45,327 nucleotides of DNA from the NCBI GenBank assembly GCA_963704885.1, contig CAVPIB010000002.1:1-45327 (forward strand). The letters are read 5' to 3'. Both the position numbers and the translations under genes were made by a program. This document shows, piece by piece, positions 1 to 45,327 of the stretch. Positions within the stretch are counted from its first letter, which is position 1. Each line of letters begins with the position of its first letter. A model generated the notes under the pieces. It had not been told where the DNA came from, made no database searches, and worked only from the letters and a program-made list of their open reading frames with translations. The DNA comes from an uncultured Actinomycetes bacterium (GTDB lineage Bacteria > Actinomycetota > UBA4738 > HRBIN12).

Positions 1-39
1 ACGCTCCGCCATTTCACCGCACGATTCGAGCCGCTCTAG

Positions 40-1681
40 TCACCGAGCGACGAAGTCAGCGCCTGCGTCCAAGTACTCCGGAGGGCGGCGTGCCTGAACC
101 GCCTGCTCGAACGCATACGCGAACCGCAGCAGCCTCGGTTCCTGCCAGGCGCGGCCGAGGAACGAGATGCCGATGGGCAGCTCGCCGATGAATACCGCGG
201 GCACGGTCAGGTGCGGATACCCCGCTGCGTTCGAGGGCCCGGCGGCACCGTTGCCCAGGTAGGAATCTCCGTCGATCAGGTCGATCGGCCACGCGCGGAC
301 GAACGTCGGGGCCACGATCGCATCGAGCCGGTGCCGACGCATCACGTCGGCGAAGTCCGCTCGCGCCACGCGCTGCGACCGGCGGAGCGCTCGCAAATAC
401 TCGGGGTTCGGGAGTGGGGCGGAATCGACCGAACCCTCGAGGAGGGCCTGGTTGTGCCACTGTAGTTCCTCGTCATGGTTCGCCTCGTTGAAGGCGACGA
501 CGTCGGCAAGCGTGCGGATCTCGGTGTTCGAGAGCCCGGACATGTAGCGACCGACGCCTTGTTCGAACTCGGAGAACATCACCGACACGTGGTCGCCCGT
601 CGCGGCCATCCAGTTCGGGAGGTCCACAGGGTCGAATAACGTCGCGCCCAGCTCACGGAACACCGGAAGCACGCCTTCGAAGCGCCTGGAGATCGCGTCG
701 TCCTTCCAGAGGTCGTGTCGGCGCCAAACGCCGATCCGAGCGCCACGCAGGCCGTCCTCGTCCAGGAAGCGCTGGTAGTCGGGCGGTGTGTGCCCCTCGC
801 TGGCGGCCGTCAACGGATCGAGCGGATCGACACCGACCATCCCGTTCAACACGATCGCCAGATCGCTGACGGTTCGGGCCAGGGGTCCCATCACGTCCCG
901 CGAGAACGAGATGGGGATCGTGCCCGAGCGGCTGACCAGCCCAGTGGTGGGCTTCAACCCGACTACCCCGCAGAGCGATGACGGCATCACGATCGATCCA
1001 TAGGTCTCCAGACCGACTGCTCTGGCGGCGAAGCCGCTGGCGACGGCCGCCGCTGATCGAGAGCTGGAAGTCGCCGTGGTCGTAGTTCAACGTACGGTCT
1101 TCGTCGGCTGCGACGAGCTGTTCAAGTGCGCGAGTCGGCGACGATGGAAACCAGGTTCATGGATGTTGCTGACCGAGGAGGATGGCCCGGCCTCGCGGAG
1201 CCGTCTTGCCACGCTGTGTTCTCGCGGGAACGGTCTCATCGACGAGGGCGAGCGAGCCGGTCGTCTCGATGCGGCTTCTGCTGCGGCGATCATGTTCAGG
1301 ACGATCGGCATGCCGTGGAGCGTCGTGAGTGTTCGTCGCACGCCCTGATCGATGTCGATCGCGATCGCCTCGGTGTCGTGTTCACCTCGATGATGGAGTT
1401 CACGCGCGGACCAGCCCAGTCCATTCGCTCGATCCGAGCGAGGTGGTCACGCGTGATCGACAGCGCCTGCAGCCTTGCCGAGGCCATCGCCATCTGCACC
1501 TACCGCGATCGCCGCCTCGGTCCATGGGAACGATCCGCCGGGTACTGCCCTTCACCCCCGCGTTCGACTTCGGCTCGGCGATGCCGGTCGCTCCGAGCTG
1601 GCCGCCGCCGACGCCGTCGTCACGACGGCCTACAACTCGAGGAAGTCCGCCGACGACCCCCATGGAGCCACTGTTCCTCAT
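40..1681 (-). CDS. Amidase-signature family amidase (frameshifted; start approximate)
   Basis: Fragments in several frames: 'LARIERMDWAGPRVNSIIEVN', 'LHGMPIVL', signature 'SSSRSAAAVASGFAARAVGLETYGSIVMPSSLCGVVGLKPTTGLVSR', C-terminal 'AGYPHLTVP...LPIGISFLGRAWQEPRLLRFAYAFEQ'. Confidence 0.85.
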
Positions 1682-2205
1682 GACCGTCCACAGCCTGGTC
1701 CTTCGCCGCCAACGGCAACCAGGAGCGCTGCGACGACATCATCTGTCCGACCCGTGACGCGGACAACCCCTGCATCGGCGTAAGCGCCGCGCCCCGGTGA
1801 CCGCGCCGGACTGGTCCTGCCCAGCCCGGACACCGCCATCATCATGTTCTGGCGCTCGGCGCGCGGACGGTGTTTGAGGATCATGCACGTGGGTACAGGC
1901 CCACCCGAGTCTGCGGCGTTCGCGTTGATGCACTCGCAGCGATGGGACCTGATCGTCGCCGACCGTATCAAGGTCGTCCTTGACAGGTTGATGGTCGTGT
2001 TCGCCGCCGGCGCGTCGGATGTGATAATCCCGTCGTCGACACATCCCCGTGGATGAGCTCGATGACCTGAGGTCGGCGATCTTGTCGCTGCCCCAGGCGT
2101 TGCTGATGAAGCCGGGAGCAGCATCGCCGCCGTCAGCATGGTGAGACCGATGTTCCTTTGATGTCTTCTTCTTCCGCTTTGATCTCGTTCCTGAAGGTGT
2201 ATCAT
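1678..2205 (-). CDS. Hypothetical, possibly exported protein (frame probably corrupted)
   Basis: Overlaps both neighbours by ATGA (2202-2205 and 1678-1681); signal-like stretch 'IGLTMLTAAMLLPASSA'; no family recognised. Confidence 0.35.
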   Translation of the reverse strand: MIHLQERDQSGRRRHQRNIGLTMLTAAMLLPASSATPGAATRSPTSGHRAHPRGCVDDGIITSDAPAANTTINLSRTTLIRSATIRSHRCECINANAADSGGPVPTCMILKHRPRAERQNMMMAVSGLGRTSPARSPGRGAYADAGVVRVTGRTDDVVAALLVAVGGEGPGCGRS

Positions 2206-4092
2206 GCGGCTGGGTACTGAACCCTTCGATGATCAACGTGGTGATCATCGAGCCAGCCGCAATCAGCGCCCTCGCCCACCGACCGCTGCTCGACCGAGAC
2301 CGACGTCGACGAACTCGACGGGGCGCATGTAGAGCGTCTGCAACGCGACCTTCGTGCCGTTCGGCGACGACATCGGCCACAGAGCTTCCGCGTCCATCGA
2401 CTGATCGAGCAGACCGACGGGCCAACTGGGTGGGCGTGGGTTCCATCGGCGTCGACGGCCAAATTGTTCGACGTCATCTCCGTCAGGTCGGATCCATCGA
2501 AGTCGGTCCTGCGGTAGGCGATTGTCGTCTGCGTCCGGGGAATATGTTCAAAGGCTCCGGTCGACAGGAAGGTCGAGGGCCCCCTGTCGACGGCACGGTG
2601 CGCAGGGTGAGTCGGTGTCTCGGATCGCCGTGTCAGGATGGTTTGCCGTCGGCGCTGAAGTTGGGCGACCAGAGTCTCGCGCCGTTCCTGGATGACGCGC
2701 GTGATGTCGCGGTGGCGGTGTCGAGGAGGAAGGCCGAGGGACTCTCGCTGAACACGATCGTCGTCCCATCGGGCGACCAATCGGGGGCAGACACACCACC
2801 CTTGCGGTGCGAACGAATGGATGTGCGATCCGTCGACGTTCGCGACGAAGATCGCCTCCCCATCGTCGAACGCGAGGTTCGCGCCGTCGGGCGACATGGA
2901 GGTGGGCGACACCGGCGATCGAGCGGATGCTCTTGGGCAGGCCCGTCGCCTTCCCGGTCCCAGATCGACGAAGGAAACGTCTGCCAGGCCGAGGGCTTGC
3001 GGTTCCGGCAACGCCGCCATGAAGTAGGAGACGATCAGGGTGCCCTTGTCGAGCGCAGCTGGGCTGCTGCCCCGTCCCGGCGACCCACGGTCGCCGGGGA
3101 TCGCGCCGAAGACCCTCACGGAGCCATTCGGATAGCCATGGAACACACCGCCGCCGCACACGCAGGCGAGATCGGGTACGTCGGGCAACCACACCAGTGG
3201 GTGTGCTCCAGGTGAGGGCCGACGAGTAGTACCCGCCGCCGGCGGCCACCAGCCGCCTCCGCCGCGACCCGTCGGCGTCGGCGAGCCGGATCGCCGGCGT
3301 CGCCACCAGCTGGACGCCGACTCCCTGGGTGGGTCCGGTGATAGGCGATCGTGTCCCATCCGGTGAGCAGGCGCCGTACGCGGCGTTCTCGATCGAACAG
3401 CTCCGGCCTGCCACCGGCGGTCGGGACCGTCCACAGCCCTAGCCATCGACCATGCCCCCGTGGCGGTGAATAGGATGCGCCGCCGTCGGGGCCGCGACGC
3501 GGTCGCCGCCCCGGCTTCCGGAACTCCCGGCCAGACGCGAACGTGATCCGCCGTCGGGCTTGTGATGCCACATCCACGACGGACAGGTCGTCCGGGCTGC
3601 CCTCGGGTTGTTCGACTCGAAGACGAGCTCGGAGCCGTCCGGCGACCAACCGGGGTCACGCCGACCCGGTCCTGGTCACCTGCCGCAATACCGACCCATC
3701 GATGCTCGACACGAAGATCTGCCCCTCGGACGTGAACGCGACTCGGCACCGTCCGGTAGACCTGGAAGTTCTGAGCACGGCGACCGCGCGGGAGCGCGCG
3801 GCAGCGGCCGGGTCCCGCCGTCGCGGACGTCGAGCAGAGACCACGTTCTCGAGGTGTTGTAGCAGCGGGTGCGGCGGAAGAGGCCGAAGGAGCCGCCACC
3901 TCGGTGGGAGCGGGGGCGACGCTTGATTCGATCGGTCCCTTCGTCGCCACCGACACACGCGGGCCGAACCGATCGCCAGCAGGACGGCGACACCGACGAC
4001 GCCACGATGGATGCGGCCGAGAGGGCCGGATCTTGATCGGCCTGCGCGGCTCGCGATCGTCGACGGCGCACGTGGGCTCGAGTTCGTTTCAT
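2202..4092 (-). CDS. PD40/TolB-like beta-propeller protein, probably membrane-anchored (frameshifted; start uncertain)
   Basis: TolB-type blades in alternating frames: 'QIFVSSIDGSVLRQVT', 'SPDGANLAFDDGEAIFVANVDGS', 'APDWSPDGTTIVFS', 'WSPNFSADGK', 'VDADGTHAHPV'. Confidence 0.7.
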
Positions 4093-4171
4093 GGCCTGGC
4101 TTGCTAGTTCGTCACGATCCTGATTTCGAGGCCGAGGATGCTCCTGCGCCCCGAGAGCCGCCTGAGCCGTG

Positions 4172-4188
4172 CGCAAGAACTCCGCAAG
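4172..4188. promoter_or_regulatory. Candidate SARP/wHTH operator: CGCAAG direct repeat with 11-bp period
   Basis: CGCAAG at 4172 and 4183 in the gap upstream of the PD40 gene; the same core recurs at 9164, 9191 and 9202. Confidence 0.4.
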
Positions 4189-4211
4189 CCAGGAGGCGGA
4201 GCCGGAAGGCG

Positions 4212-7200
4212 CTATGGGCAGGGATCGACGTGCAGGTACTGGCGGCACTCTTCTGACGTGAGCGACCGTGTGCACGTTCGTTCGAGCGATCGCGAGCAGC
4301 TCGTCGATGTCGAGGGTCCAGACGCGCACACCGTCACAGTCCTGCGCCGCGAGGAGCGCGCCGTCGGGACTGAACGCGAGGCCGCCCCGTAGCAGAACTC
4401 GTGCCCTGATCGGGCGCGGCGCAGGCAGCGTGAGACGCAGCTCCCGCGTGTCGGTGTCGTCGAGACGCACCTCCGCCTCCCGTGACCGCCAGGGTCGACC
4501 CGTCGGGACTGAACGAGACGCGTCCCCTCGCTCCTCGGGACACGCCCCAAGAGCTGCGCGGATGCCACGTCCCAGATCCGGATGGGTCCATCCTCATCCT
4601 GCGTGACGATCCTTCCCGCGAGGATCGATCGCCACGCTGGTCGCGTGGGTGGGAGAGTGGCGATCTCGGACCCGTCAGCACCGTCGAGCACGACCACGAC
4701 CCGATCCGGGTCTGCGTCGGCGCCGGCGATGGCGATGGTCCCGTCCGGACCGACCTCCAGGACTCCGATCGACAGCGGCTGCGCCCTCCGCCAGACCTCG
4801 CGACCGTCGAGTCCGACCAACGCGATGGAAGCCTGCGTGGGCGAGACGACGAGGTGGGCGCCATCGGGCGCCCAGGATGCGAACGCTGTCTCGATCGGAG
4901 GTCGGCTGACGCTCGTCCCTTCGACCAGGGCGAGGACCCCACCGCGACGCTGCTGGATGACCGAGTCCGTCGACCGGGTTCACCTCGAACGGGGCGATCG
5001 GCAACGTGAGGGAGAGTCCGAACGGGGTCGGCGCGGGCGCCCCCAGATCGGACGCGAGGAGGCCCGCCCCGGCCTTCCCATCGTCGGCGACGATGATGAG
5101 TCGGCTCCCCGACGGCGTGAACTCGACCTGGCCCGACCAGATGGTCGGCAGCGACAGACCGGCCGGCTCCCCGTCGCCCACGGGCGAACATCCGATCCGG
5201 ACGGCATCCGAGGCGGTCACGATCCGCTGACCGTCGGCGGTGAAAGCGACGTCCGTGACGGCGCCGGCGCCGGCGCCGCCGGCCGCGAGGAACGCCAGTG
5301 TCGATCGGAACTCGGTGGAACCGACCTCCCAGACCTTGGCGCTTCCGTCGATCGAGCCCGTGACCAGTCGCTCGCCGTCGGGGCTCCAGTCGGAGGTGAT
5401 GACGGTGGCGTCGTGCTGCCAGGCGGTGTACAAGAGCTCCCCGGTCGTCGAATCCCAGACGTAGGCACTGCCCGATAGGAGACGACCATCGGGACTCCAT
5501 GACAGGGGCGTTCGTCGCCCCTGAAGGGCGGCGCTCTGAAAGCGACACCGCGACCACGGCCGATGGTGGGAACGATGCGGCCGCCATCATCGCCGTTCCT
5601 CTCCACCATGACGATGGCGATGCGCGACCCGTCGGGACTGAGTGCCACGTGGTCGTAGTGGTTCAGGCCATCGAACGTCCTGACCACTCGCAACGTCCTG
5701 ACCACTCGCCCGGTATCGGCGCGAGCCACAACGACTCGGCCGGCCGACGGCCAGCGCGCCGCCACCAGCGAACCCTGCACGTCGAGTGCGAATCGCCGTG
5801 CCTCGCGCGAGCCGGTGACGTTCCCACAAGAGGGAATCGCTCTCTGCGTCCCGCACGCGGAGCCAGCCGTCGGTCCCAGTCGTGATGAGGCTCGTCCCGT
5901 CCGGCGTGAACGCCATGTCGGTCACACGACCCTCGTGCGCGCCGAAGGCGCGCACGAGGGCGCCCGAGGATCGAGGATCGCCACGCGCCCGGGCCCGTCT
6001 GCTTCTTGCGCCGCGATCGAACCGTCGACGCTCGTGGCGACGGGGCCGCTCAGCCCCGGGATCGTCGCGACGATCCGTGACGCCGCGATCGCGCGGTGGA
6101 GCGCCTCCACGGCCTCCGGAACCGCTGCACCGGTGGCTGCGCGCGAGCGTTCCACCGCCTCCATCGCGAGCAGCACCGCGCGCTCGGGGTCGTCGTCGAG
6201 GTTCGCGACCGATGCGGCGGCCAGCTCGCGGGCCCCCGAGATCGCTGCCTCGCGGCTCGCGCGGCGACTCTGGCCGGTCGCGACGAGCGTGAGCGAGCCC
6301 GCGACGAGAGCGGCCACCGCGAAGACCGCGACGAGCGCGCGGAGCCGCCGGGCCGCACGCCGCTCGACCTCAGCCTCGTGCTCGCGCCGTCGCTCGTCCG
6401 TGAGCCGCTCTTCCTCGCGCGCGCCGGCGGCGGCGGCCACGTACCTCCGAACGTCGTGTCCGAGCGCCAGGCCCGTCGACCCGACCCACCCTCGGCCTGC
6501 TCGAGCCTGGCTCCCCGCAGAAGGAAGCTCGGGTCGCGCCCGGCTGCGGCCCACTCCGACGCGGCCCGGGCCAGGATGCGTTCCTGACGCAGGTCTTCGC
6601 GCGCCTCGTCGATCCGCCCGTGCAGCCGTGGCCATGCGTCGAGGAGCGCCTCGTGCGCGATCTCGACGGTCGGCTCGCGAGAGGCAGGCTCGCGGTCGAA
6701 CGTCAGGACATCAGGCGCCCGAACGTCTCGAGCACGTGGTCGATCGTCGTGTCCTCGAGGTTCAGCGAGCCGAGGGTACTTCGCGTGACCCGTCGCCGCG
6801 TATCCCGCCTGCCCTCACCGAGCGCTACGAGCCGGAGGAAGATCTGGCGGATCGCGCGCCGCTCGTCCCCGCCGGCCCGCCGCACCGCCTGGTCCGCGCT
6901 CGACGCCAGCGTGCCCACGATGCCACCGAGGTCGCGATAAGTGGCGAGCGTCATCGCGCGGTCGGAACGCCGGTCGAACAGTTCGGTCAGGGTGAACTGG
7001 ATCAGTGGCAGCGAGCCCGGTTGGTGAGCCGCATCCGCCGATCATGTCCGCCACGAGACCCGGCTGGGGGTGCACGCCGGCGCGTTCGGCCGGGCCGCGG
7101 ATCGCCTGTTCCAGTTCGTCCGGCTGCAGCGGAGCGATCGCTTCGGTCCGGCTCGCGAGCAGCTCCCCGAACCTCGGGTATACGAGCGGTCGGTCGTAGA

Positions 7201-9132
7201 GATCCACCCGGAGGGTGGCGATCAGCGCGCACTCGGCTCTCGGGATCGGCGCACGCCACTCGGATGCATTCCAGGAAGTCCGCCCGCTCGGCCTCCGTCT
7301 CGGTGAGCGTGAAGAGCTCCTCGAACTGGTCGATCACGATGACCACATCCGCGTCGCCGGGGATCGCCTTCTTCACGGCCTCGAGGAGCCCCCGGGAGCT
7401 CCCACGGACGACGTCTCCCAAGCGCTGCACGGCTCGAACCGACACGCGGCCGAGCGCGGCCTCGAGCTCGTCGTACGGATGCGGTACCGGGGAGAGCTCG
7501 GTGGCGAGGACCGGCTCGCCCAGCGCACCATCGCGCAAAGCCGGAACGACGCCCGCCCGCACGAGCGACGACTTGCCGCATCCGCTCGGACCGACAACCG
7601 CGACGAACCGCGCGTTCGGACCCGATTCGAGGAGACGCTCTATAACCTGCCCAACGGCCATCGAACGGCCGAAGAAGTCCGACGCGTCGGCCTCTGAGAA
7701 CGGCCGCAGTCCTCGATACGGGTTCCGGAGGGGGTCGTCGACGAGAACCGCGGTCTGCGGCACGGAGGTGGCGAGTGCGGCACGGGCGGCGTCGGCGAAC
7801 GCGTCGGCGGCGACCGGCTGCGAACCATCCGCCCCATCGAGCAGTTCCGCCAGGAGTTCGGGAAGGCTGCCGCCGAGCAAACGCCGGACGATCGATCCGA
7901 GCCGGTAGACGTCGTCCTCCGCCGATGGCGGCGAGCCGGCCCCGATCAGAACCCCGTGACGTAGGCGTTGCCGTCCGCATCGAAGATCACGTTGGCGTCG
8001 TCGAAGTCGCCGTGGGCGACCCCCTGTCGATGCGCGAACGCCAACGCTGACGACACCTGCTCGATCACCTGGAGGGCTCGGCCGCGATCGAGCTCCTCTC
8101 CTCGCTCGACGACGGCCCGTAGCGACGAGCCTCGCAGGTAGCGCCGCACGACGTAGGCACGACCGGGCTCACGCCAGTAGTCGTAGATCGGGACGATGTA
8201 CGGGTGCTCGAGGGCCGCAACCGCTTGCGCTTCCGGCTCGAAGCGCTCGACGAACGCCTGCGTGCTCGCGAGGTGCTCGTGGAAGACCTCGACCTCGACA
8301 TCGCGCCCAACCCGAGGCTGGATCGCCCGGAATCGGATACCTGAGCTCGTCTCGCCGAGCTTCTCCAACAGCCGGTAGCCCCGGAGCGGCTCGCCTCGTA
8401 GCTCGAGTGAAAGGTCCTGCGCGAGGATCAGCCCGTGCAGCCGCGCGAGCTCGGCCGAGGATGAAACGCCAGCTCATCGGCGAGGATCTCCCGGGCGCGC
8501 TGGAATGCCCCAAGCGCCTCGGCCTGACGCCCTTCCCTGTAGAACGCGAGCATCAACTGTTCCCAGAGGCGCTCCCGCAGCGGGTGGCGCGCGGGAGCGG
8601 TTCGAGCTCCCCGATCGCGCGCGCCGCCCACCCCGCGGCAAGGAGCGCCCCGATCCGCTCCTCCATCGCCTCCATCCGCCGCGCGTCGAGCCGGGCTGCC
8701 TCCGCGAGCAAGGAGCGCTCGGCTACATCGGCGAGCGCGGGTCCCCGCCACATCGCGAGTGCGTCTTCGAGCGTGTCGATCGCGACCTTCGGGTCGACGG
8801 GAAGGGTCTTCCGCGCGTCGCGCACGAGTGCGTCGAACCTGGTGGCGTCGACGTCGAGGGGATCGAGGACCATGACGTATCCGGGATCCCGACCCTTAAG
8901 GATCCCCTCACCGAGTGTCTTGCGCAGGTTCGACACGTAGGTCTGAAGCGTGTTCCGCGCCCCGGCGGGCGGCTCGTCGCCCCAGATTCTCCTCGATCAA
9001 CGTGTCAGCGGGGACGACCTCGTTCGCGCGAACGAGGAGGTTGGCGAGGACGGCGCGCTGCTTCGGGCCGCCCAGCGGCAACGCACCGTCGCCCGCGTCG
9101 ACCTCCAACGGGCCGAGCACTCGGAACTGCAC
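4212..9132 (-). CDS. SARP-family (wHTH + BTAD) regulator fused to a kinase-like domain, STAND (nSTAND1-like) NTPase, TM helix and WD40 repeats (many frameshifts)
   Basis: Start 'VQFRVLGPLEVD...LGGPKQRAVLANLL'; BTAD 'HPLRERLWEQLMLAFYREGRQAEAL'; kinase-like 'LEHPYIVPIYDYWREPG'; 'NPYRGLRPFSEADASDFFGR'; Walker A GPSGCGKSS; Walker B VIVIDQFEE; WD40 'WSPDGERLVTGSIDGSAKVWE'; C-terminus 'SLTSEECRQYLH'. Confidence 0.88.
5674..5709. repeat. Perfect 18-bp tandem duplication inside the WD40 region
   Basis: AACGTCCTGACCACTCGC twice; encodes RVVRTL-RVVRTF on the minus strand. Confidence 0.9.
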
Positions 9133-9138
9133 CCGGCG

Positions 9139-9144
9139 ACCGTA
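9139..9144 (-). promoter_or_regulatory. -10 element (TACGGT) of a leaderless promoter
   Basis: TANNNT exactly 6 nt upstream of GTG 9132, with no SD sequence. Confidence 0.5.
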
Positions 9145-9162
9145 CCCAGGACCTCGTTCGTG

Positions 9163-9209
9163 GCGCAAGGTGGCATCGTGGACCGGGCCGCGCAAGGTTC
9201 ACGCAAACC
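9163..9209. promoter_or_regulatory. CGCAA direct repeats in the divergent SARP/GT4 intergenic region
   Basis: GCGCAAGGT at 9163 and 9190; ACGCAAACC at 9201, 11 bp after the second copy. Confidence 0.4.
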
Positions 9210-9244
9210 CGAACGGATGCGCGGCGATATCCTCGTCGGAAGCT

Positions 9245-10294
9245 ATGTCGTTATCGAACCCGATCGCAGCGCAGCTCCGGGTCGCGATGCTAGCCCCGAT
9301 CTCGTGGCGCGTACCGCCGCGGCACTACGGTCCGTGGGAACAGTTCGTGTCGCTGCTCACCGAGGGACTGGTCGAGCGGGGCTTGGACGTGACCTTGTTC
9401 GCGTCCGCCGACTCGATCACCGCCGCTCGTCTGGTCGGAACGATTCCAACCGGTTATTCGGAGGACCCCGACCTCGACGCGAAGGTTTGGGAGGGCCTGC
9501 ACATCGCGACCGTTTTCGAGCGGGCCGGTGAGTTCGACCTGATCCACAACAGCTTCGACTTCCTCCCGCTCACGTACAGCGGTCTGGTCGAGACGCCGGT
9601 CGTCACGACGATCCACGGCTTCTCGTCCGAGCGCATCCTGCCGGTCTACGAGAGGTACGACGACCGGGCGCTACTACGTGGCCATCAGCGACGCCGACCG
9701 CCACCCGAAGCTCGACTACGCGGCGACGATCCACCATGGCATCGACATGGGGCGGTTCCCCTTCGAACGACGCCGGGCGACTACCTCCTGTTCTTCGGGC
9801 GGATCCACCCTGAGAAGGGCGCCGCGGAGGCGATCGAGGTCGCGCGGCGAGCCGGGGTGCCGTTGACGATCGCCGGCATAGTGCAGGACGAGGCTTACTT
9901 CCGCGAGTCCGTCGAACCCCGGGTCGACGGGAAGCGGGTCAGCTACATCGGTCCGCGTGGGGCCAGACACGCGAGGCGAGCTGCTCGGCGGGGCACGTGC
10001 CCTGCTGCACTGATCGACTTCGAGGAGCCGTTCGGGTTCAGCGTCGTCGAGGCGATGGCGTGTGGAACGCCGGTGATCGCGAACCGCCGCGGATCGATGC
10101 CCGAGATCGTCAGTCACGCGGAGAACGGATACCTGGTCGACTCCCTGGAGCAGGCCGTCGACGCGGTCGAGCTCGCGGCGCACCTGGACCGGACGGCGGT
10201 GCGCGCATCGGTCGAGGACCGCTTCAGCGTGAGCCGCATGGTCGACGAGTACGCGTCGCTCTATCGCCGGGTGGTGGCGGACCATGCAGGCTGA
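9245..10294 (+). CDS. Glycosyltransferase family 4 (GT-B) with compensating frameshifts
   Basis: 'RVAMLAPISWRVPPRHYGPWEQ', 'PVVTTIHG', 'LLFFGRIHPEKG', 'EPFGFSVVEAMACGTPVIA' (E-x7-E motif). Confidence 0.92.
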   Translation: MSLSNPIAAQLRVAMLAPISWRVPPRHYGPWEQFVSLLTEGLVERGLDVTLFASADSITAARLVGTIPTGYSEDPDLDAKVWEGLHIATVFERAGEFDLIHNSFDFLPLTYSGLVETPVVTTIHGFSSERILPVYERYDDRALLRGHQRRRPPPEARLRGDDPPWHRHGAVPLRTTPGDYLLFFGRIHPEKGAAEAIEVARRAGVPLTIAGIVQDEAYFRESVEPRVDGKRVSYIGPRGARHARRAARRGTCPAALIDFEEPFGFSVVEAMACGTPVIANRRGSMPEIVSHAENGYLVDSLEQAVDAVELAAHLDRTAVRASVEDRFSVSRMVDEYASLYRRVVADHAG

Positions 10295-11516
10295 AGACGC
10301 CCAGAGCAGCCGCCCTTCCGACTGGGGATCGAACTATTGGCCGGCCCGCACGGCCATGCGGTGGTGGACTATGTTCGACTCCGCCGAGGTCGCCGAGGAC
10401 TTCGAGCGGATCGCCGCGGGTCGATTCGACTCGGTCCGGCTGTTCCTGCGATGGGCGGATTTCCAGCCGGAGCCGAACAGCGTGGACCGGGACATGCTCA
10501 AGCGGCTCGTGACCGTGGCTGATCTGGCTGCACGAGCCGGCCTTCAGTGATTCCAGACACTGTTCACAGGTCACATGAGCGGTGTGAACTGGATCCCGGG
10601 CTGGGCTCTGGGGCGGGCTCGATTCGGACGGTCGGACCGGGTGATCTTCAGGGGAGACGGCGGTCTCCGCCGGGCTTCGCAACTGGTACGGGACGGGGAA
10701 GTCGCTCAGGCCCAGGCGCTCCTGGCCGGCGAAGCCGCGACCGCCCTGGCCGGTCACGGATCGTTGTGGGCGTGGGACCTGGGCAACGAGAACTCGAACT
10801 GTGTCGTGCCCTCCGATCGTGTGCAGGCCAGGGGGTGGCTGGAGCAGATGTCCTCGGCGATTCGAGCCGCCGATGACTCCGCGCTCATCACCGTGGGCTT
10901 GCACATGGAGGACCTGGAGGAAGACCGGAAGCTCGGGCCGCGGGAAGCCGCCGACGTCTGCGACTTCCTCACGATGCATGGGTACCCGATCTACGCGAAG
11001 TGGGCGGAGAGCGGAACCGATGCCCACCTTGTGCCGTTCCTGGCGCGGATCACCCGATGGCTCGGCGGAGGCTTGGACGTGTTGTTCTCCGAGTTCGGAC
11101 TGCCGACGTTCCAGCAGGGCGATCCCGGAACAGAACAGGAGCGCTCGGAGAGCGCCTCGCGGCTCGTGGAGGAGCGAGACGCGGCGAGTTACACGGTGAG
11201 GTCTTTGCGGGCCTCGATAGCGGCCGGATGCTCTGGCGCCATGCTGTGGTGCTATTCGGACTCTCGCACGGACACTTGGAGGGATCCGCCCCTGGACGAG
11301 TCCGTCCACGAGCGTCATTTCGGGCTTTGGCGCGCCGACGGTTCGGCCAAGCCCGCGCTCGCGGCGGTCGCCGCCTCTGCCGACGTGCAACAGGCGGATG
11401 CTCCCGACGACGACTGGATCGACATCGACCAAGAGCGGTTCTGGGAACGGCCCGGCGTGGAACTACCCCGCTTGTACCGGTGCTACCGCGGCCGCCCCGC
11501 AGCCACCTCGATGTGA
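10284..11516 (+). CDS. Glycoside hydrolase, GH5-like clan A (beta-mannosidase/mannanase-like); frameshift near 10545
   Basis: 'NYWP', 'SVRLFLRWADFQPEP', acid/base motif 'WDLGNE', 'MHGY', nucleophile motif 'SEFG', 'GAMLWCY', 'HERHFGL'. Confidence 0.85.
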
Positions 11517-11621
11517 GCGACCCCTCGAGCGACCCCTATGACGTCGGCCGGACTACCATCCAGGTGCGCGGCGTCGCCTCGCGACTTCCAACACTCAGGG
11601 AGCACTCGTGAAGGCCGGAGG

Positions 11622-13082
11622 ATGAACGAGCCGACGGAACCGGATCGGCCTCCGGTGGATCGGCCTGGGGCTCTGGCTCGCGCTGCTCGCGGGCAGCGCC
11701 GTCCTGGCGCGTGCCGCCGGCGCCACCACGTCCGCGCTGCCGTTCGTTGCCGTCGCCGTGCTCGCGGTCCTCGGAGTGGTCGGGCTGGTCGCGTATGCGC
11801 GCCTGACGAGCGCGCCGCCGCAGCTGCGCACGCTGCGCGTGTTCGCGATCTTGCTGCCCACGCTGTTCATCATGTGCATCGAGGCGATCCTGCTGATCGT
11901 CGAGGCCGACGAGCTGTTCACGGAGGTGGGCGAGCACATCCTCGTGACGGCGGTCCTCTCGCTTTGCGCGATCCCGTTCTCGATCTGGATACTCCGGTCG
12001 TTCGCCGCGCTCCGTGACGAGCTCGCCCGTCGCGCCGCGCGGCTCGAGCGGCTCCATCGCGCATCGCTCACAGTGACCGGCGAACCATCGGTGCCGCGGC
12101 TGCACGAGGCCATCGTGCGCGGTGCTCGCGACGTGGTCGCCGCCGATCGGGCCGTCCTGCTGCTCGCTGCCGGTGACGGCGAGGAGGGCCTGATGGCCGA
12201 CCCGCCGGTCCCCGAGCCCGACGAGATCGACCTGGCCCTGCTCCGCTCGGCCGGGTCGGCGGCGTCCGACGGCGCCGACCGCTCGTACCTGACCACCCGC
12301 ACCCGTGGGGGGGCGCCTCATGTCCTGCTCGTACGGCGGGCGGCCGGATCGTCGTTCGGCGCGGAGGAAGGGCTCGTCCTCGACATGTTCGGTGTGGCGG
12401 CGGCCGCCGGCCTGGAAAACGCCCAGCGTCTGGGAGGAGGACCAGGCGGTTGGCGACGGTCGAGGAGCGGGAGCGGATCGCGGATCTCCACGATGACCTC
12501 GGGCAGCTCCTCGGATACCTCACGACAAAGATCCAGGCCGCTCGCGAGTTGGTCGCGTCCGGCCGGTCGAGCGCGGCCGCGGAGGAGCTCGCCGGCCTGG
12601 AGGCGTACCCGCTCGTTGAGCGCCCAGGTGCGCGAGGCCATCCTGGGGCTGCGGACCTCCGTCGGACCGGACCGGCCCCTGGGGCGGGCCGGAATCGATG
12701 GAAATACACGGCGGAGTTCAGGGATGCAGGCGGGCCTCCGCACGTCCTTCTCGGGTCCGGTGACCGCCGGTGGTTCCCTGGCCAGTCCCGCGCGGTATCA
12801 GGTGATGCGGATCGCCCAAGGGCGATGTCCAACGCCCGCCGGCACGCAGCGGCCACGACGATGGCGGTCGCGCTCGACGAGCACGACGGCGTATTCGAGC
12901 TGTCCGTGCGAGATGACGGCGCGGGATTCGACCCGACGACAGCGGCCCGCTCGGGACGGTTCGGCCTGATCACGATGGCCGAGCGTGCGCGGGCTGTGGG
13001 CGGGACCCTCGACGTTCGGTCGACCCTCGGCGAGGGGACGACCGTTGCCCTGTCGGTGCCGGTCAACCCGGTGGGAGCCTGA
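11622..13082 (+). CDS. Membrane sensor histidine kinase, NarX-like HisKA_3 type (frameshifted)
   Basis: Several N-terminal TM helices, GAF-like middle, 'EERERIA.DLHDDLGQLLGYL', ATPase 'SNARRHA...VRDDGAGFD...FGLITMAERA...GEGTTV'; GGAGG before the ATG. Confidence 0.88.
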
Positions 13083-13084
13083 CC

Positions 13085-13748
13085 ATGCGGGTGCTGCTCG
13101 CCGACGATCACGAGCTCTTCCGCGAAGGACTCGTGAGCCTCCTGCGCACGCACGACATCGAGGTCGTGGGCCAGGCATCCGACGGCGCGGAGGCCGTGGC
13201 CCTCGCGCGCGCCCTCACACCCGACGCCGTCCTGATGGACCTGATGATGCCGGGGATGGGTGGACTCGAAGCCACCCGTCTGATCAAGGCAGAGCTCCCC
13301 GACATCAAGGTTGTGATCCTCACGGTGTCCGAGGCCGACGAGGACCTGTTCGAGGCGATCAGGAGCGGGGCGCACGGCTACCTCGTGAAGAGCACCCCTT
13401 CGAACGACTTCTTCGAGTTGCTGGAGGCGCTCGACCGGGGCGAGGCGCCGCTCTCCCGAGGGCTGGCGGTCAAGATCGTGCGGTACCTGGCGTCGGGCGG
13501 CGTCGGCGGCGCCGCCGCGTTGACCCCTCGAGAGGACGAGGTTCTCCGGCTCGTCGCGGAGGGGCGAACGGACCAGCAGATCGACGACGGAGCTCTCGGT
13601 GTCGGACGCCACGGTCAAGTTCCACATGTCCGACATCCTCAACAAGCTGCACCTGGAGAACCGGGCCCAGGCGGTCGCGTTCGCGCATCGCCACGGGCTC
13701 ACCCAGGAGCCGACCTCTCCGCCCGAGGACCCTGCCGCGGACCAGTAG
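13085..13748 (+). CDS. NarL/LuxR-family response regulator (frameshift near 13590)
   Basis: REC domain 'MRVLLADDH...LMDLMMPG...GYLVK'; HTH '[15 protein letters not shown]', continuing in another frame as '[31 protein letters not shown]' to TAG 13748. Confidence 0.92.
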
Positions 13749-13844
13749 TCCTGCCCCTACCTAGCCGAAGGTCGAGGTCCTCCTCCCCCCGTCTGGAGCG
13801 ACTCCGCGGGCCCTTCCGCCCTGAGGGGCAACCTGGCTCAGGCC

Positions 13845-13850
13845 TAGGGT
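13845..13850 (+). promoter_or_regulatory. -10 element (TAGGGT) of a leaderless promoter for the 4Fe-4S/NrfD operon
   Basis: TANNNT 6 nt upstream of ATG 13857. Confidence 0.5.
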
Positions 13851-13856
13851 CGAGCC

Positions 13857-14674
13857 ATGAACGAGCAGCTCGAACGAGACGCGACGACGGGCGGCACGGC
13901 GGCGGAGACGAACGAAGGGGTCAGCCGCCGATCGTTCCTCGGGAAGGTCTTCATCGCGGCCAGCGCGGTGACGCTCGGGAGCAAGACCGTGGCGTTCGCC
14001 GACGACGTCATGGGGAACGACGACTCGAGGACGCACCCCAGTGGGCGATGGTCATCGACCTCGCGCGCTGCGACGGCTGCAAGGAGTGCACGAAGGCCTG
14101 CCAGGAGACGCACTTCACCGGCGACCAGGAATGGATCAAGGTGTTCGAGGTCCAGGACGAGGCCGGGAACACGGTGTTCCTGCCACGCCCGTGCATGCAG
14201 TGCGAGAACGCCCCCTGCCTGAACGTCTGCCCCGTCGGCGCGACGTTCCGCAACGAGAGCGGCACCGTGCTCGTCGATCACGAGCTGTGCATCGGCTGCA
14301 GGTTCTGCATGGCGGCGTGCCCCTGCGACGCCCGCTCGTTCAACTGGGGCGAGCCCGAGAACCCGCCCGGGGCGGCTTTCGCGAAGTACTCGCCCGAGTT
14401 CCCGGTCCGCACCGCAAGGGCATCGTGGACGTGCGTGTTGTGCCCACTACGCGATGAACGGACAGCTCCCGGCTTGCGCGAGCGCCTGCCCGATGAGCGC
14501 GATCTGTTCGTGACCTGAAGGCCGACGTCGCTACGAACGGACTCGGGACGGTTCAGGTGTTCGTTGCTGAGCGAGCGCAACGCCTTCCGCTTCGACGAAG
14601 GGCTCGGCACACGCACGCGGGTCTGGTGCCTGCCCGGCCACGGCGAGGACTCCAAGGTGGTGCTGCCGCAATGA
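13857..14674 (+). CDS. Tat-exported 4Fe-4S dicluster protein (NrfC/TtrB/ActB2-like; frameshifted)
   Basis: Tat motif SRRSFL; 'WAMVIDLARCDGCKECTKAC', 'PRPCMQCENAPCLNVCPVGAT', 'CIGCRFCMAACP', 'CVLC...PACASACP'; its TGA overlaps the next ATG. Confidence 0.88.
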
Positions 14675-16060
14675 CGCGTCGGTCGACGACGGCCGGCGCG
14701 CCTGCTCGAGCACGCCGAAGCCCCGATCCACCGGGGGCTTGGGGCGTGCGAGGGCGACTCCTCGTGGTGGGGCTCGGCCTCGTGGTGGCGTGGGGCATCT
14801 TCGCGTGATCTGGGCAGGTCTCGCACACGGCCTGGCGGTCACCGGGCTGAACAACCACGTGAGCTGGGGTTCTACCTCACCAACTTCGTGTTCTTCATCG
14901 GCATCAGCCACGCGGGGACGCTGTCTCCGCATCCTCCGGCTGACCCACGCCGAGTGGCGCCGACCCATCACCCGGCTCGCGGAGATGATCCAGTCGTCGC
15001 GCTCGTGGTGGGCGCCACCATGGTCGTCGCCGACATGGGGCGCCCCGACCGTCTGCAGTTCTCGTTGTGACGCACGCGCACCTACCGGTCGCCGCTTTCC
15101 TCTGGGACGTCCTGTCGATTGAGCACCTACATCGTCGGGAGCATCCTCTACCTGTACCTGCCGCTGGTTCCCGACCTCGCCGATACCTCCGCGACGGCGG
15201 CGTCGGCGGCAGGGTCCGTGGCTGGCTGTACTCGGGACTCGCGCTCCGCTGGCACGGCCTGTCCGAGCAGCGACGCCTGCTGCTCCGCGCCGATCGCTGT
15301 CATGGCGGTCGTGATCGTGCCGGTCGCGGTCTCGGTCCACCGGTGGTCTCGTCGATCTTCGGGATGACGCTCGTGAACGGGTGGAACTCCACGATCTTCG
15401 GGCCTACTTCGTGGTGGGCGCCGATCTTCTTCTGGGACCGCCGGGATCATCGTCGTGATGGCGATCTTCCGCCGGGGCTACCACCTCGAGGAGTTCATCA
15501 CCGAGATGCACTTCCGGTGCTCTCGGATTCCTCCTGTTGGTGCTGGGCATCCTGTACGCCTACTTCACGCTGTCGGAGTACGCAACCGTCGGGTTCAAGA
15601 TGGAGGTCGGCGAAGGCGACGCTCCTGTTGGCTTTGCTCCGTCGGGCGGTTCGCCCCTTACTTCTGGTTCTTCGCGACTCTTCGGCTTGATCGTCGTCCG
15701 ATCGTCCTGCTCGCCCTGCCCCGCACACGCAAGGTCAAGTGGATAGTCACCGCCGCGGTGCTCGTGAACATGGGCATGTGGCTCAAGCGGTTCGTGATCG
15801 TGATCCCGTCGATGGCGCTCCCCTTGATGCCATACGAGTGGGGGACCTACCGCCCGACCTGGGTTGAGTGGTCGATCACGGTAGGCGCGTTCGCGGCCTT
15901 CGCCCTGGTGTTCGTGATCTTCGCCCGGATCTTCCCGGTGATCTCGGTCTGGGAGGTCGAGGAGGGGTGGGAGGTCGAGGAAGCCCGCGCTCGTCGACCC
16001 CTGCCCACCGCCGTGCCGTCGCCCGGCTTCGCCTCGACGATCGTGGAGGAGTCCTCATGA
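14671..16060 (+). CDS. nrfD: NrfD/PsrC-family membrane quinol-interacting subunit, ActC-like (frameshifted)
   Basis: 'TGLNNHVSWG', 'NFVFFIGISHAGTL', 'WRRPITRLAE', 'DMGRPDR', 'LWDV', 'STYIVGSILYLYLPLVPDLA', 'AVSVH', 'GWNSTIFGP', 'GMWLKRFVIVIP...YRPTWVEW'. Confidence 0.88.
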
Positions 16061-16629
16061 GACGACTGCTCGCCGCCGTCACCTTCGGGGTCGTGCTAGC
16101 GGCCATCGGGATCGCGCCGGCCCACGCCGCCGCCGACGTCGCCACGACGATCGTCATCGACCCGGGGACCGTGACCGTGAACGGCCAGCCTGTCGAGCTT
16201 CACCTCCACGTCCGGGACGCGGCCGGCCGGCCCGTGTCTGGCGCACTGGTGCGGCTGTTCGTGCCGGTCGAGTTCATGGGCGAGACGAAGAACGAGATCG
16301 TCGGCGAGGGCACGACGAACGAGGGCGGCGGCGCCGTGATCCGGTTCGCGCCGGCCCAGACCGGTCAGGTCGAGGGCACGCTGGAGTTCTGGGGATCGAC
16401 CGGCTATGCGCCGTCGGAGGCGGTCGTGTCGTTCGACATCCAGCAACCGGCGTACGTGTACGACCCCACCCCCGTGGGCCTCCAGGCCTGGTGGGCGCGG
16501 AGCTACATGATCCTCGTCCCGTTCGTCGTGATCTGGACGATCTACCTGTTGCTCCTCTGGCTCGTGCTGCGGGTCAGGAGGGCGGGCGCAGCGGCGTCAG
16601 CGCCATCCGATATCGCCGCAACGAGTTGA
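16057..16629 (+). CDS. Exported Ig-like/beta-sandwich protein with a C-terminal TM anchor
   Basis: ATGA-coupled start 'MRRLLAAVTFGVVLAAIGIAPAHA'; 'VRDAAGRPVSGALVRL...GTTNEGG'; hydrophobic tail 'YMILVPFVVIWTIYLLLLWLVLRVRR'. Confidence 0.75.
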   Translation: MRRLLAAVTFGVVLAAIGIAPAHAAADVATTIVIDPGTVTVNGQPVELHLHVRDAAGRPVSGALVRLFVPVEFMGETKNEIVGEGTTNEGGGAVIRFAPAQTGQVEGTLEFWGSTGYAPSEAVVSFDIQQPAYVYDPTPVGLQAWWARSYMILVPFVVIWTIYLLLLWLVLRVRRAGAAASAPSDIAATS

Positions 16630-16639
16630 AGGAGGAACG

Positions 16640-17149
16640 ATGAGGAAGACGCAGCTCCTGCTGAGGGTGATGGCGACGGTCGCCGCGCTGACGCTGGTCC
16701 TGGCCGCATGCAGCTCGTCCGATGACGGCTCGTCCGCCGGGGCGACAAGCGCGACCGAGGCGCCCAGCCCGACCGAGGCGTCGACCCCGACGGCAGCCGA
16801 GGGCGCGGCCGTCACGGTCACCGTCGGCGAGACCGACGTGCAACACATGTACATGAACCTCGATCCAGGGACGGTCGCCGCAGGCACGGTGACGTTCACG
16901 GTCGTGAACGAAGGGGTCAAGAAGCACGAGTTCGTGATCCTGTCGACCGACGTGATGGCCGCCGACCTGACGGTCGAGGGTGACGAGGTCGTCGAGGACG
17001 ACTACAACGCCATCGACGAGATCGGGGACCTGCCGGCCGGCGAGACCCTGACCCTGACCGTCGAGCTGCCTGCCGGTCACTACGCCCTGATCTGCAACCT
17101 CAAGGGGCACTTCCGGATGGGGATGTACGCGGACTTCACGGTCGAGTAG
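16640..17149 (+). CDS. Cupredoxin (blue copper, auracyanin/sulfocyanin-like) lipoprotein
   Basis: SD AAGGAGG; lipobox LAAC; S/T/P/A-rich linker; 'NEGVKKHEF' and 'CNLKGHFRMGM' supply the H...C-x4-H-x4-M type-1 Cu ligands. Confidence 0.9.
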   Translation: MRKTQLLLRVMATVAALTLVLAACSSSDDGSSAGATSATEAPSPTEASTPTAAEGAAVTVTVGETDVQHMYMNLDPGTVAAGTVTFTVVNEGVKKHEFVILSTDVMAADLTVEGDEVVEDDYNAIDEIGDLPAGETLTLTVELPAGHYALICNLKGHFRMGMYADFTVE

Positions 17150-17169
17150 TTCCCACGTTCCGGATGCGA

Positions 17170-17193
17170 GAGGGCGGCCCGTCGGCCGCCCTC
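17170..17193. terminator. GC-rich hairpin between convergent operons
   Basis: GAGGGCGGCC-cgtc-GGCCGCCCTC, a perfect 10-bp stem; no U tract. Confidence 0.6.
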
Positions 17194-17218
17194 ATCGTTC
17201 CCGCCACAGGCGGGGCCG

Positions 17219-18043
17219 CTAGGCCAAGGTCTCCTCGAGCGCGCGACGTACGAGGACCTTCGCCAGCTCGCGGCGGTATTCGGCGCTGCCGAACGAGTCC
17301 GACGGCGGGCTGGTCCCTTCGTCCGCCCGACCTGCCGCGGTAGCCGGGTCCGAGCCGCCGCCGAGTGCCTCCTCGACCCCGGCCGCGCGGAGCGGCGTCT
17401 CGCCCATGTTGGTGAGCGCCACGTGCGCGGCCCCGTTGGACCGAACCGCCGCCACTCCGACGAGCGCCCAGTCCTGCGCGCGACGGTGGAACTTGATGTA
17501 ACTCCACCCGGCGTCCTTCGTGACGGGAACGCGCACCTCGGTCAGGACCTCGTTCTCGGCCAGGTCCGGTGTGAACAGTCCTTTGAAGAAGGCGTCCGCC
17601 GCCACGGTGCGCGATGCGCCGCCGGCGCCACGCACCACGAACTCCGCGCCGAGCGCCACCATCACCGTGGGCAGGTCCGACGCAGGATCCGCGTGGGCGA
17701 TCGAACCGCCGATCGTTCCCATATGCCGGACCTGCGGGTCGCCGATCTCACCGGCCGTGTGCGCCACGATCGGGCAGAGCTGCTGAAGCGCCTCGCTGTT
17801 CGCAACGTCGTGATGGCGGGTGAGCGCCCCTATGGCAACCGCGTCCCCGTCCTGCTTGACGTAGGACAGGTCGCCGACGCGGCCGATGTCCACCAGGAGT
17901 GAAGGCCGCGCCAGGCGCAGTCTCATGAGCGGCAGCAGCGAATGCCCGCCGGCCAGGATCTTCGCGTCTTCGTTCGCGGACAAGAGCTCGATCGCGTGGT
18001 CGATGCTCTCGGCCCGCGCGTACTCGAACGATGCCGGGATCAT
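17219..18043 (-). CDS. Mo-hydroxylase FAD-binding medium subunit (CoxM/CutM-like)
   Basis: 'MIPASFEYARA', 'ILAGGHSL', 'QVRHMGTIGGSIAHADPASDLP', 'SAEYRRELA'; ATGA overlap with the large subunit. Confidence 0.95.
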   Translation of the reverse strand: MIPASFEYARAESIDHAIELLSANEDAKILAGGHSLLPLMRLRLARPSLLVDIGRVGDLSYVKQDGDAVAIGALTRHHDVANSEALQQLCPIVAHTAGEIGDPQVRHMGTIGGSIAHADPASDLPTVMVALGAEFVVRGAGGASRTVAADAFFKGLFTPDLAENEVLTEVRVPVTKDAGWSYIKFHRRAQDWALVGVAAVRSNGAAHVALTNMGETPLRAAGVEEALGGGSDPATAAGRADEGTSPPSDSFGSAEYRRELAKVLVRRALEETLA

Positions 18044-20397
18044 GCGCCACCTCCTTGCGCGTCCTTGATAGCTCGCCACACCCGCTCGGGCGAGGCGGGC
18101 TTGCCGATGTTGGTCACGCCCAGATGCGAAACGGCGTCGACCACAGCGTTGATCACGGCCGGTGGCGACGCGATCGTGCCGGCCTCACCGATCCCCTTCA
18201 CTCCGAGAGGGTTGGTGGTGGACGGCGTGACGGTGCGATCGAGCGTCATGGTCGGGATCTCGGTCGAACCCGGGATCAGGTAGTTGGTCATGGAGCTGGT
18301 CGAAAGGTTGCCGCTCTCGTCGTAGATCGCCTCCTCATAGAGGGCCTCAGCGATCCCCTGAGCCACGCCGCCGTGCACCTGCCCCTCCACGATCTGCGGG
18401 TTGATGATCGTGCCGCAGTCGTCGACCGCCACGTAACGCAGGATGTCCGTCGCGCCCGTCTCGGTGTCGACCTCGACAACGCAGATGTGCGCACCGGCGG
18501 GCCACGTGAAGTTCGGCGGATCGTAGACGGCCGTCGCCTCCAGGTTCGGCTCGTAGCCGGCCGGCAGGTTGTGCGCGTGCCATGACGTGAGCGCCAGCTC
18601 GGGGATGGTCCTGGCCTTGTCCGGAGCGCCCTTCACGCGCCAGGCGTCGTCGGCGTACTCCAGGTCGTCCTCCGCCACCTCCAGCTCGTGCGCGGCCAGC
18701 ACCCGCGCCTTCTCCTTGATCTTCTCCATGGCGAAGTGCAGCGCGACCCCGCCGACCGACAGAGAACGCGAACCGTACGTGTCCATGCCGAGCGGGGTGA
18801 GCGCGGTGTCGCCGTGCATGACGTCGATGTCGTCGGGCGACACACCCAGCCCGTCCGCCACGATCTGCGACCAACTGGTCTCGTGACCCTGGCCGTGCGG
18901 CGACGTGCCCGTCGACACCACGATCTTGCCTGTGGGCAGACACCGGATGGTGGCCGCGTCCCACCCCCGGCCGCGTAGCGCAGCGCGCCCAGGATGTTCG
19001 AGGGCGCCAGGCCGCACATCTCGATGTACGTCGAGAGCCCGATCCCGATCTGCATGGTGTCGCCGCTATCTCGACGGGCTTGCTGTTCCTTGCGGAACTG
19101 CTGGTAGTCGGCCAGCTCGAGCGCCCGGTCGAACGCCGGCTCGTAGTTCCCGGAGTCGACGTTCAGGCCGCAGATGGATGTGGTCGCCTCGTCGAACGGC
19201 GGGTGGAAGTTCATGCGGCGCACCTCGGCCGGGTCCTTGCCGATCTTCCGCGCGAACGCATCGACGAGCCGCTCCAGGACGTAGGTCGCCTCGGGCCGAC
19301 CGGCGCCGCGGTAGGCGTCGGTCGGCGTGGCGTTCGTGAGCACGCCCCGGAACTCGAACCAGTACGCCTCGGGCTTGTAGGGGCCCATGTAGACCCAGCC
19401 ACCGAGCTCGGGGATGCCCGGCGTGAGCAGCTGGTAGTACGCGCCCATGTCCGCGATCTCCACGAACTTCAGCCCGAGGATCTTGCCGTCGTCCGTGCCG
19501 GCGAGCGTGCAGTCATGCGTCACCCCGCGGCCGTGGATCGTGGCGACGTAGTTCTCGCTCCGCTCCTCGATCCACTTGACCGGCCGGCCGGTCTTGCGGG
19601 TGAGCACCAGCGCCAACGCTTCCTCCGCGTACACGTTCAGCTTCGAGCCGAACCCGCCGCCCACGTCGGGCGCGATCACGCGGAGCTTCTCCTCGGGGAT
19701 GCCGCACACACCCGAGAGCGTGACCTTGGCGATGTGCGGGATCTGCGTGGCGGTCCAGAGCGTGAACTCGCCCATGGACGGTATGGAGGTGGCCAGGCAA
19801 CCGCGTGGCTCCATGGCGTTCGGGATCAGCCGTGGCTGGTGGTAGTGCTCCTGCACGATCACCGGCGCGGTGTCGAATATCCCCTGGTCACCGGCCCCAC
19901 CGTGGCTCCAATGGACCGTGACGTTCGAGCCGAGCTCCTCGTGGATCAAAGGCGCCCCGTCGGCCATCGCGGCTTCGACGTCGATGACCGCCGGGGAGCT
20001 CGGTGACGTCGACCGTGACGATCTCGGCCGCGTCCAGCGCCTGCTCGCGGGTCTCGGCCACCACGACCGCCACCGCGTCACCGTGGAAGCGGATCTTGTC
20101 CTTGGTGAGGGGGTAGTGGTTCGGGATCTTGATGTCCTCGGTGATCGGCCAGACGAACGGCAGGCCGCCGACCTCCAGGTCGGCGGCCGTGTAGACGCCG
20201 ACCACGCCCGGCATCGACACCGCGGCGGAGGTGTCGATCGAGTCGATCGTGGCATGGACGTACGGCGGGCGAACCATGGCCATCCACACCATCCCGGGGA
20301 GGGTGTGGTTGTCGATGTAGCTCGCCTGTCCGGTCAGGAGCTCGGGGTCCTCCTTGCGCAGGACCTCGCGCCCGATGTACTGCTCGGTGGTCGCCAT
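18040..20397 (-). CDS. Xanthine-dehydrogenase-family molybdopterin large subunit, form II CoxL-like (frameshifts near 18965 and 19995)
   Basis: 'RKEDPELLTG', 'DVGGGFGSK', active-site loop AYRGAGRPEA, 'HGQGHET', 'GQVHGGVAQG', 'KGIGEAG'. Confidence 0.93.
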
Positions 20398-20408
20398 GGC
20401 GCGCCCCC

Positions 20409-20885
20409 TCAGGCCTTCGCGCCGCTCATGGAGCCGGCGGCATCCAGGATGGACTTGACGATGTTCTGGTAGCCGGTGCAGCGACAGAGGTTGCCCTCCA
20501 ACGCCTCCCGGACGTCTTGCTCCGTCGGTGTGGGGTTCTCCTTCAGATAGCTGGCCGCCGCCATGATCATGCCGGGCGTGCAGTAGCCGCACTGGAGACC
20601 GTGGTTACGGTGGAACGCGTCCTGCAGCGGATGCATCACCCCATCGGAAGCCATATCCTCGATGGTGGTGACTGATCGACCGTCGGCCTGCGCCGCCAGC
20701 AAGGTGCAGGACTTGACCGACTCGCCGTCCAGCAACACGGTGCAGCTGCCGCACGACGAGGTGTCGCAACCCACGTTCGTACCGGTGAGCCCGAGGGTCT
20801 CTCTGATGAAGTACACGAGGAGCGTGCGCGGCTCGACGTCGGCCTCGCGCTGAATCCCGTTCACGGTGACGGAGACGTTGGTCAC
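20409..20885 (-). CDS. Mo-hydroxylase 2Fe-2S small subunit (CoxS/CutS-like)
   Basis: '[12 protein letters not shown]', 'QCGYCTPG', 'NLCRCTGY'; SD AAAGGAG. Confidence 0.96.
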
Positions 20886-20983
20886 TGGCGACTCCTTTCA
20901 GACCGGAGCTGTTGGGGCCGTTCGACAGTGCCGGAGTCTAGTCCTGTCCCTCAGAACGCGCGACCCGGATGCGGGCCACGCCG

Positions 20984-20989
20984 TACCAT
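20984..20989 (+). promoter_or_regulatory. -10 element (TACCAT) of a leaderless promoter
   Basis: TANNNT 6 nt upstream of ATG 20996. Confidence 0.5.
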
Positions 20990-20995
20990 CGGGGT

Positions 20996-22129
20996 ATGAG
21001 CGAGATCACCGACGTGCTGGAGGCGATCGAGTCCCTGTCGGCTAAGGGCGAACGGATGGCGCTCGCCACGATCGTGGCGGTCCGAGGCTCCACGTACCGG
21101 CGCCCCGGCGCCCGCCTGCTGGTCCCCGAGGACGGTGCCCCGATCGGCAACATCAGCGGTGGCTGCCTGGAGGGCGACGTCGCGGACTTGGCCCGGATCG
21201 TCATGCAGGAGGGCCGGGCTCGGCTGGCCGGCTGGGATCTCACGGCCGACGACGACGACGTGTGGGGCCTCGGTCTGGGGTGCAACGGGGCGATCGAGGT
21301 GTTCATCGAACCGGCCGACCGCGCCGCCGAGGTGGCCGGAGCCCTGCGTATGGCGCTGGAGGAGGAACGGCCTATCAGCGTGGTGACCGTCCTCGAGTCC
21401 GCGATCGCAAGGGTGGAGTCAGGTGCTCGGATGGTGGTCAAGCCCGATGGTACCGGCGAGGGGACGCTGGGCGACGACGCCGTGGACCAGGCGGCCACCG
21501 CGGCCGCGCTGGAGCAGCTTGCCGCCCAGACCTCGGAGATCCGCACGTTCCCCGGCGAGATCCGCGCGTTCGTGGAGGTGCTGGAGCCACCGCTCCGACT
21601 GCTGATCTGCGGCGCGGGCCACGACGCCATCCCGCTGGTGAAGGCCGCCTCGATCCTGGGCTGGAACCCGATCGTGGTGGACGACCGAGCCGGGTTCCTG
21701 ACCCCCGAGCGATACCCCGAGGCCGCCGGGTTCGTCCACGTTGAGCAGCCGGACGAAGCAGCCAAGGCAGCGGCGGCCGACGAGCGGACGTTCGTCACGG
21801 TGATGACGCACAACTTCCTGCGCGACAAGGAGTACCTCCGCTCGTTCCTGGGCTCCCCCGTCGCATACATCGGGATGCTGGGGCCGGCAGCGCGCACACA
21901 GCGGCTCTTCATGGAGCTAGCTGACGAGGGCGTGGTCATCACCGACGAGGACCGCGCACGTATCCACGGCCCAGCTGGGCTGGACCTGGGCAGCGAAGGG
22001 CCGGAGGAGATCGCCGGTTCGATCGTGTCCGAGATCGTCGCGGTTCGACGCCGCCGCGCGGGCGGGTTCCTCAAAGAGCGACCGGGACCGATCCACGACC
22101 GCCCACGCCCAGGCGCCGAAGCGCGCTGA
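20996..22129 (+). CDS. xdhC: XdhC/CoxF-family Moco maturation chaperone
   Basis: 'GSTYRRPGARL', 'SGGCLEGDV', 'GLGCNG', 'LLICGAGHDA', 'VMTHN', 'YIGMLGP', 'HGPAGLDLG'. Confidence 0.93.
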   Translation: MSEITDVLEAIESLSAKGERMALATIVAVRGSTYRRPGARLLVPEDGAPIGNISGGCLEGDVADLARIVMQEGRARLAGWDLTADDDDVWGLGLGCNGAIEVFIEPADRAAEVAGALRMALEEERPISVVTVLESAIARVESGARMVVKPDGTGEGTLGDDAVDQAATAAALEQLAAQTSEIRTFPGEIRAFVEVLEPPLRLLICGAGHDAIPLVKAASILGWNPIVVDDRAGFLTPERYPEAAGFVHVEQPDEAAKAAAADERTFVTVMTHNFLRDKEYLRSFLGSPVAYIGMLGPAARTQRLFMELADEGVVITDEDRARIHGPAGLDLGSEGPEEIAGSIVSEIVAVRRRRAGGFLKERPGPIHDRPRPGAEAR

Positions 22130-22150
22130 ACCTCGGTGGGCGACCGACGC

Positions 22151-22393
22151 TCACACGTCGTCGCGCACGATGCGCACCACCACCTCCGCAGTGGGGTGCC
22201 CGTTCGAGCGCCTGGACCTGAAGCTTCGAACGAGGATCGCGGTGAGCGCCGTGCTTCCGAGGATGACGCCCGCCACGGCCTTCAGCGACCGGACCGGGGC
22301 CGGGATGCGAGCCTCCAGCTCGCGCAGGTCGGTCTCGAGCTGACGGCGTGTCTCCTCGATCTCCTTCACCTTGCCATCTGCTGCTTGGCCCAT
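22151..22393 (-). CDS. Small membrane protein, DUF3618-like partner of the holin-like gene
   Basis: 'KEIEETRRQLETDLRELEARI' coiled coil followed by one TM helix; overlaps the 3' end of the holin-like gene. Confidence 0.65.
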   Translation of the reverse strand: MGQAADGKVKEIEETRRQLETDLRELEARIPAPVRSLKAVAGVILGSTALTAILVRSFRSRRSNGHPTAEVVVRIVRDDV

Positions 22394-22788
22394 CGAGCGT
22401 CCTCCTTCATGGTCTCCCTCGTCCGCTCCCCCGCCGAAGGAGCCGTTCGCAGGGTGCGGCGCCCGACGAGCACGAGCACCCCCGCAACCGCAACGAGCAG
22501 GGCGGCCACGATCAGGATCGCCGCCCACGTGGGCATCACCAGGGCGAGCGCCGCCGCGACCGCAGCCGCCGCGAACCCCAGGGCGAACAGCGCCACCGCG
22601 CCAGCTGCGGCCATCATCCCCGCGCCCTGCGCGCGGATCGATGCGGCCTCGACCACCTCGATCTTGGCGAGCTCGACCTGCTTGCGGAAGAGCGTGCGGG
22701 ATCCATCGACGACCGACGCCACGACCACGCCGAACGGCCGCTTCGCCCCGCCCTCCGGGCTCTCTTGATCACCGTTTCGAGCACTCAC
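22366..22788 (-). CDS. Actinobacterial holin-X-like (phage holin family) membrane protein
   Basis: 'TLFRKQVELAKIE', two TM helices, 'MPTWAAILIVA', 'ERTRETMKEDARWAK'; SD GGGAGG. Confidence 0.85.
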   Translation of the reverse strand: MSARNGDQESPEGGAKRPFGVVVASVVDGSRTLFRKQVELAKIEVVEAASIRAQGAGMMAAAGAVALFALGFAAAAVAAALALVMPTWAAILIVAALLVAVAGVLVLVGRRTLRTAPSAGERTRETMKEDARWAKQQMAR

Positions 22789-22926
22789 GATCTGGCCTCC
22801 CTTCGTTGACTACCACTTCCTTACCCTACGCAGTCAGGTTGCCCGTTCCGGCCAGTCATGCGATAACGAACATCCGTCCGCACGTCGGGCGGTCAGTCAC
22901 GCGCCAGCGGAAGGAGATGTGCGCCC

Positions 22927-23796
22927 ATGTTGCCCTCTCGCTTCGAGTACCACCGACCGTCGACCCTGGATGAAGCCCTCGATCTGCTCGCCACCTACGG
23001 CGAGGACGCCAAGGTGCTCGCCGGCGGTCAGAGCCTGATCCCCATGATGAAGCTGCGGTTCGCGTCTCCGGCTCACCTGATCGATGTGAACAGGATCGCC
23101 GGCCTTGACGGCATCAGCGACGGCGACGGAGGCCTGAAGATCGGCGCCCTGGTCCGGCACAACCAGCTCGCGGCCTCAGACGTGGTGAGCGCTCGCTATC
23201 CCACGATCGCCTCGGCGGCGCCGCAGATCGCCGACCCGTTGGTACGCAACCTGGGGACCATCGGCGGCTCGCTCGCCCACGCGGATCCCTCGGGCGACCT
23301 GGGCTCGGTGATGCTCGCGCTCGGTGCGAGCGTGGTGCTGAAGAGCGCGAACGGTGAGCGCGAGGTCCCCATCGGCGAGTTCTTGGTCGACACGTTCCAG
23401 ACGTCGATCGCACCGGGTGAGATCCTCACCGAGATCCACGTGCCGGCGCCGGGTGCTCGTTCAGGCGGCACATACCTGAAGCTCGAGCGCAAGGTGGGCG
23501 ACTACGCCACCGTGGCGGCCGCGGTCTTCCTGTCCATGAGCAACGGCACGATCGGCACCGCCGGCCTGGCACTCACGTCCGTTGGTCTGATGAACATCAA
23601 GGCCACCGCGGCCGAGGCCGCCTTGGTCGGCCAGGCGCCCGGCGTCGCCACTTTCGCGGAAGCGGGCCGGCTGGCAGCCGAGGCCTCGAGCCCCGTATCG
23701 GATGTTCGCGGCAGCGCCGACTACAAACGCCACATGGTCGACGTGTACGTCCGGCGCGGATTGGCGACCGCAGCCCAGATGGCCGGCGCGGCCTGA
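22927..23796 (+). CDS. coxM: Aerobic CO dehydrogenase medium (FAD) subunit
   Basis: 'VLAGGQSLIP', 'VRNLGTIGGSLAHADP', 'KLERKVGDYATVA'; first gene in M-S-L order. Confidence 0.95.
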   Translation: MLPSRFEYHRPSTLDEALDLLATYGEDAKVLAGGQSLIPMMKLRFASPAHLIDVNRIAGLDGISDGDGGLKIGALVRHNQLAASDVVSARYPTIASAAPQIADPLVRNLGTIGGSLAHADPSGDLGSVMLALGASVVLKSANGEREVPIGEFLVDTFQTSIAPGEILTEIHVPAPGARSGGTYLKLERKVGDYATVAAAVFLSMSNGTIGTAGLALTSVGLMNIKATAAEAALVGQAPGVATFAEAGRLAAEASSPVSDVRGSADYKRHMVDVYVRRGLATAAQMAGAA

Positions 23797-23818
23797 GCCC
23801 GAGGAGGAGACGCGAACC

Positions 23819-24304
23819 ATGGAAGTCACGATCAAGGTCAACGGAGCCGACAGGACGGCCGACGTCGAACCTCGACGTCTGCTGGTCCACGTGATCCGCG
23901 AGGACCTCGCCCTCACCGGCACCCACATCGGCTGCGACACGACGAGCTGTGGTGCGTGCACGGTCCTGCTGGACGGCGTCCCCGTGAAGTCCTGCACCGT
24001 GTTCGGGGTCCAGGCCGACGGCCGGGAGGTCACCACCGTCGAGGGACTGGCTACAGCGGCCGGTCTCGACCCTATCCAAGCCGCGTTCAAGGAAGAACAT
24101 GGTTTGCAGTGCGGCTTCTGCACGCCGGGGATGATGCTCGTCGGTTCCGCGCTCATCGCGGAGAACCCGGACCCAACCGACGACGACGTCCGGTGGGCGA
24201 TCTCGGGGCAGATCTGCCGGTGCACCGGCTACATGAACATCGTGAAAGCGATCCAGGCCGCGGCGAAGGCGAAGGCTGAGGCCTCCGCACCCGCCAACGC
24301 CTGA
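23819..24304 (+). CDS. coxS: Aerobic CO dehydrogenase small (2Fe-2S) subunit
   Basis: 'HIGCDTTSCGAC', 'HGLQCGFCTPG', 'ICRCTGY'; SD GAGGAGG. Confidence 0.96.
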   Translation: MEVTIKVNGADRTADVEPRRLLVHVIREDLALTGTHIGCDTTSCGACTVLLDGVPVKSCTVFGVQADGREVTTVEGLATAAGLDPIQAAFKEEHGLQCGFCTPGMMLVGSALIAENPDPTDDDVRWAISGQICRCTGYMNIVKAIQAAAKAKAEASAPANA

Positions 24305-24324
24305 GCGGAAGGAGCCAAACGAAG

Positions 24325-26682
24325 ATGGTAGACACCGAAGAGATCCGCGGGATCGGACACAGCGTCCGTCGAGTGGAGGACGACCGGTTCATCCGCGGCG
24401 CCGGCAACTACATCGACGACATCAACCTCCCCGGGATGCTGCACATGGCCATCCTGCGGAGCCCCTACGCGCACGCGAACCTCAAGAGCGTCGACGGTTC
24501 GAAGGCGCAAGCGCTCGACGGCGTGATCGCCGTCGTGACCGGTGAGCTGATGGCGCAGCACAACCTGGCGTGGATGCCCACGCTGTCCGGCGACACGCAG
24601 GCGGTCCTGGCGACAGACAAGGTTCGGTTCCAGGGGCAGGAGGTCGCGGCCGTGATCGCGACCGACCCGTACGTCGCGAAGGACGCCTTGGAGCTGATCG
24701 AGGTCGACTACGAGCCGCTGGACCCGGTCACCTCCCCGCAGCAGGCGCTCGGGGCCGACGCACCCGTGATCCGCACGGACAAGGAAGGTCAGGCCAACAA
24801 CCACATCTACGACTGGGAGACAGGCGACAAGGAGGCGACCGACGCGGCGTTCGCTGCTGCGGACAAGATCGTCTCGCTGGATACGTTCTACCCGCGTTGC
24901 CACCCGGCCCCGTTGGAGACGTGCGGCTGCATCGCGGACGTGAGCCCGGCGACCGGTCAGGTGACGATCTACATGACGTCGCAGGCGCCGCACGCGATCC
25001 GGACGGTGTTCGCGCTGGTGGCAGGCTTGCCCGAGGAGAAGATCCGGATCGTGTCTCCCGACATCGGGGGCGGCTTCGGGAACAAGGTTCCCGTCTACCC
25101 GGGCTACGTGGTGGCGACGGCAGCGTCGCTCCTGCTAGGCCACCCGGTCAAGTGGATCGAAGACCGGTCGGAGAACCTGATCTCGACCGGATTCGCCCGC
25201 GACTACCACATGCACGGCGAGCTCGCGCTGAAGAACGACGGGACCATGCTCGGTCTGCGGGCCTCGCTCCTGGCAGACGAGGGCGCGTTCTACGCCGACG
25301 CCCAGCCGTCCAAGTTCAAGGTCGGCTTGTTCCACATCGTGAGCGGGTCCTACGACCTACCCGCGACCCACGTCACGGCCGAGGGCGCGTATACGAACAA
25401 AGCGCCCGGAGGCGTGGCGTACCGATGCTCGTTCCGCGTGACGGAGGCCTCGTACCTGATCGAGCGCCTGGTGTCTAACGCCGCCTACGAGCTCGGGATG
25501 GATCCGGTCGACATCCGGAAGAAGAACTTCATCCAGAAGGACCAGTTCCCGTACACGTCGTCGACGGGCTTCGTCTACGACAGCGGCGACTATCAGGCCG
25601 CCATGGACAAGGCGCTCGACATGATCGGATACGACGACCTCCGCAAGGAGCAGGCGGAGGCACGGGCGCAGGGCAAGCTGTACGGCATCGGCGTCGCGTC
25701 GTTCACCGAGGTCGTGGGGGCAGGTCCCGCCAAGGACTACGACATCATCGGCATCAAGATGAACGACGGAGCCGAGCTGCGGATCCACCCGACCGGCAAG
25801 GCGATCCTCAAGCTCAGCTGCCAGACGCAGGGTCAGGGCCACGAGACGACCTTCGCTCAGATCGTCGCCGGCGAGCTGGGCATCCAGCCCGAGGACATCA
25901 AGGTCGTACACGGCGACACGGACAACACGCCGTACGGATTGGGCACGTACGCCTCGCGTTCCACGCCCACGTCGGGCGCGGCGACCGCGATGGTCGCCCG
26001 CCGCGTTCGAGAGAAGGCGATGAAGCTGGCGGCACACCTGCTCGAGGTCGCAGAGGAGGACATCGAGTACGAGGCCGGGAAGTTCTCGGTCCGCGGCGCT
26101 CCGGATCAGGTGAAGTCGATCCAGGACGTGGCGTTCGCGGCGTACACGAACTTCCCCGAGGGCATGGAGGCCGGGCTGGAAGGCGTTTACTACTACAACC
26201 CACCCAACCTGACTTTCCCGTTCGGGACCTACGTCGTCGCGGTCGAGGTCGACCCCGAGACCGGCGTGTGGAAGGTGCGGCGGATGGTCGCGGTGGACGA
26301 CTGCGGCGTGCGGATCAACCCGATGATCGTGGAAGGCCAGATCCAAGGCGGGCTCACCGAAGGCTACGCGATCGCGGCGATGGAGCTGATCACGTTCGAC
26401 GAGGTCGGCAACGCGATCGGCACGAACTTCATGGACTACCTGATCCCGACCGCGTGGGAGACACCGAAGTTCGAGCTGGGCGAGACCGTCACGCCGTCGC
26501 CGCACCACCCGATCGGAGCGAAGGGCGTCGGCGAGTCGGCCACGGTCGGCTCCCCCGCCGCCTACGTGAACGCGGTGATCGACGCGCTGTGGCCCGACGG
26601 TGTGAAGAACATCGACATGCCTGTCACCTCGGCGAAGGTCTGGGAGGCGTTGGAGGCCGCTAAGGCAGGTTCCTCGGCGTGA
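24325..26682 (+). CDS. coxL: Aerobic Mo-Cu CO dehydrogenase large subunit, form I
   Basis: Diagnostic AYRCSFR loop; 'HNLAWMPTL', 'GGGFGNKVPVYPGY', 'ARDYHM', 'HHPIGAKGVGES'. Confidence 0.98.
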   Translation: MVDTEEIRGIGHSVRRVEDDRFIRGAGNYIDDINLPGMLHMAILRSPYAHANLKSVDGSKAQALDGVIAVVTGELMAQHNLAWMPTLSGDTQAVLATDKVRFQGQEVAAVIATDPYVAKDALELIEVDYEPLDPVTSPQQALGADAPVIRTDKEGQANNHIYDWETGDKEATDAAFAAADKIVSLDTFYPRCHPAPLETCGCIADVSPATGQVTIYMTSQAPHAIRTVFALVAGLPEEKIRIVSPDIGGGFGNKVPVYPGYVVATAASLLLGHPVKWIEDRSENLISTGFARDYHMHGELALKNDGTMLGLRASLLADEGAFYADAQPSKFKVGLFHIVSGSYDLPATHVTAEGAYTNKAPGGVAYRCSFRVTEASYLIERLVSNAAYELGMDPVDIRKKNFIQKDQFPYTSSTGFVYDSGDYQAAMDKALDMIGYDDLRKEQAEARAQGKLYGIGVASFTEVVGAGPAKDYDIIGIKMNDGAELRIHPTGKAILKLSCQTQGQGHETTFAQIVAGELGIQPEDIKVVHGDTDNTPYGLGTYASRSTPTSGAATAMVARRVREKAMKLAAHLLEVAEEDIEYEAGKFSVRGAPDQVKSIQDVAFAAYTNFPEGMEAGLEGVYYYNPPNLTFPFGTYVVAVEVDPETGVWKVRRMVAVDDCGVRINPMIVEGQIQGGLTEGYAIAAMELITFDEVGNAIGTNFMDYLIPTAWETPKFELGETVTPSPHHPIGAKGVGESATVGSPAAYVNAVIDALWPDGVKNIDMPVTSAKVWEALEAAKAGSSA

Positions 26683-27605
26683 AGCCGGACGTCCTGGCGC
26701 TCGCCGCGGAGCTGTCGGGACGCGGTGAACCTTTCGTCCTTGCGACGGTGGTGTGGCGGCGGGCGCCATCGTCTGGCAAGGAGGGAGCCACCGCGCTGAT
26801 CACGCCCGACCGGCGCGTTCGTGGTTGGCTCGGCGGGGCGTGCGCCGAGCCCACGGTGGTCCGGGAGGCGCTGAAGGCGCTCGAGGAAGGCTCTCCGCGC
26901 CTGCTTTTCCTGGGTTCGCCCGAGGAGCTCGAGGGGCGCGCGCGCGAGGGCGTCGTCACCGTTCCGATCGCGTGCCAGAGCGAGGGAGCACTGGAGGTCT
27001 ACGTGGAACCGGTCCTGCCGCAACCGCAGCTCGTCGCGATCGGACGTTCGCCGGCGGCGAGGGCTCTCGCGGCGCTCGCGTCGGGTCTCGGCTGGCGGAG
27101 CCTCCTGCGGGAGGAGAACGCCGAGATCGACGACGGGGTCGACGACCGGTCCTACGTCGTGGTCGCGACCCAGGGGCACTTCGACGAGGATGCCCTGGAG
27201 CGCGCGCTGGCCACGCCCGCGGTGTACGTGGGCCTGGTCGCGTCGCGGAAACGGGCGGAGGCGGTTCTCGGATACCTGCGGGACCGCGGCGTGTCCGAGG
27301 AGGCGCTCGCGCGCGTCCACGCACCCGCCGGGCTTGACCTCGGCCACGTCGCCACGGACGAGATCGCGGTCGCGATACTGGCCGAGATCGTCCAGCTGCG
27401 GGCGGCCGGGTCGCTCGAGGCGGGGATGGTCGCCGAGGCGCCCGCGCGTCACGAGGAGGTCGACCCCGTCTGCGGCATGACCGTCGACGTGGCCGATGCG
27501 CGGTTCCGGACCGTGCACGACGGACTCACTTACTACTTCTGCTCCGCGGGATGCCTGGCGTCCTTCACGAAGGATCCGGCGTCGTACGTCGCGGTCGCTC
27601 CGTGA
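26679..27605 (+). CDS. XdhC/CoxF-family protein with a C-terminal YHS domain
   Basis: 'GWLGGACAEP', 'ACQSEG', 'VVATQG', 'YVGLVAS', 'APAGLDLG'; YHS 'DPVCGMTVD...YYFCSAGC'. Confidence 0.92.
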   Translation: MKPDVLALAAELSGRGEPFVLATVVWRRAPSSGKEGATALITPDRRVRGWLGGACAEPTVVREALKALEEGSPRLLFLGSPEELEGRAREGVVTVPIACQSEGALEVYVEPVLPQPQLVAIGRSPAARALAALASGLGWRSLLREENAEIDDGVDDRSYVVVATQGHFDEDALERALATPAVYVGLVASRKRAEAVLGYLRDRGVSEEALARVHAPAGLDLGHVATDEIAVAILAEIVQLRAAGSLEAGMVAEAPARHEEVDPVCGMTVDVADARFRTVHDGLTYYFCSAGCLASFTKDPASYVAVAP

Positions 27606-27627
27606 CGGCACCGGTAGGCTGGTCGCC

Positions 27628-28221
27628 GTGCTGATCGAGAACGAGTTCACCGTCGCGGCCGACCCCGCGTTCCTGTGGAGCTACCTCTTGGACGTGGAGA
27701 AGATCGCGCCGTGCATGCCGGGCGCCGAGCTCACGGAGGTCGTCGACGACAAGAACTGGAAGGGCAAGCTCAACGCGAAGTTCGGCCCTGTTTCGCTTTC
27801 GTTCGCGGGGACGGTCGTCATGGAAGAGCGCGACGATGCGGCGCACCGCGTGGTGCTCTCGGCGAAGGGTATGGAGGCGAAGGGCAAGGGGGCGGCGAAC
27901 GCCAAGGTGACGTCGTGGCTCGAGCCTCCGGTCGAGGGGAAGACGACCGTGAAGATGCAAGCGGACATCACGCTAACCGGCGCCGCCGCCCAGCTCTCTC
28001 GCGGCTTGCTCCCGGAGATCTCGAAGAAACTGACGCAGCAGTTCGCGGACTGTCTGGAGCAGTCGATCACAGCGGAGAGCGGGGGCGGCGAGAAGGCGGG
28101 CGGCGAGGCAGCACCCGCGGTGGCCAAGCCCGTCGGCGGGATCGGCCTGGGCATCTCGGCGATCTGGTCGATCATCTCGAACTTCTTCCGCAAGCTCTTC
28201 GGGCTGAAGCCCAAGTCCTGA
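27628..28221 (+). CDS. coxG: CO dehydrogenase subunit G (SRPBCC fold) with amphipathic C-terminus
   Basis: 'IENEFTV...LLDVEKIAPCMPGAEL', 'KGKGAANA', 'LTGAAAQ', 'QQFADCL'. Confidence 0.92.
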   Translation: MLIENEFTVAADPAFLWSYLLDVEKIAPCMPGAELTEVVDDKNWKGKLNAKFGPVSLSFAGTVVMEERDDAAHRVVLSAKGMEAKGKGAANAKVTSWLEPPVEGKTTVKMQADITLTGAAAQLSRGLLPEISKKLTQQFADCLEQSITAESGGGEKAGGEAAPAVAKPVGGIGLGISAIWSIISNFFRKLFGLKPKS

Positions 28222-28225
28222 GCCC

Positions 28226-28798
28226 GTGATCTCGGGCGTGGTGCTCGCAGCCGGAACCGGGTCGCGATTCGGTGCCACGAAGCAGCTCGTGGTGGTCGAC
28301 GGCAAACCCCTGGCGCAACACGCGATCGACGCCTTGATCGACGGTGGGGTCGACGAGCTGGTGGTCGTGACGGGCCACGACGCGGTCCGGGTAGCCTCGG
28401 GACTCGCGCTCCCCCCCGACGCACGGGTCGTCTACAACGCGGCGTACCGAGAGGGACAGTCGACGTCGCTCGGCGCCGGGCTCCACGCGCTCGACGACGA
28501 CAGCGAGGCGGCCGTCGTTCTGATGGCGGATCAACCTGGGGTTGGGGCCGACGTAGTGCAGGCGCTCATCGAACGGTTCCGCGCTACCCGCAAACAGATC
28601 GTGCGCGCGATGTTCGAGGACGGGCCTGGCCCTGCGCTCTTGTCGCGCGAGATCTACGCCGAGGCGGGCCACCTGCACGGCGACGTGGGGGCACGCGAGC
28701 TGGTCGCTTCCCACCCGGAGTGGGTGGAGGAGATCCAGTGCCAGGGTCCGGCGCCGCGTGACGTCGACACCCCGGAGGACCTTCCTACCGACCCCTAG
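28226..28798 (+). CDS. mocA: Molybdenum cofactor cytidylyltransferase (MocA-like)
   Basis: 'VLAAGTGSRFG.TKQL', 'GQSTSL', 'ADQP', 'GDVGAR', 'DVDTPED'; located in a cluster of MCD-dependent enzymes. Confidence 0.88.
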   Translation: MISGVVLAAGTGSRFGATKQLVVVDGKPLAQHAIDALIDGGVDELVVVTGHDAVRVASGLALPPDARVVYNAAYREGQSTSLGAGLHALDDDSEAAVVLMADQPGVGADVVQALIERFRATRKQIVRAMFEDGPGPALLSREIYAEAGHLHGDVGARELVASHPEWVEEIQCQGPAPRDVDTPEDLPTDP

Positions 28799-29220
28799 GG
28801 CTCGCTGCGAGAACGGACCATCGTTCGTTCGTCCGGGGACCCGAAGCCGAACTTCGCGTAGAGCTCGTGAGCATCTCGCGTTCCCAGGTACCACTGGAGG
28901 TCGCGGTGCTCCGGGAACTCCACGGCCTCGCGCACGAGCTCCACGCCGATGCCGCGCCCCCGATGCTCCGGCAGCACGAAGACGTCGCCCAGCCACGCCA
29001 TGTTCGACGCGTCGGAGACCACGCGACAGAAACCCACGAGCTGGTCGCCGTCATATGCAGCGATCACGCGGCTCGACTCTCGCACCAGCCGCTCGACCGT
29101 CTCGCGCGAGCGCCCGGGAACCCAGTAGGCCTCCTCGCTCAGGTACCGATGCACGACATCGACGTCCACGCGTGCGCGGTCGTCGTCGAGCTCAAGGCCC
29201 TCGCCGATCTGCCTTCTCAT
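28795..29220 (-). CDS. GNAT acetyltransferase
   Basis: 'VGFCRVVSD...WLGDVFVLPEHRGRGIG...TRDAHELYAKFGF'. Confidence 0.93.
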   Translation of the reverse strand: MRRQIGEGLELDDDRARVDVDVVHRYLSEEAYWVPGRSRETVERLVRESSRVIAAYDGDQLVGFCRVVSDASNMAWLGDVFVLPEHRGRGIGVELVREAVEFPEHRDLQWYLGTRDAHELYAKFGFGSPDERTMVRSRSEP

Positions 29221-29221
29221 C

Positions 29222-30037
29222 TCAGCAGGTCAGCCCCAGGCGTCGGTGCTGAAGCGCGGGGAGCCGCTGACGGATGTGCCGGAGCTCACCCAGGTCCAGA
29301 TCGGCGAACCACACGCCGTCGCCCTCGTCGGGCGCTCTGACTACAACCCGACCCCACGGATCCACGACCATCGAGTTCCCGTATGAGCGGCGTCCCTTCT
29401 CGGGCGCGCCGAACGTCCCCCACTGACCCGCCGCGACCACGTAGCACTGGTTCTCTATCGCTCGCGCGCGTATCAGGACCTCCCAATGGTCCCTGCCCGT
29501 CTCTTGCTGGAACTGCGCGGGGACCAGGAGCACCTCCGCTCCAAGGACCATGAGCCCGCGGTACAGCTCGGGGAACCGGAGGTCGTAACAGATCGACAGG
29601 CCCACCCTGGCCTGATCGGTCTCGTGGGTCACCAGCTGGTCGCCCGCGGTGAACGTGGCCGACTCCCGGAACGGCGGCTGACCGGGCAGTTCCACGTCGA
29701 ACAGATGGATCTTGCGGTAGTAGGCCACGAACTCACCTTCGCGATCGAAGAGGGTCGACGTGTTGTAGATGTGGCCCTCGGCGACCTCGAGGATGCTCCC
29801 GCCCAGCACCCACATCGAACGGTCGCGGGCGATCGACGCCAGGCGATCAGTCGTTGGACCGGGGATCGGCTCGGCGGCCTCGGCACGGCCCCGCGCCGAG
29901 GCGAGGTACGTGAACACCTCGGGAAGCACGGCGAGGTCGGCCCCTCCGTCGGCGGCCTCCCCCAGCAAACGCTCAGCGAGCGCAACGTTTGCGTCGACGT
30001 CCTCGCCGGATCGCATCTGACATATCGCCGCCCGCAT
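29222..30037 (-). CDS. Carbon-nitrogen hydrolase (Nit1-like)
   Basis: E-K-C triad: 'VLPE', 'YRKIHLFD', 'ICYDLRFPE'; 'RARAIENQCY'. Confidence 0.95.
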   Translation of the reverse strand: MRAAICQMRSGEDVDANVALAERLLGEAADGGADLAVLPEVFTYLASARGRAEAAEPIPGPTTDRLASIARDRSMWVLGGSILEVAEGHIYNTSTLFDREGEFVAYYRKIHLFDVELPGQPPFRESATFTAGDQLVTHETDQARVGLSICYDLRFPELYRGLMVLGAEVLLVPAQFQQETGRDHWEVLIRARAIENQCYVVAAGQWGTFGAPEKGRRSYGNSMVVDPWGRVVVRAPDEGDGVWFADLDLGELRHIRQRLPALQHRRLGLTC

Positions 30038-30048
30038 GGTCTGCAAGT

Positions 30049-30813
30049 CTAGGCGCGCTTGCGAGCCTTCCAGACCTCTTCGCTCGGCCATCGGTGCGCC
30101 CACTCCGCCGTGACGAACGTGGCCCCGGTCGTCGCGCCCTGCGGGGCCCGGATCTCGATGAAGTCCTCGATGTCGAAGCCGGTCGCGCGCAGCAGCCTGA
30201 TCATGTCGCCGTACCCAAGATGGAAGTCGACCGCGGTCTCGTTCGTCCACTCGAACCGACGGATGCCGAAGTAGTCGCGCTGCATCGAGTTCGACGCGGG
30301 GACCTCCACGTCTTCGTCGGAACAGAGCATCAGGATCGTTCCGTTGACGAGGAAGTGCAGGCGGCCGCCAGGTCGCAGGACACGGGCCGCCTCGGGGATC
30401 CAAAGGTAGGGGTCTGCCCAGATACTTGCCCCGTACTCCGAGATCGCGAGGTCGAAGCTCTCGTCGGCGAACGGGAGATGCTCGGCGTTCGCTTGCAGGA
30501 TCGGGAACGCAAGATCGAACTCCTCCTGGAGGCGAGTCGCGGTCCGCAGCTGCTCAGAGGAGTTGTCGATGCCCACGACGTGCGCGCCTCGACGGGCGAG
30601 CCACGCCGACACGTACGCGGTGCCACATCCCAGCTCGATGGTCGTAAGACCCGTCGCGTCATCCGGCAGCATCTCGACGTCGGTCTCGGGCACATCCCAG
30701 ATCCCCCAGCTCGGATCTGCATCCCAAGCGCGGTGACCAGGCTCGGCGTACTCGGCCGCCCAGTCATCCCAAGCCTCACGGTTCCGCAGGACGTGATCGG
30801 ATGCGTTACTCAT
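30049..30813 (-). CDS. Class I SAM-dependent methyltransferase
   Basis: 'IELGCGTAY', 'VVGIDNS', 'LPFADESFD...SEYGASIWADP', 'RVLRPGG'. Confidence 0.93.
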   Translation of the reverse strand: MSNASDHVLRNREAWDDWAAEYAEPGHRAWDADPSWGIWDVPETDVEMLPDDATGLTTIELGCGTAYVSAWLARRGAHVVGIDNSSEQLRTATRLQEEFDLAFPILQANAEHLPFADESFDLAISEYGASIWADPYLWIPEAARVLRPGGRLHFLVNGTILMLCSDEDVEVPASNSMQRDYFGIRRFEWTNETAVDFHLGYGDMIRLLRATGFDIEDFIEIRAPQGATTGATFVTAEWAHRWPSEEVWKARKRA

Positions 30814-30931
30814 CGAAGATCTCCTCGGTGGGCGAGAAGCGGGAAGGGCATCCATTCCCAGCCGATCCTTTCACACGGCGCCGCTCACCGCGCCGAGGGC
30901 GTTCGCCGGCCCAGCGCTCGGATGAGCGCGG

Positions 30932-32872
30932 TCATCGCGAAGCCTCACGGATCTCGTCTAACGCGTGCGGGTTCTCGATGCTCGACAGGTCTCCCGGATC
31001 CTCGCCGATCGCGGCCGCGCGAATCGCCCGACGCACGATCTTCGCGGAGCGGGTCCTGGGGAGCTCGACGACGAAGAGGACCTTCGATGGCGCGAAAGCC
31101 TTACCGAGCTTGTCGGCCACGATCCCGCGGAGCTCGGCGGCAAGTTTCTCGGTCCGGTCCTCGCCGGGCCTCACCACGACGAAGCACCAGATGACCTCGC
31201 CTTTCACGTCGTGAGGAACGCCTACCGCCGCCGACTCGACAACGGCGGGGTGCGACGCCAGGGCGCTCTCGACCTCGGCCGGGCCGAGGCGCTTGCCGGC
31301 GATGTTCAGCGTGTCATCCGACCGGCCGTGCAAGAACCAGAACCCGTCCTCGTCGATGCTCGCCCAGTCGCCGTGAACCCAGACGCCGGGGAACCGACGC
31401 CAGTAGATGTCCAGGTAGCGCTCGTCGTCGCCCCAGATCCCCCGGGTCATGGCCGGCCACGGCTGCTTGCAGACCAGCTCTCCGAGCTGGCCCGGGGACA
31501 TCGGCGTTCCATCAGGTCCCCAGACGTCCACGTCCATCCCGAGTGCCGGTCCGCGGAGCGTGCATGACTTGAGCTCTGTGATCGGGAGCGGCGAGAGGAA
31601 GCACGCGCCGACCTCGGTGCCGCCGGACAGGTTGATGATCGGGAGTCGTCCCCCACCGACCTCCTCGAACAGCCAGCGGTACGGCTCGGGGTTCCACGCT
31701 TCGCCAGTGGAGGCCAGGATGCGGAGTGAAGAGACATCGTGCGCTCGAACGTGCTCGGCGCCCGATGGGATCAGCGCGCGGATCAACGTGGGCGAAACCC
31801 CGAGCACGGTCACGCCGTGCCGCTCGACGGTGGCCCACAGTCGATCGGGGCCGGGGAAGTTAGGCGCACCCTCGGTGAGCAGGACCGTGGAACCCAGAGC
31901 GAGCGCGCCCACGATCTCCCACGGGCCTAGGATCCAGCCCAGGTCGGTCACCCAGTGCAGCACGTCGCCGGGGCGCACGTCCACCTGGTAGGCGACCTCC
32001 TCCGCGATCTTCACCAGGAAACCAGCGTGGACATGCAGCGCTCCCTTGGGCTTGCCGGTGGTTCCGCTGGTGTAGCCGATGAACAACGGGTGTTCGCTCG
32101 CGAGCGGCTCGGTGTCGAAGCGACCCGGCTGCGCGGCGAGCAGCTTCTCCCAGCGGACGTCGCGTGCCTTGTTCCACAGCGCGCCTGCATCATCTAGTCT
32201 GTTCCAGACTAGTACGTGACGAACACAGCCCGCCTGCTCGACCGCCTGATCCGCGATCTCCTTCATCGGCACTTTGCGGCCGTGGCGTAGCGAGCCGTCG
32301 GCCGTGATCAGGACCTTCGCGTTCGCATCGGACAGGCGCGCGGCGACCGCCTCGTGGCCGAACCCGCTGAAGATCGGGACCCAGATGGCGCCGATCTTCG
32401 AGCACGCCATGACCGCGGCCACCGTCTCGATCGCCATGGGCATGAAGATGCCGACCGTGTCTCGCTGCTCCACCCCAAGGGACCGCAGGCCGTGGGCCAG
32501 GCGGTCGGTCAGCTCGCGGAGCTCGCGGTAGCTGACGCGGCGAACCTCGCCGTCCTCGCCCTCCCAGATGACCGCCACCGCCTCGGGCGTGCGCTCGGCC
32601 CACATATCCACGCATTGGCTCGCCACGTTGATCGTGCCGCCCTCGAACCACGTGGCCCACTCGACGCCTCGCGACGTGTCCAGCACCCGGTCGAAGGTCC
32701 TGAGGAACGAGATCCCCAGGTCATGCACGACGGCGTCCCAGAACCACTCGATGTCGCCCACGGAGCGGGCTACCAGCTCGTCGTAGGTCTCGATCCCGTG
32801 GGCGCGCATGAAACGGGTGATGTTGGCCCGCTCGATGACCTCGGGCGGCGGCGCCCACACCACGTCCTTCAC
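30932..32872 (-). CDS. AMP-forming acetyl-CoA-synthetase-like acyl-CoA ligase
   Basis: 'YTSGTTGKPKG', 'DLGWI', 'SGGTE', 'GRSDDTLNIAGKRLGPAEVE', 'LPRTRSAKI'; start GTG 32872 inferred from a leaderless -10. Confidence 0.93.
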   Translation of the reverse strand: MKDVVWAPPPEVIERANITRFMRAHGIETYDELVARSVGDIEWFWDAVVHDLGISFLRTFDRVLDTSRGVEWATWFEGGTINVASQCVDMWAERTPEAVAVIWEGEDGEVRRVSYRELRELTDRLAHGLRSLGVEQRDTVGIFMPMAIETVAAVMACSKIGAIWVPIFSGFGHEAVAARLSDANAKVLITADGSLRHGRKVPMKEIADQAVEQAGCVRHVLVWNRLDDAGALWNKARDVRWEKLLAAQPGRFDTEPLASEHPLFIGYTSGTTGKPKGALHVHAGFLVKIAEEVAYQVDVRPGDVLHWVTDLGWILGPWEIVGALALGSTVLLTEGAPNFPGPDRLWATVERHGVTVLGVSPTLIRALIPSGAEHVRAHDVSSLRILASTGEAWNPEPYRWLFEEVGGGRLPIINLSGGTEVGACFLSPLPITELKSCTLRGPALGMDVDVWGPDGTPMSPGQLGELVCKQPWPAMTRGIWGDDERYLDIYWRRFPGVWVHGDWASIDEDGFWFLHGRSDDTLNIAGKRLGPAEVESALASHPAVVESAAVGVPHDVKGEVIWCFVVVRPGEDRTEKLAAELRGIVADKLGKAFAPSKVLFVVELPRTRSAKIVRRAIRAAAIGEDPGDLSSIENPHALDEIREASR

Positions 32873-32895
32873 GCGGACACGGTATAACCGTAGGG
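32873..32895. promoter_or_regulatory. 23-bp divergent promoter region containing the palindrome ACGGT-ATA-ACCGT
   Basis: Minus strand: TACCGT 6 nt before GTG 32872. Plus strand: TATAAC 7 nt before ATG 32896. Confidence 0.5.
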
Positions 32896-33963
32896 ATGGA
32901 GTCGCGAGTCGGGGTGGTCGGGGTCGGCTGGTCCGGCTTCTCCCCCACCACACCCGGCGCCTCCTACAAGGAGCTCATGTTCGAGGCGGCGCGGACCGCC
33001 TACGCGGACGCGGGCATCGATCCCCGCAAGGACGTCGACTCGTTCGTGTGCGCCTCCGAGGACTTCGAGGAGGGCACCAGCATCTTCGACGAGTACGTGC
33101 CCGATCAGCTGGGCGCCGTGCAGCGGCCGGTCCAGACCGTTGCCTCGGACGGGCTGTTCGCGATCGCGACGGCCGTGATGTTGATCCGGTCGGGCATCGC
33201 TAATACCGTGGTGGTGGAGGCGCACTCGAAGGCCTCGGACGTGGTCTCGCACGGCAGGATCGAGCGCTTCGCGCTCGATCCGGTGTTGAATCGCCCGCTG
33301 GGCGTCTCGGCGCTCGCGGTCGCGGGGTTGGAGATGCGTCGCTACCTCCACGAGTCCGGCCGCACCGTGGAGGAGTGCATGGAGGTCGCGGAGCGCAACC
33401 GCGAGCATGCGCGATCGAACCCGCGGGCCTCGTACGCGGAGCCTCCGCACGCGACCATGCTCTTCGATCCGCTGTCCGCAGACCAGTCCGCGCGGAGCGC
33501 GGACGGGTGCGTGGTGGTGGTGCTGGCGGGGGACGCTCGCGGCGAAGCCGCGAGCGTCCACGTCGACGGCGTCGGCTGGAGCCAGGACGCGCCCAGCCTG
33601 GAGTCGCGCTCATGGGGCGAGGCGGTGGCGGCCCGGCGCGCGGGCGAGATGGCGTTCTCCCAGGCGGGGGGCGGCCCGCGCGACGCGGATCACGCCGAGG
33701 TGGACGACACGTTCGCGTACAAGCAGCTGCAGCACCTGGACGCCCTGGGGCTGAGCGGCCTGAACGGCGCGCGCGTGAACCGCTCCGGCGGCGCGCTCGG
33801 CGAGGGCTACCTCCACGAGGCGAACGGCCTCGCGCGCTTCCTCGGCAGCGTTGAACAGCTCCGCGCCGGCGAGGGACACGTTGGCGTGGTGCAGTCCTGG
33901 CGAGGCGTACCAAGCTCATCGGCCGCGGTCGCAGTGCTGAGCGGCGCGGGAGCGAGCCGATGA
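32896..33963 (+). CDS. Thiolase-fold protein (SCP2/Ltp type; resembles archaeal thiolase-like proteins)
   Basis: 'RVGVVGVGW...KELMFEAA', 'VVVEAHSK', 'ADGCVVVVL', 'AEVDDTFAYKQL', 'VNRSGGALGEG'; no Cys at the nucleophile position ('QTVASDG'). Confidence 0.88.
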   Translation: MESRVGVVGVGWSGFSPTTPGASYKELMFEAARTAYADAGIDPRKDVDSFVCASEDFEEGTSIFDEYVPDQLGAVQRPVQTVASDGLFAIATAVMLIRSGIANTVVVEAHSKASDVVSHGRIERFALDPVLNRPLGVSALAVAGLEMRRYLHESGRTVEECMEVAERNREHARSNPRASYAEPPHATMLFDPLSADQSARSADGCVVVVLAGDARGEAASVHVDGVGWSQDAPSLESRSWGEAVAARRAGEMAFSQAGGGPRDADHAEVDDTFAYKQLQHLDALGLSGLNGARVNRSGGALGEGYLHEANGLARFLGSVEQLRAGEGHVGVVQSWRGVPSSSAAVAVLSGAGASR

Positions 33964-34316
33964 TCGGCCCGGCGGACCTCGTCTACCTGTTCGTCGCCGA
34001 CATGGACCGCGCGGTGGCTTTCTACCGCGACACCCTGGGACTTGAGCTCGACTACCGGTCGGGCGACGAGTGGGCGCAGCTCGCAGCAGGACCCATCCGG
34101 CTGGGTCTGCACGGCACCGGATCGGTCGCCGCACGCCCCGGGGGGACGATCGCGTTCACCGTTGCTGACCTGGACTCGTCGAGGATCAACCTCGCGTCGC
34201 ACGGCGTCGCGATCGGACACGAGGGCGGCGGCGAAGGACGCGGTCCGCGGTTCGTGGAGTTCGCCGATCCCGACGGCAACGTGCTCGCGTTGTTCGAGTA
34301 CGAGGAGCACGCGTGA
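33960..34316 (+). CDS. VOC/glyoxalase-family protein
   Basis: 'VADMDRAVAFYRDTLGL', 'IAFTVADLD', 'FADPDGNVLAL'; overlaps both neighbours by 4 bp. Confidence 0.9.
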   Translation: MIGPADLVYLFVADMDRAVAFYRDTLGLELDYRSGDEWAQLAAGPIRLGLHGTGSVAARPGGTIAFTVADLDSSRINLASHGVAIGHEGGGEGRGPRFVEFADPDGNVLALFEYEEHA

Positions 34317-36010
34317 CCGGCCGTCGCGTCGCGGTGATCGGCGCCGGCATGACCAAGTTCGTGCGGCGAGCGCAGGAGACGGGCAAAGAGCTCTCGTGGC
34401 AGGCGGCGAGCGCGGCGCTCCGGTCGTGCGAGCTCTCGCTCGCCGACGTGGACATCGTCTGCAGCGGCACGGCTCCCGACGCGTTCGACGGAGTGCATCG
34501 CAAGGGCGACTACCTGGCCGACGGGTGTGGCGCCGTGGGCAAGCCGTACATCCGCACCTACGTTGGCGGCGGCACCGGCGTGTTCGCGCCCATCCAGGGG
34601 TGGTACACGATCGCGTCAGGCATGGCAGACGTGGCGCTCGTGGTGTGCGAGGAGAAGATGTCGTCCTGCCAGCCGCACCCGCAGGGCGCGTTCCTGACCA
34701 TCTTCGACAACATCATCGAACGTCCGCTGGAACCCAACCTGCTCTGGATCTTCGCGCTCGAGATGAACCGCTACATGAACGCGTACGGGCTGGACAAGCG
34801 CGACATCGCGGCCGTCGCCGTGAAGAACAAGCGGAACGCGGCCGGCCATCCCGCGGCGCTGCTCGGCCAGGAAGACATCACGGTGGAGGACGTGCTGGCC
34901 TCCGAGGTGCTCGCGTGGCCGGTGCAGCGGCTGGACGTCTCGCCGATCAGCGACGGCGCGGTGGCGATCGTGATGGCGTCCGAGGACGTCGCCCGTCGAC
35001 TCAGCCCCGCCCCCGTGTGGGTGGAGGGCGTCGGCTGGAACCTAGACACCAGCTACTGGACCAACCGCGATCTGGTCTACCCCCAGTACGTGGAGAACGC
35101 CGCGCGCATGGCCTACGACATGGCCGGCATCACCGAGCCGCGCAAGCAGATCCACATCGCCGAGCCCTACGACCCCTTCGACTACAAGGAATTGCACCAC
35201 CTGGAAGGGCTGATGCTCTTCGACAAGGGCAAGGCCCCCGAGGCCGCGCGCGACGGCGTGACCGCGCGCGACGGCGACCTTCCGTGCTGCCCGTCCGGCG
35301 GGCTGCTCGGCGTCGGCAATCCGATCGCCGCCGCCGGCCTGATGAAGATCGCGGAGCTCTTCTGGCAGCTGCGCGGCGAGGCAGGCGCTCGGCAAGTGCC
35401 CGGGACGCCCGAGCGCGGCGTCGCGCAGGCGTGGGGCGACCTGATGCAGGTGGGAACGGTCGTGGTGATGGGCGTCGACGAGCACGGCGGCGGCACCGGC
35501 GCCGCGCCGACGCTGCCTGCCAGCCATCCGCTGTCGGACGCCGAGTTCCACGGCGCGGTCGGCGCGGTCGACGACACGCTCGACGTCGCCTACGAGTGGG
35601 ATGCCGGCGAGGCGATGGGCGCGTTCCTGGAAGGGCTCCGCGACGGGCGCATCGTGGCCACGTCCTGCACGCAGTGCGAGGGCACGCTGGTGCCGCCCCG
35701 CAAGTTCTGCGAACGCTGCTTCCGGCCAACCGATCGCTGGACCGAGGTCGCGGCGACGGGGGTCGTGGAGACGTTCTCGATCTGCCACGTGTCCTGGGAC
35801 ATGCGCGACCTCGACCCACCCGAGATCCCCGCCGTTATCCGCCTGAACGGCGCGACCGACGGCGGTTTCCTGCACAAGCTCGCCGACGTCGCGCCCGACG
35901 ACGTGCGGATCGGCATGCCGGTAGAGGCCGTATGGCGCCCGCTCGCCGACCGCACCGGCTCGATCCTGGATATCGCGCACTTCCGACCCGTCACCGAAGG
36001 AGGCGCGTGA
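34313..36010 (+). CDS. Thiolase-fold protein fused to a C-terminal DUF35 (Zn-ribbon + OB-fold) domain
   Basis: 'RVAVIGAGMTKF', 'EEKMS', 'SPISDGA', 'EPYDPF', 'PSGGLLGVGNP'; then 'CTQC..TLVPPRKFCERC', 'GVVETF', 'VRIGMPVEAVW'. Confidence 0.92.
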   Translation: MTGRRVAVIGAGMTKFVRRAQETGKELSWQAASAALRSCELSLADVDIVCSGTAPDAFDGVHRKGDYLADGCGAVGKPYIRTYVGGGTGVFAPIQGWYTIASGMADVALVVCEEKMSSCQPHPQGAFLTIFDNIIERPLEPNLLWIFALEMNRYMNAYGLDKRDIAAVAVKNKRNAAGHPAALLGQEDITVEDVLASEVLAWPVQRLDVSPISDGAVAIVMASEDVARRLSPAPVWVEGVGWNLDTSYWTNRDLVYPQYVENAARMAYDMAGITEPRKQIHIAEPYDPFDYKELHHLEGLMLFDKGKAPEAARDGVTARDGDLPCCPSGGLLGVGNPIAAAGLMKIAELFWQLRGEAGARQVPGTPERGVAQAWGDLMQVGTVVVMGVDEHGGGTGAAPTLPASHPLSDAEFHGAVGAVDDTLDVAYEWDAGEAMGAFLEGLRDGRIVATSCTQCEGTLVPPRKFCERCFRPTDRWTEVAATGVVETFSICHVSWDMRDLDPPEIPAVIRLNGATDGGFLHKLADVAPDDVRIGMPVEAVWRPLADRTGSILDIAHFRPVTEGGA

Positions 36011-36441
36011 TGGCGCGCACCGTCCACGGCGAGCTCCCGGTCGCGTTCCACTACACGCCGGGGCTGGGTAACACCGCGTTCTTCGAAGCGCTCCGCGACC
36101 GGGGCGTGTTACTCGGATGCCGCTGCGAGGCGTGCGAGTACACGTATCTCCCAGCCCGAGTCTTCTGCGAACGCTGCTTCGCCGAGCTAACGGCCGACAC
36201 CGAGTGCGGTCCCGGTGGAACACTCGAGTCGTTCACGGTGTGCCACGTCGACATCGACGGTGAGTCGATGGAGGAGCCGGTGATACTAGGACTCGTCAAG
36301 TTGGACGGCGCGGACACGATGTTGATGCATCGTTTGGTCGGCAACGGCATATGGGAGATCGGTGCGAGGGTCCGCGCAGTGGTGAAGTCCGAACGCGCTG
36401 GATCCATCCTCGATGTCGAGGGCTTCATGACGCCGACTTAG
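36010..36441 (+). CDS. DUF35 Zn-ribbon OB-fold protein
   Basis: 'CEAC..TYLPARVFCERC', 'GTLESFT', 'LVKLDGADT', 'IGARVRAV'; 1-bp TGA/ATG overlap with the previous gene. Confidence 0.92.
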   Translation: MARTVHGELPVAFHYTPGLGNTAFFEALRDRGVLLGCRCEACEYTYLPARVFCERCFAELTADTECGPGGTLESFTVCHVDIDGESMEEPVILGLVKLDGADTMLMHRLVGNGIWEIGARVRAVVKSERAGSILDVEGFMTPT

Positions 36442-36537
36442 TCCCGCCGCGGAGGGACGTCGGTACCAATGACTCAGGAGCATCGCTCGCTTGCGCGCCC
36501 AACGAATGCCCGGCCCCCGGAATCTGGTCCGCTCCTT

Positions 36538-36572
36538 GTGTGGTGAGCAGCCGCGTGTGGGTGAGCAGCCGC
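36538..36572. repeat. 17/18-bp tandem repeat in intergenic DNA
   Basis: GTGTGGTGAGCAGCCGC followed by GTGTGGGTGAGCAGCCGC. Confidence 0.8.
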
Positions 36573-36719
36573 TGACGACCTCCTCGATGGTCCCGGGTGA
36601 GTCTCCGTACGGCCGGCGAGCCGGTGATCGACTTGAATGGCAGAGAGGGAGGTGACTCTCATGCGCTGCCCTCCATACACTCACGAGCGCCCGGTCCGTC
36701 GAGGTGACAGTTAACGCCG

Positions 36720-37073
36720 TTACCCAATCACCCTAAGCTGCTCGCGACAGCTCGGACCGACCATTTCACGAAGGACCGAGCCCGGCTCTGGTGCCCGCGA
36801 TATGAGCTCAAGGAAGGAAACCGAAATGAGCTCGACAACTTCGGCGTCACCTTCTGACATGCCCCGTTCAACGAAGGCAAGAAGTTCGATGAGGCGCGTG
36901 GGCTGCCCTTCAGCCGAGCGCGAAAGCTCTGCCTCAGCCCACCGCTCGACATCGGCCAGAAGCACGTGGGGAAGGAGGCCGTCATAGAGATCCAGATGCT
37001 CCTGCAACAACTCACCCAGCCAAGGATGCAGATAGGTCATCGCACCAATGAAGGAGAACTCGCTCGCCCTCAT
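36720..37073 (-). CDS. Putative immunity protein of the RHS toxin
   Basis: 117-aa acidic, helical-looking ORF whose ATG overlaps the RHS stop (ATGA); 'LLQEHLDLYDGLLPHVLLADV', 'ELISVSFLE'. Confidence 0.8.
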   Translation of the reverse strand: MRASEFSFIGAMTYLHPWLGELLQEHLDLYDGLLPHVLLADVERWAEAELSRSAEGQPTRLIELLAFVERGMSEGDAEVVELISVSFLELISRAPEPGSVLREMVGPSCREQLRVIG

Positions 37074-40000
37074 AGTGTTAGTCCAAGAGCGTTCTGGAGG
37101 TCGTCGAGCAGTGACTGGGCGACGAGGCGATCGGCTTCGCTGAGATTGGTTTTCAAGATCGATCTGAGGGCGTTTGAGTACTGCAACGCCTTCATCGTGT
37201 GGAAGAGCCCGCCGGTGGGCTGTCCCGTGAGGATCTCGTTGCGTACGGCATCAGCCGTCGTTCCGGTGCCGACACGACCGGGGTTGGTCGTACCCCTGTA
37301 GAGGTCGTCAACCACGTTCTGGAGCCTCGGGTCAGTTACTACTGGCTTGGGCAGGATGTCATCTACAGCCGCGGTCTTCGCGGCACCGATCCCACTCAGT
37401 TTCCCGAGCCCGACTGCGGTTACAACAAGGCTGGCGCTGCCGAGGGCACAACGCCCGATCCAAGAGCCGAAGCTCTCGGTTCCATCGGATCCGAAGCAGC
37501 CTTGAAGGTACCCGTAGGCAGGGTTCAGGTGCCCGTTGTACCAATCCAACAGCCCGCCCCACGAGAACGACATCCCGCTCGGGTCGCTCATCACGGTCGG
37601 CCGTCCCCCGGCGAACGCGTAGGACGGGGTCTGGGAGGCAGGATCGTTCTCGAAGAAGCCCCCGGTCCCCGGGTCATACATGCGAGCTCTCAGGTTGTAG
37701 AAGCCGGTGGGGTCGCGGTACTCCCCGTCGAAGCCGCGGAAGTTCGCCGGTGGGGATCCGGTCTGGGTGGCGGTGCGGAAAGCTCCGTAGGGCTCGTAGG
37801 TGTATGTCCGTTGGGTCGCGCCAGCGGCGCTCGTGAGGTTCGCGACCGAGCCCATACCGTCTGACAGGAAGTAGCCGAACGCGGTGGGCGTGCCTTGGGA
37901 GATCAGGCCGTTGCCGTAGATGTAGCGGCGCAGCGTCGCCGTGGTGGACTCCACCGCGAGTTGGGGAACCGGGGCGTTCACGTCCCAGGCGTAGTTCGTG
38001 GTCGCGGCGGTTCCGACCTTGGAGGTGAGGCGGTTGCCGTCACCGTCGTAGGTGAACGTGGTGGCGACACCGCCCGAGGTGGTGGAGCGCATCCGGTTGG
38101 TGAGGTCATGGGTGAACGTGCGTGTGCCCATCGCGGAGATGTTGCCGTCGGTGCCGTAGGTGAAGATCGTGGCGCCCCCGGGTGGGGTCCCGCAGCCGGA
38201 ACCGCCCGTCGTTGATGACCAGCAGAGCTGGTTCACTGTGTTGTAGGCGTAGGTCGTTGTTGACGGGGTCGTCCCGAAGGCCTGCTTGGACGTGATGTTG
38301 CCGACCGGATCGTAGGCATAGGCGATCTTGGTGAGCCCGGTTGATGCCGAGCACGGCGTTGGCGTCGTGTCGTAGCAGACCTGCTGGAGCCGGTCGTCGT
38401 TGAGGTACGTGTAGTTGATCGTCTCCGTCGGCGTGACCACCTTCGTGGGGTTGCCCACCGCGTCCAGGGTGTAGTTGAAGCTCGAGAGCGTGACGCCGCT
38501 GCGGATGTTCGTGAGGTTGGTGAGACGGTCTGCCTTGTCGTAGGTCGCCGTAGACACGAACCCGTTCGCGTTGGGAAGCGTCTTCGTGATGGTGCCGGCC
38601 CCCACGTTGTAGGCGAACCTGGTGGAGGTCGTCGGAGCGGACCCGCACGAGGCCGTAGAGGTTCCCACGAACGCGTAGCAGAGGCGGTTGTGGCTGTCGT
38701 AGTTGTAGGAGGTCTTGGTCGCCGCGGAGTCTGGATAGGTCCTTCGGGTGAGATTCCCGGCGGCGTCGTAGATGTAGCTGAACTGGGGAGCCCCCGTCCC
38801 GGGACCGCGCTTGGCGGTGAGGAGCCGGTTCATCTTGTCGTAGGTGTAGTTCATGACGGCTGACGCGCCATCGGTCATGGTGGCCCTGTTCCCGGCGTTG
38901 TCGTAGGTGAACGAGACATTCGGGGTCGTCGGGGCGTTGCTGAAGGTGATCGAGGAGAGCCGGTCCATCTGGTCGTTGGTGCGGGTGATGGTGGCACCAG
39001 AAGGGAGCGTCTCGGTGACCTGACTGGTGGCGGGGTTGTAGAGCGAGTACTGCCACGTGTGAAGAGGATCGGTGACCAACTTCAGCTCGTTGTTGTCCCA
39101 GTACTGATAGCTCGTGATGTTGTTGTTCTGGTCCTTCACGGTGGCGATGTTCCCGTTGCCGTCGTACGTGAACGAGACCTTGCGGCCCAGCGGATCGTTG
39201 ACCTCTTGCAGGCGTCCGCCAGGGAAGTAGGTGTAGGTCGTGAGGTGCAGGTTTGCATCCTGGACTGTGTACAAGGAGCCCGTTGGCTTGTAAGCGTACG
39301 TCGTCGTCTGGATCAGCGGATCCGTCACCGTGTTCAGCTGGTTGTTCGGGTAGTAGGTGTAGTTCCAGGTGTAGTCGGCCGGGAGGTTGGGCGAGGTGTT
39401 CCCCCGTGGAGTGACCATGCTCAACCGCCAGCCCGTGTTCACGTTGTACGTGTAGCTGGTAGCACCGGAGGGCGGGGCGTTGCATGCGTTCGGGGACGTC
39501 CCCACGAAGACCCAGCAGAGGTTGCCCTGTCCGTCGTAGCGATACGTGGTGACGTTGCCCCGAGGATCGGTGACGGTCTCGAGCAGTTTCGAAGTTGGGT
39601 TGTATGTGTACAACTGCTTGTTCGCTTGCGTGGCCCCCGAGCATGTTGCGCCGGGCGCTGTTGGCAGGAGCACGCACGTGAGGTTCCCTGCCGCGTCGTA
39701 CTCGTACCTCGTGACGTTGCCACGCCCATCGGTGAAACTGGTGACCTCGCTGAAGCTGTTGTAGGTGTACGACGTGGTGTTGCTGGTGAGCGGAGGGATG
39801 ATCGTCAGCGAGGTCACGTGACCGTCCCCGGGGTCATCGTACGTGTAGTTGTAGACCCACAGCCGATTCCCGGGCCGCGTGATCTGCGTCGGGTTGTTGT
39901 GGATGTCATAGTTCGAGTACGTGGTTACGTTGTTGTTGGGGTCCGTCGAGCTGATCAACTTCCCGCCGTCATAGGAATCGATCCAGTCATGGCCGTTGTT

Positions 40001-43000
40001 GTCCGTGAAGGTAGTGACACCCGAATCGGATCCGGGGAACAGGGTCGAGTAGTAGCTGGTGTACTGGTTCGCATCGAGTTGAGAGATGACTGCGCCCGTG
40101 GCTAGGTCATACAGGTTGGCCACGACCGGCTGGTTGTTCTGATCCGTGATCTGCGCCAACTGCGCGCCGTTGTACGTGTAAGTCGTCGTTCCACCGCCGA
40201 GATCGTCGACGAACCTCAGCTGTCCGTTGACGAAGCGATACGTCACGGTTCGTCCACCAGGAAGGGTCATCACCGTGGTATCCGCGTTCGGGTATGAGAA
40301 ATCGATCGTACGGTTCGCCGTGTCCGTAACGGAGTCAAGCTGTCCTGAGGAGTAGGAGAGCGTCAGGGCGTGGCCATTGCGATCGGTGATGGCGAGTAGT
40401 GCACCCACGGCGTTGAACCTGTAGACGGTGTGATCCGGTTGGGTGAGGAGATACTCGTTGCTGATGTTCTTCACGAGTGTGTCTCTCACCCCATCGCCGG
40501 ACGTGTAGCTGGCTCCGGACTTCGTGAAGGTGAGTTCAGGCCCGTTCGGAAGGAAGGCGCGCACGTCGCCGTTCCCGAGGATCTCCAGGGACGCGTCGAA
40601 CGAGTCAGTCCACCCCACGCCGAATCGGCCAACATGAGGAAGCAGGGAGTTGTACCAACGCGTGAACACGAACGGCATCCCGATCCCCGGGACGCTGGCA
40701 TCGGTCGTGGACCACGAGAAGTTGCCGCTGGACGTATCGACAGGGTCTCCCCTGAGCGCCCGCGGCGTCGAGGCGTCGACGACCTGAGCGGGTCCGATCT
40801 CTTGTGCGAGCAAAGGAACGAACTTGACCCGCCGGAGCCGGTGGTTGCCCGAGTCCGCTATCCACAGATCCGTTCCATCCGACGCGAGACCGGTCACTTG
40901 CGAGAACTTCGCGCCATGCCAGGAATCGTCGCTCATCCCAGCTGAGCTGCCGACCAGGTTGCCGACCGCACCGGTCGCCTTCGTGATCCTCTCCACGCCG
41001 GTGTCTCCTGGGGCGGACACGTAGAGGAAGTCGCCCGCGGAGACCAGCTGACCGATCCCCGCGACCGCCGTGCAGAACCCCGGGATCGAGTAGATCGTGG
41101 TGGACCCGTCCGAGAGTTTGATCCTCAACAGATCGTTGCCGCACGGGAAGCTGGGCGTGATCGCCTCGGTGATCCACAGATGGGTCGCATCGGAGGTGAT
41201 GGAGAGCCCTGATTTGTAGGTCGTGTACTGGTAGTAGTTCGTGACCGTCCCGTTGATGGGGTCCACGCGATAGACCCATGGCCCGTTCGACGCGACGTAC
41301 AGGTATCCGTCGGGGCCGTAGGTTAGCGAGCCCGTGACGGCCGAGGTGACGGTGGATGTGGCACCCGTCGAAAGGGACACGCGCCGGATGCCGCATTCCG
41401 GATCCGACAGGTAGAGGTAGTAGCCGTCCGAGTCCATGTCGCTGAGGATGAGCCCGGTGCCCCCTAACCAGACCTGGGCCGGATCAGCGCTGTCCACACA
41501 GCCCGTCGCGGTTGGGGACCCCGTCAGGGTCGTGACCTGTGCGGTCGCGAGGTCGATCCTCCGCACTGCCCCGATCGTGGAGAGATAGGCGGCACCATCC
41601 ACGATGGTCGCCCCACCCATATTCTTGAAGCTCGCAGCTGTTCCCGTGCCATCGACCGTAGCCGCAGTTCCATCGCCGGCGAACGTCGTGACCCGCCCCG
41701 GGTAGATGTCGACCGTCGATGTGGCAAGGCCGGACTGACTCTTCGGCAGAGCCGTATCGGACACGACCTTGCGGAACCGATGGTTGCCGGAATCCAACAA
41801 CCAGAGACTGGAACCGTCCGAGGCGACCCCTGTGATCTTGGAGAACCATGCGTCGGTCCCCGTTCCGTTCTGGTAGCCGACCCCGTTGGTGCCCGCCGTC
41901 TGCACGATCGTGCCGTCGGCCTTCGTGATCCGCTCCAACCCCGAGTCGGTGGGATTCGAGACGTAGAGGTAGTTCCCCGCGGAAGCGAGCTGGCTGATCC
42001 CGGCGAGCTTCGGGCAGCTGCCGGACAGCGAGTAGAGCGTGGTCGAACCGTTGGCGAGCGTGATCCGAAGGAGATCGGTACCACACGGGAGCCCCTCGAT
42101 CACCCAGAGGTACGACGAGTCGGCGGCGATGGAGATCCCGTACTTCGAGAACGTGTACTGGTAGTAGTTGGTCTTGGATCCCGTGGTGGTGTCGACCCGG
42201 TAGATGTACGAGCTGCCGGCGACATACAGGAAGCCGTCGGGGCCAACCGTGACGGAGCCAGTGGCCGTCGTGGTCAGCGTGGAAGTGGCACCGCTGGCTA
42301 GATCGATCTTGCGGATCCCGCATTCAGGATCAGACAGATACAGATACGTTCCATCGGAGTCCATGTCGCCCAGGTAGAGCCCGCTGCCACCGAATCTGAC
42401 GGCGGTCGGGTCCGTGCTATCGACGCATCCGGTCGATGTGGGCGAGCCGGCGCGCGTCGTGACCTGGGCGGTCGCCAGGTCGACGCGTCGAACTGCCCCG
42501 GTTGTTGAGACGTAGGCGGCGCCCGACACAACGACCGACCCACCCATATCCTTGAAACTCGCGCCCGAGCCGGTGCCATCGACGGTTGCGGAAGTACCAC
42601 TTCCAGCGAACGTCGAGACCAGACCCGTTGCGATATCGACGTTGGTGTCTGCCGTGGGGAAGATGGAGTTGCCGTTGAGACGAAGCGATGCAGACGAAGT
42701 ATCCGCCCGTCGAATGAGATGACGGATCCGAATCGATGTCCGATCGGAGCTGCGGGCGAGCTCAGGGGATGGATGGATCCCCGCCGCCATGATGGCCGTG
42801 GATGGTTCGCTGTTGCGCATCCGCTCCTTGAAACGTGAGGCAGCCTCCGATCGGCGTGCGGCATCCAACCCGTGATTGGCTGCCCGCTGCGGGGTGACGC
42901 GCGCTCGCGTCGTCTCAGCTATCGCAGGGACGGCGACCGAGACGACCAGCAGGCTGACGACCAAGGCAGCTCTGCGAAGGAAAGCCGATCGACCGACTCG

Positions 43001-43081
43001 ACGAGATTCGATCCCTGAAACCTGGCCCGCAGTCTGGAGCGTCGAGCGGTGCCCCGGGCGCCGCGAACCACGAAATCCCAT
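37070..43081 (-). CDS. Secreted RHS/YD-repeat polymorphic toxin with two N-terminal NHL-like propellers, a DUF6531-like domain and a C-terminal toxin domain
   Basis: Purine-rich SD before ATG 43081; signal-like 'RRAALVVSLLVVSVAVPAIA'; NHL 'WIADSGNHRLR'; 'GDPVDTSSGN...FTRWYNS...FGVGW'; many YxYD repeats; core 'FDGEYRD.TGFYNLRARMYDP...DPSG'. Confidence 0.95.
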   Translation of the reverse strand: MGFRGSRRPGHRSTLQTAGQVSGIESRRVGRSAFLRRAALVVSLLVVSVAVPAIAETTRARVTPQRAANHGLDAARRSEAASRFKERMRNSEPSTAIMAAGIHPSPELARSSDRTSIRIRHLIRRADTSSASLRLNGNSIFPTADTNVDIATGLVSTFAGSGTSATVDGTGSGASFKDMGGSVVVSGAAYVSTTGAVRRVDLATAQVTTRAGSPTSTGCVDSTDPTAVRFGGSGLYLGDMDSDGTYLYLSDPECGIRKIDLASGATSTLTTTATGSVTVGPDGFLYVAGSSYIYRVDTTTGSKTNYYQYTFSKYGISIAADSSYLWVIEGLPCGTDLLRITLANGSTTLYSLSGSCPKLAGISQLASAGNYLYVSNPTDSGLERITKADGTIVQTAGTNGVGYQNGTGTDAWFSKITGVASDGSSLWLLDSGNHRFRKVVSDTALPKSQSGLATSTVDIYPGRVTTFAGDGTAATVDGTGTAASFKNMGGATIVDGAAYLSTIGAVRRIDLATAQVTTLTGSPTATGCVDSADPAQVWLGGTGLILSDMDSDGYYLYLSDPECGIRRVSLSTGATSTVTSAVTGSLTYGPDGYLYVASNGPWVYRVDPINGTVTNYYQYTTYKSGLSITSDATHLWITEAITPSFPCGNDLLRIKLSDGSTTIYSIPGFCTAVAGIGQLVSAGDFLYVSAPGDTGVERITKATGAVGNLVGSSAGMSDDSWHGAKFSQVTGLASDGTDLWIADSGNHRLRRVKFVPLLAQEIGPAQVVDASTPRALRGDPVDTSSGNFSWSTTDASVPGIGMPFVFTRWYNSLLPHVGRFGVGWTDSFDASLEILGNGDVRAFLPNGPELTFTKSGASYTSGDGVRDTLVKNISNEYLLTQPDHTVYRFNAVGALLAITDRNGHALTLSYSSGQLDSVTDTANRTIDFSYPNADTTVMTLPGGRTVTYRFVNGQLRFVDDLGGGTTTYTYNGAQLAQITDQNNQPVVANLYDLATGAVISQLDANQYTSYYSTLFPGSDSGVTTFTDNNGHDWIDSYDGGKLISSTDPNNNVTTYSNYDIHNNPTQITRPGNRLWVYNYTYDDPGDGHVTSLTIIPPLTSNTTSYTYNSFSEVTSFTDGRGNVTRYEYDAAGNLTCVLLPTAPGATCSGATQANKQLYTYNPTSKLLETVTDPRGNVTTYRYDGQGNLCWVFVGTSPNACNAPPSGATSYTYNVNTGWRLSMVTPRGNTSPNLPADYTWNYTYYPNNQLNTVTDPLIQTTTYAYKPTGSLYTVQDANLHLTTYTYFPGGRLQEVNDPLGRKVSFTYDGNGNIATVKDQNNNITSYQYWDNNELKLVTDPLHTWQYSLYNPATSQVTETLPSGATITRTNDQMDRLSSITFSNAPTTPNVSFTYDNAGNRATMTDGASAVMNYTYDKMNRLLTAKRGPGTGAPQFSYIYDAAGNLTRRTYPDSAATKTSYNYDSHNRLCYAFVGTSTASCGSAPTTSTRFAYNVGAGTITKTLPNANGFVSTATYDKADRLTNLTNIRSGVTLSSFNYTLDAVGNPTKVVTPTETINYTYLNDDRLQQVCYDTTPTPCSASTGLTKIAYAYDPVGNITSKQAFGTTPSTTTYAYNTVNQLCWSSTTGGSGCGTPPGGATIFTYGTDGNISAMGTRTFTHDLTNRMRSTTSGGVATTFTYDGDGNRLTSKVGTAATTNYAWDVNAPVPQLAVESTTATLRRYIYGNGLISQGTPTAFGYFLSDGMGSVANLTSAAGATQRTYTYEPYGAFRTATQTGSPPANFRGFDGEYRDPTGFYNLRARMYDPGTGGFFENDPASQTPSYAFAGGRPTVMSDPSGMSFSWGGLLDWYNGHLNPAYGYLQGCFGSDGTESFGSWIGRCALGSASLVVTAVGLGKLSGIGAAKTAAVDDILPKPVVTDPRLQNVVDDLYRGTTNPGRVGTGTTADAVRNEILTGQPTGGLFHTMKALQYSNALRSILKTNLSEADRLVAQSLLDDLQNALGLTL
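40825..42640 (-). repeat. Internal tandem duplication (~927-bp / 309-aa unit) of the NHL-like domain
   Basis: 'ATVDGTG..ASFK.MGG', 'DLATAQVTT', 'DMDSDG.YLYLSDPECGIR' and 'DSGNHR' each occur twice; units start at about 42640 and 41713. Confidence 0.92.
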
Positions 43082-43239
43082 CGGATCTCTCCCCCTCGTG
43101 TTCGGCGATGCGGGCGCTGCGGACGCTAGCGCTCTTCTTGACAGCTGACAAAACCCGCAGTACAGGACCACCTCAAGAGACCCTGGGAGAGGCTCAGGTC
43201 ACTGATTCGCGGACACTTGAGGCTTGTGTTCTCCGATGA

Positions 43240-45196
43240 TCACCAGGGAACCCGGACCACGCGAACCGGCTCGGCCAGCCCTTTAAGGTTGACCTCCCGC
43301 GGCTCATCGCTCGTCACGTCCAAGCCGTCGAGCGTTCCCTCGCTCGCGAGGATCACGCCGCCGTCTGCCATCGATCCGATCCGCGCCGCCGCGTGAACAC
43401 CCAAACCGCTGAAGCCGGTCCCGGCTCGCGTCGCCTCCGTGGCATGCAGGCCGATGCGCACCTGTGGCGCGAAGCCGTGCCCCTTCCGATGTTCCGCGAG
43501 CATGCGCTGGATCTCTATGGCACACGCGACGGCCGCAGGAGCGCTTTCGAATGCCACGAAGAACCCATCGCCCGCGTGGTCGACCTCTTCACCCGCATGT
43601 TCGGCGAAGCAGGTCCGCAGAGCATCGTCGTGCCAGCGCCGCAGGTCCTGCCACGCTTGGTCACCGATCGCTTCCACCAATGCCGTGGAGCCCACGATGT
43701 CGGTGAACATGAACGTGCGGCTCTCACGCGTGGACGTGTCGGTCGGGACCATGCGTTCGAGCGTCTCGGCAGCTCGCCGGGCGTCCGGCACGGCCCCCAG
43801 CCGCTCGAAGGTCGCTAGCGCGCTCTGCAGCTCCGAGATCGCGGCGTCCCGGTCGCCGTCCGCGAGGTAGGCCTCCGCGAGGGATGTGGAGGCCAGCCCG
43901 GTCTCGAACGGTGCATCGATCTGACGCCAATGTTGCGCGGCCCGCCGCAGCTCGCGAACCGCGTCCTCAGCAGCCCCGCCCATGAGGTAGACGATGCCTC
44001 CGGTCTCCTCTGCGCTGGCCTGCAGAGCCGTGGTCCCGTACTCCTTCGCGATCGCGGCGAGCTCTTCCGCGGCGGCTCGCGCCACCTCGACCTGGCCGAG
44101 CGCGCGAGCGACCCGAACCTGCGCCGGCAGCAAGCGCGCCCGAGCCAGCCGTTCCCACGTGAGCTCATCGAGGCTCCGCCGGATGGACGCGGCGGCCGCA
44201 TCGGTCTTCCCCTCGGCCAGCAGGAGCATCGTCATCCCGGGCTGAGGGTCCTCGCCCAACTCGTGCGCCCGACGGAACGCCTCGCCGGCCCCTTCAAGAT
44301 CTCCCATCCGCAACCGCACCTCTCCCAGCTCGTGGAAGGCGGCGCCGGCGTGCACGGGACTGAACTCGGAGAGCTCGTCGCAGGCTCGGCGAACCTCGGC
44401 CTCGGCCTCGGCCCACGATCCGACCAGGCGCATGACCTCCGCCCGGTGCACGCGGCAGACGCCCGGGAAGCCGGTGATCGCCTGACGCTCACACCATCGC
44501 TTCGCGGCGTCGGCCCACTCCGTGGCGCGTCCATAGTCGGCAAGATCCCGGCACGTGCTGATCACGTTGCAGAACACCGCCCCGGTCGTGTAGGCCCCGA
44601 GCTCACCGCCGACAGCCGCGGCGCTCACCTCTTCCATGTGGAGCCAGCCTTCCTCGACCTCTCCCTTGTCGACGAGCGTCATGCCCCTTCGCATCGAGGT
44701 CCACGCTCGCAGGTCGCGGTCGCTCGACCGGCCCGCGGTCTCGACCGCGCCGATCGAAATGTGAGAGGGCGTGGTCCAGCTCGCCCTTGCCGCCGGCGAG
44801 CTCACCGTGGGCTAGCGCGAGGTACCCGTGCGCAGTCGATTCCGGCTCATCTTCGAGGAGCGTCTCCGCGCGGTTCAGCCACCCGCTCGCCACCGATGCG
44901 GCGAGCTTGGCCGAGTACTCCCGACGAAGCGTCAGCGCCACGAACGCCGCAGGAGCGCGATCGCCTCGTTCGACGAGCGCGGCGTAGGCTCGCTCACGCG
45001 CCGAGATCGACCCGTTCTGATGACCCGTCCACCATGCCGCCTTGGCCAGGCCGATGAGGTCCTCGGGCGGGAGCGAACCCGCTACATCCAGCGCCGAGAG
45101 CAGCTCGTACGCCTCGGGCCAGGCGAGACGACGCACGGCGTCGCGCCCGCGTTCGAGGCCATCGTTGAAGTCGGGTGGCTGCATCATGTCGGTCAT
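43240..45196 (-). CDS. TPR/helical-repeat protein with a C-terminal class III nucleotidyl cyclase domain (frameshift near 44755)
   Basis: N-terminal 'LERGRDAVRRLAWPEAY', 'GVCRVHRAEVM' helical region; cyclase 'FMFTDIVGST', 'AGDGFFVAF', 'VRIGLH', 'VHAAARI', 'LKGL'. Confidence 0.9.
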
Positions 45197-45227
45197 TCTG
45201 CCTCCCGCCCCCGTTCCGGGGGAAGGG

Positions 45228-45233
45228 TAGGCT
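45228..45233 (+). promoter_or_regulatory. -10 element (TAGGCT) of a leaderless promoter
   Basis: TANNNT 6 nt upstream of GTG 45240. Confidence 0.5.
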
Positions 45234-45239
45234 CCCGAC

Positions 45240-45327
45240 GTGGACTTCGACCTGTCGCCCGAGCAGGAGGGATTCCGGAAGGTCGTCCGCGCATTCGCCG
45301 ATGAGGTCGTCGCCCCCCAAGCTGCCG
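45240..45327 (+). CDS. Acyl-CoA dehydrogenase, N-terminus (truncated by the window edge)
   Basis: Manual translation MDFDLSPEQEGFRKVVRAFADEVVAPQAA, a typical ACAD N-terminus; not in the ORF track. Confidence 0.8.
   Translation, partial: MDFDLSPEQEGFRKVVRAFADEVVAPQAA

Follow-up and report, generated by a model that had tools for sequence, protein, structure and literature searches.

A Six-Gene Cassette for a Putative Menaquinol:Cupredoxin Oxidoreductase in an Uncultured Actinomycetes Bacterium

Here, we describe a six-gene cassette in an uncultured Actinomycetes bacterium that consists of genes for a sensor kinase, a response regulator, an iron-sulfur (FeS) protein, an NrfD-family membrane subunit, an Ig-like protein with a C-terminal TM helix (Ig-TM) and a cupredoxin lipoprotein, with an 18-bp operator-like site between the regulatory and the structural genes (Table 1). 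With moderate confidence, we interpret the cassette as an accessory menaquinol:cupredoxin oxidoreductase that is regulated by the two-component system and bypasses the bc complex. The cupredoxin operon is one version of a wider module with a swappable electron acceptor, and this module is apparently undescribed in the literature that we searched.

Gene Content and Control Region

The window, which is the whole stretch of 45,327 nucleotides that was analysed, corresponds to the entire contig C2. As stated in the original prediction, the window has four closely spaced genes on the same strand (13857-17149), of which the first three are joined by ATGA overlaps and the last, that of the cupredoxin, follows after a 10-bp gap. 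Inside this gap lies a Shine-Dalgarno-like AGGAGG. The four-gene unit contains neither a Mo subunit nor a CxxCH motif. The upstream kinase and regulator genes, which are part of the unit, were overlooked in the first reading.

Table 1. Features of the cassette, in positions of the window
Feature	Position	Strand	Remark
Whole cassette, presence/absence unit	11520..17228	.	Missing at the same site of contig C3
Membrane sensor histidine kinase, HisKA_3 + HATPase_c, cytoplasmic part NarX/NarQ-like	11608..13082	+	Frameshifted in window, 490 aa in C4
NarL/LuxR-type response regulator	13085..13748	+	Frameshifted in window, 220 aa in C4
18-bp imperfect palindrome	13760..13777	+	Upstream in 9/9 clade loci
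-10-like hexamer, 6 nt before ATG	13845..13850	+	TANNNT alignment
Tat-signal (SRRSFL) FeS protein, 16 Cys = four [4Fe-4S], NrfC/PsrB/DsrO-like	13857..14674	+	Frameshifted in window, 275 aa in C4
NrfD-family membrane subunit, ActC-like, Asp replacing ActC quinol His	14671..16060	+	Frameshifted in window, 459 aa in G010
Ig-TM: Ig-like (Big) domain between a signal peptide and a C-terminal TM helix that has an invariant Trp	16057..16629	+	Predicted to clamp FeS to NrfD as a third subunit
Cupredoxin lipoprotein, lipobox Cys24, Thr/Ala/Pro linker	16640..17149	+	Type-1 Cu ligands His96, Cys152, His157, Met162
G+C-rich hairpin downstream of last gene	17166..17198	+	Folding vs shuffles

C2 is a duplicate of positions 954097-999028 of contig C4 at 96% identity, and the two copies differ by 38 gap openings in the 2244 bases of window positions 13701-15944. 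The FeS and NrfD frames are broken in the window copy and open in the C4 copy, which in turn lacks 503 bp (window positions 15945-16447) with the NrfD tail and the Ig domain, so that neither copy is whole as written. The operon is intact at eight other loci, and dN/dS is below 1 in all four operon genes, which signifies purifying selection. The frameshifts in the window are assembly errors. A pseudogene with real frameshifts was thus rejected, as was the idea that the genes are left over from an operon of the Mo or ACIII kind, since no Mo-family neighbor was found at any of the 53 Ig-TM loci and the genes are under purifying selection; the original prediction had itself named both possibilities as objections. 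In one RNA library, a few short contigs closely match the Ig and cupredoxin genes, possibly through DNA carry-over, and the shares of the cassette in the sequencing runs are small (0.13 or less).

The kinase gene is located upstream of the operon in eight of the nine clade loci, the ninth being truncated by the contig end. The palindrome has no mismatches in five of these loci, one in two, two in a single inverted copy and four in the last. A genome scan with the operator matrix gave the top score of 31.2 at the C2 and C4 copies only, with 21.5 as the next best, and a regulon search with the same matrix revealed no convincing second target in the host genome. The palindrome is probably, as judged from the sequence, the operator of the cassette's own regulator. 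The leaderless promoter suggested in the original prediction remains probable, in that a TANNNT hexamer is located 6-12 nt ahead of the ATG in nine of ten aligned upstream regions, although the sigma-70 scan of the locus called no promoter. The hairpin said to bound the operon is supported by its stability (z = -3.8; 0/200 shuffles equally stable) and is probably a terminator without a U-tract, for which the terminator scan made no call.

A Predicted Three-Subunit Core and Its Cupredoxin

The best PDB match of the FeS protein is PsrB/NrfC (2vpw_B, E 6e-33), and its scores are below the cut-offs of the DsrO (195 bits, cut-off 200) and QrcC (147 bits, cut-off 400) models. The proximal cluster motif CIGCR (CIGCRFC), the counterpart of CVGTR in ActB, reads as [4Fe-4S], and the Tyr of the CPY motif is kept. 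Unlike ActB, the protein stands alone (275 aa) and has no fused Mo-like domain. A twin-arginine motif is present in eight of the nine called starts, the ninth being a late start call. The predicted location on the P-side via Tat export and the pairing of a four-cluster FeS protein with an NrfD-family subunit are both characteristic of NrfCD/PsrBC modules.

The PDB sequence search with NrfD recovered ActC only (E 1e-63 to 7e-55, residues 18-427), which identifies it as an ActC-type 10-TM subunit and bears out the likeness to ActC noted in the original prediction; the DsrP (124 bits, cut-off 350) and QrcD (61 bits, cut-off 570) models scored far lower. In all nine clade NrfDs, the quinol site His139/Ser164/Asp169/Asp253 of ActC reads Asp/Ser/Asp/Ile-Val, with the quinone-site Ser and Asp kept, and the Asp at the His139 position corresponds to QrcD D120 and PsrC D76. 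Glu394 of ActC is replaced by Lys. The N-side residues Arg119, Glu122, Tyr176, Asp191, Arg196, Asp197, His247 and Arg395 are kept in all nine proteins, and His97 in eight. The only NrfD-family matches in the host genome are the two cassette copies. In a quick, unrooted tree, a branch with an SH-aLRT value of 99 separates 35 Ig-associated rows, on a side that also holds three long-branch Dms-like rows, from 5 ACIII and 15 split-ActB rows. According to this tree, the clade NrfDs are not nested within ActC and branch apart from ACIII.

Natural fusions of NrfD and Ig-TM were identified in six loci. In the complex model, Ig-TM on FeS and NrfD scored 0.70, compared to 0.37 for the best of three controls, where the mark for such models, a rough guide for a four-chain job with its own alignments, is reached by 116 of 157 solved pairs versus 2 of 215 mismatched pairs. 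The model runs concur in at least 97% of the contacts, with a partner pLDDT of at least 79. The modelled Ig contacts on the FeS protein involve residues 61, 116-117, 203-205, 220-242 and 255, and the face with the distal cluster appears to be free of them. Taken together, the fusions and the model suggest that Ig-TM behaves as a structural third subunit of the FeS-NrfD core. The scaffold proposed in the original prediction is thereby retained for the core, but no confident contact with the cupredoxin was modelled; the job scored the Ig-TM partner only, and the interface list contained no cupredoxin residue, which counts neither for nor against docking of the cupredoxin. A fold search with Ig-TM returned generic Ig folds only, the hits of an Ig profile among protein representatives were dominated by large Ig-repeat proteins, and the Atlas matches were solely to clusters annotated as "hypothetical."

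The type-1 ligands His, Cys, His and Met are invariant in 56 of 56 aligned cupredoxin homologs, and the cupredoxin gene follows that of Ig-TM in all nine clade loci, which confirms that it is conserved in the neighborhood. The protein is acidic (20 D/E vs 4 K/R) and above the cut-offs for Pfam SoxE and Copper-bind, and its nearest solved relatives are, weakly, the auracyanins (E 0.018-0.076). An apparent natural fusion of Ig and cupredoxin (P0041) was rejected as a frameshift artefact, the middle of which is an out-of-frame Ig tail.

Relation to Known Quinone Modules and a Wider Family

The FeS/NrfD pair is a known quinol/quinone module and can function by itself with carriers that are soluble (Duarte et al., 2018, PMC6303296). 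The cassette resembles NrfCD/PsrBC/DsrOP/QrcCD (PsrABC 2vpw) in its four-cluster FeS protein and cofactor-less NrfD subunit, and QrcD and PsrC in the Asp at the quinone site, but it differs from the NrfCD-type module by the extra Ig-TM subunit and the cupredoxin acceptor; neither "copper" nor "cupredoxin" occurs in the NrfD survey text and the Duarte supplements. Its NrfD is far from the DsrP, QrcD and HybB models and near ActC. Membership of DsrMKJOP or QrcABCD is not indicated by the scores, which are below the cut-offs, and no partner genes were found at the locus. Nor did any of the 53 Ig-TM loci contain the catalytic subunit of a Mo-bisPGD CISM (Psr/Ttr/Dms).

The original prediction referred to the operon as a "mini-ACIII." The cassette does share with ACIII (ActABCDEF; 6lod, 6f0k, 6btm, 8k9e) an ActC-like NrfD with kept N-side channel residues and Arg395, as well as the same proposed overall reaction when auracyanin is the acceptor. 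However, ActA, ActD, ActE and ActF are absent from all nine clade loci, as is the Mo-like domain of ActB, the proximal cluster is [4Fe-4S] rather than [3Fe-4S], His139, Asp253 and Glu394 have been replaced, and NrfD is located on a separate branch. Since electrons in ACIII exit the proximal cluster to a haem wire (PMC7439408), an exit from the distal cluster would be PsrB/NrfC-like. The split-ActB "Qrc-like" operons (multihaem c, Mo-family, FeS and ActC-like NrfD), the NrfDs of which are 45-54% identical, share the Asp of the quinone site and, for the most part, the proximal motif with four Cys, but they encode multihaem cytochromes together with a large subunit of the Mo family, and Ig-TM was identified in none of the 42 Mo-family loci. 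The cupredoxins of the CopI and sulfocyanin types have the same type-1 ligand set, but NCBIfam scores are far under the cut-off (CopI: E 2e-5, 24 bits, cut-off 200), and the cassette protein is a lipoprotein encoded in one operon with a quinone module.

Our scan of the genome collection with a single NrfD query recovered eight loci, and Ig-TM is present in 53 of 125 related NrfD loci. The partner slot in this family is variable and holds a cupredoxin, fused or adjacent (L067, L071, L073, L085, L097 and L054, with Pfam support for all tested except L097), a c-type cytochrome (L031-33, L035, L054, L072, L075, L080, L108 and L139), a DOMON domain (L067) or a cysteine-less cytochrome domain. In a sister version, type B, such a cysteine-less cytochrome c domain appears to be employed, Tat-exported in folded form; the fold search with the type B domain gave nothing at E <= 0.001, and the top rows were c-type cytochromes. 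Thus, the haem-free nature of the original prediction applies only to the variant described here, whereas many relatives employ c-type cytochromes. A more tentative hypothesis, which we consider possible, is that FeS, ActC-like NrfD and Ig-TM constitute a third, unrecognized class of "complex III," with a minimal chassis of three subunits for quinol oxidation that is present in several prokaryotic lineages and accepts interchangeable copper, haem c and non-covalent haem carriers. The cupredoxin version would then be haem-free and may conserve energy via the retained ActC-type N-side proton path.

Proposed Function and Alternative Explanations

We favor the hypothesis that menaquinol would be bound by NrfD near the outer membrane face, from where electrons would enter the proximal [4Fe-4S] cluster of the Tat-exported FeS protein and pass through its four clusters. 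The Ig-TM helix is predicted to pack on the quinone-side helices of NrfD, with the Ig domain bracing the FeS protein. One at a time, electrons would then be taken up by the blue copper protein with its lipid anchor, probably from the distal cluster, in the usual position of the catalytic subunit. The copper protein would deliver them along the membrane to a terminal enzyme that accepts electrons from copper, either a caa3-type oxidase or a NirK-like protein, thereby bypassing the host bc complex. Menaquinol has a potential of -70 mV, and values above +180 mV are usual for type-1 Cu sites, so the electron step would be downhill. The host has genes for a caa3-type oxidase, for a NirK-like protein to which a cupredoxin is fused, and for further cupredoxins. 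The link to NirK is weak, with NirK-like genes in 3 of the 8 carrier genomes compared to 64 of the 294 genomes of the class, only one of the 294 being above the curated cut-off. Against the menaquinol:cupredoxin reading, we counted the changed quinol His and Glu394 of ActC, the net acidic charge of both the cupredoxin and the FeS domain, and the finding that the cassette is not accompanied by a gene for a terminal enzyme. Moreover, the gain from an extra branch is questionable since cytochrome b and a haem-copper oxidase are already encoded by all five carriers tested.

Several other explanations can be considered. Electrons from the quinol pool could serve to adjust the redox state of a copper-handling, CopI-like cupredoxin or a surface metal, in a system for metal or envelope-redox homeostasis where the kinase senses metal via its acidic/His membrane loop. 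In favor of this are the weak CopI and EfeO matches, the conserved loop motif E..DE..TE.GEH of the seven full-length clade kinases and L054, and the type B relatives, which adjoin genes for ZnuABC, an ArsP permease, Fur, a BlaI-type repressor, TlpA/CcdA and Lgt (chosen 73 of 195 neighbors scanned). Such a role is nevertheless unlikely: no metal-resistance gene was found among the 17 type A neighbors scanned, a tail rich in His/Met is missing from the cupredoxin, and cytochromes occupy the same slot in many relatives. The apparently free distal-cluster face and the NarX/NarL-like regulatory pair would also suit an orphan NrfCD-type donor that feeds a reductase encoded elsewhere, which could be a Mo enzyme or, by direct transfer, NirK; the cupredoxin would then be an accessory. 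Tat-signal Mo enzymes are indeed encoded elsewhere in four of the eight carrier genomes (G018, G020, G186 and G189), but none was found in G010, in G229 or among the three Mo-family proteins of the host, G000 (G225 is ambiguous owing to a cut gene), G000 has no other high-scoring operator motif, and the NirK-like gene occurs in only three of the eight carriers, which makes such a donor quite unlikely.

Electrons could also flow in the opposite direction, as from cytochrome c3 in QrcCD, with the cupredoxin gathering them from an external oxidation while menaquinone is reduced by the module at the expense of the proton gradient. The Asp shared with QrcD and PsrC and the carrier-to-quinone direction of QrcCD are in line with this idea, which is nonetheless very unlikely in that type-1 sites with His2-Cys-Met ligands have potentials several hundred mV higher than that of menaquinone and no oxidizing enzyme is linked to the cassette. 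Finally, it is highly improbable that the proteins assist the two-component system in redox sensing instead of forming a branch that carries flux. Close linkage to a kinase and regulator was observed in eight of nine clade loci and many type B loci, but the kinases are unlike between subtypes, no kinase or regulator is found among the near neighbors of many family loci, and the operator in front of the four genes marks them as the output.

If the cassette is an accessory menaquinol:cupredoxin oxidoreductase, as we suggest, it bears on two open questions in the field, namely proton pumping by ActC-type subunits and the role of the [4Fe-4S] clusters in ACIII. In about 1,100 residues, it combines the N-side residues of ActC with a full four-cluster wire, without ActF, haem or a need for cytochrome c maturation, and would therefore be suited as a simple test bed for reconstitution with the copper color as the read-out. 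Many annotations of "orphan polysulfide reductase NrfD" in uncultured Actinomycetota and Chloroflexota may represent a modular respiratory branch with a recognizable marker subunit.

The six-gene cassette and its conservation

Four genes for a 4Fe-4S protein (FeS), NrfD, an Ig-like (Big) domain protein with a C-terminal TM helix (Ig-TM) and a cupredoxin are tightly linked as originally predicted: two of the junctions are ATGA overlaps (14671-14674 and 16057-16060), and 10 bp separate the third gene from the start of the fourth at 16640. Pfam assigned them to 4Fe-4S dicluster, NrfD, Big_1/Big_3 (weakly) and cupredoxin/SoxE. The window spans the entire contig C2 of the source assembly (3.0 Mb, 97% complete), and the proteins of relatives carry the label Actinomycetota. 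Numerous one-base indels disrupt the FeS and NrfD frames in the window. Contig C4 carries a duplicate with 96% identity (C4:954097-999028); over window positions 13701-15944, 38 gap openings and 35 mismatches distinguish the two copies. Because the C4 frames are open (275 aa for FeS), the frameshifts, which the original prediction feared might be real, are errors. As assembled, C4 is without window positions 15945-16447, so that its copy is missing the end of NrfD and the Ig domain, and contig C3 joins window position 11519 straight to 17229. The 5.7 kb absent from C3 corresponds exactly to the kinase, the regulator and the four genes, and the unit is therefore a six-gene cassette. The same region occurs within the assembly in three strain-like versions, with the cassette present (C2), absent (C3) or carrying a 503-bp internal deletion (C4). 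Two CoxMSL/xanthine-dehydrogenase-like clusters with XdhC-type genes flank it (window 17219-21000 and beyond) and do not belong to it, since C3 has them. Window positions from about 36000 to 43000 (C4:990780-996250) have a lower G+C and hold two large ORFs, YD/RHS-repeat or secreted-looking by eye.

With the intact NrfD of a relative (G010) as query, matches were obtained in 20 of 294 class genomes (E <= 1e-60) and 16 of 401 sampled phylum genomes (E <= 1e-50). The close cassette form, type A, was found in eight class genomes from six genera of one family, at 71-100% identity, and in a ninth, metagenomic locus (L066). The order FeS, NrfD, Ig-TM, cupredoxin recurs in all nine (C4 with its deletion) and the kinase/regulator pair precedes it in eight. 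The cupredoxin, on whose conservation in the neighbourhood the original prediction depended, is thus conserved in this clade. Pairwise dN/dS values from 4-5 loci were 0.08-0.24 for FeS, 0.20-0.27 for NrfD, 0.33-0.52 for Ig and 0.34-0.70 for the cupredoxin with its linker counted. The upstream palindrome reaches its genome-wide top score solely at the two copies of the cassette, 9/10 aligned upstream rows have a TANNNT hexamer ahead of the ATG, and the hairpin 3' of the operon is more stable than 200/200 shuffles. The cassette is real, conserved and regulated, and it is accessory, as it is present in just one of the genus's 12 other genomes.

Features of the cassette, the type B loci and the host genome (G000, source assembly; L, surveyed NrfD loci)
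Feature	Location	Remark
FeS-NrfD-Ig-TM-cupredoxin operon	13857-17149	four genes, one strand
18-bp imperfect palindrome	13760-13777	in 9/9 type A loci
Type B loci (19)	L022, L023-L027, L041-L047, L049, L050, L055, L068-L070	
Type B domain	e.g. L024:9408-9707, minus strand	C-terminal ~100 aa of Ig-TM protein
Type B loci in metal/thiol-redox islands	L023, L024, L026, L027, L044-L046, L049, L050	
Respiratory cluster	G000:C1:699693-713778	split cytochrome b, Rieske, monohaem c, ccm/res-type, caa3-type oxidase, membrane-anchored cupredoxin
NirK-like two-domain copper protein	G000:C1:281149-282579	C-terminal cupredoxin

Relationship to alternative complex III

The description of the locus as a 'mini-ACIII' holds in part. 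All PDB matches of NrfD are to ActC, and in R. marinus numbering (table in PMC8076601) all nine type A proteins keep Arg119, Glu122, Ser164, Asp169, Tyr176, Asp191, Arg196, Asp197, His247, Tyr270, Glu326 and Arg395. His97 of the HAGTL motif, listed in that table as an N-side residue and no quinol ligand, is kept in eight; the G010 protein has Met instead (L018:9809-11188). In type A NrfD, however, the ActC residues His139, Asp253 and Glu394 are replaced by Asp, Ile/Val and Lys, respectively. A quinone site with Asp for His139 can be functional, since QrcD and Wolinella PsrC have Asp there according to the available text of PMC13059093, an equivalence deduced from the shared motif position. The type A FeS protein has 16 Cys and a proximal-cluster motif CIGCRFC, whereas ACIII loci have CVGTRYC, and its closest solved relative is PsrB/NrfC. 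Ig-associated and Mo-associated NrfD rows were unmixed in a FastTree tree of 121 rows. An unrooted IQ-TREE quick tree of 58 of these rows, which omitted near-copies and the majority of the Mo rows, placed 35 Ig rows and 3 long-branch Dms-like rows on one side of a split and 5 ACIII and 15 split-ActB rows on the other (SH-aLRT 99), and supported the type A branch at 100. The module is ACIII-like in its proposed reaction, yet not a member of ACIII, and the residue, cluster-motif and tree comparisons gave no sign of an origin by stripping of ACIII.

The absence of a Mo subunit is not in itself new, because an NrfCD-type module may work by itself with soluble carriers (PMC6303296, available text). 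Among the matches listed, our literature search showed no Ig-TM/cupredoxin NrfD complex and no NrfD with named cupredoxins, although subscription reviews on ACIII/NrfD and the supplements of PMC8076601 could mention such a complex. It retrieved no paper on truncated ACIII in Actinobacteria. The available text of the NrfD survey (PMC8076601) describes no such complex and does not contain the words 'copper' and 'immunoglobulin'.

The predicted Ig-TM subunit and its exchangeable carriers

Genes were called in 125 NrfD loci taken from genome regions and from metagenome matches (the 80 best out of at least 582), including the near-duplicates L042/L068/L069 and L078/L079. Ig-TM was present in 53 loci, none with a Mo-family neighbour, and a Mo-family neighbour in 42, none with Ig-TM; contig ends truncate most of the remaining 30. 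Six loci encode Ig-TM as a fusion to the NrfD C-terminus (E <= 3e-17). The sister group of 42 loci (e.g. L090, L101, L138) has operons for a multihaem c, a Mo-family subunit, FeS, an ActC-like NrfD and a tetrahaem protein.

The modelled Ig-TM protein consists of an Ig beta-sandwich and a long C-terminal helix (pLDDT 86.7), and fold searches returned generic Ig matches. In a four-chain model of the G010 proteins, Ig-TM scored 0.70 and the best control 0.37, on a scale where the mark is reached by 116/157 solved complexes and 2/215 mismatched pairs, counts only roughly valid for a four-chain job. The runs agreed in at least 97% of contacts, with partner pLDDT of at least 79. The model supports, but does not prove, binding of Ig-TM to FeS and NrfD. 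Its helix, including the invariant Trp159, is predicted to pack on NrfD 139-220, the helices with and after the quinone-site Asp, and its hairpin 68-83 to rest on FeS 220-242. The ACIII quinol cavity is walled by ActA and ActD helices (PMC7439408, available text), and by analogy Ig-TM may take their place. The contacts listed for this model, in which Ig-TM was the scored partner, include none of the cupredoxin.

The carrier next to Ig-TM varies. It is a cupredoxin lipoprotein in the nine type A loci, and elsewhere an adjacent or fused cupredoxin (L067, L071, L073, L085, L097; di-cupredoxin in L054), a c-type cytochrome (L031-33, L035, L054, L072, L075, L080, L108, L139) or a DOMON domain (L067, Pfam-supported; four more by likeness). 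Homologous operons thus do not always carry a cytochrome or Mo subunit, and 'haem-free' is true of this variant, which is one among several. In L085, Ig-TM bears an N-terminal cupredoxin-like domain, the FeS protein shows a CVGTR motif of the [3Fe-4S] type and NrfD a different C-terminal extension.

In the 19 type B loci, Ig-TM is fused to a domain that is 31-38% identical to the CxxCH-bearing, cytochrome-c-like (PSCyt1-type) domains of L031-33; it keeps a His and the distal Met-Pro-Pro, and both haem-binding Cys are missing. A canonical internal twin-arginine motif precedes the second TM helix in 18 of the 19 loci (a variant RR in the 19th) and in none of the three CxxCH-bearing relatives. 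These sequence features suggest a non-covalent haem protein with dual Sec/Tat-targeted insertion. The islands that house type B modules contain ZnuABC, ArsP permease, Fur, BlaI-type repressor, TlpA/CcdA and Lgt genes.

A proposed path for electrons

We propose that menaquinol would be oxidized at NrfD, and that electrons would pass from the proximal to the distal [4Fe-4S] cluster of FeS, and on via the cupredoxin to a terminal enzyme. Type A has a simple CxxCxxC motif at the distal cluster, and in most loci basic residues lie close by, an arrangement that could accommodate an acidic cupredoxin; as the cupredoxin and FeS are both net acidic, this is a hint only. A 5-residue insertion in this first motif, lacking in type A, is shared by type B and the Acidimicrobiia loci and also by L054, L091 and L097. 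The host respiratory and copper genes, putatively named in part from motifs, include a cluster that differs from the dihaem bcc-aa3 supercomplex known in model actinomycetes. Of the 294 class genomes, 64 contain NirK-like matches, and hardly any of these matches reaches the curated NirK cut-off. The host has a NirK-like protein with its own cupredoxin as well as a caa3-type oxidase and a membrane cupredoxin, which makes a copper-to-copper hand-off plausible. No acceptor co-occurring strictly with the cassette was found when carrier and class genomes were compared.

Other roles can be envisaged. A service in metal or envelope-redox homeostasis is unlikely, although it is the least improbable of these. 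That the module donates electrons to an unlinked enzyme is slightly less probable still, and the host's three Mo-family proteins are without Tat signals. We give little credence to electron flow in the reverse direction, and least of all to a function as a sensor. The reading that we favor is quinol oxidation with a copper protein as acceptor: the cassette represents a new form of NrfCD-type quinol module, marked by Ig-TM as a predicted third subunit and here equipped with a copper acceptor.
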